Shown piece by piece: positions 1 through 64,000 of a stretch of 64,000 nt of DNA. The translations under genes were made by a program, and so were the position numbers. The stretch lies in the NCBI GenBank assembly GCA_902621305.1, contig CACNLM010000003.1:46539-110538 (forward strand), given 5' to 3'. How positions within the stretch are numbered: position 1 is the first letter of the stretch; each line of letters begins with the position of its first letter. The stretch comes from an uncultured Alphaproteobacteria bacterium. Its GTDB lineage: Bacteria; Pseudomonadota; Alphaproteobacteria; HIMB59; GCA-002718135. The notes under the pieces are model-generated. The model had not been told where the DNA came from. It did no database searches and saw only the letters and a list, made by a program, of their open reading frames with translations.

Positions 1-1
1 T

Positions 2-409
2 TCTAAAGCTGAAATTTTTGGAATTTTACCACATCATAATAATTTTGACATTATGACTGCTTGTTATGAAGGTTTAGCATTATCTATTAAAGATTGTTAT
101 TCGAATAAAATTAAAACTAAAGATAGTCTTTATCTTGCAGGAGGTGGATCAAAAAGCAAAGTTTTACCTCAATTAATTTCAAATGCTTTAAATACTAAAG
201 TTAAAATTTTAAATAATTCTGAACTAGGTGCACTAGGTATTTCATTCTTAATTGATAGTTGCTTACGTAAAAAAGATTTAAAAAATTTAATTAATGATCA
301 CCAAAATATTGGTCTTATTTACAAACCCCAAAGAAAACAATTAAAATATCTTAATAATAAATATCAAAAATATAAACAATTAAGAGAGTCATTAGATAAT
401 ATTTGGTAA
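2..409 (+). CDS. FGGY-family carbohydrate kinase, C-terminal part (5' end outside window)
   Basis: The frame is open from the window edge (tct aaa gct gaa ...), so the listed Met at 53 is internal. LYLAGGGSKSKVLPQLISNALN...SELGALGIS fits the FGGY C-terminal domain pattern. Confidence 0.7.
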   Translation, partial: SKAEIFGILPHHNNFDIMTACYEGLALSIKDCYSNKIKTKDSLYLAGGGSKSKVLPQLISNALNTKVKILNNSELGALGISFLIDSCLRKKDLKNLINDHQNIGLIYKPQRKQLKYLNNKYQKYKQLRESLDNIW

Positions 410-480
410 AATTCTGAAATATAGTTGATAAAATTGTTATATTAATATTAAGATATACATCATAAACTAAGCGAGGAAAA

Positions 481-1752
481 ATGAATAAATTATTACTTTT
501 TTTTATTTCAATTCTATTCTCCTTTAATGCCTTTGCGGTAACTAATGTTACTTTTTGGCATATGGAAGGTGTTCCCCACAGAGTTGATAGAATTCAGACA
601 TTAATAGATGAATTTAATACAGCGAACCCAGACATAAATGTTACTCAAGAAGTCCAAAACTGGGGGGAAATTTATGCAAAAGCTCCAGCCTCTGTTGCTG
701 CTGGAACTGCACCAGAATTACTAGTAGGTATACCTGATTTCACTCCAATTCTAGCAGAAATGGGAGCAGCACAACCAGTAGAGGATTTTGTTGCTGAACT
801 TGATTCAAAGTATGGTTTCTATCAAAAAGCATTAGATCAATATACATATAATGGACACACATACGCTGTACCACTTTGGAATATGGCACTAAGTCTATGG
901 TATAGAAAAAGTGATTTTGAAGCTGCTGGAATTGAGCCACCAAAAACTTGGTCTGATTTAAAGAAAGCTGCTAAAGCTCTAACTAAAGACGGTGTTTATG
1001 GAATAGGCCTTCCTGGAAATAAACAACTTTATACTGATCAAACAATCTATAGTTTTATGGTTAATTCTGGTGCTGAAGAAATTTATAATTCTGATGGCAC
1101 TTTAAGATTTGATAATCCTCAAACTGTAGCAGCATATGATGTTTATAAAGAATTATATCAATATTCAGCTCCTGATGCAGCCAACTGGACTTGGGGAGAA
1201 GCCGAAGCTTGTTTTGCAAGTAAAGGGTGTGCAATGATATTGCAGTTCACTGTTATCTCTACATATGACTCACAAGCTGGTGGAGATGCTAGTGACTTAG
1301 GTGTTATTCAAATCCCTTATGCAAATGGTAAAGCTCATAGAGCTGGAACTGTTTCATATGTTAATTCTGCAATGATCATGACTGATGACGAAGCGAAAAT
1401 GGATGCTTCTAAAAAGTTTTTAAGTTTCTTAATGGAACCCGGAAACTATGGAAGATTTATTAACATGGAACCAGGATTATTTTTACCAATTACTGAAGCT
1501 GGAAGTAAAGATTCAACTTATTGGGATGATCCGGTTGTTGTAAAATATAAATCACAAGTAGAAACTATGTTGGACAACTCAACAAGAGGAAGTCTATTTG
1601 GTTTCACCAATGGTAATACTTTTACAAGTATATCTTCTATATCTGCTCAGAATTTATTAGCTCAAACTCTTCAGTTAACATTGATTGATGACAAAAGTCC
1701 TCAAGATGCTGTCTCTGAGGGTATGGCGATAATGACTGAAGCTATAGAATAA
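481..1752 (+). CDS. ABC transporter periplasmic substrate-binding protein (family 1, carbohydrate type)
   Basis: 423 aa with signal peptide MNKLLLFFISILFSFNAFA. It is followed by MalF/MalG-type permease genes. Length and W/Y-rich composition are typical of sugar SBPs. Confidence 0.8.
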   Translation: MNKLLLFFISILFSFNAFAVTNVTFWHMEGVPHRVDRIQTLIDEFNTANPDINVTQEVQNWGEIYAKAPASVAAGTAPELLVGIPDFTPILAEMGAAQPVEDFVAELDSKYGFYQKALDQYTYNGHTYAVPLWNMALSLWYRKSDFEAAGIEPPKTWSDLKKAAKALTKDGVYGIGLPGNKQLYTDQTIYSFMVNSGAEEIYNSDGTLRFDNPQTVAAYDVYKELYQYSAPDAANWTWGEAEACFASKGCAMILQFTVISTYDSQAGGDASDLGVIQIPYANGKAHRAGTVSYVNSAMIMTDDEAKMDASKKFLSFLMEPGNYGRFINMEPGLFLPITEAGSKDSTYWDDPVVVKYKSQVETMLDNSTRGSLFGFTNGNTFTSISSISAQNLLAQTLQLTLIDDKSPQDAVSEGMAIMTEAIE

Positions 1753-1766
1753 TTTAAAAATCTTTT

Positions 1767-1791
1767 CAGCACCTCTATTTAAGAGGTGCTG
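1767..1791 (+). terminator. Intercistronic 10-bp stem-loop after the SBP gene (partial terminator / mRNA stabiliser)
   Basis: CAGCACCTCT-attta-AGAGGTGCTG is a perfect 10-bp stem. It lies 15 nt after the stop codon and 8 nt before the GTG of the next gene. There is no long U-tract. Confidence 0.5.
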
Positions 1792-1799
1792 TTAATTCT

Positions 1800-2672
1800 G
1801 TGAAAAAAAATAATATAGAAGGTTGGTTATTTGTATCTCCATTAGTTATTTGGATATCACTTATTATTTTAGTTCCAATTTACATAGCATTCGAATTAAG
1901 CTTATTTAACGTAAAGATTATTGGTACATCAGGAAAATTCGTAGGTATTGATAATTACATAAAATTATTTGGTAAATCAAAATTTGTAAATGCCTCATTA
2001 AATAGCTTTTATTGGATAATTGGGAATGCAATCTGCCAAACATTTTTTGCTTTTACTATTGCTTTAACTATTAATTATAAATTTCCTGGTAAAAAAATTA
2101 TGGCTAACTGGATTATTTTGTCATTTATTATTCCAACAGTAGTTGTTGTTGTTATTTGGAAATTAATGTTAAGTAGTAGTAGTGGTGTAATAAATTCAGT
2201 TTTAATTGATATTGGATTATTAGATGAAGCAACTGGTTTCTTTAGTTCTCCTAATAAAGCTTTTATAAGTTTAGTTCTAATAAACTCATGGCGTTGGAGT
2301 CCTTTTTTAGCATTAATTATTCTTTCTGGGCTTAATTCAATAAATAGGGAAATGTATGATGCATCTAAAGTTGATGGAGCGAATTTTGTTCAACAATTTC
2401 TTTTCATTACATTTCCAAACCTTAAAAGTGTTCTTTTTGTTTTAGGTCTAGTTGGTACATTATTATCATTTAATATATTTGACATAATATGGTTAATCAC
2501 AAAGGGCGGACCATCAAGTGCTACAACTACATTACCATTATTAATTTATGAAACTGCATTTACTAAATTTAGAATTAGTCAAGCTGCAACCTTATCAATA
2601 GTTACTAGCTTTTTGTTATTACTATTCTCAATAATATTTATCAAATCCATGGCGCCAAAAGAAGATGATTAA
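1800..2672 (+). CDS. ABC sugar transporter permease (MalF/UgpA-like)
   Basis: 290 aa with GTG start and 6 predicted TM segments. EAA-loop-like ASKVDGANFVQQFLFITFPNLK. Confidence 0.85.
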   Translation: MKKNNIEGWLFVSPLVIWISLIILVPIYIAFELSLFNVKIIGTSGKFVGIDNYIKLFGKSKFVNASLNSFYWIIGNAICQTFFAFTIALTINYKFPGKKIMANWIILSFIIPTVVVVVIWKLMLSSSSGVINSVLIDIGLLDEATGFFSSPNKAFISLVLINSWRWSPFLALIILSGLNSINREMYDASKVDGANFVQQFLFITFPNLKSVLFVLGLVGTLLSFNIFDIIWLITKGGPSSATTTLPLLIYETAFTKFRISQAATLSIVTSFLLLLFSIIFIKSMAPKEDD

Positions 2673-3495
2673 AGAAAATAATATCAAACTTATATTATTA
2701 AGCTTATCTTTATTATTAATAATACTTATTTTTTTCTTTCCTTTTTTTTGGATAATTACATCATCTTTTAAAAGCCCAGAAGAAATTATTGCTACATCTA
2801 CAACTATTATTCCGAGATCTTTTACTTTAGAACATTATAATAAAATATTATTTAACTCAGATTTTTTTATATATTTAAAAAATAGTTTGATAGTTTCATT
2901 TTCTTCTATGATAATTTCTATCATTTTATCTGTATCGGCAGCTTATGGTTTACATAAACTTAAATTTTATGGAAATAAATTTGTAGAATATTCACTTCTA
3001 GTTACTTATGCTTTTCCAGGGGTAATTCTATTAGTACCTATTTATTTATTGTTTGCAAAAGTAAATCTACTTAATAGTTATTTTGCTTTGATTGTTGTTA
3101 ATGTTTTATTTGCCACACCATTTGCAGTTTGGATGTTAAAAGCTTTCTTTAAGTTAATACCTAATGAGATAGAGGAGGCGGCATATATTGATGGTGCATC
3201 TAGATATATAGTAATTTCTAGAATTATTGTTCCTCTAGCTGCTCCAGGTATAGCGAGTGTAGCAATTTTTTGCTTTATTATTTCTTGGACAGAATATCTT
3301 TTTGCGTCAATATTAATCAGTGGTGATGATCTTAAAACCTTACCTGTTGGTTTAGCTGGAATTGTTGGTCAATATCAAATTGATTGGGGTTTTTTATTAT
3401 CTGGCGCTGTTCTTGCAAGTTTACCAGTGATATTATTATTTGTATTTATTGGAAAATATTTTGTATCTGGTTTAACTGAAGGAGCAGTTAAATAA
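2665..3495 (+). CDS. ABC sugar transporter permease (MalG/UgpE-like)
   Basis: 276 aa, overlapping the upstream permease gene by 8 nt. EAA loop EEAAYIDGASRYIVISRIIVPLAAPG. Confidence 0.85.
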   Translation: MIKENNIKLILLSLSLLLIILIFFFPFFWIITSSFKSPEEIIATSTTIIPRSFTLEHYNKILFNSDFFIYLKNSLIVSFSSMIISIILSVSAAYGLHKLKFYGNKFVEYSLLVTYAFPGVILLVPIYLLFAKVNLLNSYFALIVVNVLFATPFAVWMLKAFFKLIPNEIEEAAYIDGASRYIVISRIIVPLAAPGIASVAIFCFIISWTEYLFASILISGDDLKTLPVGLAGIVGQYQIDWGFLLSGAVLASLPVILLFVFIGKYFVSGLTEGAVK

Positions 3496-3518
3496 TTTAA
3501 TAAATTAAAGGAGGAAAA

Positions 3519-3803
3519 ATGACAGTAGCAAGAATAACAACTATTAACTTTAAATCTAAAGAAGATGCTGATGAGTCAATTAAAGATTATTCAGCAAAAG
3601 CACCAAGTGAATTTCCTGAAGCACAACAATTACTACAAATTCGCGCAAGTGATACAACTGTAATGGCTGTATCTTTATATGCTGATAATGATGCAATGGA
3701 GCGTGCTTCTGCAGCTAGAGCTAAAAGAATGAGTAATAATGAAAAAACTTTTGATGTTGTTGACACAAAGACTGGTGAAGTAACATTAAATCATAAAAAT
3801 TAA
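3519..3803 (+). CDS. Small hypothetical protein (94 aa)
   Basis: Good RBS (aaaggaggaaaaATG). Charged soluble protein with no recognisable motif. Confidence 0.5.
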   Translation: MTVARITTINFKSKEDADESIKDYSAKAPSEFPEAQQLLQIRASDTTVMAVSLYADNDAMERASAARAKRMSNNEKTFDVVDTKTGEVTLNHKN

Positions 3804-3810
3804 ATTAGGA

Positions 3811-3887
3811 GTGCCCGTAGCTCAGTAGGATAGAGCACCAGATTCCTAATCTGGGGGCCGCATGTTCGAATCATGCCGGGCACGCCA
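3811..3887 (+). tRNA. tRNA-Arg (anticodon CCT)
   Basis: Folds by hand into a 77-nt cloverleaf. Acceptor GTGCCCG/CGGGCAC, D stem GCTC/GAGC, anticodon stem CCAGA/TCTGG with loop TTCCTAA, T stem GCATG/CATGC with loop TTCGAAT, discriminator G and an encoded CCA. Confidence 0.9.
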
Positions 3888-3911
3888 GTATTTTAAAGAT
3901 ATTTTATACTT

Positions 3912-4613
3912 TTAATTTACAATACTTAATTCTTTTTTTAAAAATTCTTTATCTAATTGATCTTTAATACCTTCCTTAGTCACACTACCTCTTCGCATTA
4001 TGAAAATATAATCAGATAACTTAAAAGCAAATTCAAAATATTGTTCAACAAGAAATATCGACATTTTTTTTTCATTTTTTAAATAGAGAATTATATCACC
4101 AATTAGTTTTATTATATTTGGTTGAATTCCTTCTGTAGGTTCATCCATTAATAATACTTTAGGTTTTGTTATGAGAGCTCTTGCAATAGCTAATTGTTGT
4201 TGTTGCCCTCCAGATAAATCTCCACCTCTTCTGTCAATCATTTTTTTTAAAATTGGAAATAAATCAAATATTTCTTCTGGAATAAAATGATCTTGTGTTT
4301 TTAAACATCCGAACCCTATTTCTAGGTTTTCTCTAACTGATAACAAAGGGAATATAAACCTACCTTGAGGAACATAACCAATACCTTTTTTTGCAAGATT
4401 ATGTGATTTCTCGTTATTCATATTTAAATTTTGATAAAAATAATCTCCTGAAGAAGGATTATGAATTCCAGTTAACATTTTTAATAATGATGTTTTTCCT
4501 ACACCGTTAGAGCCCATTAGTGTTGTTATCTTACCTTCTTGAATTTCCATATTAACATTATGAAGAATTTGTGATGAACCATAATGTAAATTTATATTTT
4601 CTAATTTAATCAT
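3912..4613 (-). CDS. urtE: Urea ABC transporter ATP-binding protein UrtE
   Basis: 233 aa, LivF-like. Walker A GSNGVGKT, signature LSGGQQQQL, Walker B LLMDEPTEG. It is the last gene of a urtABCDE-ordered operon next to the urease genes. Confidence 0.85.
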   Translation of the reverse strand: MIKLENINLHYGSSQILHNVNMEIQEGKITTLMGSNGVGKTSLLKMLTGIHNPSSGDYFYQNLNMNNEKSHNLAKKGIGYVPQGRFIFPLLSVRENLEIGFGCLKTQDHFIPEEIFDLFPILKKMIDRRGGDLSGGQQQQLAIARALITKPKVLLMDEPTEGIQPNIIKLIGDIILYLKNEKKMSIFLVEQYFEFAFKLSDYIFIMRRGSVTKEGIKDQLDKEFLKKELSIVN

Positions 4614-5354
4614 CTATCTTCCTAAATAAACTTCAATAACATTTTCATCATTTGAAACTTCATTAATTGTTCCTTCTGATAAAATTGAACCATCATGCAA
4701 GACTGTTACATTGCATTCTAAATCTTTTATAAATTCCATATCATGTTCAACAACAATTATAGATTTTTTTAAGGAAAGCTTTTTTAGTATCTTTACCGTT
4801 TGTTGTCTTTCTTCTGTAGTCATACCAGCTGCAGGTTCATCAACTAACAATAGTTTTGGTTCTTGAGTTAATAACATACCTATTTCTAACCATTGTTTTT
4901 GACCATGGCTCAATTCTCCAGAAATCTTAGATTTAATTTCAAATAAATTAATTTCTTTTAATATTTTATTTATTTTTTCTTCATCTAAAGAATTAAATGA
5001 TTGAAAAATTACACTGAATGGATTTCTAATTTTTTTTTGCGAAATTATTAAATTTTGCAAAACAGTTTTATTTTCAAAAATCGTTGGTTTTTGAAATTTC
5101 CTACCGACTCCTAATTGTGCAATTTCAGACTCTTTTAATAATAATAATGAGTACTGTTTATCTGTCCATAAAACATCGCCATTATCTGGTTTAGTTTGTC
5201 CTGTTATTATGTCCATGAAAGTTGTTTTACCTGCTCCGTTAGGTCCAATAACAGCTTTGATTTCGTTATATCCTATCCTGAAACTTAAATTATTAACTGC
5301 TTTGAAACCATCAAATGAAACAGAAATATTTTTTACCTCTAAAAGATTATTCAT
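4614..5354 (-). CDS. urtD: Urea ABC transporter ATP-binding protein UrtD
   Basis: 246 aa, LivG-like. Walker A GPNGAGKT, LSHGQKQWLEIG, LLLVDEPAAGM. It abuts urtE with no gap. Confidence 0.85.
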   Translation of the reverse strand: MNNLLEVKNISVSFDGFKAVNNLSFRIGYNEIKAVIGPNGAGKTTFMDIITGQTKPDNGDVLWTDKQYSLLLLKESEIAQLGVGRKFQKPTIFENKTVLQNLIISQKKIRNPFSVIFQSFNSLDEEKINKILKEINLFEIKSKISGELSHGQKQWLEIGMLLTQEPKLLLVDEPAAGMTTEERQQTVKILKKLSLKKSIIVVEHDMEFIKDLECNVTVLHDGSILSEGTINEVSNDENVIEVYLGR

Positions 5355-6523
5355 ACTTTTCTTATAAATATGCTTTTTAAAAAACCAAAAATACCTTCTC
5401 TACTAATTAAAGTTACAATAACAAATCCTAGTCCTAAAATTACTGTCCACCAATTTACCCATTCAATTTTATAAAATATCAACGATATGCTCGGTGCCTG
5501 ACCACTTGTAAACCATGAAGATATTAACGAAACTGATGCAGCACCTATTATAGCCCCATATAAATTTCCTCTACCTCCTATTGCTACCCATACAGCTAAA
5601 TATATTGATGCAATAGGTGCGATTTCAGCTGGATTTATTATACCAGCTTGAGGATAATATAATGCACCAGCTAAAGCTGAAATAACAGCGGTAAGTACAA
5701 AAACAAATAATTTATATGATTCAACATGATAGCCAAGAAATCTAATTCTAGTTTCATCATCTCTTATTGCAGTAATAATTGAGCCAAACTTACTATTAAC
5801 CAAATAAAAAAAGAAGATGAATACTAATATTAAAAACAATGCACTAGCCCAAAAAAAATAAATGGAAATAACAAATTGAGAGGTATCATCATATCCTGGG
5901 ATATTTTGAAGTCCTGATAGTCCATTATTTCCTCTCAAACCGCTATCATTTTGAAATAAATAGAGAGATAGAGCTAGAGTCATTGCTTGAGTTAAAATAG
6001 ATAAGTAAACTCCAGTAACTCTAGATCTAAATGCTAACCAGCCAAAAACAAAAGCAAGTAAACCAGGAATAAGAATAACCATTGCAAGTTGGAAATAAAA
6101 ATTATCAGCATATGCCCATATTAACGGTATTTCAGATCCACCAACAACTCCAAATATTTGATTCCCTATAGCATCAGATATTTCTTGTGGAGTTAAAGGT
6201 AATGACTCTGATATCGAAGCAGTAAGTACAATTATTTCAGTTCTTTTGTACATTAACCACATACCAATCATGTATCCTCCAAGCCCAAAAAATGCAAAAT
6301 GCCCTAAAGATAAAATACCACAGTATCCCCAAACAACATCCATAGATAAAGCTATAACGCATAAACATAGGGTTTTACCCAATGTTTTAATAAAGCTAGT
6401 AGAAATAAAATTTATTGAAAATAGATCACTTAATAAAGTTATTATAAAACTAAATAAAATAATGGTGATACAAAAAAATAAAACCTGTCTATGATTTGTA
6501 TCTTTTAATAAACTATTAAACAT
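5351..6523 (-). CDS. urtC: Urea ABC transporter permease UrtC
   Basis: 390-aa LivM-like polytopic permease with 4-nt overlap with urtD and 8-nt overlap with urtB. Confidence 0.85.
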   Translation of the reverse strand: MFNSLLKDTNHRQVLFFCITIILFSFIITLLSDLFSINFISTSFIKTLGKTLCLCVIALSMDVVWGYCGILSLGHFAFFGLGGYMIGMWLMYKRTEIIVLTASISESLPLTPQEISDAIGNQIFGVVGGSEIPLIWAYADNFYFQLAMVILIPGLLAFVFGWLAFRSRVTGVYLSILTQAMTLALSLYLFQNDSGLRGNNGLSGLQNIPGYDDTSQFVISIYFFWASALFLILVFIFFFYLVNSKFGSIITAIRDDETRIRFLGYHVESYKLFVFVLTAVISALAGALYYPQAGIINPAEIAPIASIYLAVWVAIGGRGNLYGAIIGAASVSLISSWFTSGQAPSISLIFYKIEWVNWWTVILGLGFVIVTLISREGIFGFLKSIFIRKV

Positions 6524-8531
6524 CTTTAACCCTGCCTTTTAATGCAAATATTCCACGAGGTCTAAATTGTATAAATAAAATTATAAAAATAATCATGTAT
6601 GTTTGAGCTGCAAGAGTATTTGATGGATTGAACCATTCAATAATTTTTTGAAGAAAACCAATTAATGCTGCTCCAGCTAAAGTACCAAATATATTTCCTA
6701 CTCCTCCAACTACAACGGTCATGAAGCTCTGAACAATATATTCAGTTCCCAATTCTGATGTAACTTTAGAAAATAGTCCAATTGCAACACCCGCAATTCC
6801 TGCAATTGCTGATCCAAAACCAAATGTTAACATATTAATTCTATCAGGATTAATTCCCATATTAGATGCCATTATTGGGTTTTGAGTAACAGCTCTAATT
6901 TCAAGACCTAACCTTGTCCTGTTCATTATAAAAAGTAATAATAATAGAAACAATATACCCATTAAAATAATTGCTATTCGAATATAGCTAATCGATAAAT
7001 CATCGTTAATTGAGAGCGCTCCATCAAGCCAAGAGGGTGCAGTCAAAGGACGTGCTTGAGTACCAAAGATATTTTTAGCCAATTGCTGTAAAGCTATACT
7101 TATTCCAAAAGTGGCCAATAAAGTATCAAGTGGATTTTTATATAAGTGCCGAATAACCAATCTTTCTAATAATACTCCTGCGCCAAATGTAATTATAAAT
7201 GCTAATGGCAGGGCAATCAGTATCGATATGGTGTGATTTGGTATATATTGTTGAACGACGTAACCAGTATAAGCGCCCATCATTATAAATTCACCGTGAG
7301 CCATATTTATAACCCTCATGACCCCAAAAGTAATTGCAAGACCGATTGCTCCTAAAAAATAAATGGATGATAAACTAATACCATCTACAAAAAGATCGAT
7401 ATACCTATAGATATTCACTCTAAAATTTATATTTTTAAGAGTCTCTTTTGTCTTGTTTGTTACTTGTGATGAGATTTCATCATACTCAGTATAAAAAGTA
7501 AATTTATCTACTGATTTTTTAATTTCTTCCTTTGATATAAAAGGGGGTACAACATTAATAGAGGCTAAATAGTTGTAAGCATCCAATCTATTTAAATCAT
7601 TATTTAGTGAGCTAATATCAAAGCCTGCATTTTTTAGTTTTTTGATATTTGAAACTAAACTTTCTTTTATTATTTTTTTTGTAATTCTTGGTAAAACTTT
7701 TTTATTATTACTTAATAAATCATAAGCGTCATTATAAGTTAACTCTGGCTTATTACTAGAATACGAAGATAAAATATAATTAGATGTACCATCATTGTTC
7801 TTATATGTTTTGTTTGGAATAATTTTTCTAGCTATATTTCCCATAATTTTTTTATTATTTGTAAAGAGAATATCTGATGTATTTAATAAATTATTTAAAG
7901 AAGCTCTAACTTCTAAGGATGTATCATTTGAAAAAAAACTTAAAACATCTAACTTTTCCTGTTCTGATTTACTAAACTTTAAAATTGCAAAATTTAAGAC
8001 TTTATTGATTTCCTCTCTAAAATTATTGTCGATCTCATTTTCATATGCTGTTCTTAAAATTTTGAGATGAGTTTTCTGAATATCTCTCTTTAAAGATTGA
8101 AGACTTTCTCTTCTAACATTTATATCTTCATCTAAAATTTGATATTCTACGAGTGCTGAGTCAATTTTAGACCTTACTCCACTATTAGGTTTTATACTTT
8201 TTAATTGTTTTTTTGTAAATTTACCAATTTCATTATTATTGAATATGTCATAAGCAATAATGGTATCTTCTTTTTTTTCTGTATAAACTATAAGATTAGA
8301 ATCTTTAATAATTGATAGCTCTTTTGATTTCCAAAGAATTAAGAATTTTTTTACATCATCTTGATTAAAAATTTTTATATCATTTAAAACTGGGTCAACT
8401 GTTTTTGATGAACTTTTTGATATTAATTTGTAATTACTATTAATAAATTCTTGAATTGTTGTATTTGAGTGAACACTAAAAGAAATTAATAAGAAAAATA
8501 TTAATAAAAAAGAATTGAAAACATGTTTCAT
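6516..8531 (-). CDS. urtB: Urea ABC transporter permease UrtB with a long N-terminal extra domain
   Basis: 671 aa. The C-terminal ~300 aa is a LivH-like permease (GAIGLAITFGVMRVINMAHGEF...). The N-terminal ~370 aa is a K/N/S-rich soluble region behind the signal peptide MKHVFNSFLLIFFLLISFSVHS. Confidence 0.8.
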   Translation of the reverse strand: MKHVFNSFLLIFFLLISFSVHSNTTIQEFINSNYKLISKSSSKTVDPVLNDIKIFNQDDVKKFLILWKSKELSIIKDSNLIVYTEKKEDTIIAYDIFNNNEIGKFTKKQLKSIKPNSGVRSKIDSALVEYQILDEDINVRRESLQSLKRDIQKTHLKILRTAYENEIDNNFREEINKVLNFAILKFSKSEQEKLDVLSFFSNDTSLEVRASLNNLLNTSDILFTNNKKIMGNIARKIIPNKTYKNNDGTSNYILSSYSSNKPELTYNDAYDLLSNNKKVLPRITKKIIKESLVSNIKKLKNAGFDISSLNNDLNRLDAYNYLASINVVPPFISKEEIKKSVDKFTFYTEYDEISSQVTNKTKETLKNINFRVNIYRYIDLFVDGISLSSIYFLGAIGLAITFGVMRVINMAHGEFIMMGAYTGYVVQQYIPNHTISILIALPLAFIITFGAGVLLERLVIRHLYKNPLDTLLATFGISIALQQLAKNIFGTQARPLTAPSWLDGALSINDDLSISYIRIAIILMGILFLLLLLFIMNRTRLGLEIRAVTQNPIMASNMGINPDRINMLTFGFGSAIAGIAGVAIGLFSKVTSELGTEYIVQSFMTVVVGGVGNIFGTLAGAALIGFLQKIIEWFNPSNTLAAQTYMIIFIILFIQFRPRGIFALKGRVKDV

Positions 8532-8542
8532 TATTAGATTAA

Positions 8543-8579
8543 ACTAAATGCTATTGGTAGTTAATCAACAGCATTTAGT
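8543..8579 (-). terminator. Intercistronic stem-loop between urtA and urtB
   Basis: ACTAAATGCT ... AGCATTTAGT forms a 10-bp perfect stem with a 17-nt loop in the 59-nt urtA-urtB spacer. Confidence 0.4.
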
Positions 8580-8590
8580 CTTAATAGTAT

Positions 8591-9853
8591 TTAATAATTT
8601 GATTTTATTTGAACACAAGAATTAGTGTCAGTATTGTACATACCACATCCTAAATTTTTCCAGTCTGATTTTAACACAGCTGATTCAGCTAAATGATCTG
8701 TCCATGCATCTCCTGGCACTTCCTCAGTTTGACTTATAATATCAAATTGTCCATCTTCTAGTATCTCTCCAATAAGTACTGGTTTTGATAAATGATGATT
8801 TGGAAGCATCTCAGCCATACCACCTGTTAGATTTGGAACTTTTAATCCATACATTTGCTCTCTCACTGCATCTACATCAGTTGTGCCAGCAGCTTCAACA
8901 GCTTTAACATACATATTAAAACCAATTACATGAGCTTCCATGGGATCATTAGTGACTCGATCCTCACCCATTTTTTCTTTCCATTTAGCAACAAATTCTG
9001 CATTTATATCAGTGTCAGCTGATTGGAAATAATTCCAAGCTGCCAAATGACCAACTAAGTTAGATGTATCTAAACCTGAGAGTTCTTCTTCACCAACTGA
9101 AAATGCAACAACAGGAATATCATCAGCACTTACATTTGCTGCTGCTAATTCTTTATAAAAGCCTATGTTAGCATCACCATTAATGGTTGATATTACACCT
9201 ACTTTTTTTCCATCTGCACTCAATGCGACAACATCAGCTACTATTTTTGACCAATCATCATGACCAAATGGCGTATAATTTACAAAAATATCAGACTCCG
9301 GAATACCTTTATCAATTAAATACTGATTTAAAATTCTGTTGGTAGTTCTTGGATAAACATAATCTGTTCCTAATAAAGCAAATTTTTCGACACCAAGTTC
9401 TTCTAAATAATAATCAGTAGCTGGTATTGCTTGTTGGTTAGGTGCTGCTCCAGTATAGAAAACATTCTTCGAACTTTCTTCACCTTCATATTGAACTGGG
9501 TAAAATAGTAATCCATTTAATTCTTCAATTACTGGTAAAACCGATTTTCTTGAAACTGAAGTCCAACAACCAAATATTACATCTACTTCTTGAACAGTAA
9601 GCAGCTCTCTTGCTTTTTCAGCAAATAGTGGCCAATCTGATGCTGGATCAACTACAACAGCCTCCAATTGTTTTCCTAAAAGACCTCCTTTTTTATTTTG
9701 TTCATCAATCAGGAACAGCATTGTATCTTTTAAGGTTGTCTCCGAAATACCCAAAGAACCAGATAAGGAATGCAATACTCCAACTTTAATTGTTTCTGCG
9801 TATGCTTTTAAACTTAAAAAGCTTATAAATAATATAATGATAAATTTTTTCAT
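8591..9853 (-). CDS. urtA: Urea ABC transporter substrate-binding protein UrtA
   Basis: 420 aa with a signal peptide. Type I periplasmic binding protein (LivJ-like) carrying UrtA-like blocks VGVLHSLSGSLGISE and FGCWTSVSRKSVLPV. First gene of the urt operon. Confidence 0.9.
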   Translation of the reverse strand: MKKFIIILFISFLSLKAYAETIKVGVLHSLSGSLGISETTLKDTMLFLIDEQNKKGGLLGKQLEAVVVDPASDWPLFAEKARELLTVQEVDVIFGCWTSVSRKSVLPVIEELNGLLFYPVQYEGEESSKNVFYTGAAPNQQAIPATDYYLEELGVEKFALLGTDYVYPRTTNRILNQYLIDKGIPESDIFVNYTPFGHDDWSKIVADVVALSADGKKVGVISTINGDANIGFYKELAAANVSADDIPVVAFSVGEEELSGLDTSNLVGHLAAWNYFQSADTDINAEFVAKWKEKMGEDRVTNDPMEAHVIGFNMYVKAVEAAGTTDVDAVREQMYGLKVPNLTGGMAEMLPNHHLSKPVLIGEILEDGQFDIISQTEEVPGDAWTDHLAESAVLKSDWKNLGCGMYNTDTNSCVQIKSNY

Positions 9854-10029
9854 ATTATTTCCTCTCTAAAAAATTGTATCAAATTCATCTTAAAAATTTT
9901 AGGAACTTATAGAAACATTAACTTAACAATTCAGATATGCATATTTAACTTATCCAAAACTGCTAATATTTTTTGGTATTTTAATTTACGATTAAAGTTT
10001 ATAAATTATTTTAATACATAATAATAATA

Positions 10030-10824
10030 ATGTTAAAAAAATTACAAAGATCTGAAGGTGTAATAGACTTAAAAATTTTAGACAATGAAGTAAAAAAATT
10101 ATTTCAAAAGGGTTCATCCAAAGTTTTAATTCCAAATAGTTATAACAAAAATAAAGAATTCGTTTTACTTAATACAAGTGGAGGCACAACATGTAATGAT
10201 ATTATTAAAACAAATATCAAAATAGAAAATTCAAAAACTAACATAACCACTCAAGCGGCAGAAAAAATATATTCTGGTGTTGGAGATCCTGCTCTCATTG
10301 AAGTAAATATTTCAATCAAAAATTCTAATATTAATTGGCTTCCAAAAGAATTAATACTTTTTAATAATTCTAAATTGAAAAGAAATATAAATATTAATTT
10401 AGATAAATGTTCTAATTTATTTCTTTGTGAAACTCTAATATTAGGAAGAAAAGCGATGTCAGAAGAAATTAATAACTTATTTTTTTTAGATCATTGGAAA
10501 GTTAATATAGATAATCAAATTAAACATTTTGAATCAATAAATATTAATCAATATACACATCAAATATTTAATAATAAATTTTCAATTAATAAAAACTCAG
10601 CTTTTTCAACAATTTTAATATTTGGATATATTGTGGATCAAATTAAAGATGATTTAGTAAAAATTATTAGAAAAATAACTAATATTTATTGTGAAATTTC
10701 TACTTGGAATAATAAAATTGTTATAAGGTGTTTAGCTAATGATAATTATGATTTAAAAAAAACACTAAATTATATTTTAGAAAATATTATTCATGATAAA
10801 GTTCCTAATAGTTGGTATTTATAA
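10030..10824 (+). CDS. ureD: Urease accessory protein UreD
   Basis: 264 aa, immediately upstream of ureA (no gap). VLLNTSGG...NITTQAAEKIY fits the UreD/UreH core pattern; the rest is highly divergent and N/K/I-rich. Confidence 0.7.
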   Translation: MLKKLQRSEGVIDLKILDNEVKKLFQKGSSKVLIPNSYNKNKEFVLLNTSGGTTCNDIIKTNIKIENSKTNITTQAAEKIYSGVGDPALIEVNISIKNSNINWLPKELILFNNSKLKRNININLDKCSNLFLCETLILGRKAMSEEINNLFFLDHWKVNIDNQIKHFESININQYTHQIFNNKFSINKNSAFSTILIFGYIVDQIKDDLVKIIRKITNIYCEISTWNNKIVIRCLANDNYDLKKTLNYILENIIHDKVPNSWYL

Positions 10825-11127
10825 ATGAAATTAACACCAAGAGAAAAAGATAAGTTAATGGTCAGCATGGCAGCCAATGTTGCCAGGAAACGTTTACAAA
10901 GAGGAGTTAAACTTAATTACCCAGAAGCTATAGCTTTGATAACAGATTTTGTCATAGAAGGTGCAAGAGATGGAAAAATGGTATCAGAATTAATGGAAAC
11001 AGGTGCTCATGTTGTAAAAAAAGAAGATTGTATGGATGGAATTCAAGATATGATTCCAGAAGTGCAGGTAGAAGCAACATTTCCTGATGGAACAAAATTA
11101 GTAACAGTACATAAGCCGATAAGATAA
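10825..11127 (+). CDS. ureA: Urease gamma subunit
   Basis: 100 aa with the canonical N-terminus [35 protein letters not shown]. Confidence 0.95.
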
Positions 11128-11435
11128 TGAAACCTGGAGAAGTAATAACAAAACAAAATAGTGATATTAATTTGAATGATTATCGTAATTCAATTACGTT
11201 AAAAGTTTCTAATAGTGGCGATCGACCAATACAAGTTGGAAGCCATTATCATTTTGCTGAAACTAATGAATATTTAAAATTTGATAGAGAAAAATCAAAT
11301 GGTATGCGTCTAGACATTCCATCAGGAACAGCTGTACGATTTGAACCTGGTCAATCAAAAGATGTAGAATTAATTCCAATAGCTGGAGATAGAAAGATAT
11401 TTGGTTTTAATAAGAAAGTAATGGGTCAATTGTAA
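11127..11435 (+). CDS. ureB: Urease beta subunit
   Basis: 102 aa. MKPGE...[13 protein letters not shown]...RFEPG is the typical UreB sequence. 1-nt overlaps on both sides. Confidence 0.95.
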
Positions 11436-13141
11436 TGAAAAAAATAAATAGAGATTCTTATGCTGATATGTATGGTCCAACAACCGGTGATAAAATTAGA
11501 CTTGCTGACACAGAACTTTTTATTGAAGTAGAAAAAGATTTAACAACATACGGTGAAGAAGTAAAATTTGGTGGAGGAAAAGTCATTCGAGATGGAATGG
11601 GGCAGTCTCAAGTATCCCGACAAGATGGTGCGGTCGATACAGTTATAACAAACGCTTTAATTGTTGATGTAAAAGAAATTTATAAAGCTGATATTGGGCT
11701 TAAAGATGGCTTAATTAATGAGATTGGAAAAGCTGGTAATCCAGATACACAACCAAATGTAAATATTGTTATAGGACCTGGAACAGAAATTATTGCAGGT
11801 GAGGGAAAAATTATTACAGCAGGAGGCTTTGATAGTCATATTCATTTTATTTGTCCTCAACAAATTGATGATGCACTTCATTCAGGCATAACAACGATGT
11901 TGGGAGGAGGAACTGGCCCTGCTCATGGTACTTTGGCAACTACAGTTACACCTGGACCATGGCATATAGAGAGAATGATACAATCTGCTGATGCTTTTTC
12001 AATGAATTTAGCTTTTGCAGGTAAAGGAAATAGTTCATTACCCAAGGCTCTCGAAGAACAAGTAATTGCTGGAGCAAGTTCATTAAAATTACATGAAGAT
12101 TGGGGTACAACTCCAGCAGCTATCGATAATTGTTTAAATGTTGCTGATGAACATGACATTCAAGTTATGATTCACACTGATACTTTGAATGAAAGTGGAT
12201 TTGTAGAGAGTACGATTAAAGCAATTAATGGAAGAACCATTCATGCATTTCATACGGAGGGAGCAGGGGGAGGTCATGCACCTGATATTATAAAAGTTTG
12301 TGGTGAAGAATATGTTATTCCATCATCAACAAACCCAACAAGACCTTATACAGTTAATACAGTCGAAGAACACTTAGATATGTTAATGGTTTGTCATCAC
12401 CTTGATAAGTCAATACCAGAAGATGTTGCATTTGCTGAAAGTCGAATTCGAAAAGAAACCATTGCTGCTGAAGATATACTGCATGATATGGGTGCATTTT
12501 CAATTATTGCATCTGATAGTCAAGCAATGGGTCGTGTTGGTGAAGTTATTATAAGAACATGGCAAACAGCACATAAAATGAAAGTACAACGTGGGCAATT
12601 AAAGGAAGAGCAGGGTGATAATGATAATTTACGTGTTAAACGTTATATAGCTAAATATACAATTAATCCTGCCATTGCTCATGGTATTTCCGATCATATT
12701 GGCAGTATTGAAAAGAATAAACGTGCCGATATAGTCATTTGGGATACTGCTTTTTTTGGTGTTAAACCTGAAATGGTTTTGCAAGGTGGAAGTATTTCTT
12801 GTTCGCAAATGGGTGATCCTAATGCTTCTATTCCAACACCACAACCAGTGTATTCACGACCAATGTTTTCTTCTTTTGGAAAATCATTAGAAAAATCTAC
12901 AGCAACTTTTGTTAGTAAAGTTTCTTTAGATAAAAATTCATTCAAAAATTCTGGAATTAGCAAATCTTTATTGCCAGTTAAAAATATTAGAAAAATTTCT
13001 AAAAAAGATATGGTATTAAATGATTATTGTCCAAATATAGAAGTTAATCCAGAAACTTATGAAGTTAAGGCAGATGGAGAATTAATTACCTGTGAGCCTG
13101 CTAAAATACTACCTTTAGCTCAACGTTATTTTATGTATTAA
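11435..13141 (+). CDS. ureC: Urease alpha subunit
   Basis: 568 aa. Ni-site and flap motifs are present: [18 protein letters not shown] (carbamylated Lys region), [29 protein letters not shown]. Confidence 0.97.
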
Positions 13142-13146
13142 ATTTT

Positions 13147-13593
13147 ATGCAAACAGCTTTTAAAATAACAGATCACAAAGATGCTAGTAAAAATATACAA
13201 GATGAAATTACTTTATCTTATGAAGAACGATTTATACGACGAAAAAAATTAATAACAGATAATGGAACGGAATTTTTAGTTAATCTAGAAGAAACAGTCA
13301 GTATGGATGAAGATCATTATTTCGAATTAGAAAATGGAAATTTAATTCAAGTAGTTTCAAAAGAGGAAAATTTGATTGAAATTACAGGTAATAATTTAAA
13401 ACATATTATTTGGCATATTGGCAACAGGCATTTACCTTGTCAAATAGAAGAGAAAAGAATTCTTATTCAAGATGATGCTGTAATTTTAGATATGATTTTA
13501 AAATTACACGGGAATGTAAAAAAAGTTTTTGAAAAATTTAAACCTGAAGGTGGAGCTTACGGTATGGGACGTACTCATAGTCATAAACACTAA
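13147..13593 (+). CDS. ureE: Urease accessory protein UreE
   Basis: 148 aa in the position after ureC, with a short His-rich C-terminal tail (RTHSHKH). Confidence 0.85.
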   Translation: MQTAFKITDHKDASKNIQDEITLSYEERFIRRKKLITDNGTEFLVNLEETVSMDEDHYFELENGNLIQVVSKEENLIEITGNNLKHIIWHIGNRHLPCQIEEKRILIQDDAVILDMILKLHGNVKKVFEKFKPEGGAYGMGRTHSHKH

Positions 13594-13594
13594 A

Positions 13595-14230
13595 ATGAAA
13601 AAAATAAAAGATCCTCTTCAAATATTACAAATTTGGTTTTCTTCGTCTTTTCCTGTAGGTTCATATGCATACTCACATGGTTTAGAGGCATTAATAGATG
13701 GTAATAAAATTAAAAATAAAGATGATGTTAGAGAATATTTAGAAGCATTATTATTTTATGGCAGTCTTCGAAATGATTATATTTTTTTAAAGTCTGTGTA
13801 TGTGGGTGAAGAAATTAATGACTTAATTCTAGCAAGTGCTTCTTCAAAAGAAAGACACATAGAAATGATTGATATGGGTAATTCATTTCGAAAGATAATG
13901 AAAGATAGTTGGGAGCTAGTATTAGAAGAAAATACATCTTTTGTTTATTGTATTAGCAAAGCAGCTCTTCATTTTAATATAAAATTTGATGACTTAATTA
14001 AATTTTATCTCCAGTCATATATTTCAAACTTAATTAATGTTTGTGTAAAGCATATTCCTATGTCACAAAAAGATGGACAAATATTAAATGTTAATTTTAT
14101 TGATCAAATACAAAAATTTTTAGATCAATCATACCAATTAACTCTTAAAGATATTGGAACGAGTTTTTTTATTGGTGATATTTTTGCAATTAAACATGAA
14201 AATTTATTTTCAAGGATTTATTTAACATGA
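13595..14230 (+). CDS. ureF: Urease accessory protein UreF
   Basis: The ORF track starts at 13529 inside ureE. I prefer the in-frame ATG at 13595, 1 nt after the ureE stop ([31 protein letters not shown], a UreF-like N-terminal block). Confidence 0.8.
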
Positions 14231-14838
14231 ATAATATAAATGGTCCGTTAAAAGTTGGTATAGGTGGAGGAATAGGAACAGGAAAAACTAGCTTAACAGA
14301 AGCTTTATGCCGTCATTTATCAAACAGAATTTCAATGGCAGTAATATCAAATGATATTTATACAACTGAAGATGCAGAATATTTAATGAGAGCTCAAGTT
14401 CTTCCTATGGAAAGAATTAAAGGCGTTGAAACAGGTGGGTGTCCCCATACGGCTATCCGAGAAGATTGTTCAATTAATTTACTAGCCGTTGATGAAATGA
14501 AAAATAAATTTCCTGATTTAGAATTAATACTTATTGAATCAGGCGGCGATAATTTGGCAGCTACTTTTAGTCCAGAGTTAGTCGATTTAACAATTTATAT
14601 GATTGATGTTGCCCAAGGAGCTGACATTCCAAGAAAAAAAGCTCCTGCTATAAAAAAATCAGATTTGTTGGTAGTTAATAAAGTTGATTTAGCACCTCAT
14701 GTCGATGTTAATATTGATCAAATGGAAGAGGATGTAAAGGAAGCCAGAAATGGGTTACCTTATGTTTTCGGTGAAATGAAAAATAATAACGGAATAGAAA
14801 AAATTTCTGACTTCTTAATTTCTCAAGGTGGGATTTAA
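14227..14838 (+). CDS. ureG: Urease accessory GTPase UreG
   Basis: 203 aa. P-loop GGGIGTGKT, metal-binding [23 protein letters not shown]. Confidence 0.95.
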
Positions 14839-15095
14839 TATTCTTGCTTCTCTAAAGTGTACACAGTGTCTGTACTATTAAATTTTGCATCAAATTCTTT
14901 TGATTTAGAATCTTCAAATAAAGCATAAAATTTATCTTGGTCAGTAACATTTGCCATACTAATAACATGACCATCTTTTACAAAAGCCATATCAAAGCCA
15001 TCTGTGTATTTAGCTATATCTTCTTTAAAGTAATTATATAATTCCATATAATCATCTTTTGTAAATGTTCCTTTTGTAACTACACATAAGTTCAT
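14835..15095 (-). CDS. Small conserved-type hypothetical protein (~86 aa)
   Basis: The ORF is listed to 15107, but GGAG sits 6 nt upstream of the second ATG (15095), so the start is probably MNLCVV. The stop overlaps the ureG stop (convergent, 4 nt). Architecture resembles the ~90-aa proteins at 21311 and 39885. Confidence 0.55.
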
Positions 15096-15113
15096 ATTTT
15101 TCTCCATTTATTC

Positions 15114-15150
15114 AAAAAAAAATCCTCGCCATTTCTCTTAATGGGAGGAT
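15114..15150 (-). terminator. Strong intrinsic-terminator-like hairpin in the 5' leader of the 14835..15095 gene
   Basis: Minus strand reads ATCCTC-CCAT-taagagaa-ATGG-c-GAGGAT followed by a run of 9 T. It ends ~19 nt before the start codon. Confidence 0.5.
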
Positions 15151-15333
15151 AATTTTATACGTATCTCTTTTTAGCTGCTTGTGAACCGCAATAGAGTCAA
15201 ATCGTTCTAGTAAATACATAATACAAATTTGTTACAATTCAATTAAATCTAATAATGTTATTAAAATTAAATAGCTCTTTTCGATAAAAGTTAATTTATT
15301 TGAACTTCTCATTACAAAACCTATATCTCAATT

Positions 15334-15618
15334 ATGAAAATTTTAGAAAATATATCTAATTTATTTAGCCAAAATAAAAATAATTCAGTCAAAGAAGATA
15401 CTATTCCAGAAAATCTTCGTAGCAAAGAATTAGAATGGAAATTAGCTTTACTTGTTAGAAACATTGATAATGTAGAAGATATTGATCTAAAATTTGTTAG
15501 TGTTTCCAAAAAAGACATAGGTACCAAAAAAGATTTATTTACATCCTATAGATTGGATTTCAATGGAAGAGAAAAATTAAATCTATTTAAAAAGAAATAC
15601 AAAAATATACTTTTATAA
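15334..15618 (+). CDS. Hypothetical protein (94 aa)
   Basis: Only the ORF and a plausible charged composition support it. It competes with antisense ORF 15321..15527. Confidence 0.4.
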   Translation: MKILENISNLFSQNKNNSVKEDTIPENLRSKELEWKLALLVRNIDNVEDIDLKFVSVSKKDIGTKKDLFTSYRLDFNGREKLNLFKKKYKNILL

Positions 15619-15619
15619 A

Positions 15620-16024
15620 TTACTCATATTTATCAGAATACAAATAAGGTATCCCAATAACCAAAATAATATAGAAAACCATAAAGCCAGCAATAAGAGG
15701 TATAACTTCTGCAGCTGGTACTGTACTAAACGGCCCTAAAACAAACCCATAAATAACAAAAAGAATATTTAAACCTACTAAATAATAACCACCACTTTTT
15801 TTCATGCTATACAACATATAAATTGTGTAAGCGATTGCTAATTGAAAAACTATACTTACAATAAAATCTAAAGTGGAAATCTGAACATTAAAATCTCCTA
15901 CAGGTGGTTGAACACCTTGACCGGAAAAATATCCATACGTAATTCGATAAGATGTATCAATAAAATCAAGAGAGATGAGGATTAACATAACCCAATGGAG
16001 AGGTTTAAATAATCTTTCTTTCAT
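15620..16024 (-). CDS. Small integral membrane protein (4 TM)
   Basis: 134 aa with four hydrophobic segments and no recognised motif. Confidence 0.55.
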   Translation of the reverse strand: MKERLFKPLHWVMLILISLDFIDTSYRITYGYFSGQGVQPPVGDFNVQISTLDFIVSIVFQLAIAYTIYMLYSMKKSGGYYLVGLNILFVIYGFVLGPFSTVPAAEVIPLIAGFMVFYIILVIGIPYLYSDKYE

Positions 16025-16040
16025 AATAATATTTTAATTA

Positions 16041-16490
16041 TTAATCTTTTTTCATAGATTCTTGTAATGAAATATTATTGTCTTCAGAAGGTTTTGTATC
16101 TTTTTTAATTGATTGAATTTTATCAGAAAGTTTAATATCACCACTTATTTGACCGCCAAGTTTTATTTGTAAATTTTGATATTCAATTTTACCTGAAACT
16201 TTACCTTGTTCTTGAATAGTAAGAGTACCAGATGCTTTAATATCACCATCAAAAGCACCCCAAATATCAGCATTATGAGTTTCAATAGAGCCTTTACAGT
16301 CACCAGTAGCACCTACTACTAGATTATCTGTTTTCATTGTTACATCGGCATCACCATCAATTTGTACTTCATCAGCTTTTTTAATTTCACCATTAATAAC
16401 TACACCTTGACCAATGACAACTTTTGCAGATCCCTTTGCAGGTCTAAATACATCAGGTGATGAATTTGTATTATCGTCTTTTTTTATCAA
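16041..16490 (-). CDS. Bactofilin-like cytoskeletal protein
   Basis: 149 aa. The central repetitive beta-helix-type segment VVIGQGVVINGEIK...VQIDGDADV...LVVGATGDCKGSIE...IKASGTLTIQEQGKVSGKIEYQNLQIKLGGQISGDI is typical of the bactofilin (DUF583) domain. TTG start 7 nt after AGGGAGG. Confidence 0.75.
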   Translation of the reverse strand: MIKKDDNTNSSPDVFRPAKGSAKVVIGQGVVINGEIKKADEVQIDGDADVTMKTDNLVVGATGDCKGSIETHNADIWGAFDGDIKASGTLTIQEQGKVSGKIEYQNLQIKLGGQISGDIKLSDKIQSIKKDTKPSEDNNISLQESMKKD

Positions 16491-16628
16491 ACATTTTTCC
16501 TCCCTATGTTTTTTAACGCAGGTATTCTTCGACTGCAGGAGTTTTGTTAGAGCAGGTTACTACAACTGCTATTAAAATATTTTAACATAAAAAACTAAAA
16601 AATTAAATATTAATGTTATTTTTCAATA

Positions 16629-17312
16629 CTATTTTTGATGATTTACAACATCTACAAGTATAGCAATTACCAAATTCAATATTGTAATTGAACAAATTGA
16701 AATGAAACTAAAGAAATAAATCCAAGCCCACCAATAAACAGCTTGCATAGGTAGCATAACATTTTCCCAGCTAGATAAAGTTAAAACTTGAAATAGGGTG
16801 ATTAGAGAAATTCCTAAATCAGCCCATCTTTCTGGATCATCTTCTCCAAATAAAATAGAGCCCATTGTTGCGTAAATATAGAGTATAATAAATAAAAGTA
16901 GACTGACAAAAAATACCCTCTTAATGGAAGCAAGAATAGCTTCTATAATTTTTTTTAATTCCGGAATAACTGATATTAGACGTAATACTCTAAATATACG
17001 AAGAAGACGTAAAACTAGAAAACTAGAATTATTTGGAATTGGAATTAGAGATATTGCAACAATTATAGTATCAAATACATTCCAACCATCTTTTAAAAAA
17101 TTTTTCTTTTCTTTTTCTCCAATAAAACGAATTAAAATTTCAACAACAAAGAAAACTGTGATTGCATAATCAAGTAAATGAATAGTATTTAAAAATATGG
17201 GATCTAATTGATATGTTGTTGCGCCAATAAGAATGGCATTTAATATAATTATAACAACAACAGAAAATTGAAAAATACGATTATCTTTTAACTTAGAAAA
17301 AAAATCTATCAT
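16629..17312 (-). CDS. Single-domain voltage-gated cation channel (BacNaV/NaChBac-like, 6 TM)
   Basis: 227 aa. S4 has Arg at every third position (LRLLRIFRVLRL). Pore helix/filter is LFQVLTLSSWENVM, followed by S6. Confidence 0.8.
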   Translation of the reverse strand: MIDFFSKLKDNRIFQFSVVVIIILNAILIGATTYQLDPIFLNTIHLLDYAITVFFVVEILIRFIGEKEKKNFLKDGWNVFDTIIVAISLIPIPNNSSFLVLRLLRIFRVLRLISVIPELKKIIEAILASIKRVFFVSLLLFIILYIYATMGSILFGEDDPERWADLGISLITLFQVLTLSSWENVMLPMQAVYWWAWIYFFSFISICSITILNLVIAILVDVVNHQK

Positions 17313-17318
17313 ATTTAA

Positions 17319-18341
17319 TTAAATTGTTTTTAAATTATCTATTTTTCTATCCATCACAAAAAACCACAAAGGGGGGAGTAAGGCCATAATTAACATGATG
17401 GAATAATTAGCAGGCATTTCAATTGCTTTTTCTTCTTGAGATAAAAGGGGATAGGGTTTTGATGCACTTTGGTGATGCTCTGCATGAAGACCTAAATTAA
17501 ACGTCGACCAATTAGCAGAGATATGACGGCTATTCCAAGAATGTAAATCTGTAAATCTTTCATATCTTCCATTTTTTTTTCTTCTTTCTAGTCCGTAGTG
17601 CTGTATGTAATTTACTAACTCCAGTAGGATGATTGAAACAAATGAATGAAAGAAAACAAAAAACAAACCATTCATACCGGCAATTAAAAATGCGATTAAT
17701 AAAAATAAAAATTCTAAAACAAAATAATGAATCATTCTGTTTTTGAAACTAAAAGTATTTAAATTTTTTCTATCAAGAATATTTTTCTCAATGTTCCAAG
17801 AGGAAATCACACTATTGATTACACAACGAATAAAATAAAAATAAAAATTTTCACCTCTTCTAGCTGTAGCAGGATCTTCTTTTGTAGCTACATTTAAATG
17901 GTGACCATAAATATGCTCGATACGAAAATGACCATAACAACATAAAACTAATAAAAATACTCCAATGCCTCGCATAAATTTATTTTTTCGATGAATAAGT
18001 TCATGTGCAGTTGTAATACCAATAGAGCCTCCTGACATACCTACAGCTGCGCCTAAAGCAGCCGCAGTTAATAAAGTGATTTTTGAATCAGAAACAACAA
18101 TTAAACCAAATATAATTAAAAATAAAATACAGGGTAGTACGATTAAAATAGAAAAATTATGAAACACACTTTCTTTAAGCTCAACATCATCTTTACCTAA
18201 GTAAGGTAATACAAGGTCAATAATTGGAACTAATACGAAAACCCAAATAAATGGTGAAATTGACCAAGAGGGATTAATGATTAATCCTAAAGAACTAGCA
18301 AAAATCAAAATTAGCGGTGTTACAAGATAAAAAATCATCAA
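17319..18341 (-). CDS. AlkB-like membrane di-iron hydroxylase (fatty-acid desaturase superfamily)
   Basis: 340 aa. His boxes HELIHR, EHIYGHH, NYIQHYG and LHAEHH parallel the AlkB HELGHK / EHNRGHH / NYIEHYG / LQRHSDHH boxes. Confidence 0.75.
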   Translation of the reverse strand: MMIFYLVTPLILIFASSLGLIINPSWSISPFIWVFVLVPIIDLVLPYLGKDDVELKESVFHNFSILIVLPCILFLIIFGLIVVSDSKITLLTAAALGAAVGMSGGSIGITTAHELIHRKNKFMRGIGVFLLVLCCYGHFRIEHIYGHHLNVATKEDPATARRGENFYFYFIRCVINSVISSWNIEKNILDRKNLNTFSFKNRMIHYFVLEFLFLLIAFLIAGMNGLFFVFFHSFVSIILLELVNYIQHYGLERRKKNGRYERFTDLHSWNSRHISANWSTFNLGLHAEHHQSASKPYPLLSQEEKAIEMPANYSIMLIMALLPPLWFFVMDRKIDNLKTI

Positions 18342-18395
18342 AATAATTATATATTATTTTTTTTTCTAAACTAATACCTAAATTACAGTAAGAAA

Positions 18396-19337
18396 ATGTA
18401 TATGAATAATAACATTAAAGGTCTTATTTTAATTATTGTGGGGATGTTATTCATAATTACCCAGGATGTTTTAATTAAATACACCATTCATGATGCTTCA
18501 TTAATGCAAATACTCGTTTTTAGAGGAGGGGTTGGATTTTCTTTGTTATGTCTGTTTTTAATTTACAAAAAAAAACCAATATTCTTCGGAACAGTACACC
18601 CTTATATAGCAATTTTTAGAGGTTCAACATTCTTCTTCGGCTTTACCTTATTTTTTATCTCATTGAGCCAAATCACTTTAGCAGAAGCAACAAGTTTATT
18701 TTTTGTGAGTCCATTTTTCATTACTATTTATTCTTACTTCATTCTGAAAATAAAGATTGGTTTAAATAGAATATTTTCAATCTTCGTTGGTTTTAGTGGT
18801 ACACTTTTAATCATTAAGCCAGAATTTAATGACATAAATGTTTATATGTTATTTCCAATCATTGCTGCTGCCACCTATGCATTAAGTATGACATTAGCAA
18901 AAAAAACTGCAAAAAATGATAATTTATTCCAACAAACTTTTCATATTTATATAGGTGCATTTATCGGAGGAAGCGCAATAAGTATTTTTCTGCATAATAC
19001 AGATTTAAATTTATCAATTTTTTCTATTCTCAGTAATCCCTGGATACTAAATGATTTTCAAGTAATTGGATTAATTCTTTTAATCTCTTTTACTGGAAGT
19101 CTTGGAATATTCTGTTTAATTGCTGCATATAGAGTAGGCTCACCTTTAGTTAACAGTATAACTGAGTATGTCCATTTAATTTTTGCGATTATAATAGGAA
19201 TTATTATTTTTTCTGAAGTGCCAGATATAAATTCATTTATTGGTATTTTTCTTATTATGGTAAGCGGTATCTTTGTTGTATTCAGAGAAAATAAGCGTGA
19301 GGAATTAGTTGTATCCAAAACTACTCTTAGAACATAA
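18396..19337 (+). CDS. DMT-superfamily (EamA-like) transporter
   Basis: 313 aa with ~10 TM segments in two EamA-like halves. The start may be the third codon (Met at 18402). Confidence 0.75.
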   Translation: MYMNNNIKGLILIIVGMLFIITQDVLIKYTIHDASLMQILVFRGGVGFSLLCLFLIYKKKPIFFGTVHPYIAIFRGSTFFFGFTLFFISLSQITLAEATSLFFVSPFFITIYSYFILKIKIGLNRIFSIFVGFSGTLLIIKPEFNDINVYMLFPIIAAATYALSMTLAKKTAKNDNLFQQTFHIYIGAFIGGSAISIFLHNTDLNLSIFSILSNPWILNDFQVIGLILLISFTGSLGIFCLIAAYRVGSPLVNSITEYVHLIFAIIIGIIIFSEVPDINSFIGIFLIMVSGIFVVFRENKREELVVSKTTLRT

Positions 19338-19352
19338 TTAATTTATAAAAAT

Positions 19353-19547
19353 TTATTTTTCTATAAATTTTTTTACAGTATCATAAAACGAAGGTGTTAC
19401 TGTAAAGTAATAGCCATTTTCTTCATGGACACTATTATTACCAATACTATTATCTGAGTGAAAATCTATAAGGTGCTGATAAAAGCGATTGGGGTCATTT
19501 ACATGGTACTCTCTTCCATCATCTGCTTTAACTATTAAAGTTTTCAT
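19353..19547 (-). CDS. Small hypothetical protein (64 aa)
   Basis: ORF only. It fills the gap between flanking genes. Confidence 0.4.
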   Translation of the reverse strand: MKTLIVKADDGREYHVNDPNRFYQHLIDFHSDNSIGNNSVHEENGYYFTVTPSFYDTVKKFIEK

Positions 19548-19598
19548 CTTGATATTAAATATAGAAACACTTAAAAATTAAAATAAAAAAATTTATAT

Positions 19599-21206
19599 AT
19601 GACAAAAAAATATGATTTTATTATTGCGGGTGGTGGAACATCAGGAATTATTACAGCAACAAAATTAATTGATCATGGTGCTTCTGTTTTAATTTTAGAA
19701 GAAGGAATTAAATCCAATAATTTACTTTTATCGATGCCAGCTGGTTGGATTAAGGGTTTAGAAAATAGTCCATTCTTAAAATTTTATGAATCTATTCCGC
19801 AAAAACAATTAAATAACCGTCAGCACTTTATAGCTCAAGCTAAAACTCTTGGCGGAGGATCAAAAGTGAACGGTATGGTTTATATGCGTGGGAAACCTTC
19901 AGATTATAATAAATGGGAAGATGAGACTGAAGATAGTAATTGGAATTGGAACACGTTGATCAAGCATTTTGTTAAACTTGAAAATAATCAACGTATTCAA
20001 AATGAATATCATGGAAACAAAGGTAACTTAAAAGTTTCTGATCCTGGTTATATTGTAGAAGGTACAAAATTATATATCAAAACAATGCAAGCCATGGGTT
20101 TGCCTTATAATGATGATTTCAATGATGGTGATCAATATGGAGTAGGAACTATGCAATACACCATCGGCAATGGCAAAAGATGCGATGTGTACAGTGCTTT
20201 TTTACAATCAAAAACTAATAATAAAAATTTAGAAATCAAAACTAGTTCTATTGTAACAAAAGTTATTCTTGATCAAAAAAAAGCAATTGGTGTTGAATGT
20301 ATATCAAATGGTAAACCAACTAAATATTTTGCGAATGATATTATTTTAACATCAGGAGCATACGTAACACCTAAAATTTTAATGCATTCCGGAATAGGGG
20401 AAGAAGAGCAATTACAACAATTTAATATTCCAGTGATTGAAAATTTAAAAGGTGTAGGTAAGAATTTGCAAGATCATCATGAAGTACCTGTCATCTCCAG
20501 AGTAAAACCTGGTTATAGTTATTATAAACAAGATGAAGGATGGCGAATGATAAAAAATGGAATTCAGTATTTATTATTTAATTCAGGCCCTGTTCGATCT
20601 CAAGGTGTTGATAGTTGCTCTTTTTTTAATCCTGAAAATTTAGAAGATAAAAAAGATCCTAAAATTAAATTGTATTGTGTGCCAATAATGTATACCGATA
20701 GAGATACAAAGGGTATAAAACCTGATCACGGATTAACACTTACATCATGCTTAATGAATCCAAAATCAAGAGGGGAAGTAAGAATTCAATCTTCTAACCC
20801 GTTAGACTTACCTCTAATTGATCCAAATTTTTTAAGTCATTCTGATGATATGGATGTTATGCTGAATGCTGTTAAGTTAGCAAGAAAAGTAATTCAAACA
20901 AAACCTTTATCTGATATTGTTTTGGAAGAAACAGTTCCTGGTCAATTTATTAATTCAGATGAAGATATTATTAACTATTCAAAAAAAATGATCAAAACAA
21001 ATTGGCATCCTGTTGGAACATGTAAAATGGGTAAAGATAATGATAATATGGCGGTGTTAAATACAAAATTGGAAGTTAAGGGAATAAAAAATTTAAGAGT
21101 TTTTGATGTGTCGATGATGCCAACAATTGTCGGTGCTAATACTAATGCCCCAGCTATGGCAATAGCAGATAAAGCTACAGACTTATTATTGAGGCCAAAT
21201 CAATAA
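19599..21206 (+). CDS. GMC-family FAD oxidoreductase (choline dehydrogenase-like)
   Basis: 535 aa. N-terminal FAD fold DFIIAGGGTSGIITATKL, GGGSKVNGMVYMRG, and the C-terminal GMC block NWHPVGTCKMG...VFDVSMMP. Confidence 0.9.
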   Translation: MTKKYDFIIAGGGTSGIITATKLIDHGASVLILEEGIKSNNLLLSMPAGWIKGLENSPFLKFYESIPQKQLNNRQHFIAQAKTLGGGSKVNGMVYMRGKPSDYNKWEDETEDSNWNWNTLIKHFVKLENNQRIQNEYHGNKGNLKVSDPGYIVEGTKLYIKTMQAMGLPYNDDFNDGDQYGVGTMQYTIGNGKRCDVYSAFLQSKTNNKNLEIKTSSIVTKVILDQKKAIGVECISNGKPTKYFANDIILTSGAYVTPKILMHSGIGEEEQLQQFNIPVIENLKGVGKNLQDHHEVPVISRVKPGYSYYKQDEGWRMIKNGIQYLLFNSGPVRSQGVDSCSFFNPENLEDKKDPKIKLYCVPIMYTDRDTKGIKPDHGLTLTSCLMNPKSRGEVRIQSSNPLDLPLIDPNFLSHSDDMDVMLNAVKLARKVIQTKPLSDIVLEETVPGQFINSDEDIINYSKKMIKTNWHPVGTCKMGKDNDNMAVLNTKLEVKGIKNLRVFDVSMMPTIVGANTNAPAMAIADKATDLLLRPNQ

Positions 21207-21239
21207 TTTATTAAAGAAAATACTAATCAATTGATCTTA

Positions 21240-21281
21240 ATGGGGCAAAACTCCCTCAGTGGAGAGGGCTTTATACCCCAT
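21240..21281 (+). other. GC-rich nested stem-loop between convergent genes (probable terminator or structured RNA)
   Basis: ATGGGG-caaaact-CCCTC-agtgga-GAGGG-ctttata-CCCCAT forms a 6-bp outer and a 5-bp inner helix. It stands out against AT-rich flanks and is followed by a T-rich tract. Confidence 0.35.
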
Positions 21282-21310
21282 GAATATATAGTGTTTTATT
21301 TTTTATTTAT

Positions 21311-21580
21311 CTACTCGACCAAGAAAACTAATTCCTGGCTATCTAAATCAACACCTGCATCAGTTCTAAGTTTTGCTAATTCTGGGTCTTGCATTGCTGC
21401 TTGCATTTTTTCCATCGATTCAATCTCTAAAACTTGATAAATTTTAGTTTCATCATCTTTAGGGTGGCCATATGCTAAAACTTTTATTCCATATTTTTTT
21501 CTATGAGTATCAACACTCAGAAAAAGATTTTTCCATTTTTCATAACCTTCTTTTAATTTAACATTCATAATGATTTTCAT
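21311..21580 (-). CDS. Small conserved hypothetical protein (89 aa), paralog of 39885..40160
   Basis: About 50% identity by eye to 39885..40160 (MKII...GYE.WK..F....YG..VLAYGHPKD...IY.VL..ESM..MQ....P...KLRT.AGVDL). Confidence 0.6.
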   Translation of the reverse strand: MKIIMNVKLKEGYEKWKNLFLSVDTHRKKYGIKVLAYGHPKDDETKIYQVLEIESMEKMQAAMQDPELAKLRTDAGVDLDSQELVFLVE

Positions 21581-21646
21581 AATACGTCCTTTTTTCTATT
21601 TCTTTAATTTAAATATATTAGTCTATAGTTAATTACTTTTAGTTAT

Positions 21647-21970
21647 TTAATTTGCTTCTATAATTACCAAATTTCTCACAACAACATCTTCTTTATTGTC
21701 ACCTAAATGTGCCAAAGCTTCTTGATATCGAGGATCATTGTAACCATCTATTGCGTCTTGTACGCTATTAAATTCAACGACTGCTGAATATAATAAATCA
21801 AAATTCTTTTGAACATAGAATTTTGGCTCACTGCTAGCAGTAGGTACAAAATTTCCTGATTTCTTTTCTGCCTCCTCTGTAACAATATTCATAAATTTCT
21901 CTAAATATTGTCCCCATTTTTCTTCATTTTTAATTTCTTTTACTTGTCCAACCCAATATCCTTTTTTCAT
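21647..21970 (-). CDS. DUF1330-like small protein
   Basis: 107 aa. VVEFNSVQDAIDGYNDPRYQEA resembles the DUF1330 C-terminal block (ieFps...A..wy.SpeYq). Confidence 0.55.
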   Translation of the reverse strand: MKKGYWVGQVKEIKNEEKWGQYLEKFMNIVTEEAEKKSGNFVPTASSEPKFYVQKNFDLLYSAVVEFNSVQDAIDGYNDPRYQEALAHLGDNKEDVVVRNLVIIEAN

Positions 21971-21994
21971 AAATTCTTTTTAAATTAAGTTTAA

Positions 21995-22315
21995 TTACAT
22001 TTCTGTAGCACCAGTTTCTGTTTTCCAAATTAAACCATCTTTTTTTAGTGAAACTATCATTAGTGCTTCTTTATCGCCAGATGCATAAGTATTAAAGCGA
22101 TGTGTAACTAAAATTTCATCATTTTCATAAATACAACGAACTTTATCTTGAGTAATATTATTGAACATTTCTAATGTTTGTTCTTCACTTCCCTCACTTT
22201 TTTTAAAAACTTTATTTTGCTTATGACTAATAAATTCATGGTCTTCATGAAAAAGAGCTCTGTGAGCTTTTGCATCTTTTTCTTCAAATGCTTTTTGTAA
22301 TTTTTCAAATAACAT
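21995..22315 (-). CDS. Small hypothetical protein (possible NTF2/SnoaL-like fold)
   Basis: 106 aa. The fold guess rests on size and pattern only. Confidence 0.45.
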   Translation of the reverse strand: MLFEKLQKAFEEKDAKAHRALFHEDHEFISHKQNKVFKKSEGSEEQTLEMFNNITQDKVRCIYENDEILVTHRFNTYASGDKEALMIVSLKKDGLIWKTETGATEM

Positions 22316-22432
22316 AAATCTCCTTTTGTTTAGTAAAATCTAAAATTAAAATTTTACAATTTTGTGAATATTCTATTACTGGATAATAATTAAGTTAAGA
22401 AAAATAATGTTATTAATTAAAACTAATAAATA

Positions 22433-23152
22433 TTAATGAATAATTGAAAATTCAGATAAATCTCCACGCATTGTAGAAACGGATATTTGAATTTTATTTC
22501 CTTCTTTATCAACATCTAAACCTGTAGATATTAAGAGTGGCATTAATTTAGAAATTTTAATAATTCTTCTTTCATATGCATCTGGCAATCTTGTACTTAA
22601 ATACGTTTTACTGCGATGAAATTCATAGACACCCAAACTTTTCAAAGCCAGAGTTATGCTTAGGAATTTTTTTATTCTTTTTTCAATATCAGGAAATTTT
22701 TCTCTAATAAAATAATGCCTTGATATGGATACAACGCTACCATCAATTTTTCTCAATAGTTCACACATAATAATTTTTTTAAAATCTTTTGCTTCTAATA
22801 AATTTTTAACAAATATTGGAGGTTTCATTATTTTTGACCTTAAAAAAATAGCAGAGAAATCTCTTTTTTCTAACAAAGCATTTAAATGAAATTTACTATT
22901 TTTGGAAAGATGGACTCTGTAAATATTTTTAGTGATAAAACTACCTTTTCCTTGATGCGAAATTATAACGTTTTCATTTTCTAATTTTTTAATTGCTTTT
23001 CTTACTGAGTATCGTGAAATATTATTTTTTTTTGATAATATATTTTGAGATTCTAGTTTTTGTCCACTTAGTAGTTCTTTATTTAAAATTTTTTCTTTAA
23101 TTTTAAAATATAATACCTCCCATTGATTTTTATCATCGTTTAAAAGTATCAT
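22433..23152 (-). CDS. GntR-family (HutC/PhnF-like) transcriptional regulator
   Basis: 239 aa. N-terminal winged HTH (LESQNILSKKNNISRYSVRKAIKKLENENVIISHQGKGSFI) plus a UTRA-sized C-terminal domain. It is divergent from the phosphonate operon, as phnF is in other genomes. Confidence 0.75.
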   Translation of the reverse strand: MILLNDDKNQWEVLYFKIKEKILNKELLSGQKLESQNILSKKNNISRYSVRKAIKKLENENVIISHQGKGSFITKNIYRVHLSKNSKFHLNALLEKRDFSAIFLRSKIMKPPIFVKNLLEAKDFKKIIMCELLRKIDGSVVSISRHYFIREKFPDIEKRIKKFLSITLALKSLGVYEFHRSKTYLSTRLPDAYERRIIKISKLMPLLISTGLDVDKEGNKIQISVSTMRGDLSEFSIIH

Positions 23153-23274
23153 ATTTATTTTTTACATTTTTTTTGTTTCAATTTTACTACATTTATTTTC
23201 TTATTTCACACAGTAATAAAGTTGGTTACAACACAATATTAAAGTTGGAAGATAATTTAAATAAAATTCAATAT

Positions 23275-23296
23275 ATTTGTAATTTTTTTTACAAAT
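23275..23296. promoter_or_regulatory. Perfect palindrome ATTTGTAA-N6-TTACAAAT (candidate GntR-type operator)
   Basis: 8-bp arms lie 22 nt upstream of the GTG at 23318 and fit the general GT-Nx-AC GntR operator form. A 9-nt direct repeat TAAAGTTGG also occurs at 23217 and 23240. Confidence 0.3.
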
Positions 23297-23317
23297 AATT
23301 TTTCTATTACTTTTTTT

Positions 23318-24205
23318 GTGATAGTTAATTCTGACATAATTTATAAAGGTAACATTCACTGCCACTCAACTAATAGTGATGGTCAATTGTCACCTGAAAA
23401 GGTTTGTGAATTTTATAAAAACCTAAATTATGATTTTATTTCTTTAACTGACCATTTTAAAAGTGAATACAATTTTACCATTAGTGATACATCAAATTTC
23501 TCCGATGATAAATTTACAACAATAACTGGTGCAGAACTTCACGCTGGTAAAAATAGTAATGGAGACGAATGGCATATCTTATCTGTTGGTATTCCTAGAG
23601 ATTTCACTTCCCCGACTGAAGATGAATCTGGGCCTGAAATAGCTACAAGAGCTCTAAAAGCTGGAGCTTTTGTTGCTATCGCCCATCCTGAATGGTCAGG
23701 TTTAAATCTAAATGATGCATTATCTATGCCCTTAGGCATTCATGCAATTGAAGCATTTAATGGTGTTTGCAAAACTTTTGGAAGAGAAAATGGCTCATAT
23801 TTAATTGATCAAGTTATGGCTTCGGGTAGAATGATTGGAGCTATTGCAACTGATGATGCTCATTATTACGAAAAAGATGCCAATGCAGGTTGGGTTATGG
23901 TTCAAGCAGCATCTAACTCGCATAATGATATATTGGATTCACTTAAATCTGGAAATTATTATGGATCAACAGGGCCAGAGATAATTAGAAGTGAAATAGT
24001 TAGTGAATATTTTCATGTAGAAACTTCTAATGTTGATTATATCGGTTTAGTTGGTCGAGGAGCAAGATTTGAAAAAATTTCAGGTGAAAACCTTAAAGAA
24101 GCAAAACTTCCATTAGCAAAGTTCCATAATAGTTGGGCAAGATTAATTTTAAGAACAAATGACGGTAAACAGGCCTGGGGTCATCCGTTTAAGGTTTATT
24201 TATAA
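23318..24205 (+). CDS. PHP-domain metal-dependent phosphoesterase
   Basis: 295 aa with GTG start. N-terminal HCHSTNSDG, then LTDH, AELH, IAHPEW and ATDDAHY, matching the PHP-family His/Asp motif series. Confidence 0.7.
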   Translation: MIVNSDIIYKGNIHCHSTNSDGQLSPEKVCEFYKNLNYDFISLTDHFKSEYNFTISDTSNFSDDKFTTITGAELHAGKNSNGDEWHILSVGIPRDFTSPTEDESGPEIATRALKAGAFVAIAHPEWSGLNLNDALSMPLGIHAIEAFNGVCKTFGRENGSYLIDQVMASGRMIGAIATDDAHYYEKDANAGWVMVQAASNSHNDILDSLKSGNYYGSTGPEIIRSEIVSEYFHVETSNVDYIGLVGRGARFEKISGENLKEAKLPLAKFHNSWARLILRTNDGKQAWGHPFKVYL

Positions 24206-24208
24206 AAA

Positions 24209-25123
24209 ATGCGGTTCGTAATTATAAGAACTCTAAGAGCTTTTTTAACAATTTGGGGAGTCATTACTCTTACTTTCATTGCTACAAGAATAGCAGGAAA
24301 TCCGATTGATAATTTTGCACCCGAAGGTTTAAGTAATGAAGAGTATAACTATTTAATGGAGTATTTTGGACTCAATGAGTCATACTTTGTCCAATATGTT
24401 AGTTATTTTAAAGGAATAATAGAAGGTAATTTTGGTTTTTCTTATTTTTCTTTTCAACCTGTAACAGAAGTTTTTTTTAGTAAATTACCTAATACTTTAG
24501 CTTTATTTGGATATGCATTTTTAGTTTCATTAATAATTGGCATTCCTCTTGGAATTTACGCTGCTATTTACCGAAATTCAATTTTAACCACATTCATAAT
24601 GGCTTTAGCATTTACTGGATATGCTATTCCTAATTACATATTAGCTATATTTGCCATCCTTCTTTTTTCTTTTACGCTTCATTTATTACCAACTGTAGGT
24701 TTAGAAACTCCCTATCATTATATTATGCCAGTAGGCTGTTTAGCTATGTCTATGTTGGCCGGTAAAATCCGTTATTCACGCTCAGCAATGCTTGATGTTC
24801 TCAATGAAGATTATATTCGTACTGCAAGATCAAAAGGCTTATCAGAACGTATAGTTATTTTTAAGCATGCATTTAGAAATGCATCAATGCCTATCGTTTC
24901 AATTCTTGGATTACAAATTGCAGGTTTTATTGCTGCTGTTGTTTTAGTTGAAGCAGTTTTTGCCATTGATGGAATAGGGAACTTAATTGTTAAAGCTGCG
25001 ATCTTTAGCAATTATCCAATACTCCAATATGGTGTGATGCTATGGGGTTCAATAGTTGTATTGGCTACTCTCTTAGTTGATCTGACATATGCATTATTAG
25101 ATCCTAGAATTAGAGTAAACTGA
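24209..25123 (+). CDS. ABC peptide/opine/nickel-family permease (DppB/OppB/NikB-like)
   Basis: 304 aa, 6 TM. Conserved loop DYIRTARSKGLSERIVIFKHAFRNA. Confidence 0.9.
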   Translation: MRFVIIRTLRAFLTIWGVITLTFIATRIAGNPIDNFAPEGLSNEEYNYLMEYFGLNESYFVQYVSYFKGIIEGNFGFSYFSFQPVTEVFFSKLPNTLALFGYAFLVSLIIGIPLGIYAAIYRNSILTTFIMALAFTGYAIPNYILAIFAILLFSFTLHLLPTVGLETPYHYIMPVGCLAMSMLAGKIRYSRSAMLDVLNEDYIRTARSKGLSERIVIFKHAFRNASMPIVSILGLQIAGFIAAVVLVEAVFAIDGIGNLIVKAAIFSNYPILQYGVMLWGSIVVLATLLVDLTYALLDPRIRVN

Positions 25124-25995
25124 TGTTTTCAATTCTTAATAATAGTGAATTAGTTAAAAAATTCAAAAAAAGTGACTTAATCATTAAGGGAGGTTTATTT
25201 CTTTTATTCTTTTTAATACTTGTTGCTATCTTTGCACCTATTCTTGCACCTTATGATCCAAATTCGACGAGCTTGTTAGCTAGATTAAGACCTCCTTTAG
25301 GTTTTGAAAAATTTAAAGTTGGCTTTTTGCTAGGCACCGATGAACTTGGAAGAGATATGCTTTCAAGATTAATATATGGTTTAAGGTTTACTTTATTTAT
25401 TGCTTTAGTAGGATCATTAATCTCCATGACGATTGGAACCTTAATAGGTGTCATATCTGGATATGTTGGAGGTATCATAGACAACATTTTTATGATGTTG
25501 GTAGATATACAGATTGCATTTCCAGGTACTTTAATGGCTTTATTATTAATATCTGTTTTTGGCTCGAGTATTACAATCCTAATTTTTGTAGTAGGTATTA
25601 GTGGTTGGGAAAATTATGCTAGAGTTGTAAGAGGTCAAGTAATACAAATAAAAAATGAACCCTATGTATCTGCTGCGCAAGTAGCAGGGGCGAAACCAAG
25701 AAGAATTATTCTTCTTCATATGCTTCCAAATATTGCTTCCCCAATTATCGTTTTATACACTTTTGGTATTTCTAATATAATTTTATTAGAAAGTTCTTTA
25801 TCGTTCTTGGGCTTAGGTATTCAACCTCCAACAGCTACTTTAGGATCAATGACAGGCTTAGGGAGAGATTTTTTATCTTCCTATCCTCATATTTGTGTTT
25901 TGCCAGCGATAGTGATTTTATTAATTGCTTTAGTATTTTTGTTACTAGGTGATTGGTTACGAGATTCTCTTGATGTTCGTTTACAAAGAAAATGA
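25123..25995 (+). CDS. ABC peptide/opine/nickel-family permease (DppC/OppC/NikC-like)
   Basis: 290 aa. YVSAAQVAGAKPRRIILLHMLPNI loop. 1-nt overlap with the upstream gene. Confidence 0.9.
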   Translation: MFSILNNSELVKKFKKSDLIIKGGLFLLFFLILVAIFAPILAPYDPNSTSLLARLRPPLGFEKFKVGFLLGTDELGRDMLSRLIYGLRFTLFIALVGSLISMTIGTLIGVISGYVGGIIDNIFMMLVDIQIAFPGTLMALLLISVFGSSITILIFVVGISGWENYARVVRGQVIQIKNEPYVSAAQVAGAKPRRIILLHMLPNIASPIIVLYTFGISNIILLESSLSFLGLGIQPPTATLGSMTGLGRDFLSSYPHICVLPAIVILLIALVFLLLGDWLRDSLDVRLQRK

Positions 25996-26070
25996 TTTCA
26001 AGAGATGGTGTTTTATTTTTAATGGTTAAAAATAAAACTAAATTTAACTTTTTAGTTAATGGAGTAAACT

Positions 26071-27723
26071 ATGAAAATAAAAAAATTTGTTAGAAATTTA
26101 TTTATAATTCTAACATCTATTTCATCATTATCTTTAACTTCTTTTGCGAATGCAGTTGAAATAAAAGTTGGTGTGTTAAATCTATCAGCCACGTTTGCAC
26201 CAGCACAAAGTCACTCAAACGTTGATTCACAATTTTTTGTAAACATGATGGAACCTTTGATAGGTAAAAATGCAAAAAATATGGATAATGAATTTGGTCC
26301 GATGTTTGGTGGATTGGCTGAGTCGTATGAAATTCATCCAAGTAAACAAATTATTGATTTTAAAATTAGAAAAGGTGTAAAATTTCATAATGGTGATGAC
26401 ATGACCATTGAAGATGTTCTTTTTTCTTTACAATCAATGATTAATGTTACCGATCCTATAAGAACAGAAAGATCTAAAGAATTTTTTGGAAATATAGCTA
26501 GAGCTGAAGCACTCGATGAAAACACTGTTCGAGTTATAACAAAAAAACCAGATTTTCTAACGGAATTATTTCTATCTTCACAACAATCAATGATTTATCC
26601 TAAGAAATATCTTATGAGCTTGACAGGTGATCCTGATATTGATGAAATATCTGATTATCGTGCTTTCGGATTAGCACCTGTTGGTACTGGTCCTTATAAG
26701 GTTACATCATTTAATCCAAGAGTCGAAATTGTTTATGAAAGACATGATGATTATTGGGGTGAAAAAGCACCATACGATAAAATAACTATGGTAAGAATTC
26801 CAGAAGCTGCGGCAAGAGTAACTGCTCTTATCAATGGAGAAATTGATTTAGCTACAAACATAGCGCCAGATCAGTTGGCAACAATTGATAATGCCCCAGG
26901 TTATAAAACCACAGGTGCAGTAACTCCATTATTTCATGTAATCTATTTTGCTGGTGCTGGCTACGATAGGGAAAGTGATGCTCTCTCTGGTGGATCAAAA
27001 ACTTTCACTAAAGAACTTCGTCAAGCAATGGTATCAGCTGTAGATAGAGATCTTTTAAATGATGCTTTATGGTTTGGAAAGTCTGTAGTTCCTAGTACGC
27101 ATTCATATCCTAACTACGGGAAATTTTATACTCCTGATTTTGATACTTTTAGTTACGATATTGAAAAAGCTAAAAAACTTATCAAAGATAATAATTTAGA
27201 AGGAACAAAATTAGAATTTTGGACTGATCCATATTATTATACAAATGGTCTTCTGGCTGCTCAGGCAATGGCCGAGATGTGGAAAGAAATTGGTATTGAT
27301 GTAACTATTCGAACAACGGAAACTTGGGCTTCTAAAGGTGAGCCTGGTTCTTGGGGGTACAATGGTCAAATGCAGAATTGGTCAAATCCAATGTATTATG
27401 CAGATCCTCATGGCTCATTTGGAAAAATGTGGGCTCCAGGTGGTGCAGGAATGACAAGAGAACTTTGGAATCCATCGATCGGTATGGATGCATATACTGA
27501 ATTGTATAATGAGTTTAGATGGGAATTAGACCCTGAAAAAAGAAATGCAAAATATGGTGAAATAATGGATCTCGTCAAAGAAGATGCTTTCATGTTAGTT
27601 CTATATCAACCATTTGAAAGTTATGGAATGAGAGAAGATCTTCATTGGGATCCTTTCCCTGGACATATACCATACGTTCTTGATTTTAGAGCAGGCATGT
27701 TTGAGGATGATAGATTAAATTAA
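26071..27723 (+). CDS. ABC substrate-binding protein, family 5 (DppA/OppA/NikA-like)
   Basis: 550 aa with a signal peptide ending SFANA. Family-5 blocks (VKFHNGDDMTIEDVLFS, GTGPYKV). Confidence 0.9.
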   Translation: MKIKKFVRNLFIILTSISSLSLTSFANAVEIKVGVLNLSATFAPAQSHSNVDSQFFVNMMEPLIGKNAKNMDNEFGPMFGGLAESYEIHPSKQIIDFKIRKGVKFHNGDDMTIEDVLFSLQSMINVTDPIRTERSKEFFGNIARAEALDENTVRVITKKPDFLTELFLSSQQSMIYPKKYLMSLTGDPDIDEISDYRAFGLAPVGTGPYKVTSFNPRVEIVYERHDDYWGEKAPYDKITMVRIPEAAARVTALINGEIDLATNIAPDQLATIDNAPGYKTTGAVTPLFHVIYFAGAGYDRESDALSGGSKTFTKELRQAMVSAVDRDLLNDALWFGKSVVPSTHSYPNYGKFYTPDFDTFSYDIEKAKKLIKDNNLEGTKLEFWTDPYYYTNGLLAAQAMAEMWKEIGIDVTIRTTETWASKGEPGSWGYNGQMQNWSNPMYYADPHGSFGKMWAPGGAGMTRELWNPSIGMDAYTELYNEFRWELDPEKRNAKYGEIMDLVKEDAFMLVLYQPFESYGMREDLHWDPFPGHIPYVLDFRAGMFEDDRLN

Positions 27724-27731
27724 ATTATAAA

Positions 27732-27755
27732 GGAGGGCAGAATAATCTGCCCTCC
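27732..27755 (+). terminator. Intercistronic 10-bp stem-loop after the SBP gene
   Basis: GGAGGGCAGA-ataa-TCTGCCCTCC, 9 nt after the stop codon. No U-tract. Confidence 0.5.
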
Positions 27756-27769
27756 ATGATTAATATTTT

Positions 27770-29518
27770 ATGAAAAAAAAATTATTAGAAGTTAAAAATT
27801 TAGAATTATCATTCGGTAATAATGATAGTTATTTTAAAGCTCTAAAAAATATTAGTTTTGATATTTATCCAAATGAAACTGTGTCTATAGTAGGTGAATC
27901 AGGATCAGGTAAATCTGTTACTGCAATGGGCGTAATGTCATTAATTCAAAAGGCAGGTGGAAATATTGAAAATGGATCAATCATATTTGATGAAAAATAT
28001 AATATGGTGAATATCGAAGAAGAGAAGGCAAGAAGCATTCGAGGAAACATGATTTCGATGATTTTTCAAGAACCTATGACTTCCTTAAATCCAGTTTTTA
28101 CAGTAGGTGAGCAAATTTTAGAAGCCCTAATTACTCATAAAAATATCTCAAAAGAAAAAGGAAGGCAAATGGTAATAGAGGCAATGAAAGAAGTTAAAAT
28201 TGCTCAAGCTGAAAAAAGATTTTCCCAATACCCTCACGAATTATCAGGAGGTATGCGACAGAGAATAATGATTGCGATGGCACTTGTTTGTGAACCAAAA
28301 TTATTAATTGCTGATGAACCTACAACGGCTCTAGATGTAACAATTCAAGCACAAATTTTATGGTTGATAAAACAATTAAAAGAAAATCATGGTACAGCAG
28401 TAATGTTTATTACACACGATTTAGGTGTTGTTGCTCAAATTTCAGATAGAGTAGTTGTTATGAAAAGAGGCTCTATTATTGAAACAGGTACCGTTAATCA
28501 AATTTTTAATAATCCAGAAGATCCATATACCAAAAATTTAATAGAGTCAGTGCCAAAACTTGGGAATGAACATCAAAAATTATACAGAGAGGAAAACGAA
28601 TTTATTTTAGAATTTAATAATGTTACTGTAAAATATCCTGTGAGAAGAGGTGTCTTAAATAATGTTACAACTGAATTATGTGCTGTAGATAGAGTAAACT
28701 TCAAAATTAAAGAAGGTCAAACATTAGGAATTGTTGGAGAGTCAGGTTGTGGAAAATCCACAATTGCTAAAACTGTTGCAGGATTAGTTAAACCAGAATC
28801 TGGAGAAATAATTTTAGAAGGAACTAACACATTAAATTTAAAAGGAAAAAATCTTCAAAACTTTAAAAAAAATATAGGCATGATATTTCAAGATCCGTTC
28901 GCTTCTTTGAGCCCAAGAAGAACAGCTGCTCAACAAATTTCAGAACCATTAGAAATTCATAATGCTGGTTCAAAAAAATTTATACAAGAAAGAGTTGAAT
29001 GGTTAATCAATAAAGTGGGTTTGGATAATTCACATTTATACAGATATCCTCATGAATTCTCAGGAGGACAAAGGCAAAGGTTAAGTATAGCTAGAGCGTT
29101 AGCTCTTGAGCCAAAACTAGTTATCGCTGATGAACCTGTTTCAGCTTTAGATGTTTCTGTTCAAGAAACTGTACTTGAACTTTTTGAAGATTTACAAAAA
29201 GAATTAAAATTAACGTATATCTTTATTTCACATGATCTATCAGTAATTGAAAAAATAAGTGACTGGGTTGCAGTTATGTATTTTGGAAGAATTGTTGAAA
29301 GTGGAAAAGTTAAAGATGTTTTAAGAAAAACTAAACATGATTATACAAAAAACTTAATTAAATCAGTTCCTACACCTGATCCAAATATAAAGATGACTCA
29401 ACCAAAAATGTTTTCTGAAATAAAAAGTGATTTATTATTAAAGAAAGGATATCAATTTGAGGAAGACTTACAATATGATGATAATTTAGAAAATCATAGA
29501 ATGCTTCTTTCTAGTTAA
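27770..29518 (+). CDS. Fused double ABC ATPase (DppD-DppF-like)
   Basis: 582 aa with two complete cassettes. First: GESGSGKS / LSGGMRQR / LIADEPTTALD. Second: GESGCGKST / FSGGQRQR / VIADEPVSALD. Confidence 0.9.
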   Translation: MKKKLLEVKNLELSFGNNDSYFKALKNISFDIYPNETVSIVGESGSGKSVTAMGVMSLIQKAGGNIENGSIIFDEKYNMVNIEEEKARSIRGNMISMIFQEPMTSLNPVFTVGEQILEALITHKNISKEKGRQMVIEAMKEVKIAQAEKRFSQYPHELSGGMRQRIMIAMALVCEPKLLIADEPTTALDVTIQAQILWLIKQLKENHGTAVMFITHDLGVVAQISDRVVVMKRGSIIETGTVNQIFNNPEDPYTKNLIESVPKLGNEHQKLYREENEFILEFNNVTVKYPVRRGVLNNVTTELCAVDRVNFKIKEGQTLGIVGESGCGKSTIAKTVAGLVKPESGEIILEGTNTLNLKGKNLQNFKKNIGMIFQDPFASLSPRRTAAQQISEPLEIHNAGSKKFIQERVEWLINKVGLDNSHLYRYPHEFSGGQRQRLSIARALALEPKLVIADEPVSALDVSVQETVLELFEDLQKELKLTYIFISHDLSVIEKISDWVAVMYFGRIVESGKVKDVLRKTKHDYTKNLIKSVPTPDPNIKMTQPKMFSEIKSDLLLKKGYQFEEDLQYDDNLENHRMLLSS

Positions 29519-29522
29519 AATT

Positions 29523-30440
29523 GTGTACACCGAAAAAACTTATAGAAAAAAATTAGAAAATTTTATCAATAAAAAATACCTTGCAAGTTTTTTAGTTTTA
29601 TTAAGTGCTCTTACAATTGCAAGTATGATGTCAGCATTTAAAATTTCGAGTCAATATCTATCATTCTATCAAATTATATTTATTAAATCTATTGGCAGCA
29701 CTCTACTGCTATTTCCAATATTTATTTTTTCAGGTATAAAATTTTTACCAGAAAATGGTTATCAATTATATTTTTTAAGAATATTTCTAATAATTGGGGC
29801 TATAGTTTGCTGGATTTATTCAATTGTTAACTTACCTATGGGAACCGCAACTGCTATATCATTTTCTAAAAGCTTTTTTGTACTTTGGTTAGCTTATTTA
29901 TTTTTATCAGAAAATATTACTTTTCAAAAAATACTAGTCACCTTTATAGGATTTTTAGGTGTATTATTATGCTTAGAATTTTCAAATTCATCAATTTTAA
30001 TTTCTGGTTTTGTTGGAATAATTGGGGCTGTTTTTGCTGCTGGATTGACTATAGTTATTAAAAAGCTCTCCATAAAAGAACCTGTTTTAAGGATAATGCT
30101 AATTCCAAATATTGCTATAACATTATTGTTTTTATTACCCGCTATTTATAGTTGGAATGAAATTCCAACTTCAATTTTTTTACCAGTTCTAATTATGATC
30201 ACTTTTGGTTCTATTTCTCAATGGTGTTTTCTTACTGCTTATAAATTAGTTGATGTGTCGTATATAGCTCCATGGGAATATTCTAGATTAGTTGCTGCAA
30301 TAATTTTTGGATTTATATTTTTCAATGAATTATTAACAATTAATATTATAGTTGGTATAATTTTAATAATTGGCTCAACATATTATTCATTACTTTATAT
30401 AAAATCTGAAGATAGTTATTCAATAGAGGCAAGAAACTAA
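29523..30440 (+). CDS. DMT-superfamily (EamA-like) transporter
   Basis: 305 aa with GTG start and ~10 TM segments. 4-nt gap from the ATPase gene. Confidence 0.7.
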   Translation: MYTEKTYRKKLENFINKKYLASFLVLLSALTIASMMSAFKISSQYLSFYQIIFIKSIGSTLLLFPIFIFSGIKFLPENGYQLYFLRIFLIIGAIVCWIYSIVNLPMGTATAISFSKSFFVLWLAYLFLSENITFQKILVTFIGFLGVLLCLEFSNSSILISGFVGIIGAVFAAGLTIVIKKLSIKEPVLRIMLIPNIAITLLFLLPAIYSWNEIPTSIFLPVLIMITFGSISQWCFLTAYKLVDVSYIAPWEYSRLVAAIIFGFIFFNELLTINIIVGIILIIGSTYYSLLYIKSEDSYSIEARN

Positions 30441-31294
30441 TGATAAAAATAATTACAATTGCTGATATTCATTATGGAAAGAACACTTTAACTAAAAGAG
30501 GTGATACAGCACTTAGCTTACTAGATGAATTTAATCTTTTTGTTGATAATGAAAAACCAGACTTTATTGTTGATTTGGGTGACCGTATAAATGATGTTGA
30601 TAAAAAAAATGATATTAATTTGCAAAAAAAAATATTTAAGAAATTAAATGAAAATAAAATTAAAACTTATCATATTTGTGGAAACCACGATGTAGTGAAT
30701 CTTTCTATTAGTGAAAATGAAGAGATATTTAATCAGTCTCTAGAAAATGAAGTTATTCTTTTAAATAATTATAAAATAATATTATGGAGAGCAGATACAA
30801 AAATATATCACACAGATAACTTTAGAGGTTTTAAAATTAATGAAATGGATTTTATATGGTTAAATACCGAAGTAATAAATTCCAAGGTTCCAGTTATTAT
30901 TTTTTCTCATGTACCAATTTCACCTGCATCTCTGATCGGGAACTATTACTTTCAAAACAATCCTTCTTTTGGGTCTTATCCTAATTCTTCTCGTTTAAGA
31001 AATAGTTTATGTAAAGCATCAATGCCTGTTTTTTTTCTGTCTGGTCACGTGCACTGGAATTCTTTTGCACAAGAAGATGGAATTACATATCTTACTCAGC
31101 AATCCCTCACTGAAAGTTTTTCTAATTATGGAAAACCAGCAAAATCTTGGGGACAAATTTCCCTTGATAATAAATTTTCATGGAAAGTTTATGGCGATGA
31201 ACCAATAGAAATATCTTTAGATATTAAGAAAAGAAATATTATTACTCCTCTTGGTTCATTTTCAAGTTCAAATCAAGATTTAAGAGCAAAATAA
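30440..31294 (+). CDS. Calcineurin-like metallophosphoesterase
   Basis: 284 aa. Motif series IADIHYG (DxH), LGDRIND (GD), CGNHD (GNHD/E), FSHVP, SGHVH. Confidence 0.75.
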   Translation: MIKIITIADIHYGKNTLTKRGDTALSLLDEFNLFVDNEKPDFIVDLGDRINDVDKKNDINLQKKIFKKLNENKIKTYHICGNHDVVNLSISENEEIFNQSLENEVILLNNYKIILWRADTKIYHTDNFRGFKINEMDFIWLNTEVINSKVPVIIFSHVPISPASLIGNYYFQNNPSFGSYPNSSRLRNSLCKASMPVFFLSGHVHWNSFAQEDGITYLTQQSLTESFSNYGKPAKSWGQISLDNKFSWKVYGDEPIEISLDIKKRNIITPLGSFSSSNQDLRAK

Positions 31295-31295
31295 A

Positions 31296-31736
31296 ATGTC
31301 TGAAATACAAAGAAAAGATTGGATTTCTATTTTGTCAAAAACAGAAACAATAGATTTAAAAAATTGTATTGAAAATATAAATTATACTAAAGATTATAAA
31401 ATAATTTACGGACCAAATGTTGGGTCGATCATGATAAGGGCAAGATTAGGAGGTAATGGAGATCCTTATAATCTAGGCGAAGCAACATTAACTAAATGTG
31501 TCATAAAATTAGAAGAAGGAACAACTGGTTATTCGTATCATCTAGGTAGAGATAAAATTAGAGCTGAGTATGCAGCAGTTTTAGATGCTTTAATGCAAGA
31601 TAATAATTATTATTCTAAACTTCAAAGTATGATTTTAGATTTAAAAGATAAAATTAATAAAAAAGAAAATCACATTATTAATGAAAGTAACTCATCAAAA
31701 GTTGATTTCTTTACACTAGTGAGAGGTGATGGATAA
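31296..31736 (+). CDS. phnG: C-P lyase core complex subunit PhnG
   Basis: 146 aa in the position before phnH. The N-terminal RKDWISILSK pattern resembles E. coli PhnG. Confidence 0.8.
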   Translation: MSEIQRKDWISILSKTETIDLKNCIENINYTKDYKIIYGPNVGSIMIRARLGGNGDPYNLGEATLTKCVIKLEEGTTGYSYHLGRDKIRAEYAAVLDALMQDNNYYSKLQSMILDLKDKINKKENHIINESNSSKVDFFTLVRGDG

Positions 31737-32308
31737 TGGAATATATTGGATATCAAGATCAAACACATTCATCACAAAATATGTTTAGAACAATTTTAAA
31801 AGCAACCTCTTTTCCTGGATCTATATTCACAGTTCCAGAAAATCTTGAAACAGATAATGTTCTTTATTCTTCAACAGCTAATATTATTTTTACGTTATTT
31901 GATATTGATACTAAAATTTTTATAGATTCTGAAAAGATATCAAAAATACAAAACTTTATAACATTCAACACAAATGCAAATTGTATAGAAAAATCTAATC
32001 ATTGTGACTTTGCAATTATTCAAAATAAGGAATTTAATATTGAAAATTTTAATCTTGGCTCAGATGAATATCCTGACAACTCATCCACGATAATTATTGA
32101 AGTTGAAGATCTGATTAACGGTGAAGAATTAATAATTGAAGGTCCTGGTATTGAAAAAACAAAATCAATATCCCCAACTAATTTACCTAAAAATTTTCAA
32201 TCTCAATGGCAAAATAACAATTTTATTTTTCCAAGAGGTGTCGACTTAATTCTTACGTGTAAAGATGATTTTTTCTGTCTGCCACGAACATCAAAGGTGT
32301 TAAAATAA
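31736..32308 (+). CDS. phnH: C-P lyase subunit PhnH
   Basis: 190 aa. NMFRTILKATSFPG block. 1-nt overlaps with phnG and phnI. Confidence 0.8.
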   Translation: MEYIGYQDQTHSSQNMFRTILKATSFPGSIFTVPENLETDNVLYSSTANIIFTLFDIDTKIFIDSEKISKIQNFITFNTNANCIEKSNHCDFAIIQNKEFNIENFNLGSDEYPDNSSTIIIEVEDLINGEELIIEGPGIEKTKSISPTNLPKNFQSQWQNNNFIFPRGVDLILTCKDDFFCLPRTSKVLK

Positions 32309-33396
32309 TGTATGTAGCAGTAAAAGGAGGGGAAAAAGCAATCAAAAGCTCATTGAAACTTTTAGAGAAAAAAAGAAAAGAAACTGGCACTAAAAGTATT
32401 GAGATAAATCAAATTAAAGAACAACTAAGTTTTGCAGTTGATAGAGTAATTAATGAAGGTTCATTATATGATAAAGATTTATCTGCTTTAGCAATAAAAC
32501 AATCTCAAGGAGATTTGGTCGAGGCAATTTTTTTATTGAGAGCTTATAGAACCACTTTAGAAAGATATGCTTACTCAACTGCTATAGATACAAGCAAAAT
32601 TATTATAAAAAGAAGAATATCTGCAAGTTTTAAAGATATACCGGGCGGACAAATACTTGGCCCAACATTTGATTATTCTCACAGATTATTAGATTTTTCT
32701 CTAATGAAAGAAGATGAAATAAATTCATATGAAAACATCAATAACCAAGAACCTAAAAATAAAGAATTTCCTAGTGTTATTGATTATCTTAATAATGAGA
32801 ATTTATTAGAGCAGGAAATTAACAATTTAAATGATAATCCATTTGATGTTACGAGAGATCCTATGAAATTTCCTGCATCCAGAGATCAATGGATGCAAAT
32901 ACTAGCTAGGGGTGATGAGGGTTTTCTTCTAGGTTTATCTTATTCTGCTATTAGGGGATTTGGAAGTAAAGGAACTCATCCTTTTGTTGGAGAAATTAAA
33001 TACGGTATTGTTGATATTTTTATTTCACCAGATGAATTAGGTTTTGAAATTTGTATTGGCGAAATTGAAATCTCTGAATGTCAAATGATAGATCAATTTG
33101 AAGGAAATAAAAATACCCCACCCCAATTTACGAGAGGTTATGGTCTAACATTTGGCTATAATGAAAGAAAATCCATGGCTATTTCTATTGTGGATAGAGC
33201 ATTAAAGAGTGAAGGGTACGGTGAAGAAATCAAATTCCCAATTCAAGATCAAGAATTTGTTCTCTATCATGCTGATAATGTTGAGGCACAAGGTTTTGTA
33301 ACACATCTAAAACTTCCTCATTATGTTGACTTTCAAGGAGAGCTAAACCTTATTCGAAAACTTAGAAATGAAATTCTGCAGGGAAAAAAATTATGA
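32308..33396 (+). CDS. phnI: C-P lyase subunit PhnI (nucleosidase component)
   Basis: 362 aa. The N-terminus MYVAVKGGEKAI and EAIFLLRAYRTTL are near-identical to the E. coli PhnI blocks. Confidence 0.95.
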   Translation: MYVAVKGGEKAIKSSLKLLEKKRKETGTKSIEINQIKEQLSFAVDRVINEGSLYDKDLSALAIKQSQGDLVEAIFLLRAYRTTLERYAYSTAIDTSKIIIKRRISASFKDIPGGQILGPTFDYSHRLLDFSLMKEDEINSYENINNQEPKNKEFPSVIDYLNNENLLEQEINNLNDNPFDVTRDPMKFPASRDQWMQILARGDEGFLLGLSYSAIRGFGSKGTHPFVGEIKYGIVDIFISPDELGFEICIGEIEISECQMIDQFEGNKNTPPQFTRGYGLTFGYNERKSMAISIVDRALKSEGYGEEIKFPIQDQEFVLYHADNVEAQGFVTHLKLPHYVDFQGELNLIRKLRNEILQGKKL

Positions 33397-34229
33397 AAAC
33401 CGGTTTTAATTTTGCGTATTTGGATGAAGCAACTAAAAGAATGATAAGGAGAAAAATTCTAAAAGCTATTTGTATTCCAGGCTATCAATGTCCATTTGGA
33501 GGAAGAGAAATGCCATTAGCTTATGGGTGGGGAACAGGAGGTATTCAGGTTACAGCTTCTATAATTGGTAAGCAAGATATTCTAAAAGTAATTGATCAGG
33601 GGGCTGATGATACTACTAATGCTGTTTCTATTAAAAATTTTTTTAAACGTGTATGCAATATCATGATTACAGATAGAACTGCAGAAGCATCCTTGATACA
33701 AACTAGACATCGAATTCCTGAAACAACATTAAATAAAGATCAAATCATTGTTTATCAAGTTCCTCAACCAGAACCACTAAGGAAATTAGAGCCTAAAGAA
33801 AAAGAAACTAGAAAACTCCATGCGTATAAAGAATATGCATTAATGCATGTAAAATTATACGAAGAAATTTCTCAATTTGGCTCAGTAATAAAAACTTGGG
33901 CTTATCCAGTAGAAACAAATAACAGATATATTACTGATCCAACACCAATACCTAAATTTGATAATCCCAAAATGAATAATATGGAAGCGTTGCAATTATT
34001 TGGCGCAGGAAGAGAAAAAAGAATTTACGCAATTCCACCTTACACTAAAGTTAAAAGTCTTGATTTTGATGATCATCCCTTTGAAATACAAACATGGGAT
34101 GAATGTTGTTCAATATGTGGTTCAACGAAGAGTTACTTAGATGAAATAATTATCAATAATGAGGGAAAGAAAAATTTTATATGTTCAGATACAGATTTTT
34201 GTAAAAGTAATCTTGAGAAAAATAAATGA
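33393..34229 (+). CDS. phnJ: C-P lyase radical-SAM-type catalytic subunit PhnJ
   Basis: 278 aa. NFAYLDE...PFGGREMPLAYGWGTGGIQV and the C-terminal Cys cluster CCSICGS...FICSDTDFC. Confidence 0.95.
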   Translation: MKTGFNFAYLDEATKRMIRRKILKAICIPGYQCPFGGREMPLAYGWGTGGIQVTASIIGKQDILKVIDQGADDTTNAVSIKNFFKRVCNIMITDRTAEASLIQTRHRIPETTLNKDQIIVYQVPQPEPLRKLEPKEKETRKLHAYKEYALMHVKLYEEISQFGSVIKTWAYPVETNNRYITDPTPIPKFDNPKMNNMEALQLFGAGREKRIYAIPPYTKVKSLDFDDHPFEIQTWDECCSICGSTKSYLDEIIINNEGKKNFICSDTDFCKSNLEKNK

Positions 34230-35002
34230 ATATTAAAAAAATAATGCATGTGGAAAACCTTACACATTTTTATGGAAACCAAATTGGTTGCAAAGGTATA
34301 AATTTTGATTTGTATAAAGGTGAAATTTTAGGCATTGTTGGTGAATCTGGTTCAGGTAAAAGTACACTGTTGAAGTGCTTGTCAGGAGAAATTTCTCCAT
34401 CTGCAGGAAAAATTAACATATCGCTAGATCAAGGTGGTGTAAAAGACTTTCTTTCTCTGCCTGAACAAGAAAAAAGACAATTGATGAGATCCATGTGGGG
34501 GATAGTTCATCAAAATCCAAGAGATGGTTTAAATTTAAGAATTAGTGCTGGAGGTAATATTGCAGAGAGACTTCTCAATGTATCTGAAAAAAACTACTCA
34601 CATTTAAGAAATACTGGAAAATATTGGATGGAAAAAACTGAGATGGATTCAGATAGAATTGATGAATTTCCTATAGGTTTTTCAGGAGGAATGCAGCAAA
34701 GACTTCAAATATCAAAAATTTTATCATCAAACCCACAGATAGTTTTTATGGATGAGCCAACTGGGGGCCTAGATGTATCTGTACAAGCTAAAATACTAGA
34801 TACTATTAAGAGCATTGTAAGAGATATTAATGTTACTATGATTATAGTAACACACGATTTAGCAGTTGTGCGATTTTTAACTGATAAATTATTGGTTATG
34901 AAAGATGGCATAGTTGTAGAAACAGGATTAACAGATAGAGTTTTGGATGATCCTCAACATTCCTACACACAACTTTTAACTTCATCTATTTTACAAGTTT
35001 AA
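34226..35002 (+). CDS. phnK: Phosphonate C-P lyase system ATP-binding protein PhnK
   Basis: 258 aa. GESGSGKST, FSGGMQQRLQI, VFMDEPTGGLD. Confidence 0.9.
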   Translation: MNIKKIMHVENLTHFYGNQIGCKGINFDLYKGEILGIVGESGSGKSTLLKCLSGEISPSAGKINISLDQGGVKDFLSLPEQEKRQLMRSMWGIVHQNPRDGLNLRISAGGNIAERLLNVSEKNYSHLRNTGKYWMEKTEMDSDRIDEFPIGFSGGMQQRLQISKILSSNPQIVFMDEPTGGLDVSVQAKILDTIKSIVRDINVTMIIVTHDLAVVRFLTDKLLVMKDGIVVETGLTDRVLDDPQHSYTQLLTSSILQV

Positions 35003-35004
35003 TA

Positions 35005-35700
35005 ATGAAAATTATCGAATTAAAAAACGTTAATAAGAAATTTATTCTGCATAATCAGAAGGGCACTGTATTAAATGTTTTAAAAAATATTAATTTAGAA
35101 ATAAAGACAGGAGAATGTATTGCGCTAGTTGGAAAATCTGGAATTGGTAAATCTACATTTTTAAAAATGTTATATGGAAATTATTTACCTTCCTCAGGTG
35201 AAATTAATATTTATAATAATAATAAAATCAATATTGTTAATTCATTAGAACATCAAATAATAAATCTTCGTAAATATTTCATTGGATATGTAAGTCAGTT
35301 TTTAAGAGTTTTACCTAGAGTTCCGACAATTGAAATAGTATCTGATACTCTAAAACAACAGTCTTTATTTGATGAACACTCATTAATAAAAATAAAAAAA
35401 CTTTTATCTGAATTAAATATACAGGAATCTATGTGGAATTTATCACCATTGACTTTTTCTGGAGGCGAACAACAACGAGTAAATTTAGCGAAAACATTAA
35501 TTGGAAATTATTCTATTCTTTTATTAGATGAGCCAACAGCATCTCTCGATGATATGAATAAATCCATTGTCATTGATATGATTAAATCCAAACTTAAAAA
35601 AAATGTAACAATAATAGTTATAGTTCATGATAACAAAATTAGAAATGAAATATGTACAAGAGAAATTAACTTAGAAAAATACATTCCAAATGATAATTAA
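35005..35700 (+). CDS. phnL: Phosphonate C-P lyase system ATP-binding protein PhnL
   Basis: 231 aa. [32 protein letters not shown]. Confidence 0.9.
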   Translation: MKIIELKNVNKKFILHNQKGTVLNVLKNINLEIKTGECIALVGKSGIGKSTFLKMLYGNYLPSSGEINIYNNNKINIVNSLEHQIINLRKYFIGYVSQFLRVLPRVPTIEIVSDTLKQQSLFDEHSLIKIKKLLSELNIQESMWNLSPLTFSGGEQQRVNLAKTLIGNYSILLLDEPTASLDDMNKSIVIDMIKSKLKKNVTIIVIVHDNKIRNEICTREINLEKYIPNDN

Positions 35701-36826
35701 AAATGCAAATATAGTTACTTTAAATGATACTTTTATTGGCTCAATAAATTTTAATGAAACAATTTTAAACATTGATAAGGGTGATTTAAATAACTCTAAT
35801 GCAATTGATTTTGAGGGTGATTATTTATTCCCAGGATTGATAGAGCTTCATACAGATAACTTAGAAAAACATTTTATTCCTAGACCTAATGCAATTTGGC
35901 CAAATAAAATTGCAGCTGCAATAGCTAATGATAATGAAATTATTTCTTCAGGTATTACAACAGTTTTTGATGCAGTATTAGTTGGAAACTATACAAAAAT
36001 TAGAACTAGTATTTTGGATGATATAATAACTTCAATTACTAGAGGTAAGGATTTAGGATTATTCAAAGCTGATCACCATCTTCACTATAGGTGTGAATTA
36101 TCTGACCCTGAACTCTTAGATACATTAGAAAAATATTCTGATAACAAATATATAGCTTTAGCTTCTTTAATGGATCATACTCCTGGACAAAGACAATGGA
36201 GAAATAAAGAAAAAATGCTAGAATTTTACAGTAAAGGAAGCAATGTTACATCTCATGGTACATATGATTTTGATGAAAAAATGTTAAGACTAGAGGAAAC
36301 GGCAAAAGAAGCTGAAAAAAAGAATAGACCAAAAGTATCGAATATATGGAGAGATAAAAAAATTATTATGGCCTCTCACGATGATACAACAGAAGAACAT
36401 GTAAATGAAGCAAGCAAAAATGGAATTTACATTAGTGAATTTCCAACTACCTTAGAAGCTGTAAAACAAGCAAAAAAACTTAAAATGAAAACAGTTTTAG
36501 GTGCTCCAAATTTTATAAGAAATAAATCACACTCGGATAATGTTTCGGTAAATGATTTAGTGGATAACAACTTTGATTTAGTTGATATATTTTCATCTGA
36601 TTATGTTCCTTTGAGTCTAATACAATCTGTATTTAAATTATTAGATAAAGGTGTGAATTTAAGTGAATCTACTAAATTAGTTTCTTATAATCCAGCAAAT
36701 TCAGTTGGTTTAGATGACAGGGGTCACATTGAGATTAATAAAAGATCAGACTTTCTTAGAGTTTCATATTTAGAAAATACTCCATTAATTAAAGAAGTTT
36801 ATGTTAAAGGCAAAAGAGTAAATTGA
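35690..36826 (+). CDS. phnM: Alpha-D-ribose 1-methylphosphonate 5-triphosphate diphosphatase PhnM
   Basis: 378 aa, amidohydrolase fold. GLIELHTDNLEKH, LMDHTPGQRQ, ASHDD, SSDYVP. Confidence 0.9.
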   Translation: MIIKNANIVTLNDTFIGSINFNETILNIDKGDLNNSNAIDFEGDYLFPGLIELHTDNLEKHFIPRPNAIWPNKIAAAIANDNEIISSGITTVFDAVLVGNYTKIRTSILDDIITSITRGKDLGLFKADHHLHYRCELSDPELLDTLEKYSDNKYIALASLMDHTPGQRQWRNKEKMLEFYSKGSNVTSHGTYDFDEKMLRLEETAKEAEKKNRPKVSNIWRDKKIIMASHDDTTEEHVNEASKNGIYISEFPTTLEAVKQAKKLKMKTVLGAPNFIRNKSHSDNVSVNDLVDNNFDLVDIFSSDYVPLSLIQSVFKLLDKGVNLSESTKLVSYNPANSVGLDDRGHIEINKRSDFLRVSYLENTPLIKEVYVKGKRVN

Positions 36827-36881
36827 ATTTAATGAAACCTTAACTTTTTTGATGAATTTTTTTAAAATTTTCTTTTAATTA

Positions 36882-38099
36882 TTATTTTCTGTGAAATTTT
36901 ATGTTTTTATGAACAGCATTCGTTGGTTCGAAAATTATTAATAAAGCAAACATCAAAGTCATTATTATTTTAATTACAAGCATAGATGTAAACATCAAAT
37001 ACCCACTATAAAAATATAAAAATGAACCAAGACTTGGGCCAATAGCCATTGCTATATTGCTTGTAGATGCAATTAAACTTTTTGCCTGACCATAAATCTT
37101 TGCATCAAAGTAAAGATTAGTAACAAATCCAAATGTAACAGTTATGACACCGTGACCCATCCCAAATAAGATCATTGATAAAATTGAAAAGTATATATTA
37201 TCAAATTGAACTAAAATAAGACTAATTGCAGTAATAATGCATCCAATCGTTCCTGTTATTCTTGCGTCAAATTTTGATCCAAAAAACATCTCGATTAATC
37301 TTCCAATAGTTTGGAAGGGGCCATAAATGCTTGCTAATATTATTGCTAAGCTTGGGTTTTCATAAATTTCTGAAAACCAATTTATCCAAAAAAGTGTTAG
37401 TGATGCAAATACCAAGACATTTAAGAAATTTGATATACTTAATATTAGAAAAATTAATCTTTGTTTTATATCCAATTTAAGGAAATTGAATTTTTTAAAT
37501 TTATTTTTTTGTATATTTAAATGCGTATGATTTTTAATTTCATAATTAATAATCAATGAATAAATTAATAATAAACTACTTATTATGAGACAAGAAATTA
37601 ATAGATTATAAATATCTATTAGTGGGAAAATACATAACCAGGTTATAGTACTTGCAATTCCTCCATAAAAAGTAATTATGGAAATATTTTTCCTAGAATT
37701 TTTTTCATCTAATTGTATGACTGTACTAAATGAACATTCATAACCACACATAGAAAGACTTGTTGATATTAAAATAAGACATAACGATAACCAAAAAAAA
37801 TTTTGAAAATATATATAATTCAATTCAATTAAACCCAAACAACAAATACCTATGCTGCCAATAATAAAACCTATCCTCATCACCTTTAATCCACCAAATT
37901 TGTCAATATATTTGCCAATGATAGGCATTATTGCTGCTTGAATTAGTAAATTGATAGTTAAAATTAAAAGGATGGAAGTTTCTGAAGTTTCTAAAAAATT
38001 AGACAAATAAGGTTTTACTGGTGCAAATAAATAAAAAAGAAAACCATAAGAAAAAATCGAGCCTATACCAAGTTTATGAACAGGAACTTTATGTAACAT
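36882..38099 (-). CDS. MFS transporter
   Basis: 405 aa, ~12 TM. GKYIDKFGGLKVMRIG resembles MFS motif A. Convergent with phnM. Confidence 0.75.
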   Translation of the reverse strand: MLHKVPVHKLGIGSIFSYGFLFYLFAPVKPYLSNFLETSETSILLILTINLLIQAAIMPIIGKYIDKFGGLKVMRIGFIIGSIGICCLGLIELNYIYFQNFFWLSLCLILISTSLSMCGYECSFSTVIQLDEKNSRKNISIITFYGGIASTITWLCIFPLIDIYNLLISCLIISSLLLIYSLIINYEIKNHTHLNIQKNKFKKFNFLKLDIKQRLIFLILSISNFLNVLVFASLTLFWINWFSEIYENPSLAIILASIYGPFQTIGRLIEMFFGSKFDARITGTIGCIITAISLILVQFDNIYFSILSMILFGMGHGVITVTFGFVTNLYFDAKIYGQAKSLIASTSNIAMAIGPSLGSFLYFYSGYLMFTSMLVIKIIMTLMFALLIIFEPTNAVHKNIKFHRK

Positions 38100-38184
38100 T
38101 ATGACTACTTTACTAAGAATATAAAATTAAAAAAGTTTTTTTTTCTTAACATTATTTTAATAAATATAACCTACTTGAAAATTT

Positions 38185-39093
38185 ATGAATAAAGTTGGAT
38201 TTTCAATTACTGGAACATCTGTAAACAATAATAGTAGTAGTAATTTAGAAATTCTAGAAGGAGAACTTACTCAATTTAAATTATTAGAAGTAGATTCAAT
38301 AGAATTACCAATTTATGCTTTAGATATAATTGTGGGAAAAAAAATTTTTAAACCCGAAATAGATAAACTAAAAAAAATTATTTCTACTTTTGACTTTAAT
38401 TATACTGTTCACGGAGAACTTTCAGTAAACTTAATGGATGAAGAGTTTTTTACTGATCACAAAGAGGTTTTAAAAAAAAATATTGAAGTATCAGGTGAAT
38501 TAGGTGCTTCGCATTTAGTGACCCATTTTGGATATACAACCAAAAAAATATTTGAAGATAAAAATCATTACAGTGAATTATTAGAAAAACAAAACGAGTG
38601 TTATGAAGAATTATCGAGTTTAGCTGATTCTTGTAACGTTACTCTAGCTATTGAGTGCTTATTTCCATTTAATATGGAGGCTTACGCTCCTTTACCAAGT
38701 GAAATTGCGCATAATTTAAATCAAATCAATCATAAAAGAATTAAAGCATGTTTAGATTTTTCCCACGCTTATATTAACTGTAATTATAATAATGCTGATT
38801 ATATAAGTGAAATAAAAACAATGGCTCCATTAAGTGAGCATCTCCACATGCACGACTCTTTTGGATTATTGCAAAAAATGCCAACGTTTTATAAATCTGA
38901 AGCAGTTAGTTATGGTTTGGGTGATATTCATTTGCCATTAGGATGGGGTAATATCCCCTTTGATGAAATATTTGATGAATTGCAATTTCCTAAAAATACT
39001 AATTTTAATTTTGAATTATTACCTAAACATTACCCTTATTTTGAAGAAAATATTAAAATAGCAAAAGAATTAATTAATAAAATTAGTGCTTAA
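38185..39093 (+). CDS. Xylose-isomerase-like TIM-barrel protein (sugar phosphate isomerase/epimerase family)
   Basis: 302 aa. Pattern VHGE...THFG...AIEC...DFSHAY...LHMHDS fits the metal ligands of the AP-endonuclease-2 / xylose isomerase-like fold. Confidence 0.7.
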   Translation: MNKVGFSITGTSVNNNSSSNLEILEGELTQFKLLEVDSIELPIYALDIIVGKKIFKPEIDKLKKIISTFDFNYTVHGELSVNLMDEEFFTDHKEVLKKNIEVSGELGASHLVTHFGYTTKKIFEDKNHYSELLEKQNECYEELSSLADSCNVTLAIECLFPFNMEAYAPLPSEIAHNLNQINHKRIKACLDFSHAYINCNYNNADYISEIKTMAPLSEHLHMHDSFGLLQKMPTFYKSEAVSYGLGDIHLPLGWGNIPFDEIFDELQFPKNTNFNFELLPKHYPYFEENIKIAKELINKISA

Positions 39094-39127
39094 ATTTATA
39101 ATTATTAAATTGAAAGGAGATTATTAA

Positions 39128-39445
39128 ATGTCAATTTTTATATCATTAGGTATTTATTCCCAAAAAGGTGCAGATGGTATCATTAATGGAGACTCAGACA
39201 GAAAAGCAGCTATGGAAAAAATGGTTAGCAGTGTTGGGGGCAAATTAATTGATTATCATATAACAAGAGGGCAGTATGATTTTGTCATGATTACTGAAGC
39301 AGACTCATTTGAAAGTATGGCTGCATGTGCATTAAAAGCAAAAGCAGCAGGAACTCTTACAGAAGCAGTAACTTTAGAGTCAGTTGATTTAAACAAAGTA
39401 AGAGAAATGGGAAATAAAGTAGATTTTTCTCCTCCTACTTCTTAA
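39128..39445 (+). CDS. GYD-domain small protein
   Basis: 105 aa. FISLGIYSQKG...GGKLIDYHITRGQYDFVMITEADS matches the GYD family pattern. Confidence 0.65.
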   Translation: MSIFISLGIYSQKGADGIINGDSDRKAAMEKMVSSVGGKLIDYHITRGQYDFVMITEADSFESMAACALKAKAAGTLTEAVTLESVDLNKVREMGNKVDFSPPTS

Positions 39446-39451
39446 TTTAAG

Positions 39452-39478
39452 AAGCACTCAAACTAGAGTGCTTTTTTT
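39452..39478 (+). terminator. Rho-independent terminator
   Basis: AAGCACTC-aaacta-GAGTGCTT followed by T-run 39472..39478, between convergent genes. Confidence 0.65.
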
Positions 39479-39485
39479 CATTAAA

Positions 39486-39875
39486 TTAAATAAATTTTTC
39501 TTTTCTTATGTAACCAACTTCTGTTGTTTTAAAGTGCTTGAAGGGTACATTGAGAGCTTCAATGGCTTTAATAGTCTCATCAGTAATATTTCCGTAAACT
39601 TCTATTTCAAATTTATCGGCTATTTCTTGATGTTTTTCTACATAAGCTACAACAGGAGGGTTATTAATGTGATGAACCATTGCTTCACTGGTACGGTAAA
39701 CTTCACTCCAGGTAAATTCTAATGGATCTGTTGGATCTTGATCAAAAGTATGGATCAGCATATCTGGTTCTGATGCATTAACGGCGTCATCAGCTTCTTT
39801 TGCTATCTTGAGATACTCTTCAACCTTACCTTCTTTTACACGTATTCTAGCTATTAAAATAAACGGGTTAGACAT
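39486..39875 (-). CDS. ABM-like (antibiotic biosynthesis monooxygenase fold) protein
   Basis: 129 aa. FILIARIRVKEGKVEEYLKIAKE...FTWSEVYRTSEAMVHH is a typical ABM ferredoxin-like pattern. Preferred over antisense ORF 39468..39722. Confidence 0.6.
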   Translation of the reverse strand: MSNPFILIARIRVKEGKVEEYLKIAKEADDAVNASEPDMLIHTFDQDPTDPLEFTWSEVYRTSEAMVHHINNPPVVAYVEKHQEIADKFEIEVYGNITDETIKAIEALNVPFKHFKTTEVGYIRKEKFI

Positions 39876-39884
39876 ATTATAATA

Positions 39885-40160
39885 TTAATTTCCACCTTCT
39901 AGCATAATGAATGTTTGAGTTTCAAGATCTACTCCTGCTTCTGTTCTTAATTTTACCATTGAAGGTAAATTCAGCATTTCTTGCATTCGCTGCATAGATT
40001 CAACCTGAAGAACTGTATAAATCTCATCTTGATTATCTTTGGGATGTCCATAAGCTAGTACAGTAACCCCATATTCTTGTCTTAAACTATCGTTTTCATC
40101 AAACGCTTGTTTCCAAAGCTCATAACCTTTAGTTATCTTTGCGTGCGATATAATTTTCAT
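39885..40160 (-). CDS. Small conserved hypothetical protein (91 aa), paralog of 21311..21580
   Basis: See 21311..21580; shared block VLAYGHPKD...ESM..MQ...KLRTEAGVDL. Confidence 0.6.
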   Translation of the reverse strand: MKIISHAKITKGYELWKQAFDENDSLRQEYGVTVLAYGHPKDNQDEIYTVLQVESMQRMQEMLNLPSMVKLRTEAGVDLETQTFIMLEGGN

Positions 40161-40365
40161 AATTAAGCTCCTTACTTATATTAATTTTACTATAATTTTC
40201 AAAAATGACTTTGTAAATGTGAACAAAGTGTAGCCAAAATTTAATTTTTTTATTATATTAAATATAAAATATTTTTTAAAAAAAAACATAAAAATAATTT
40301 ATGATTATAATGTAAAATTATTTGAGATTGTTATAATGAAAAAAATAAAAAAAAGGAGTCACTAA

Positions 40366-41082
40366 ATGGCTGAGATTGATTTAGCCTACCTTCCAATTGT
40401 AGGTAGAGGGGAACAGATTAATATTATTTGTTCGATGCATGGAATTAAAGTAAACGCCATGATGTCTAAGCCAATGGGAGAAGATTTCGACAAAGACACT
40501 GAGGCGGCATATGGTACAGTACCTTGGATGAAAGATCATGCCAATGGACTTGAATTGAATGACTCTACAGCTATAGTTCAATATTTGGTTACAAAATATG
40601 AAGGTCCTCTAACTCCAAAAGATCCTGAAGAAGCGGCAAGAATTGGTAATTACTGGGCTTGGTCTCAAGATTATTATTCTTATGTGCTTTCTCCATTTCA
40701 TGACATTATCACTGGACACAATGAGACATTCTGGAGAAATCTACGTTTGACAGATACTCTAGCAGAAGGAGGAAAAGAAACTGGCATAAAAAATTTGACC
40801 ACACTTCATAATAATCGTTCAAATTTTCTTGAGCGGTATTTATCTTCTTCAAGTGATGTTAAACCTTTCTTAACTGGCTCAAAATGTTCTTACGCTGACA
40901 TATTTTTGTATACATGTGTCCGTACGGTTCAAGAAACTAATGGTTTTGGGATTTTAAGAGAGGAAATAGGAGGAGACCCTTTTAAAAACTATCCTATTAT
41001 TAGTAGTATCTGTGATGAGGTTGGAAAAATACAAACAGTGAAAGACACTGTTGGAACAAAATTTTCTGATTGCCCAATTTAA
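40366..41082 (+). CDS. Glutathione S-transferase-like protein
   Basis: 238 aa. N-terminal thioredoxin-like part with VPWMKD...LELNDSTAIVQYL (GST ES-x-AI-type motif) plus a helical C-terminal domain. Confidence 0.6.
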   Translation: MAEIDLAYLPIVGRGEQINIICSMHGIKVNAMMSKPMGEDFDKDTEAAYGTVPWMKDHANGLELNDSTAIVQYLVTKYEGPLTPKDPEEAARIGNYWAWSQDYYSYVLSPFHDIITGHNETFWRNLRLTDTLAEGGKETGIKNLTTLHNNRSNFLERYLSSSSDVKPFLTGSKCSYADIFLYTCVRTVQETNGFGILREEIGGDPFKNYPIISSICDEVGKIQTVKDTVGTKFSDCPI

Positions 41083-41106
41083 TTTATTTTTTTTTATTAA
41101 AAAATA

Positions 41107-41210
41107 GTAGCGTTACTTATAGAGATAAATATGGCAATCCATATAAAGTTTAACTGCCAAAAAATCATCTGAGTGGAGAACGACTAATTTTTTTAAAAAA
41201 TTACCAAACT
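41107..41210 (+). pseudogene. Remnant copy of the 3' end (and 3' flank) of gene 43059..43427
   Basis: ~85% nt identity over ~104 nt to 43345..43450. It translates SSVTYRDKYGNPYKV*LPKNHLSGE versus GSVIYRDKYGNPYKVELPKNDPGGEHD, with an in-frame stop (GAA to TAA) and no upstream ORF. Confidence 0.65.
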
Positions 41211-41266
41211 CTGACTTGATAGTTTCAAAACTTACAATTGAAATTTGTATTCTTTTAAATATGCAT

Positions 41267-41285
41267 GAGGGGAGTTAATCCCCTC
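41267..41285. terminator. 7-bp GC-rich hairpin downstream of the 41306..41674 gene
   Basis: GAGGGGA-gttaa-TCCCCTC lies 20 nt beyond the minus-strand stop. A/T-rich flanks on both sides. Confidence 0.4.
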
Positions 41286-41305
41286 TAATGAAATTTTTAT
41301 TAAAT

Positions 41306-41674
41306 CTATTTTTTCATTGCATTAAACATACTTAGAGTATCATCATAAGCGATAAACTTTGACAACTTATCATCTTTTACTTCCATGTAGTGTCCAAAAA
41401 TTGTATCCATGCCTTCAGCAGTTGCTTTTGCATTTACAAAAACTTTATCACCTTCGCTGATCATTGATTCTATCGTAACTTTAAAATTGGTCCAGAGTTC
41501 AGGAGTTTTCATTAATTGTTGTTGAAAACCCTCTTTATTATGAGTTCCAGAAAATGGATGCTTATCACCTGGATATACCCAAATAAAATCGTCATGTACT
41601 ATATTCATAAAACCTTCCATGTCACCTTTTCCAAAGAGATCGTAACATTGTTCTACTAATGCTTTTGAGTCCAT
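41306..41674 (-). CDS. SnoaL/NTF2-like small protein
   Basis: The ORF is listed to a GTG at 41707. The ATG at 41674 has AAGGA 7 nt upstream (MDSKALVEQCYDLFGKGDMEGF..., a typical SnoaL-like N-terminus). Confidence 0.6.
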   Translation of the reverse strand: MDSKALVEQCYDLFGKGDMEGFMNIVHDDFIWVYPGDKHPFSGTHNKEGFQQQLMKTPELWTNFKVTIESMISEGDKVFVNAKATAEGMDTIFGHYMEVKDDKLSKFIAYDDTLSMFNAMKK

Positions 41675-41771
41675 AATTTTTCCTTTCTTTTGCAATAACT
41701 TTAACACCTTTTTGTTACATATTTTTTACTCTTAGATAAATGCTTTGGAAGCAATATAGACATGATATATT

Positions 41772-41808
41772 TATATAGCAGAGTCCATTAACAATCTTCT
41801 TAGTTGGT
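41772..41808 (+). repeat. Copy 1 of a ~36-nt conserved intergenic motif
   Basis: TATATAGCAGAGTCCATTAACAATCTTCTTAGTTGGT matches 43938..43973 apart from one indel and one substitution. Confidence 0.7.
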
Positions 41809-41848
41809 GTTAAGTTAATCCATAATAATTAAATTGAAAGGATAAAAA

Positions 41849-42127
41849 ATGTTATATCACTTAAAGTATGTTGTATATGAAGATAAGAAATTAGCTGCAC
41901 AAGAGTTATTTAAAAATATGACTCAAGAAGAAAGAGATGCTGAATTTCCTGAAGGAGTAACTAAAATAGCTAGAGTTCATAATTCAGCAAGTGGCTATGG
42001 TTATGTAATTGTAGATGCAGAAAGTCATGAAAAACTTCACGGCTTTATGATGAGTTGGGCGCCAATGTGTACTTTTCCTCAAGTTGAAGCAATGATTGAT
42101 GATGAGGATTTATTAAAAGTTCTGTAA
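41849..42127 (+). CDS. Small hypothetical protein (92 aa; possibly DUF3303-like)
   Basis: RBS aaaggataaaaaATG. The family guess is from memory of the pattern and is weak. Confidence 0.5.
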   Translation: MLYHLKYVVYEDKKLAAQELFKNMTQEERDAEFPEGVTKIARVHNSASGYGYVIVDAESHEKLHGFMMSWAPMCTFPQVEAMIDDEDLLKVL

Positions 42128-42204
42128 TGAAATTATTATTGAACCGTGAAATTTTAATACCTAAATAAAAATATATCAAAATATATAAACAAAAGAGGAA
42201 TAAT

Positions 42205-42687
42205 ATGAAAAATAAATTTTTACTAATCTTGATGTCTTCCATTTTTTTAATGTTTGGCTCTGCATTTGCTGGTGAAAAATATGAATTTACTGGAACCGCA
42301 TATAATACAAGTGGCTTTGAAGCACCGATAGTAACAGCTAGTGAAGCTCAAATTTGGAACTGGAGCAATGATTCTTTTTGGATTTATGATGATGCTCCTG
42401 AAGGGTGGCCTAAAGAAGTTATGGCAGACTGTAAGGGTAAAGGTATTGCAAATAAAGATGGCATTCCTCTAGCAGGATTTTTTATGTGTACAGTTCATGA
42501 TACTGATGGTGATCTTTTTCTGACAAGTGGAAATTGGGAACCCGCTAAAGGTGGAGGAGATTGGACATTTATTTCGGGAACAGGTAAGTTTGAAGGTGTG
42601 ACTGGTGGAGGTAGCTATTTAAATGGTGTTCAATTTATGGGTGGTGATACCTTAAACTTTGTTACGTCAATAGAAATGCCAAACTAA
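42205..42687 (+). CDS. Secreted hypothetical protein
   Basis: 160 aa. Signal peptide MKNKFLLILMSSIFLMFGSAFA. The mature part is G/W/D-rich. Confidence 0.6.
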   Translation: MKNKFLLILMSSIFLMFGSAFAGEKYEFTGTAYNTSGFEAPIVTASEAQIWNWSNDSFWIYDDAPEGWPKEVMADCKGKGIANKDGIPLAGFFMCTVHDTDGDLFLTSGNWEPAKGGGDWTFISGTGKFEGVTGGGSYLNGVQFMGGDTLNFVTSIEMPN

Positions 42688-42707
42688 ATTATTTAGAAAG
42701 GAGAAAT

Positions 42708-43010
42708 ATGGTTAGAATACAATGGATTATGAAACCTTTCCCTGGTCAAAACGATCAGGCAATGGAAAATGTTAAAAAATTTGCAAAGTTATGGAAAGAT
42801 CAAGGTGCTAACAAATGCACAATAGCAATTATGTCTGGAAATATGTGGGGTCATATTTCTTTTAATTGTAATTTTGATAATTTTGAACATTTAGGTAAAA
42901 CCAGAGACTTAGTTAGAAGTCATTCAGATTTAAAACTTATGATTAATGATGGAAGTAAGCTAGGAGAAATAGTTCAAGAAAACACGTATAGTATAGTTGA
43001 AAATTACTAA
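42708..43010 (+). CDS. Small hypothetical protein (100 aa)
   Basis: RBS aaaggagaaatATG. No motif recognised. Confidence 0.5.
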   Translation: MVRIQWIMKPFPGQNDQAMENVKKFAKLWKDQGANKCTIAIMSGNMWGHISFNCNFDNFEHLGKTRDLVRSHSDLKLMINDGSKLGEIVQENTYSIVENY

Positions 43011-43058
43011 TATTTAACAAGGTATTTATTATTTAAAATAGAGACCTATTTATATGAT

Positions 43059-43427
43059 ATGCGACAATTTATAGTTGAATGTTGGGATAGTGTTATGAAT
43101 CATGACTTTAACCCATTAAAGCACATTCCCGACCTACAAGTCAGACACATGGTATTGCAAATATTAGCTTGGATGTGGTGTATCGCATTCAGTCTTTATG
43201 TTGGATCCTGGTATGTAATGGGAGTAACTTTTGCTACACATTTTCTTTTAATCGCAGCCATTGCTATCACTATTGCTACTTTTAAAATATCTGAGAATGT
43301 CTATAAATTTAGAGAAGGTTACCATTCAGCGAATAGAGCACGAGGTAGCGTCATTTACAGAGATAAATATGGCAATCCGTATAAAGTTGAATTGCCAAAA
43401 AATGATCCTGGCGGAGAACACGATTAA
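43059..43427 (+). CDS. Small membrane protein (2 TM)
   Basis: 122 aa with two hydrophobic helices. Its 3' end is the intact counterpart of the remnant at 41107..41210. Confidence 0.55.
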   Translation: MRQFIVECWDSVMNHDFNPLKHIPDLQVRHMVLQILAWMWCIAFSLYVGSWYVMGVTFATHFLLIAAIAITIATFKISENVYKFREGYHSANRARGSVIYRDKYGNPYKVELPKNDPGGEHD

Positions 43428-43467
43428 TTCTTTTAAATAACTACCAAACTTTTTGTGAAGAAAATTA

Positions 43468-43884
43468 ATGAATATTAGATTTTATATAAAGATTGTAGTT
43501 GGTTTATTGACTGTTAAATTTGCATTTGCAGAAGTTATAGATATTAATGATCAAGAAATGATAAAATTATCAAATCTTAATATTCCAATTGTAGATGTAA
43601 GAAGAAGTGCAGAGTGGGTTCAAACCGGCGTTATTCCAAAAAGTATTTTACTAACTTTTTTCGATGATGAGGGGAATTATAATTTTGATGAATGGTTCGA
43701 AAAATTACAACTAGAAATAAGTGTAACTGATCCAATAATCTTAATTTGTAGATCAGGAAAAAGATCTAAGGTAGTCGCTAATATGATAGATGAGAAATTT
43801 AATACTATTATTTACAATGCACAAAGTGGAATCAACTCTTGGATTAATAAAAAATTCATAACAGTTGAGCCTCAAACAAATTAG
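43468..43884 (+). CDS. Rhodanese-domain protein (exported)
   Basis: 138 aa. N-terminal signal-like segment and active-site loop LICRSGKRS. Confidence 0.7.
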   Translation: MNIRFYIKIVVGLLTVKFAFAEVIDINDQEMIKLSNLNIPIVDVRRSAEWVQTGVIPKSILLTFFDDEGNYNFDEWFEKLQLEISVTDPIILICRSGKRSKVVANMIDEKFNTIIYNAQSGINSWINKKFITVEPQTN

Positions 43885-43937
43885 AAAAAGGGTAAGCGAT
43901 AGGCCTTACCACTCACCCAGTTGACCTATACGCTAAT

Positions 43938-43973
43938 TATATAGCAGAGTCCTTAACAATCTACTTAGTTGGT
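43938..43973 (+). repeat. Copy 2 of the ~36-nt conserved intergenic motif
   Basis: TATATAGCAGAGTCCTTAACAATCTACTTAGTTGGT, preceded by hairpin GGTAAG-cgataggc-CTTACC at 43891..43910. Confidence 0.7.
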
Positions 43974-44161
43974 ATGAATATTATTAAGACGATTATGATT
44001 ATTATATTTGATTTCTCTACTGGAGATTGACAGTAAATATAAAAAATACATTAATAAAATCCTAAAACATTGAATAATCCAAATAGTTATTAATATTTAA
44101 TATTTAATTCATGATAAATTAGTAATTACTTACATTGATGTTTATAATCCATACAAATTAA

Positions 44162-45316
44162 ATGGCTCAAGAAATAAATTATAACAAATTTTTCCTCGCC
44201 GCTTATTCTCAGGGTGCAATAGTGATGTTTTTAATAAGTACCTTTTTTGTTTATACGCCAATAGTTTTAGAAAGTTTAAAAATTACCGAAACTGAATTTG
44301 CTTTAGGTATAACAGTATTTGGAATCACAAATATTATTATCAATCAAATAGCAACAAGATATTTACTTCCTAAGATTGGAACAACCAATTGTTTGATAAT
44401 TGCAAGATTATCGTATGCATTTATTCCATTTCTAATTTTTTATATACCTAAGTACGAAGTGTATATTCTATTATGTATTTTTTGGGGAGCAGTGGTGGGC
44501 ATTCAGGCTCCAAGTCTTTTTACACAAATTGCTATATTAGAATCAAAAACAAAAAAAATATTAAATCCAATTTTTAAATCTTGTTTTTCAGTAGGATCTA
44601 TATTTGGAGCATTACTAGCAAGCTTATGTTTTGGGCTTAAAGTTGATCCGAAATTATTATTTGCTCTTATTGGAGTTTTTATTTTTCTATCTTCTATTTC
44701 TATGTTTTTTTTTGGTTTACCAAAAAAACTTGATTTTGTAGATAAATCACCAAGTTTCTCTTTACCATCTAAAACTATTTTATTGTACGCTTTAGTTAAC
44801 ATGATGATTTTTGCATCGATCGGTATAATTCTCAATTGGTCTTCTCTATGGTTTATTAATGATTTATTGGGACCAGTTTATTTAGCTGGTTTCGTTTTGC
44901 TATTTTTTAATATCGGTGAAATATCTGCAAACATAATGGCTTCAAGGCTTATTAAAATTTTTAATGAAAAATTTGTAGGTCCATATCTTACCATAATTGG
45001 ATCAGTAGTATTAATTTTTACTATAGTTTCTCAAAATATTTACATCATTTTGATCGGCATGATAATATTTGGTTTTTCGTGCTCTAATATGCAGCCAATT
45101 ATTTTTAGGCAAGCAATCAAATATTCCAAAGATTCAATCCCTAAAACTATATCTCATATATCTAGTATTGGTTTTTCTGGTTTAGTTTTTGGACCCGCAA
45201 TAGTAGGTTATTCTGCAGAAAAACTTGGATTAACATTTAACATGTATGCTTTGTGTTTCGTTTTTATTTCAATATCAATTTTAACTGTATCTCTAATGAA
45301 AACAGAATTAGCTTAA
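44162..45316 (+). CDS. MFS-type transporter (paralog 1)
   Basis: 384 aa, ~12 TM. Roughly 45% identical by eye to the next gene (shared LPKIGTTNCL, GIQAP, KTKKIL.PIFK, GPAIVGYSA). Confidence 0.7.
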   Translation: MAQEINYNKFFLAAYSQGAIVMFLISTFFVYTPIVLESLKITETEFALGITVFGITNIIINQIATRYLLPKIGTTNCLIIARLSYAFIPFLIFYIPKYEVYILLCIFWGAVVGIQAPSLFTQIAILESKTKKILNPIFKSCFSVGSIFGALLASLCFGLKVDPKLLFALIGVFIFLSSISMFFFGLPKKLDFVDKSPSFSLPSKTILLYALVNMMIFASIGIILNWSSLWFINDLLGPVYLAGFVLLFFNIGEISANIMASRLIKIFNEKFVGPYLTIIGSVVLIFTIVSQNIYIILIGMIIFGFSCSNMQPIIFRQAIKYSKDSIPKTISHISSIGFSGLVFGPAIVGYSAEKLGLTFNMYALCFVFISISILTVSLMKTELA

Positions 45317-45329
45317 TAATAATAATTAT

Positions 45330-46508
45330 ATGACAGAAAATAAACAATTATTAAAATCATTTTATGCAACCTACTCAGTAGGTTTCTTCACTTTTTTTTT
45401 AATAAGTTCTTTTATGATTTATACTCCAATTCTACTTGATCTCTTAAAAATATCTAAAGAAGAATTTGGATTTGCTGTTACTTTTTTTGGGGTATTTGTA
45501 ATCTTGTCTAATTTACTCTCCTCTAGATTTTTAATACCAAAAATTGGAACAACTAATTGTTTAAAAATTTCTAGAATAATTATTTCTTTTGTTCCATTAT
45601 CAGTTTTTTATTTCGAAACTTATTATTTTTTAATATTAAGTTATGCGATATTTGGAATTGGTATGGGAATTCAGGCTCCCTGTGCATTAACTCAGGTAAC
45701 AATAATTGAAAATAAAACCAAAAAGATATTAACACCAATATTTAAAACTTCTTGGGCTTTTGGATCAATAAGTGCAGCTGCCTTGTCTACTATTTCACTG
45801 GGATATAATTTTGACCCTTTTAATTACTTTTCAGTTTTAGGTATTATAGCATTATCCGCTTTAGTATTTTTACAATTTTACGGTCTTAATAGAAAATATG
45901 ACATTCCTAACAACGCACCTAAATTTTCCTTACCATCACCTAAAACTTTTTTATTTGGAATAATAAATATGTTTCAGACTGCTTCAATGGGCATAATTAT
46001 GGTGTGGTCTTCTGCCTGGATGTTAGAAGATTTAAATTCAAGTTTATTTCTTGCTGGTTCTATTGTATTCTTTTTCAACTTTGGAGCAATAATTAGTAAC
46101 ATAATTGCACCTTCTCTTATAAAAGTTTTAAATGAAATATTTGTTGGCCCACTTTTTTCCGTCTTAGGCTCTGTGATCTTATTTTTATCAACTTTAACGA
46201 TGAATGTTTATATAATATTTTTTGGTGTCGTTCTTTTTGGTTTTCTTAGCTCAAATTTTATGCCAATTATAATTAGAGAGTCAGTGAGGACATCACATAA
46301 ACCAATTCCAATAACAATTTCACATGTTACTAGCTTAGGACAATCAGGGTTTGTTTTTGGACCAGCAATAATTGGATACTCTGCCTCAGTAAACGGTCTT
46401 ACATTTAATGTTTATGCATTTTGTATTTTATTTTTTATAATTTCAATTCTAATGACATTTCTTATGAACCAAAATAAAGTAGCAGGAGTTGTAGAAAAAG
46501 GTCAATAA
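45330..46508 (+). CDS. MFS-type transporter (paralog 2)
   Basis: 392 aa. Tandem duplicate of 44162..45316. Confidence 0.7.
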   Translation: MTENKQLLKSFYATYSVGFFTFFLISSFMIYTPILLDLLKISKEEFGFAVTFFGVFVILSNLLSSRFLIPKIGTTNCLKISRIIISFVPLSVFYFETYYFLILSYAIFGIGMGIQAPCALTQVTIIENKTKKILTPIFKTSWAFGSISAAALSTISLGYNFDPFNYFSVLGIIALSALVFLQFYGLNRKYDIPNNAPKFSLPSPKTFLFGIINMFQTASMGIIMVWSSAWMLEDLNSSLFLAGSIVFFFNFGAIISNIIAPSLIKVLNEIFVGPLFSVLGSVILFLSTLTMNVYIIFFGVVLFGFLSSNFMPIIIRESVRTSHKPIPITISHVTSLGQSGFVFGPAIIGYSASVNGLTFNVYAFCILFFIISILMTFLMNQNKVAGVVEKGQ

Positions 46509-46531
46509 CGTAGACTAATACAAAATAAATT

Positions 46532-47140
46532 TTAAGTTTTTACAAATGCATTAAAAGAAAAACATCTTCGTTCGCCATCTTTACGAAAAGGATGAACATC
46601 ATGCATTAAAAAAGCAGGAAATATATAAATATCACCGACACGAGGTTTGAAGGTAATCCTATGCTTTACCAAAGGAGGGCTATTACGTGGCATGGAGACA
46701 CGACCATCAAAAAAAGAGAGTCTTCCAGCAAAAGCAATCTCTTTGTTATATTTAATAGAATTTGGAACCTCAAGATAACAGACTCCACTTACATTCCCTC
46801 TATGAATATGTGGGGGGTTAAAATCACCAGCAAATTGTCTAACAATCCACGCGCGATCAATTTTTATGGAAGAGGGTTTAACTTGAATAACTTTTTTGTA
46901 ATAAGATTCAATAATACGGTTAAGTTGTTTTTCTAAACCGCTAGTAAAAAGAAAATCTTTTGTTAAGCGAAATTGTTGCTGAACATTTCCCACTAATCTA
47001 TGTGAGTGATCCAATACTTTACTTTTGTGTTTATTTTCAATTATTTTGTTTGCAAATGAATTAACTTTACCAATCATTGTATGTGATAAATTATATTTAC
47101 CTATTGTAGGTCCAAAAGGCTTATAGTAAGTTTCTTTCAT
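46532..47140 (-). CDS. Putative 2OG-Fe(II) oxygenase-superfamily protein
   Basis: 202 aa. FNPPHIHRGNVSGVCYLEVP ... GDIYIFPAFLMHDVHPF ... RCFSFNAF resembles the conserved hypothetical 2OG-Fe(II)-oxygenase-like family. Confidence 0.55.
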   Translation of the reverse strand: MKETYYKPFGPTIGKYNLSHTMIGKVNSFANKIIENKHKSKVLDHSHRLVGNVQQQFRLTKDFLFTSGLEKQLNRIIESYYKKVIQVKPSSIKIDRAWIVRQFAGDFNPPHIHRGNVSGVCYLEVPNSIKYNKEIAFAGRLSFFDGRVSMPRNSPPLVKHRITFKPRVGDIYIFPAFLMHDVHPFRKDGERRCFSFNAFVKT

Positions 47141-47315
47141 AGAATATGTTTTTTATTAACGATATTTTAATTGCTAAATATGCTTTTTATCTTCAATGAT
47201 TAATATAATAAGACTTTTTTTAAAGTCCAAGAAATTCTATTTTACAGGAAACATATAGTAATATAAATTTTATTAAAAATTATTATTAATATTTATTTAA
47301 TATTAATTCTATAAA

Positions 47316-47870
47316 ATGCTTTATTATAAAATTATGATTAAATATTTTTTATCAACACTTTTATTATTATCTTTTACTTGTCAGGCTATAGAAATAACGT
47401 CTCCAGCATTTAATGATGGAGAGAGTATACCAAAAAAGTATGCATGTGAAAAAAGAGGTGGTGAGAATATATCTATTCCAATAAATATCTCTAATGTCCC
47501 TGAAAATGCTAAATCAATTGTATTAATAATGGATGATCCAGATGCAATGAGCCTGGCAGGTAAAATTTGGGTGCATTGGATATTATTTGACATCCCAACT
47601 AACGTAAACGAATTGCCAGCAATGAAAGATGGAAAAATTGGTATTGGCAAGAGTGGCCAAAACAGCAATTACAAAGAAAATTATGATGGACCATGTCCTC
47701 CACACGGAATGCACATATATAATATTAAAGCTTATGCTCTAGATATAGAGATAAAAGAAAGCTTTGGAGCATTACCACAAATTGAATTTGAAAAAAAATA
47801 TAACGATTCAATACTCAGTTCTTCAGTCATATCTGGAAAATATGCCATATTACATATTTTAAAAAAATAG
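47316..47870 (+). CDS. YbhB/YbcL-family PEBP (Raf-kinase-inhibitor-like) protein, exported
   Basis: 184 aa. LIMDDPDA, VHWILFDIP, YDGPCPPHGMHIYNIKAYALD. The start may be Met at 47334. Confidence 0.75.
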   Translation: MLYYKIMIKYFLSTLLLLSFTCQAIEITSPAFNDGESIPKKYACEKRGGENISIPINISNVPENAKSIVLIMDDPDAMSLAGKIWVHWILFDIPTNVNELPAMKDGKIGIGKSGQNSNYKENYDGPCPPHGMHIYNIKAYALDIEIKESFGALPQIEFEKKYNDSILSSSVISGKYAILHILKK

Positions 47871-47917
47871 ATTCACACAAATTGTATATTTCGAATAAGT
47901 ACAAACAAATATTTTAA

Positions 47918-50455
47918 TTAATTATTTCGAATTATTGGATAAACCTTAGGGTTTAAATTATTATATGTATCTAAAATTATTAATGCAATTGTAAATATAC
48001 CAGTAGATAAATAAACTAAAATAATTGAAGATATATCAAGATGCCAATCAATATTAAAAATAAAGTTAACAACTAAGTAGGAAGTTACTCCGCTTATGAG
48101 TAATGTGAGAACTATCGTATTGAGAAATAAAATAGCAAATTCTAGTAAGCTAGTCTTGATAATTTCTATTTTCTTTACTCCTAAAATTTTAAATACTAAA
48201 TTTTGATAAATTTTATTTTTTCCTTGGACCAAAATGGCACTACTAATGACTAATAAACCAATAAAAATAATTATAACAGCAAGAGCGATGACAGCGATGT
48301 TAATTTGATTTAATAATTTATTTATTGTTTCAGCATAATTAGAAATTTTGATAGAAGATATGTTTGGAAATTTCTCTAATAGTTCGTATTCTTGAAAGTT
48401 GTCTTTATCAGATAGTTTAATCGTTGCAATATATTGATGCGGAATAGTCTCGCCATAGTTTGTATTCAACACCATTACAAAATTTATAGTAAAATCTGCA
48501 TAATCAACATCACGAAAATTTTTAACGACACCGATAATATCACGTCCGTATAGACTTAAGGTGATGCTATCGTTTATTTTAATACCTAAGTCTTGTGCAG
48601 CGTCATAATCAAAAGAAATATACATTTGATCAGTAGGGTTATCTGACCACCATTCACCCTCTACAATAGGATTGTTTTCTGGAGGTTCTTTCAACCAGGA
48701 AAATTGACGCTCGGATCTTATAACCCAATAAGAGGGATTACCTTGATCAATATATGTTGCAGGATCAATACCATTTACCTCTTTTATTCTCGCTGAAGCT
48801 GTAGGAGCAAAAACAAGTTCACTCTTTGGATATTCATTAAGAATATACTCTTGAAAGTCACTTTTAATAGAATGATCAATACTAATAAAAAAGAAGTCTG
48901 GAGCTTTTGTGTCTACACTTCTTTGAATAATGTTTTGAAAAGAGCCTGCTATAATAAGAATTGTCAGTAAAAGCGAAATACCAATTCCTAGTGTTGTTAA
49001 AATCAACGGACCAATAGAACTAGGACTGATAAGATTACGCTTTGCTAAAAGTAAATTGAAGTTTGTAATATTCGTTACTTTTCTAAAGAACAGATTAAAT
49101 AGTTTGAAGAGACCATAAAAAAGTAAAATAGTAATTAAAAAACCAATTAAAAATATAAAATTATATAGCCACAAACTACTACCTAGGGTGAAGATCGTAA
49201 TCATTAGAAAAAAAAGAGTTAGTAACACTATAATTGTTTTAAAAGAAAATCGTAAACTCACAAATTCATATGTATTGCGAAAAAGATTGTTAGCAGAGAG
49301 TTGCTGAATAGAGTTTAATGCTGGAATTAAAAAAATGGTAATCGCAATTAAAGCAATAAAGGTAATTTTTAAAAAAATAACAACATCACTACTATTCTGA
49401 AGAGAAAAATTTAATTCTTGAGGGAGGAGGGAGTTGATAATTCCAGGACTAAAACTACTGAGTATAAAAGCAATGATACAAATAAAAGAAGAGATGATAA
49501 ATATCTGATATGCAAGTATACATTGAATAATACGCGTGCTAAGTCCAAGTGATTTTTGAACAGCTATAGCATTATAGTTTTGATTGATATAGGCAATCAC
49601 CATATTTGAAATACCAATACCTGCAATAAGAATGGCTGCTAAAGATATTAAACTTAAAAAATTAGCAAAATTATCAAGAATACGTTGAATAAAACTTGTG
49701 GTGTTTTCTGGAAAGCGGATATTAATATTTGATGACTTTGGAAAAAGTTTTTTAAGTTTTTCTTTTCCTTGCTCTTCACTAACAGCATCAAAATATTTGA
49801 CCCGGTACTCGTATTCAAAAAAGTTCTCTGAGGAAGCAACTTCTAAAGAGTTTAATCCTACATGAGAAATAATAACAAGATCACCAAATAAACCACTTGC
49901 TCCTAAATCAGGCATTTTCTCTATGATGGAGTGAACAACATAACGTTGATCACGGATAATTAAATCATCCCCTTCTTGTAATTGTAAATTAACAGCTAAG
50001 TTTTCATTGATGATCACAAATTCACTGCTTTTAAAAAAATCAGATCCCACAGTTCCTCTAGTGGTTATGAACTCGCCGTATAAAGGATATAAATCATCAA
50101 TAGCGCGAAGCTGCACAAAGGATGTTTTAGGTGGATTTAATTTTTTATTCGCAACCATGGACGCGATTGTTGTATTTAAAGATAGTTTTGCAAAGGTGTT
50201 TATTTCCTTAATGATATCAGTACCCAGTTTTGTATTTTGTAACTCTATTTCTGCATCACCGCCTAAGATCGTTTTGGTATTTGATTTGATTTCTTTTAGT
50301 AACGATTGATTTAAAGTGTTAATTAGAAATAAAATAAAAACACTAATAAAAATTGTAATAAAAATTGTTATTTTTTTTTGTAAGCTCCTTGTTAAATCAT
50401 TAAGAGCTTGTTTATGGATAAACAGCAGTTGATTAAATAACTGTACCATTTTCAA
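47918..50455 (-). CDS. FtsX-family ABC transporter permease (YbbP-like, duplicated 4-TM modules)
   Basis: 845 aa with two FtsX-like TM bundles separated by large soluble domains. It overlaps the upstream ATPase gene by 23 nt. Confidence 0.8.
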   Translation of the reverse strand: MKMVQLFNQLLFIHKQALNDLTRSLQKKITIFITIFISVFILFLINTLNQSLLKEIKSNTKTILGGDAEIELQNTKLGTDIIKEINTFAKLSLNTTIASMVANKKLNPPKTSFVQLRAIDDLYPLYGEFITTRGTVGSDFFKSSEFVIINENLAVNLQLQEGDDLIIRDQRYVVHSIIEKMPDLGASGLFGDLVIISHVGLNSLEVASSENFFEYEYRVKYFDAVSEEQGKEKLKKLFPKSSNINIRFPENTTSFIQRILDNFANFLSLISLAAILIAGIGISNMVIAYINQNYNAIAVQKSLGLSTRIIQCILAYQIFIISSFICIIAFILSSFSPGIINSLLPQELNFSLQNSSDVVIFLKITFIALIAITIFLIPALNSIQQLSANNLFRNTYEFVSLRFSFKTIIVLLTLFFLMITIFTLGSSLWLYNFIFLIGFLITILLFYGLFKLFNLFFRKVTNITNFNLLLAKRNLISPSSIGPLILTTLGIGISLLLTILIIAGSFQNIIQRSVDTKAPDFFFISIDHSIKSDFQEYILNEYPKSELVFAPTASARIKEVNGIDPATYIDQGNPSYWVIRSERQFSWLKEPPENNPIVEGEWWSDNPTDQMYISFDYDAAQDLGIKINDSITLSLYGRDIIGVVKNFRDVDYADFTINFVMVLNTNYGETIPHQYIATIKLSDKDNFQEYELLEKFPNISSIKISNYAETINKLLNQINIAVIALAVIIIFIGLLVISSAILVQGKNKIYQNLVFKILGVKKIEIIKTSLLEFAILFLNTIVLTLLISGVTSYLVVNFIFNIDWHLDISSIILVYLSTGIFTIALIILDTYNNLNPKVYPIIRNN

Positions 50456-51098
50456 TTGTCATTATGCGATCACAGCGTTTCGCTAAATCAGCATCATGCG
50501 TGACTAAACAAAGACTTTTTTGATATTTTGTTACGATATTAAATATTAATTCAGTAATTACTTCTGTATTTTCATCATCTAGGTTACCTGTTGGCTCATC
50601 AGCAAGGATTAATTCAGGTTTTTTAATAATAGCTCTTGCAATGGCGACGCGTTGTTGTTCACCGCCAGATAATTGACTTGGAAAGTGTTGGAGACGATCT
50701 TCTAATCCTAAATCAACTAAAATTTCTTTTGCTTGGCTTAACGCGTCTTTTTGAAAATTAATTTCTAATGAGAGTGCCACGTTCTCTAAAGCTGTATAAT
50801 TGGGAATCAAATAAAACGATTGAAATACAATACCAATATTCTTTTTTCTATATTCGGTTAATTGATCTTCGCTATAAGTCGTTATGTCCTGATCTTGGTA
50901 TGTAATGTTCCCTGATGTAGGCTTTTCTAAACCTGCCATCAACATCAGCAAGGATGTTTTACCAGATCCGCTCTTTCCAACAATTGCAAGTTTTTCATTT
51001 TGATGGATTGTAAAATCTATTCCCTTGATTACTTGAGTTAAGAGTGTTCCATTTTGATATTGTAAGTGTATATTGGAGAAGCGAAGTAGGGAATTCAT
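50433..51098 (-). CDS. ABC transporter ATP-binding protein (YbbA/LolD-like)
   Basis: 221 aa. [34 protein letters not shown]. Confidence 0.9.
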
Positions 51099-51702
51099 GA
51101 AAAAAATCGTCTATATTTTAATTTTTCTAATAAGTCCATTATCATTGCAAGCACAAGACTATAAGATTATTCTTTTTGGTGATTCCTTGATGGCTGGTTA
51201 CGGTTTAGACAATGCGGATCATCTCAACCTATATTTAGAAAAAGATTTGCAATCGCTAAACATACAAAGCAGTATTACAAATGCTTCTGTATCAGGTGAA
51301 ACGACAAGCGGCGGGTTAAATAGATTAAATTGGAGTCTGCAAGATGACTATGATTTGTTCGTACTCGGATTAGGTGCAAATGATATGCTTAGAGGTATTG
51401 CGCCAGAGATAACAAAAACTAATTTATCAAAAATTATTGATACAGTTTTAGATAAAGATATAAAACTCTTGCTAACTGGTATGCAGGCACCAAACTCATA
51501 TGGTTCTGATTATCAACAATCATTTAATGATATTTATCCAAATTTAGCAGAAGAATTTAAAATATCTTTCTATCCATTTCTTTTAGAAGGTGTGGCACTA
51601 ATACCAGAATTTAATCAATCTGATGGAAAACATCCAAATAGAGAAGGTATACAAATAATTAGTAAGAATTTAGCAAATACAATAAAAAGTATAATAAATT
51701 AA
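51097..51702 (+). CDS. SGNH/GDSL arylesterase-lysophospholipase (TesA-like), exported
   Basis: The ATG at 51097 gives signal peptide [19 protein letters not shown] (the ORF track starts at an upstream TTG, 51073). Blocks FGDSLMAGYG, GANDMLRG, DGKHPN. It is divergent from a ybbA/ybbP-like pair, as in E. coli tesA-ybbA-ybbP. Confidence 0.8.
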   Translation: MKKIVYILIFLISPLSLQAQDYKIILFGDSLMAGYGLDNADHLNLYLEKDLQSLNIQSSITNASVSGETTSGGLNRLNWSLQDDYDLFVLGLGANDMLRGIAPEITKTNLSKIIDTVLDKDIKLLLTGMQAPNSYGSDYQQSFNDIYPNLAEEFKISFYPFLLEGVALIPEFNQSDGKHPNREGIQIISKNLANTIKSIIN

Positions 51703-51776
51703 TATCATTTTTCACTCATTACAAATCTTGTAGCGTGAGTTCTTAATTTAGTCGATAAAAACCCTTCTCAAAAAAT

Positions 51777-52193
51777 CTATAAATATATTTTGTTTGATAA
51801 ACCGTAAATTAAGATTACTGAAATAATAAAAGCAGCAAAAGAAAATGTTAGATCTATGATACTATTTTTTGCGCCTATGTCTTTATCAATAAATTTAAAA
51901 TAAAACATAAGATCATAAATTAGCTGAGCGGTTGCGACTAAAAAAAATAAATTATAAAAAACCCAAGTACCTTCTGGCCCATTGGGTCTAAAAAGAATAT
52001 AAATACCCATAAAAACAAAGCCAAAAATAAAAGTTCCTACATAGCGCATTGGCAATATTCCACTTTGATCTACGTTATATTCTTTTACTATTCCTTGAGG
52101 AAAGAAGAAAATTCTAATTAAAAAAATACTTAGAAGACCTATTATGGCTAGATGTAAAACTAAAAAGAGTAGATTATTAAAATTTTCAATCAT
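51777..52193 (-). CDS. Integral membrane protein (4 TM), unknown function
   Basis: 138 aa, hydrophobic, no motif. Confidence 0.5.
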   Translation of the reverse strand: MIENFNNLLFLVLHLAIIGLLSIFLIRIFFFPQGIVKEYNVDQSGILPMRYVGTFIFGFVFMGIYILFRPNGPEGTWVFYNLFFLVATAQLIYDLMFYFKFIDKDIGAKNSIIDLTFSFAAFIISVILIYGLSNKIYL

Positions 52194-52286
52194 ATTTTTC
52201 TTTTATCAGACATTACTTAAATATCATATTCAAAATATATCAAATATAAATCAAAATTAATGAAAATTAGATAAAACCAATATCAT

Positions 52287-53036
52287 CTAAGGAGACATAT
52301 AAGATACTTCATTTAGATAATTCTCTTCAGGTATCTTAGTTTTTTTCTCATTCTTTCTTAGTTCAATAAGACAGTGATCAATAAGATCAATTTTAGCATT
52401 TAAAAATTTAATATTTTGCGGAATAGGGATGTGAATAGGGTATCCTTTGATAAACTCTACGTGTAGGTCGTATCCACCCATATAAAATTCTTTTAGGATT
52501 TTACCTTTATTTAAGAGATAATTATTGGATGATTCATGAATAATCGCACTTGCTTTGGAATTATTTCGTTCAAGAGACTCAAATAAAGTATTATTTTTTA
52601 TAATTTCCATTGTGTAGGGATAGAGTTCTAATTTTTTCATATCACTAAAGGATAATTCTTTATCAAAAGGCGTTAATTGCAATGTTTCTAACCGTACATA
52701 ATTGATAATTGCTGGTGCATCATCAAAAAGAGCAGCGTAAAGGCTTACAACTATCCTTGTTCCTGTAAAATCAACTGTCGTAAGTTCATAGCCACATAAA
52801 CTGACATCGTCCTGTTCATCAAATACAACCAAAGGATCAAAATAAAATGTTCTTTTCGGATATTCTTGTGCTTCAGTAATAATGAGTTTGTCATTTCCTT
52901 GATCAAGAGGTAGTTCTTTCTTAATAAATTCTTTCGAACTTAATAATTGATCACCTTTAGCAGCACCAGCTAGAAGGAGAACAATAATAAGGAGGGAGAA
53001 TAGAAAAATTATAACTCTTTTGATAACTGGTGCCAC
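52287..53036 (-). CDS. Hypothetical exported/anchored protein
   Basis: 249 aa with N-terminal hydrophobic anchor VIIFLFSLLIIVLLLAGAA. No motif recognised. Confidence 0.5.
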   Translation of the reverse strand: MAPVIKRVIIFLFSLLIIVLLLAGAAKGDQLLSSKEFIKKELPLDQGNDKLIITEAQEYPKRTFYFDPLVVFDEQDDVSLCGYELTTVDFTGTRIVVSLYAALFDDAPAIINYVRLETLQLTPFDKELSFSDMKKLELYPYTMEIIKNNTLFESLERNNSKASAIIHESSNNYLLNKGKILKEFYMGGYDLHVEFIKGYPIHIPIPQNIKFLNAKIDLIDHCLIELRKNEKKTKIPEENYLNEVSYMSP

Positions 53037-53131
53037 TAAAACTTCTATAAAAATAAATTTTGATAAAAATGAGAAATGATTAAGGTAATATTAAGAACAA
53101 ATCTTAATCTAAACATATTTAGAACCCGAAT

Positions 53132-53977
53132 TTGCCTAAATTAATAAATAGAAATATTTCTGTGGCACTGAGTCAAAAAAATATTCATTATAAAATTATA
53201 AAATTAATCATTTTAAAACTCCTCTTAAGTGCCACACCTTTATTAGCTCATTACGAGTTGCCAAGAGAGATTGACTTAATGATGATTGAACATGATTTAA
53301 ATAAATGTTCAAAAGGTAAAATTGATAGTTATTTTTTTCATAAAGAAAAAGATCCAGATTATTGGCTAGGAATCTATACTAGTTCTAATCTTGATTTAGA
53401 ATGTCTAAGGGAACAATTTCAGAATAAGATTACTAATTACCCAATTAATTTTCTAAACAACCCTAGGATTAAAGTTTCACATGATTTGAGCTATTATAAA
53501 TCTTACATTACAAACTTTAATAGAGTAGTTTGTGGTGAAAGATGTTATCTTGATGAAGATTCAATTTTATTTGTAGATGATAATTATTGGTACATCTATG
53601 ATTTATATAATTCTTATGGACACAAAGCGAATTTTATAAAAACTTTAGATAATAAAATCCATATTCAATTATTAGAGTCAACTCATATTAAAAATATTGT
53701 ATTCGATATTAATACTAAAGATTTTTTATATCTTTATGATGGAATTTTAGAATTTCATGATGATTATTATATTGCCACACATTCAAAAAGTTATTTTTAT
53801 GGAGGAGGAGCCTTTTGGTATTCAGCTAAAAGAGATTATCAAAATAATATTTTAGAGTTAATTGATTTAAAAACCAACTTTTCAAATTGTGAAGATACAA
53901 AATTATATTCTTGGTCTGGTCAATTATATGATTTTATTTTGGAAACTAATAATTTACAAAATTGCAGGGAGCATTAA
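53132..53977 (+). CDS. Hypothetical Y/N/D-rich protein with signal-like N-terminus
   Basis: 281 aa. The TTG start is uncertain. No motif recognised. Confidence 0.45.
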   Translation: MPKLINRNISVALSQKNIHYKIIKLIILKLLLSATPLLAHYELPREIDLMMIEHDLNKCSKGKIDSYFFHKEKDPDYWLGIYTSSNLDLECLREQFQNKITNYPINFLNNPRIKVSHDLSYYKSYITNFNRVVCGERCYLDEDSILFVDDNYWYIYDLYNSYGHKANFIKTLDNKIHIQLLESTHIKNIVFDINTKDFLYLYDGILEFHDDYYIATHSKSYFYGGGAFWYSAKRDYQNNILELIDLKTNFSNCEDTKLYSWSGQLYDFILETNNLQNCREH

Positions 53978-54246
53978 TGGAATCTTTATCAAGGGTTATT
54001 TTATTTTTAACATCCTATTTTATTGTTTTAGCTTTATCTTTTAGTATCAATATAGAATTTGAATATTTACAAAGTGGATTATTTCTTTTTATTTCTATCA
54101 TTATAGCTTCTTGGCTCTATTATTTACATTTTAAGAAAAAAGAAGCTCCAGAATTTCAAAAAGAAGTTTTGTATGTTATGTTTTTTCTCTGTCTTGTGAC
54201 TTCTACATGGTCATTTAAATTAAATTATTTTCATTTGTATGATTAA
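53962..54246 (+). CDS. Small membrane protein (3 TM)
   Basis: 94 aa. Overlaps the upstream gene by 16 nt and the downstream gene by 8 nt. Confidence 0.4.
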   Translation: MQGALMESLSRVILFLTSYFIVLALSFSINIEFEYLQSGLFLFISIIIASWLYYLHFKKKEAPEFQKEVLYVMFFLCLVTSTWSFKLNYFHLYD

Positions 54247-54535
54247 TAATTTCTGGTTTTATTTCTTCATTACACCTGTTGTAGTCGCTATTATCGCTAT
54301 AAACTCTTTGTTTGTTCATAAAAGCCCAAGCACACCAATATTTGAAAATGCTTTAGAATATTGTCAAAGCGTGGATAATAATTTCGTTTATAGTGATCAA
54401 GGAACGGCACAAGATATTTGTATTGATGAATATATGAATGCACCTTGGGCATTAGAATTAATTATTAAAATTTTTTTATTATTTGGCTTTATATTTATTA
54501 TACCTCTTATTTTATATTTGAGGTCTAGAAATTAA
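54239..54535 (+). CDS. Small membrane protein (2 TM)
   Basis: 98 aa with terminal hydrophobic helices flanking a Cys-containing loop. Confidence 0.4.
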   Translation: MINNFWFYFFITPVVVAIIAINSLFVHKSPSTPIFENALEYCQSVDNNFVYSDQGTAQDICIDEYMNAPWALELIIKIFLLFGFIFIIPLILYLRSRN

Positions 54536-54867
54536 TTAAGCTCACCAAAACCTAATAATTTTGCACCAAGAACGTTAAATTCAAGAACTCCATTTTTGAC
54601 TGGGTACTTACCGGATTGTTCTGCTATTACTCCCTCATGATAAAGGTATTTGAAATGCTCATTTTCAGTTCTCACTATTAAGTGCCAACCTTCCTCAAAA
54701 TAAGCCTTTATTTCTTCTTTATAAGGGTCTTCTTTAAAAAGATCGTATAGATATTTTTTATCAATTTTTATTCTAATTGTACCATCGTCAGGAACAACCT
54801 TAAAAAATCTTATTTTATTATCTATTTCCATTAAAATTAATTGATTTTTAACATCTTTTAAGTTCAA
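54532..54867 (-). CDS. Hypothetical soluble protein
   Basis: 111 aa from a TTG start (alternative ATG at 54831). Only 13 nt separate it from the divergent zorA-like start. Confidence 0.45.
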   Translation of the reverse strand: MNLKDVKNQLILMEIDNKIRFFKVVPDDGTIRIKIDKKYLYDLFKEDPYKEEIKAYFEEGWHLIVRTENEHFKYLYHEGVIAEQSGKYPVKNGVLEFNVLGAKLLGFGELN

Positions 54868-54880
54868 TATTAATTTAATT

Positions 54881-56512
54881 ATGCAAAATGTTTGCCCAGA
54901 GTATTTATATGGATCACCTTTTGAAGCCTTCTTTTGTTCAATAGGAGACTACTCAAAAATATGGTTTTTTGATCTATTCATTCAACAATGGGTTCCCTTT
55001 CTATTATCAGCTGGAATTTTTGGATTATTAATTTTAGCAATCATTTATTATCAACTAAAAGTATCACCACTTTCAAGAGAGTTATCAAATACACAGTTAT
55101 TTTTAAATAGAAAATCTTCAGGCAATAATGCTTATGACAAAAGAAAGTCTTTTTTAGAAAATTACAATGAGATTAATGAATTTTTTGAAAAAACCAAATT
55201 TTTAAAATATGCTTGGAATGAATTTAGTGAAACATTAATTACTCCTCACAAAGATGATACTCAACGAGATATTAGAAATTCAGAACATAGTGAAAAATTT
55301 TTTTACCAAGAGGCATTATTTGATGAAGCTAAAATAAGATCACAGTACGTCAACTTCATCCCAAGTTTTTTTATTAGTTTTGGATTATTACTAACATTCA
55401 TTGGTTTAGTTGCTGCTCTCATGAAAACTGGAGAGGCATTCGGAGTTGAATCCAATACTGATCAAATGATGAATTCACTACGAGACCTTTTAAGTGCTGC
55501 TACATTTAAATTTACAACTTCAATAGCTGGGATCGCTAGTGCATTAGTTTTTTCAACATATAGTAGAATTTTTATTTATTCAGCTCAATCAGTTAAAATA
55601 AATAATATTTGTTCTATTTTTGAAAAATCACTTCGTTTTGAATCTGTAGAAAAATTAACAATTTCATTAATTGAACAAAATAAACAACAAACTACTGTAT
55701 TCGAAGATTTTGGAGAAAATTTTGCAACTGCTTTAGGAGATAAACTTTCACCTATACATAATGAGTTGCAAAATATGGCTGGGCAATTTGGGCAAATGAA
55801 CCAAGATGCTTTAAGTAACATGATTGATACATTTCAAAATAATTTAACAAGTGGTTCACAAGAAATGATGAAAAATTTAGCTGAAAATTTATTAGAAGTA
55901 AGTAATAAAATTGAAGGCGTGTCATCTTCTATGACTAATTCTGGGGAACAATTTAATACTCAGTTATCAAAAGCGACCGATAACTTAATAACTTCAATTG
56001 AAGACATTAATCAGAAAATAAATTCTCAAGGTGAAACGTTTGAAAAAATATCAGAACTTACAAAAAATGCTGCAGATAGTATTGAAAATTCGACGAAATC
56101 TTTTGTTCAAATTTCTGGGCCATTAGAAGAGATTTCCGAGAAAATGCAAACATCTCTTTCCAATATTTCAGAAACTATTGGTAAGTTATCTGAGCTGCAA
56201 GAAGGCATGAATAGCACAGTTGAAGCAATAAACACGGCCACATCTACAATGCAAAATACGTGGAATGATTATCAAAATAGATTTGAAGGAATTGATGAAA
56301 GTTTTACTAAATCAGTTGAAACTTTTGGAAAGTTTATGAATGCAAATCAACAAAATGCGCAGGATTTTGTAAAAGATATTGAAACACAATTTACGTCTGC
56401 AACTCAAACATTATCATCAGTAATGACACAATTACAAGATACCGTTGATGAAATTGAGTTAAAATTATCAAATGTAAACAAACAAGAAACAGAAGGAAAT
56501 AATCAAAATTAA
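54881..56512 (+). CDS. zorA: ZorA-like protein: MotA/ExbB-type membrane stator subunit with long helical cytoplasmic tail
   Basis: 543 aa. TM1 (WVPFLLSAGIFGLLILAIIYY), a ~110-aa loop, then ExbB/MotA-like TM2-TM3 (SFGLLLTFIGLVAAL ... FTTSIAGIASALVFSTY), then ~300 aa of polar Q/N/S/T/E-rich helical tail. The gene symbol is tentative. Confidence 0.7.
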   Translation: MQNVCPEYLYGSPFEAFFCSIGDYSKIWFFDLFIQQWVPFLLSAGIFGLLILAIIYYQLKVSPLSRELSNTQLFLNRKSSGNNAYDKRKSFLENYNEINEFFEKTKFLKYAWNEFSETLITPHKDDTQRDIRNSEHSEKFFYQEALFDEAKIRSQYVNFIPSFFISFGLLLTFIGLVAALMKTGEAFGVESNTDQMMNSLRDLLSAATFKFTTSIAGIASALVFSTYSRIFIYSAQSVKINNICSIFEKSLRFESVEKLTISLIEQNKQQTTVFEDFGENFATALGDKLSPIHNELQNMAGQFGQMNQDALSNMIDTFQNNLTSGSQEMMKNLAENLLEVSNKIEGVSSSMTNSGEQFNTQLSKATDNLITSIEDINQKINSQGETFEKISELTKNAADSIENSTKSFVQISGPLEEISEKMQTSLSNISETIGKLSELQEGMNSTVEAINTATSTMQNTWNDYQNRFEGIDESFTKSVETFGKFMNANQQNAQDFVKDIETQFTSATQTLSSVMTQLQDTVDEIELKLSNVNKQETEGNNQN

Positions 56513-56515
56513 TAA

Positions 56516-58108
56516 ATGCGAAATAGAACTCACACTCTAGAAGAAGAAAGTTTTTTTCCATCTATTACAGACTTAATGGTTGGAATAATATTTATATTTA
56601 TAATTATTGTAATGGCACTAATATTACAAATTAAAGATGAGCAACAAGTAATACCTAAGCCTTTGTTTGATAAAATAAGCAATTTAACTGAACAGGAAAA
56701 AACTGAATTAGATATATTGATAGATGAGAGAGAGGATATTGATCAAAGAGTAAAGGATTTAGCAAATGAAAAAATTAAAAATAATAAGTTAAATCAACAA
56801 ATTCTCGAAGCAAATAAAATTATTGAAAATCAAAATGAAAAAATAGCAATATTAAATAAGGAGCAAAAAAAAATAGATAAAATATTTGATGATTTAGGAC
56901 TAGAAGTTTTAAAAAATGAAGAATTATCAAATCAATTGATTGATGCAAATAAAACCATCGAAAATCAATCAAAAGTAATAGATGAAAAATTAGTAGTTGA
57001 ATTAAAGAATGAAAAATTAATTGAAGAATTAGATTTAATTAAAAATGATTTAAATAATAAAAATAAAGAATTAATTAAATTAGACAAAAAGATTAAAGAT
57101 TTAAATAATCAAATTATTGAAATACCAATTCTAGAAGAAAAAATTGAAATTCTAAATAAAGAAATTGAGAGTTATTTAGAAATAAATAATACAAACCAAA
57201 ATATAACTGATCAATTAAAATCATTATTAGTTGAAAATAATAAGCTTGAAAAAGAAAATAAATTATTAGTCTCCGAAATTCAAAACAGCAGTGATCTAAT
57301 AAATACAAAAAATAAACTTGAAGAACAAAACTTAATATTAGAAAATAAAATTTATAATCTTCAACAAGAAGTCAATATTTTACAAAATGAAAATTTAAAT
57401 CAAATTAGTGAAACAGAGTTTATTATTGAACAAATAAATAAATTAAAAGATGACGCCACTAAAAATCTTTTAGATGAAATTAAAATATTATTTAAAAAAC
57501 AAAATATAAATATTACTATTGATTATCCTAACTCTAAATTTATTTTATCTTCAAATAAATTATTTTCTCAAGGAAGTTCTACTCTTTTAACAAGTGGAAT
57601 TGAAGAAATTAATAAAATCTCAAATATATTTGCACAAATACTACCATGCTTTTCTTATGAACCATTTTACTTAAAGAAATCTAACGCTTTAAATAATAGT
57701 GAAAAAACATGGAAAAAATTACAAGATAAATACAATCATCAAACTTACTGTAATTCGGAAAAAATGAAAATTTCAAATATTTTTAAAATTAATACATTGA
57801 TGATTGAGGGTCATACTGATCAAGATAATAAAAAAGTAGCTGATGAAGAAGAATTATCAGTAAAACGAGCATCAAATACTTTTAAGCAAATAAGAAAAAA
57901 ACAAATATTAATTTCTGGTTTAACAAATAAAAATGGAGAGCCTATTTTTGGCTATTCAGGATATGGAAGAACAAGGCCCTTAATAGAAAATGCCAAAACA
58001 GAAAATCAAAAATCTAAAAATAGAAGATTAGAGTTTAGATTTTTATTTGGAGAACCAGAAAAAACTCAATTTATGAAATACTTAAAAGAATTACAAAATG
58101 CCTCTTAA
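56516..58108 (+). CDS. zorB: ZorB-like protein: MotB-type anchor (Asp-TM) + ~290-aa coiled coil + OmpA/MotB-like peptidoglycan-binding domain
   Basis: 530 aa. SITD(19)LMVGIIFIFIIIVMALIL parallels the MotB plug/TM with its essential Asp. C-terminal MIEGHTDQDN...LSVKRASNTF...NRRLEFRF are OmpA-like motifs. The central N/K/E/I/L-rich heptad-like region has internal repeats (ANKIIENQNEKI / ANKTIENQSKVI). The gene symbol is tentative. Confidence 0.7.
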   Translation: MRNRTHTLEEESFFPSITDLMVGIIFIFIIIVMALILQIKDEQQVIPKPLFDKISNLTEQEKTELDILIDEREDIDQRVKDLANEKIKNNKLNQQILEANKIIENQNEKIAILNKEQKKIDKIFDDLGLEVLKNEELSNQLIDANKTIENQSKVIDEKLVVELKNEKLIEELDLIKNDLNNKNKELIKLDKKIKDLNNQIIEIPILEEKIEILNKEIESYLEINNTNQNITDQLKSLLVENNKLEKENKLLVSEIQNSSDLINTKNKLEEQNLILENKIYNLQQEVNILQNENLNQISETEFIIEQINKLKDDATKNLLDEIKILFKKQNINITIDYPNSKFILSSNKLFSQGSSTLLTSGIEEINKISNIFAQILPCFSYEPFYLKKSNALNNSEKTWKKLQDKYNHQTYCNSEKMKISNIFKINTLMIEGHTDQDNKKVADEEELSVKRASNTFKQIRKKQILISGLTNKNGEPIFGYSGYGRTRPLIENAKTENQKSKNRRLEFRFLFGEPEKTQFMKYLKELQNAS

Positions 58109-59504
58109 AGAATTATTAAAAAATTATCATATTAAAACTGGTGTTGATAAGCTCAAAGAATTGCCAGCTGAGTCAACAATGTTAAGAAAAGCGAAAAAAA
58201 ACATTAAAATATTATTTGATCCTGTTGTAGAGCCACAACCAAATGACTTAAATGATTTAGAGAAAGTTATTCCTGAGATAATTAATCATTTTCAAAAAGG
58301 CAAAATAAACAATTTATCTCCTTCTTTAAAAAGAAAAATCCCATTCTGTATTTGGTTTAAAAAAAATCCTTTAAAAAAACATATGTACATTATTAATGAT
58401 TACTATGATGATGTTATAGCTAATCCAACAAAACGAAGTTTATGGAACTTAATTTATGCATATTTACTTAATTATGACTTAAATGATATTGATTGCAAAA
58501 AAATTGGAAATGTTATTTTAAAAGTTAATAGTAAAATTAATGATCAACGCATAAGTCCTTTGATTGATAAGTATGCTTTATTTTCACTAGGAGAAGATAC
58601 TAGAAATGTTTCAACATTCTTAAAGTCTTACGACGAAACATTTGAAAATTTTTTGGTTGATGAGTTTTTAGTTAATCAAACTGTTATGCAATCAAAGTTT
58701 ATGGAAACAGTATTCAGATATGTTGCAAGTGATTTCAAAAATAATCTAAACGTTAATTATATTAAAAAAATTATTGATATTTATAAAAATGAAGATGTTA
58801 TTAATTATGAAAATCAATCAATTCATATGATTGAATCATTTCTTGATCCATGGATAAACCAAAAACCTAGTCCAGAAATAAAGAAATTTCTTGAGGAATA
58901 TTTAATTGATGAATTTGGCGATCTACGAAATCCTGATGAAGAAAATAAATGGTTGCAAATAAAAGAAGTGCACAAAAAAATATTTAGACGCTGGCTTGCT
59001 GGTGCTCAAATAGAATTCTTTGTAAATATAATTTCAGATGTTGCTTATATGGATCAGTGGCAATATCGAAGAAAATTTTGGTTAAGTTACTATGATGAGA
59101 ATAGAATTGATGATGCTTATGTAATTTTAGGTAAAGATGCAATCGATTACATAAATACTAAAAATCATGATAACATTATAAATTTTGGAAAATTTGCAAC
59201 TGGCTCTAGAGTTAGAAGAGATCAAAGTGTTCTTTTACTTAAAATAAATGATTTAATTATTGCCGATTGGTCTCACGATGGCGCTTGTCGAATATGGGAA
59301 GAATCATCTAAAAATCATCCTGAAATGTTTAAAGATGAATATACGAGAGATGAATTAGTTGAAAATGTCTCTTTTGATCCAATTAATCACATTAGTTCTG
59401 CTTACGGAACTTGGCAAAGAAGAGTTGCTTCGCACATTCAAAATTATACTGGAATAAGAATGGCACCAAATAAATTTATGCCTCAAGATCACGAGTTAGA
59501 ATGA
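58098..59504 (+). CDS. zorC: ZorC-like protein (EH-signature-like C-terminal domain)
   Basis: 468 aa, overlapping zorB-like by 11 nt. The C-terminal WQYRRKFWLSYY...SVLLLKINDLIIADWSHDGACRIW resembles the EH-signature block (E/D-W-S-H). The call rests on memory of the family plus operon position. Confidence 0.55.
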   Translation: MPLKELLKNYHIKTGVDKLKELPAESTMLRKAKKNIKILFDPVVEPQPNDLNDLEKVIPEIINHFQKGKINNLSPSLKRKIPFCIWFKKNPLKKHMYIINDYYDDVIANPTKRSLWNLIYAYLLNYDLNDIDCKKIGNVILKVNSKINDQRISPLIDKYALFSLGEDTRNVSTFLKSYDETFENFLVDEFLVNQTVMQSKFMETVFRYVASDFKNNLNVNYIKKIIDIYKNEDVINYENQSIHMIESFLDPWINQKPSPEIKKFLEEYLIDEFGDLRNPDEENKWLQIKEVHKKIFRRWLAGAQIEFFVNIISDVAYMDQWQYRRKFWLSYYDENRIDDAYVILGKDAIDYINTKNHDNIINFGKFATGSRVRRDQSVLLLKINDLIIADWSHDGACRIWEESSKNHPEMFKDEYTRDELVENVSFDPINHISSAYGTWQRRVASHIQNYTGIRMAPNKFMPQDHELE

Positions 59505-62500
59505 TAGTTAAATTCAAATATGACAAAGATTGGGTCAGTTTTTCTATCGAAGATAATGGTAAATTAATTGAAACAGATAAATGGACTGAATTATCAAATG
59601 AAAAGTTTTTCAATGGAATTTCTACTTTACTAGGAAAAATTTCGGAGTCAGATAATGAAAATGATGGACTAATTAATGATAGTGAAATTCTAGTTTCTCA
59701 CAGGATAGTATCTGAACTAAACGACAAAGATGCTAATAATTTATCATTACCACCAAAGGTTCCATATATTTTAGATCTAAAACATAAAGGAACATTGTCT
59801 TCCCTAAGCTTTAGTATGTCTGCAGATTGGTTAGATTTAAATGGTCAGTACATTGTTGGTTCAGAACAAGTTGGTTGCATTCTAGAACATGGAAGTAAGG
59901 TTTACAGAACTTTTGATCCATTTTATTCTATCATTAGTAAAATTAATTTAATTTCTGAAATAACTGAAAAAAAAGAACTTTATGAAGTTTGGAGTGATAT
60001 TCAAAATTATTTACCTGAAGAGTTTCAGGAGTCTATTAGAACAACAGACACAATTAAGAGAACAAGAATAGCTTTTGCAACTTCTTTTAGTTTAAATGTC
60101 AAATCAAATGAAGAGGGGTTTGATTATGATCCAGTCTTATTTGGCAAAAAACAAATCGAATTATCAAAAGAAAATAATGAAGAATTATCTGAAAATCAAA
60201 ATTTATTACATCCAACTGTTCATGATAAGTTTGTTGAGAATTTTAATACTTTAAATAATATTCAAAGCCGTATTCCACTTAAAGATGGATGGTATGTATA
60301 CTTAGACCCTAAAATAAAAGAATCTTTAAAGGTTGCTAAATCCATAAAATCTGAAGTCAAAGAAGCTAGAAAGAGGTTTATTAGAAACCCAACTTCAGTA
60401 ATTAAAGAAAAACTTCAAGATAGTTTTGATGAAATTGAAATTAATGAATTTGAAAACGTATTTATAGAAACTACTCAATATTCTGAAAGAGTTTTAGATG
60501 TAGGAGTATTTGAAAAAAAAGTTTTACCATGGATTAAAAGAAAAGGGGAAGAATGGTTTCCTGATACATTTGGTCTTCAAATTGGGGAAAGTTTTATTCA
60601 AGTAAAAAAAGATAATGTTACAGAGTTAAAAGATAAAATTTCAGATGCTGTTAAAAACAACAAAGAGAAAATAAATTGGGATGGAACGGATATTCCGGCC
60701 AATCAAGAATCTTTAGATGCAGTTAATCTTTTAGTTGGATTAGAAAAACCAGAAAATTTAGAAAAAGTTAAAAAACAATCTAAAGAAAAGAAATCAAATA
60801 TTGTTCTGCTCATTGAAGAAAATTTTGAAAATATTGGTTACAAAAAAGAAATAGAAAAGAGAAACAATACAATATCCAGAGATTATAGTTTTTTGAAATC
60901 AACTACTAAATTAAAAAAACATCAGGAAGAGGGTTTTGAATGGCTTTGCTCAAGTTGGGAAAGAGGATTACCGGGCGTATTATTAGCTGATGACATGGGT
61001 CTTGGTAAAACATTACAAGCATTATCTTTTTTACTGTCTGTCATAGAATTAATGAAAAAAAATCTTTTACCCAAAAAACCAATTCTAATCGTTGCTCCTA
61101 CAGCTTTATTAGAAAACTGGATACAAGAAATGAAAATTCATATTGATGAAGTTTCTTTTGCAAATTTACATATTGAAAAAGCTTATGGAAATAATTTGGA
61201 TAAATATAAAAAAGAAAGAACCAATGAAATTTCTACAGGAAAACCTAATCTGGATATTAATGAATTTAAATTATCTGATATTATACTTACAACATATGAA
61301 ACTTTAAGAGACTATCAACACAGTCTTTGTTCAATTCCTTATCAATTATTAATTTTTGATGAGATGCAGAAAATTAAAACACCTGGCACAATTATTACGC
61401 AGGCATCAAAATCAGTTAAGGCGGAATTTATTTTAGGACTTACTGGAACACCAATTGAAAATAGATTATCCGATCTTTGGTGTATATTTGATACTTTATT
61501 CCCACAAATTTTAGGAACACTTAAAAATTTTAGTAAGCAATATGAAAAAGATGACGCTGATCCTCAAGACAATGAAGATCTAAAAAATTTCTTAAGTACT
61601 AAACAAGATGATAAACCTCCACTTTTATTTAGAAGAATGAAAGAGGATGTTTTAGATTCACTTCCAAAGAAAACAATTAATCTTGTTCCTATGGAAATGC
61701 CCTCTGTTCAAGAACAAGCTTATAGTGATGCAATAACTAAGGCATTTGGTGGAACTGGTAAAAGCAGATTTGAAGCATTGAGTAATATACGCTCAATTTC
61801 ACTCCATCCATTACATCCAAGTACATATGAAGGTGAAACTTATATTGATCAATCAGCTAGACTGAAAAAAACTTTTGAAATTTTGGATGAAATAAAACTT
61901 CGTAATGAAAAAGCATTAATATTTTTAGAAAGTAGAGAAATGCAACCTCTATTAGCAATGCTTATTAAAAAGAAATATAAATTAGATAAATTGCCCTTAC
62001 TTATTAATGGTGCTGTATCAGGTAAAGAAAGACAAAACAGGGTTAATGAATTTCAACAATTAGAGGACGGCTTTAATGTCATGATACTTTCTCCAAAAGC
62101 AGGAGGAGTAGGGCTTACATTGACTGCAGCAAATAATGTAATACACCTTCAACGTTGGTGGAATCCTGCAGTAGAGGATCAATGTACAGATAGAGTATTT
62201 AGAATTGGTCAGACAAAAGATGTAAATGTTTATATTCCGCAATCATTGTATAGAGCTAATCCTGATAGTAGTTTTGATGTTAAAATTGATTCATTACTAG
62301 AAAGTAAAAGACTATTAAGTAGAAACATGCTTGTGGCACCTGTCGATTTTGAAAAAGATAGAGATAATTTATTTGAAGAAACAATTAAAACCGCAAGAGG
62401 ATCAAGTGATGAAGAAGAACTTTATCAAATTAATATAGAAGAAATTGATGGAATGGAACCTATACAATTTGAAGAATGGGTTACATCTTTCTTAAATGGA

Positions 62501-62800
62501 AAAGAATATGAAGTTAATAGCACGCCAAAAAGTCATGATGGTGGTGCAGACATAATAGCCAAAAAAAATGGAATTGATTACATAATACAATGCAAACATA
62601 CAGGTAATAGAAAAAATATTTGTGATAATGAAGCTACACAAGATTTAATTAGAGCTAAAAAGAACTATAAAATGGAATCAGCAGGTTTAATATCTGTTAC
62701 AAATGCAAATGGTTATTCTGAAGAAGCAATGACAGATGCGAAAGATCATGCAATAACTCTCATTGATCGAAATAATTTAGTCAATTGGAATCCAAACTAA
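59501..62800 (+). CDS. zorD: ZorD-like SNF2-family helicase fused to a C-terminal Mrr-type restriction-endonuclease domain
   Basis: 1099 aa. SNF2 motifs LLADDMGLGKT (60989), FDEMQKIK (61358), LTGTPIENRL, and helicase-C QRWWNPAVEDQCTDRVFRIGQ. C-terminal FEEWV...HDGGADIIAKKNGIDYIIQCKH (from 62534) is an Mrr_cat-like D...QxK core. The ~480-aa N-terminal region is unassigned. Confidence 0.8.
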   Translation: MIVKFKYDKDWVSFSIEDNGKLIETDKWTELSNEKFFNGISTLLGKISESDNENDGLINDSEILVSHRIVSELNDKDANNLSLPPKVPYILDLKHKGTLSSLSFSMSADWLDLNGQYIVGSEQVGCILEHGSKVYRTFDPFYSIISKINLISEITEKKELYEVWSDIQNYLPEEFQESIRTTDTIKRTRIAFATSFSLNVKSNEEGFDYDPVLFGKKQIELSKENNEELSENQNLLHPTVHDKFVENFNTLNNIQSRIPLKDGWYVYLDPKIKESLKVAKSIKSEVKEARKRFIRNPTSVIKEKLQDSFDEIEINEFENVFIETTQYSERVLDVGVFEKKVLPWIKRKGEEWFPDTFGLQIGESFIQVKKDNVTELKDKISDAVKNNKEKINWDGTDIPANQESLDAVNLLVGLEKPENLEKVKKQSKEKKSNIVLLIEENFENIGYKKEIEKRNNTISRDYSFLKSTTKLKKHQEEGFEWLCSSWERGLPGVLLADDMGLGKTLQALSFLLSVIELMKKNLLPKKPILIVAPTALLENWIQEMKIHIDEVSFANLHIEKAYGNNLDKYKKERTNEISTGKPNLDINEFKLSDIILTTYETLRDYQHSLCSIPYQLLIFDEMQKIKTPGTIITQASKSVKAEFILGLTGTPIENRLSDLWCIFDTLFPQILGTLKNFSKQYEKDDADPQDNEDLKNFLSTKQDDKPPLLFRRMKEDVLDSLPKKTINLVPMEMPSVQEQAYSDAITKAFGGTGKSRFEALSNIRSISLHPLHPSTYEGETYIDQSARLKKTFEILDEIKLRNEKALIFLESREMQPLLAMLIKKKYKLDKLPLLINGAVSGKERQNRVNEFQQLEDGFNVMILSPKAGGVGLTLTAANNVIHLQRWWNPAVEDQCTDRVFRIGQTKDVNVYIPQSLYRANPDSSFDVKIDSLLESKRLLSRNMLVAPVDFEKDRDNLFEETIKTARGSSDEEELYQINIEEIDGMEPIQFEEWVTSFLNGKEYEVNSTPKSHDGGADIIAKKNGIDYIIQCKHTGNRKNICDNEATQDLIRAKKNYKMESAGLISVTNANGYSEEAMTDAKDHAITLIDRNNLVNWNPN

Positions 62801-62801
62801 T

Positions 62802-63320
62802 ATGAGTGAAAAAAAATATTCTAACTCAATAATATTTTCTAATGATAAAAAAAACTCTCAATCTCCAGATTTTAGAGGTGAAATAGATATTGAAGGAAAA
62901 AAATATCCAGCTTCAGTATGGTTAAAAATTGCTAAAAATAATAAAAAATATTTATCTGTATCAATTGAAAACACAAATATGGAAAATAATTCAAGATCAG
63001 AAACAATTAAAAGAATAGAAAAATTATCCACTCCAAATATAAAAGACTCAAAACAAATAAGTCAAATCAATCAGTCATTTGAACCAAAGAAAAAATCTTA
63101 TATTAATTCGAAATCTCAAATACCTTCTTCAAGTAAAAGAAAAAAAATAGATAATCTTTCAGCTCGCTATGGTATTTCAACGAATTCAGAAACAAACAAA
63201 AAAAATTTAAGAAATTTTGGAACAGCAGCAAAAAAACCTCCAAAAACATATGCTAGATTTATAGATGAGCCTCTTGGCTCACGTGAAGATTTTATAAAAG
63301 ATAGAAAAAGAAGAAATTAA
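62802..63320 (+). CDS. Basic Lys/Ser/Asn-rich protein with a phage/plasmid-type (DUF736-like) N-terminal module
   Basis: 172 aa, with its ATG 1 nt after the zorD-like stop. IIFSNDKKNSQSPDFRGEIDIEGKKYPASVWLKIAKNNKKYLSVSIE resembles a small module common in phage and plasmid proteins (lFkNd.K....PDy.G.i.i.G..y..s.W.K....G..ylS). The remainder looks disordered and highly basic. Confidence 0.5.
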   Translation: MSEKKYSNSIIFSNDKKNSQSPDFRGEIDIEGKKYPASVWLKIAKNNKKYLSVSIENTNMENNSRSETIKRIEKLSTPNIKDSKQISQINQSFEPKKKSYINSKSQIPSSSKRKKIDNLSARYGISTNSETNKKNLRNFGTAAKKPPKTYARFIDEPLGSREDFIKDRKRRN

Positions 63321-63329
63321 TTTAATACA

Positions 63330-63728
63330 ATGAAGCATTTAAAATTAATTATTTTTAGTACATTAGTATTGGTATTATTTATTCCGACATTAATTTCTTC
63401 TTACATAACTATAAATTATTTTTTTAATAAAAATTTTTTTACAAATACTGAGTATATTGCTTCTGATTTTTACACATCAGATGATGAAATAGGTTTTTAT
63501 ACTGATTGGTGTATAAAGAATAGTTTTGGTGGCAGAACAATTGGAACTGATGAAGAAAAATTGGCCAATTGTATTGATGCAGAACTTAGGTTAACAATGC
63601 TTTCATCAATTATATTACATTTTTCTCAAATTTCGACTCTAATTTTACTTCCAATTTTTTTAATAATTTTTTATTTTTATTTTAAGTGGTTTAGGAGAAA
63701 TTATATTAATAAAACTATAATCCACTAA
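63330..63728 (+). CDS. Small membrane protein (N- and C-terminal TM helices)
   Basis: 132 aa, 9 nt after the previous gene. No motif. Confidence 0.45.
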   Translation: MKHLKLIIFSTLVLVLFIPTLISSYITINYFFNKNFFTNTEYIASDFYTSDDEIGFYTDWCIKNSFGGRTIGTDEEKLANCIDAELRLTMLSSIILHFSQISTLILLPIFLIIFYFYFKWFRRNYINKTIIH

Positions 63729-63978
63729 CATCAATATCGTATCCCTTACCAGTATCAAATTTAATAATATCTTGATCTTCAAATATTCTTATTGGATCAT
63801 CATCTTTATTTTCATCTTTATTTGATAAAAATATTTCTACTTGTTTAAAGTTATCACTTTCTCCAAATAATGTTAAAGTTAATTCTTTGGTTGTCTCATT
63901 AGGATTTACAAAATTTCTATAATCACTTCTTAATGGTATGACTTTCTTATCATAGGGAATAAATTCATAAACATGCAT
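63715..63978 (-). CDS. Hypothetical protein (87 aa)
   Basis: ORF only. Convergent with and overlapping 63330..63728 by 14 nt. Confidence 0.4.
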   Translation of the reverse strand: MHVYEFIPYDKKVIPLRSDYRNFVNPNETTKELTLTLFGESDNFKQVEIFLSNKDENKDDDPIRIFEDQDIIKFDTGKGYDIDVSGL

Positions 63979-64000
63979 GAAATTTTCAAATTCCCAGTAA

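What the first reader, a model, noticed from the sequence alone, without database searches (positions are those of the whole stretch)
56648..57505. ZorB-like subunit carries a ~290-residue coiled-coil spacer between the membrane anchor and the peptidoglycan-binding domain
Seen in sequence: residues ~45-330 form an uninterrupted N/K/E/I/L-rich, heptad-like region. It has internal repeats (LNQQILEANKIIENQNEKIA vs LSNQLIDANKTIENQSKVID; many K-x-L-x-N-E/Q units). It sits between the Asp-TM anchor and the OmpA-like domain. From memory, model ZorB and MotB proteins are about 250-300 aa with only a short plug/linker there, so this protein (530 aa) is roughly twice the usual size. Meanwhile the ZorA-like tail (~300 aa) seems shorter than in model systems. 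Inference: by MotB topology the coiled coil would be periplasmic. If extended it would be far longer than a typical periplasm width. That suggests a folded-back hairpin, an envelope-spanning sensor rod, or a different way of coupling envelope perturbation to the motor. It could also be a lineage-specific low-complexity expansion.
Basis: partly seen in the sequence, partly recalled or inferred. Interest (0 to 1): 0.7.

Follow-up and report, generated by a model that had tools for sequence, protein, structure and literature searches.

The report
Zorya ZorB with long coiled-coil stalk
A marine SAR11-type bacterium carries a complete type I Zorya anti-phage system whose cell-wall-anchoring subunit (ZorB) has about 250 extra residues of genuine coiled coil between its membrane helix and its wall-binding domain, which matters because the published Zorya model rests on ZorB having no such linker.

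Summary
Window 54881-62800 (+) is a complete zorABCD operon, most likely from a Pelagibacteraceae (SAR11) genome. ZorB is 530 aa. It aligns to standard 232-293-position ZorB profiles only at aa 1-45 and about 299-527. The roughly 250 residues between are helical, almost free of Pro and Gly, and heptad-periodic (z = 5.5 against shuffles). Core positions show Ile/Asn at a and Leu at d, the pattern of a parallel dimer.

It is not an assembly artefact. An independent 8.7-kb contig is colinear with it, and diverged homologues of 485-572 aa keep one ORF.

Length changes by internal duplication: a 45-aa repeat present here is exactly what the 485-aa homologue lacks.

The architecture is not unique. 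Among 137 representatives nearest to the wall-binding domain, 14 have spacings of at least 200 aa (median 128). Cultured Alphaproteobacteria carry 70-165-aa coiled-coil stalks. The SAR11 clade is the extreme.

ZorA's tail here is short (321 aa against a median of 437). Across 50 type I loci, stalk length and tail length do not trade off (Spearman +0.12).

The likeliest reading is a parallel dimeric stalk that sets how far the wall-binding domain reaches. Rod or hairpin geometry remains unresolved. I rate it a new variant of a known kind, of moderate interest.

The parts
54881..56512 (+). zorA: MotA/ExbB-like motor subunit, 543 aa. Three TM helices start at about aa 32, 156 and 203. The C-terminal helical tail after TM3 is about 321 aa, which is short for type I.
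   Evidence: PADLOC ZorA1 3.8e-72. TM and tail estimate. The tail is the 4th shortest of 50 type I loci (median 437).
56516..58108 (+). zorB: 530 aa, the subject of the finding.
   Evidence: PADLOC ZorB1 7.3e-46, matching only the two ends. Foldseek top hit is 8vvn_B, the Shewanella type I ZorB.
56516..56647 (+). ZorB aa 1-44: short cytoplasmic N-terminus plus the TM helix carrying Asp19, the proton-carrying Asp of MotB/ZorB-type subunits.
   Evidence: D19 is invariant or nearly so in alignments A1 and A2. AF2 predicts helix 17-43.
56648..56773 (+). ZorB aa 45-86: juxtamembrane segment, conserved within the clade. It contains 'VIPKPLFDKI', which resembles the '(T/Q)VP(K/R)xx(Y/F)(E/D)' motif of other stalk-bearing ZorBs. 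I infer that it contacts the periplasmic collar of ZorA.
   Evidence: aa 1-86 are 66-86% identical among clade members, against 31-47% in the stalk. Motif comparison by eye with the sequences. The contact role is inference from the E. coli structure.
56774..57409 (+). ZorB aa 87-298: variable heptad-repeat stalk, variable in both length and sequence. Ile/Asn dominate position a and Leu dominates position d.
   Evidence: Heptad z = 5.5. a/d conservation. Register composition. Indels of 35-53 aa among homologues.
56774..57043 (+). Tandem 45-aa duplication inside the stalk (aa 87-131 and 132-176). The 485-aa homologue P0002 lacks exactly one copy.
57410..58105 (+). ZorB aa 299-530: helix alpha1 continuous with the stalk, then the OmpA/MotB-like peptidoglycan-binding domain. 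Features: C378 and C412, the EGHTD motif at 431-435, and R451. The usual 'NW' of 'NWxLSxxRA' reads 'EE'.
   Evidence: AF2 pLDDT is mostly 80-95, with helix 203-328 running into the domain. Alignment to 8vvn_B. Invariant columns.
58098..59504 (+). zorC: EH-signature protein, 468 aa. It overlaps zorB by 11 nt.
   Evidence: PADLOC ZorC1 1.5e-77. Pfam EH_Signature 1.8e-42.
59501..62800 (+). zorD: SNF2-type helicase with a C-terminal Mrr-like nuclease domain, 1099 aa.
   Evidence: PADLOC ZorD1 E = 0. Pfam SNF2-rel_dom 8e-48, Helicase_C, Mrr_cat 1.9e-18.

Best explanation
This is the ZorB subunit of a complete type I Zorya (zorABCD) anti-phage system, in a genome most likely of Pelagibacteraceae (SAR11).

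The helix that joins the TM segment directly to the peptidoglycan-binding domain (PGBD) in characterised ZorBs has been lengthened here by about 250 residues of heptad repeat. Solved ZorA5B2 complexes hold two parallel ZorB chains. In that setting the insert most likely forms a two-stranded, parallel, in-register coiled-coil stalk. At 0.15 nm per residue that is up to about 37-41 nm if uninterrupted. The dimeric PGBD would sit on its far end.

The stalk would work as a spacer or ruler that sets how far from the inner-membrane motor the PGBD can bind the wall. It therefore changes the condition under which ZorB becomes anchored, which is what lets proton-driven ZorA rotate and signal down its tail to ZorC and ZorD.

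Stalk length evolves quickly by internal duplication and deletion, while both ends of the protein are conserved.

Shown: operon identity, insert position, helicity, heptad pattern and its conservation, length variation, and real rather than artefactual sequence.

Inferred: parallel dimer geometry, periplasmic location (by homology), the ruler function, and any link to the reportedly large periplasm of SAR11.
For: Operon and domains.

Insert position: directly after the TM and before alpha1. [quoted passage not shown] A parallel extension of alpha1 is therefore the simplest geometry.

Helicity.

Heptad periodicity: z = 5.5 here and 4.4-10.7 in the four homologues. The a/d positions are conserved twice as well as the others.

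Register composition: a = Ile/Asn/Leu/Val and d = Leu >> Ile in all five clade members, with about 50% charged residues at e and g. From established coiled-coil rules, this is the pattern of parallel dimers.

No helix breaker is conserved in the stalk. G128 and P204 are not kept in P0003-P0005.

Length is plastic: 485, 530, 537, 572 and 572 aa, plus a contig match of the same length as the window's ZorB. The 45-aa duplication accounts for the difference between 530 and 485.

Related stalks of 70-165 aa with heptad z of 2.7-6.1 occur in ZorBs of Pseudosulfitobacter, Rhodobacter, Rhizobium, Mesorhizobium and others, next to ZorA, ZorC and ZorD. Metagenomic ZorB1 proteins of 407-452 aa show the same.

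Real sequence: an 8.7-kb independent contig is colinear with 0 gaps, a metagenome contig is 100% identical, and the same protein sits on NCBI contigs of 140,736 and 130,383 nt.

Host: cluster mates are labelled Pelagibacteraceae bacterium. SAR11 is described as having a 'relatively large periplasmic space' (PMC8437039).
Against: - A straight rod of 37-41 nm is much longer than the roughly 9 nm inner-membrane-to-wall distance quoted for E. coli. It is also longer than usual Gram-negative periplasm widths (general knowledge). It would have to tilt or bend, or the SAR11 envelope would have to be unusual. I could not obtain envelope dimensions for SAR11; the key paper is not held.
- The AF2 monomer models each contain one low-confidence break, at 180-202 or about 162-165. 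That leaves a hinge or hairpin open.
- The PGBD motif Asn-Trp, including the equivalent of Asn152, one of four residues mutated together in the E. coli PG-binding mutant, is Glu-Glu here. Wall binding itself is therefore unproven.
- There is no expression evidence. RNA runs from the same samples held no matching contigs.
- No dimer or complex model could be computed with the tools available.
Confidence: 0.55

Rival explanations
1. Folded-back stalk. The insert forms an antiparallel helical hairpin, which in the dimer gives a four-helix bundle of about 16-20 nm. The PGBD then returns close to the membrane as in E. coli ZorB. The bundle projects outward as an antenna that senses wall or outer-membrane disturbance.
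For: Both AF2 monomer models split the insert into two long helices: 72-179 plus 203-328, or 59-161 plus 166-309, with a low-confidence junction. Half the length would fit a periplasm better than 37-41 nm. The large insertions of P0003 and P0005 fall near the middle of the stalk, where a hairpin tip would be.
Against: - The two models place the break about 20-40 residues apart, and no Pro or Gly is conserved there.
- The 45-aa duplication lies wholly in the first 'arm', with no matching change in the second.
- Ile/Asn at a and Leu at d is the parallel-dimer pattern.
- After a hairpin, alpha1 would enter the PGBD pointing towards the membrane, the reverse of the solved ZorB arrangement (inference).
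- Foldseek on the coil-only model gave no usable match, so the modelled geometry could not even be read.
Confidence: 0.2
2. Largely neutral expansion. In a very AT-rich genome a K/N/I/E-rich helical linker drifted in length by replication slippage or duplication. It is tolerated because any helical spacer will do, and its exact length has no function.
For: The stalk is the least conserved part, at 31-47% identity against 56-86% in the flanks. Its length varies by up to 87 aa within one clade. It has the lowest GC of the window, 0.237. ZorA length does not co-vary with it.
Against: - The heptad pattern is maintained in every homologue, with z of 4.4-10.7, and a/d positions are selectively conserved.
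- No member of the clade has lost the stalk: every full-length member found is at least 485 aa.
- Coiled-coil stalks also occur in GC-rich Alphaproteobacteria with Ala/Glu/Arg/Leu composition, so AT bias is not the cause.
- SAR11 genomes are strongly streamlined (general knowledge), which makes about 750 nt of dispensable coding sequence unlikely.
Confidence: 0.18
3. Artefact: repeat collapse or expansion during assembly, or two genes fused by a sequencing error.
For: The region is of low complexity, and short-read contigs from metagenomes break and cross-match within it. Many short partial matches and spurious 'joints' appear.
Against: - One 8,700-nt contig from an unrelated run spans 56300-58300 with 8 substitutions and no gaps.
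- A 100% identical ZorB is present on another metagenome contig, and the same protein sits on two long NCBI contigs.
- Five homologues at 45-60% identity keep a single uninterrupted ORF with the same end domains.
- DNA repeats are short and diverged.
Confidence: 0.01
4. Not a Zorya component: a MotB/Pal-like wall anchor of some other 5:2 motor that merely sits next to defence genes.
For: Pfam sees only a sub-threshold OmpA match. Several PDB hits by fold are MotB, MotS or PomB.
Against: - The best profile matches are ZorB1 (7e-46), and the best structural match is a type I ZorB.
- The gene lies 4 nt after a ZorA1 gene and overlaps an EH-signature zorC, which is followed by zorD.
- The same four-gene order recurs in homologous loci.
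Confidence: 0.02

Closest known systems
ZorB of characterised type I Zorya systems: E. coli (PDB 8qyd; Hu et al., Nature 2024, PMC11946911) and Shewanella sp. ANA-3 (PDB 8vvn; Nat Commun 2025, PMC11890865)
   Same: - Same operon type, zorABCD.
- Same N-terminal TM helix with the conserved Asp.
- Same OmpA/MotB-like PGBD. 8vvn_B is the top Foldseek hit and aligns by sequence at 2.2e-11.
- The Cys pair C378/C412 is nearly invariant in the family.
   Different: - The characterised proteins, 246 and 282 residues long as listed for 8qyd_F and 8vvn_B, join the PGBD to the TM 'without a linker'. About 250 heptad residues are intercalated here.
- The PG-motif Asn-Trp is Glu-Glu.
- Only two Cys are present, so at most one of the two disulfides described for E. 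coli ZorB can form.
Stalk-bearing ZorB1 subfamily, approximated by PADLOC model PDLC00612. Examples: Pseudosulfitobacter sp. SM2401 (L055, 358 aa), Rhodobacter kunshanensis (L071, 353 aa), Rhizobium altiplani (L070, 332 aa), a Neomegalonema MAG (L057, 419 aa), and metagenomic P0163 (452 aa)
   Same: - A heptad, Pro/Gly-poor helical segment at the same site, between a 'VP(K/R)' juxtamembrane motif and alpha1 of the PGBD.
- Same type I gene context.
   Different: - Their extra segments are 70-205 aa, against about 250 here and up to about 300 in P0003 and P0005.
- Identity to the window protein is only 21-33%.
- They pair with ordinary long-tailed ZorA (tails 448-569 aa), whereas this clade has a 321-aa tail.
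- I found no published description of this subfamily's stalk.
MotB/PomB flagellar stator subunits
   Same: - The 5:2 motor B-subunit layout: a TM helix with Asp, then something between the TM and an OmpA-like PGBD.
- The PGBD fold is similar.
   Different: - MotB has a plug helix and a flexible linker that extends on activation. It is not a long, rigid-looking heptad coiled coil.
- There are no flagellar genes nearby, and the partners here are ZorC and ZorD.
Periplasm-spanning partners of other 5:2 motors: GldM/PorM of the type 9 secretion or gliding motor, and TolA/TonB with TolQR/ExbBD (from general knowledge; the motors are listed together in PMC12204202)
   Same: An inner-membrane 5:2 proton motor whose dimeric or central component carries a long periplasmic extension, so the motor acts at a distance from the membrane.
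   Different: - No sequence or domain relationship to the stalk was detected.
- Those extensions reach outer-membrane partners and transmit force outward.
- Here the distal module is a peptidoglycan-binding domain, and the output is thought to be cytoplasmic, through the ZorA tail.
Braun's lipoprotein Lpp as a periplasmic coiled-coil ruler (general knowledge)
   Same: A periplasmic alpha-helical coiled coil whose length sets a distance within the envelope.
   Different: Lpp is a short trimer linking the outer membrane to the wall. This is a long, probably dimeric, stalk attached to an inner-membrane motor.

Membership tests
Type I Zorya (zorABCD) | Four genes zorA-zorB-zorC-zorD on one strand, in that order | tested here: met
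   The genes are at 54881-56512, 56516-58108, 58098-59504 and 59501-62800, all on +, separated by 4 nt or overlapping. Each is assigned by PADLOC to ZorA1, ZorB1, ZorC1 and ZorD1.
Type I Zorya (zorABCD) | ZorA: MotA/ExbB-like subunit with three TM helices and a long C-terminal helical tail | tested here: met
   ZorA1 3.8e-72. TM helices start at about aa 32, 156 and 203, with a 321-aa tail. The tail matches only coiled-coil or apolipoprotein-like Pfam models below threshold. It is at the short end, 4th shortest of 50.
Type I Zorya (zorABCD) | ZorB: N-terminal TM helix with a conserved Asp, plus a C-terminal OmpA/MotB-like peptidoglycan-binding domain | tested here: met
   D19 is invariant or nearly so. 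ZorB1 7.3e-46. Foldseek 8vvn_B E = 2e-9. phmmer against the PDB 2.2e-11.
Type I Zorya (zorABCD) | PGBD fused to the TM helix without a linker. This is a feature of the structurally characterised ZorBs and a premise of their activation model, not of the PADLOC family definition. | tested here: not met
   About 250 residues lie between the TM and the segment that follows the TM directly in Shewanella ZorB. Statement about E. coli ZorB: PMC11946911.
Type I Zorya (zorABCD) | PG-binding residues of the PGBD (E. coli ZorB Tyr151, Asn152, Leu155, Arg159) and the stabilising disulfides | tested here: inconclusive
   I did not align E. coli ZorB itself. Counting back from the shared LSxxRA motif, the Leu and Arg equivalents are L447 and R451, both invariant. 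The preceding pair, N-W in the Shewanella ZorB alignment and in the family consensus, reads E-E here, and E444 is invariant in the clade. Only two Cys are present (378 and 412), so at most one disulfide can form. Binding cannot be judged from sequence.
Type I Zorya (zorABCD) | ZorC with an EH-signature domain | tested here: met
   Pfam EH_Signature 1.8e-42, above the cut-off. ZorC1 1.5e-77.
Type I Zorya (zorABCD) | ZorD with an SNF2-type helicase and a nuclease domain | tested here: met
   SNF2-rel_dom 8.2e-48, Helicase_C 6.3e-14, Mrr_cat 1.9e-18. ZorD1 E = 0.
Type I Zorya (zorABCD) | Protects against phage infection in a proton-motive-force-dependent way | not testable with these tools
   This needs expression in a host and phage challenge.
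Two-stranded parallel coiled coil | Heptad periodicity with a hydrophobic a/d core over a long, helix-breaker-free stretch | tested here: met
   z = 5.5 against shuffles, with 65% L/I/V/M at a/d. There are 2 Pro or Gly in about 288 residues. AF2 predicts helix. The pattern is conserved in homologues.
Two-stranded parallel coiled coil | Parallel, in-register dimer rather than a hairpin, trimer or tetramer | tested here: inconclusive
   The pattern a = Ile/Asn and d = Leu favours a parallel dimer, and the ZorB2 stoichiometry and parallel TM helices of solved complexes fit. No multimer model could be made, and the monomer models show one uncertain break.
MotB flagellar stator subunit | Plug helix plus flexible linker, with flagellar gene context | tested here: not met
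   The best profiles are ZorB, not MotB. The neighbours are zorA, zorC and zorD. The spacer is a heptad coiled coil rather than a flexible linker.

The most novel reading that the evidence does not exclude
The stalk is a calibrated envelope sensor rather than a passive spacer. In these tiny cells, ZorB holds its wall-binding domain tens of nanometres from the motor, or threads a rod across the periplasm. Phage-induced changes in envelope spacing or wall integrity would then be read out by a different geometry from the 'linker-less ZorB cannot reach the wall until the envelope is deformed' mechanism proposed for E. coli. Stalk length, which evolves fast by duplication, would tune what is sensed. 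If so, natural stalk-length variants from 0 to about 300 residues would form a ready-made series for testing how Zorya is triggered.
Probability: 0.25. Interest if true: 0.75.

Novelty: new variant of a known kind. Interest (0 to 1): 0.5.

Why it matters
How Zorya senses infection is still open. The leading model (PMC11946911) argues that ZorB has no linker, so its wall-binding domain cannot reach peptidoglycan until a phage deforms the envelope.

Natural type I systems with otherwise canonical components carry coiled-coil stalks of about 10-45 nm at exactly that position. This means one of three things: the reach of ZorB is a tuned parameter, anchoring is constitutive in these lineages, or the trigger is something else.

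The graded series found here gives direct experimental handles. It runs from 242-aa linker-less ZorBs, through 320-450-aa stalked ZorBs in cultured Alphaproteobacteria, to 485-572-aa forms in SAR11-type genomes.

It also documents a complete Zorya system in a member of the most abundant, genome-streamlined marine bacteria. In such a genome, about 750 nt of extra coding sequence is unlikely to be kept without use.

Tried and rejected
1. Full-length homologue search. The word index was swamped by coiled-coil words, and only 10 hits were returned.

2. Repeat search with the C-terminal domain. It gave only 6 fragmentary hits. The exhaustive representative search with aa 299-530 was what produced a survey unbiased for linker length.

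3. First ZorA tail estimates. They were wrong for technical reasons. Projection from the phmmer domain end failed on the self-hit, and Ala-rich tails gave false TM calls. I corrected this by accepting TM helices only in the first 290 aa.

4. Trade-off between ZorB stalk and ZorA tail. Tested and rejected: rho = +0.12, p = 0.41, n = 50.

5. Geometry of the stalk. The AF2 output gives no coordinates. Foldseek on the coil-only model returned nothing meaningful, with all E > 2. Foldseek on the full model aligned only the PGBD. Hairpin or rod could not be read from the models.

6. Metagenome scan for more clade members. Only 4 loci were found, so the clade is rare in that collection. The species-representative genome scan found no close relative, with a best identity of 33%.

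7. Expression. No RNA run holds the locus.

8. SAR11 envelope dimensions. The cryo-tomography paper (Zhao et al. 2017, PMC5244296) is not held. Only a secondary statement that the periplasm is 'relatively large' was available.

9. The many 'joints' and loose ends are 20-26-nt cross-matches of unrelated low-complexity contigs. They are not structural variants, and I disregarded them in favour of the long colinear contigs.

10. L011's 942-aa 'ZorB' is an upstream over-extension of the ORF in a GC-rich genome, not a giant ZorB.
Full report
**What is at the coordinates.** The window is AT-rich (GC 0.24-0.33). Between 54881 and 62800 four genes lie head to tail on the + strand. PADLOC assigns them to ZorA1 (543 aa, 3.8e-72), ZorB1 (530 aa, 7.3e-46), ZorC1 (468 aa, 1.5e-77) and ZorD1 (1099 aa, E = 0). 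Pfam confirms the EH-signature domain in ZorC. It also confirms SNF2, Helicase_C and Mrr-type nuclease domains in ZorD. This is a complete type I Zorya operon. The finding's coordinates, 56648-57505, correspond to ZorB residues 45-330.

**Host.** Proteins at least 90% identical to this ZorA and ZorD are deposited as '[Pelagibacteraceae bacterium]' (MDC3131864.1 and MDC3131866.1), which is the SAR11 family. The same ZorB sequence sits on NCBI contigs of 140,736 and 130,383 nt and in Tara, JGI and ENA marine metagenomes. The rest of the window fits such an oligotroph: urea and oligopeptide ABC transporters, urease and a choline-dehydrogenase-like enzyme. The host assignment rests on MAG labels and is of moderate confidence.

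**Checking the observation.**
- Residues 45-330 are 72% Leu, Lys, Asn, Ile and Glu. Between residues 50 and 337 there are only two helix breakers, G128 and P204.
- AlphaFold2 with a 10-sequence alignment predicts a TM helix at 17-43, then helices 48-55, 59-70, 72-179 and 203-328. The last runs without interruption into a confidently modelled OmpA-like domain. The only gap in the helix, 180-202, has pLDDT below 50.
- A coil-only model of aa 40-345 places its single break at about 162-165 instead.
- A register-tracking heptad score for residues 50-330 is 5.5 SD above 200 shuffles. In the best register 65% of a/d positions are Leu, Ile, Val or Met, against 32% overall, and there are six register shifts.
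- ZorB profiles of 232-293 positions match only the two ends.
- Against the solved Shewanella type I ZorB, our 303-358 aligns to its 54-109, directly after its TM helix. Our 425-521 aligns to its 138-239. The true insert is therefore about residues 45-298, roughly 250 residues. Residues 299-330 are the ordinary alpha1 helix of the wall-binding domain.
Residues 87-106 against 132-151 are 11/20 identical and score above all 200 shuffles. The rest are not.

**Artefact excluded.** DNA repeats in the gene are short and diverged. Twenty DNA runs from six studies hold at least half of the region's 31-mers. One 8,700-nt contig from an independent run covers 56300-58300 with eight substitutions and no gap. 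A further metagenome contig encodes a 100% identical protein. Homologues at 45-60% identity keep one uninterrupted ORF with the same end domains.

**Is the coil under selection?** Within the clade, aa 1-86 are 66-86% identical and the C-terminal domain 56-72%. The stalk (87-300) is only 31-47% identical. Inside the stalk, however, a/d positions are 54% identical and 59% hydrophobic in homologues, against 27% and 21% elsewhere. Each homologue has its own strong heptad signal, with z of 4.4-10.7. So the structure is kept while sequence and length drift.

Full lengths are 485, 530, 537, 572 and 572 aa, plus one contig match of the same length as the window's ZorB. The 485-aa protein lacks exactly one copy of the 45-residue duplication present here. 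P0003 and P0005 carry further 'EKDLEISILE...' repeats. Length clearly changes by internal duplication and deletion.

**How unusual is it?** I searched 1.84 billion cluster representatives with the C-terminal domain alone, so that linker length could not bias the ranking. In 137 usable hits among the best 150, the distance from the TM helix to the EGHTD motif has a median of 128 residues. Fourteen are at least 200, eight at least 250 and four at least 300. The cluster containing this protein, represented by the 537-aa P0004, is the longest at 398. The window protein itself measures about 390 by the same yardstick.

Most long ones are ZorB1 by PADLOC, and their extra segments are Pro/Gly-poor and heptad-periodic. 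Examples are P0163 (452 aa, z = 9.4), P0147 (407 aa, z = 8.1) and P0152 (412 aa, z = 4.9).

In species-representative genomes, stalked ZorBs of 305-419 aa occur in Pseudosulfitobacter, Rhodobacter, Falsirhodobacter, Rhizobium, Mesorhizobium, Camelimonas, Devosia and others. They lie next to ZorA, ZorC and ZorD and carry 69-163-residue leucine-zipper-like segments. They share a 'VP(K/R)' motif just outside the membrane, which the SAR11 proteins also have ('VIPKP'). Sphingomonad ZorBs of 242 aa represent the linker-less form.

The architecture is therefore a recurrent, unremarked subfamily trait, and this clade is its extreme. Neither structural paper on ZorAB mentions it, and text searches found nothing else.

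**ZorA tail.** This ZorA has about 321 residues after TM3. That is the fourth shortest of 50 type I loci, whose median is 437 and range 305-590. The E. coli tail spans residues 223-729. The proposed trade-off is not general. Stalk length and tail length are uncorrelated (Spearman +0.12, p = 0.41), and ZorBs with 170-263-residue spacings sit beside ZorAs with 448-569-residue tails. In the SAR11 clade ZorA is 542-543 aa whether ZorB is 530 or 572 aa. A short tail in a cell only about 0.1-0.2 um wide (my recollection of SAR11 dimensions, not checked here) would be a separate adaptation.

**How it most likely works.** In solved ZorA5B2 complexes the two ZorB TM helices run in parallel and continue through alpha1 into an already dimerised wall-binding domain. 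Inserting heptad repeats into that helix most simply yields a parallel, in-register two-stranded coiled coil. The register composition agrees. Position a holds Ile, Asn, Leu or Val, position d is dominated by Leu, and about half of e and g residues are charged, in all five clade members. By established coiled-coil rules this is the dimer pattern. No helix breaker is conserved.

At about 0.15 nm per residue, the insert alone would measure about 37 nm, 31-44 nm across the clade, and 10-25 nm in the cultured Alphaproteobacteria.

Hu et al. argue that the linker-less E. coli ZorB cannot reach a wall about 9 nm away until infection deforms the envelope. Anchoring then permits proton-driven rotation and signalling down the ZorA tail. 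A stalk changes that reach. I therefore read it as a tunable spacer or ruler. It may be matched to a wider periplasm, since SAR11 is said to have a relatively large one. Alternatively it may make anchoring constitutive.

This part is inference. A straight 37-41 nm rod is longer than ordinary periplasms, so it must tilt, bend at a hinge or fold back. The hairpin alternative has some support from the AF2 breaks. It is weakened by their inconsistent position, by the one-armed 45-residue duplication and by the a/d pattern.

One further caution concerns wall binding. The 'NW' of the wall-binding motif 'NWxLSxxRA' is 'EE' here, and E444 is invariant in the clade. Only one Cys pair is present. Wall binding therefore needs testing.

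**Comparison and verdict.** By every testable family criterion this is a type I Zorya. It departs in one feature that the characterised members share and that their model relies on, namely direct fusion of the wall-binding domain to the TM helix. Functionally it recalls other 5:2 motors whose central component reaches far into the periplasm (GldM, TolA, TonB) and periplasmic coiled-coil rulers such as Lpp, though without homology to them. It is a new variant of a known kind.

The interest is moderate. It does not overturn the system's identity. It does challenge a specific premise of the current activation model, and it offers a natural length series with which to test that premise.

Noticed in passing
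window 11584-11873 (-): An Rfam 5_ureB_sRNA match (101 bits, full length) lies antisense inside the urease alpha-subunit gene (11435-13141 +). It most simply reflects conservation of the urease coding sequence rather than a demonstrated antisense RNA in this organism.
   Followed up: partly
window 3912-14838: Urea ABC transporter genes (UrtA 8591-9853 -, and a 671-aa protein at 6516-8531 - whose C-terminal part is UrtB-like) lie beside urease genes. Further ABC transporters follow at 26-31 kb, giving a nutrient-scavenging gene content typical of marine oligotrophs.
   Followed up: partly
window 57842-57868 (ZorB aa 443-451): The peptidoglycan-binding motif that reads 'DNWxLSxxRA' in most ZorBs reads 'DEEELSVKRA' here and 'DEGKLSSERA' in P0003-P0005. 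The Asn equivalent is an invariant Glu in this clade. This could mean altered wall chemistry or altered binding.
   Followed up: partly
window 51777-54867 and 62802-63978: The Zorya operon is flanked by small ORFs, several of them predicted membrane proteins, with no significant Pfam match. They include a Lys-rich 172-aa ORF starting 2 nt after zorD (62802-63320) that also has no PADLOC match. This may be a variable genomic island. I did not examine whether the 172-aa ORF travels with the operon.
   Followed up: no
protein P0112 (485 aa; representative library, no locus): This ZorB1 homologue has a roughly 250-residue insert at the same site that is Pro/Gly-rich, lacks heptad periodicity (z = 0.8) and looks beta-rich. 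The TM-PGBD junction therefore seems to be a general insertion point, not one used only for coiled coils.
   Followed up: partly
proteins P0007, P0009, P0010 (406-415 aa): These distant ZorB/MotB-like proteins have no stalk but carry a conserved C-terminal extension of about 130 residues after the OmpA-like domain. I did not investigate its identity or context.
   Followed up: no
window 56000-58000: This interval has the lowest GC (0.237) and the highest AT skew (+0.246) of the whole window. [quoted passage not shown]
   Followed up: no
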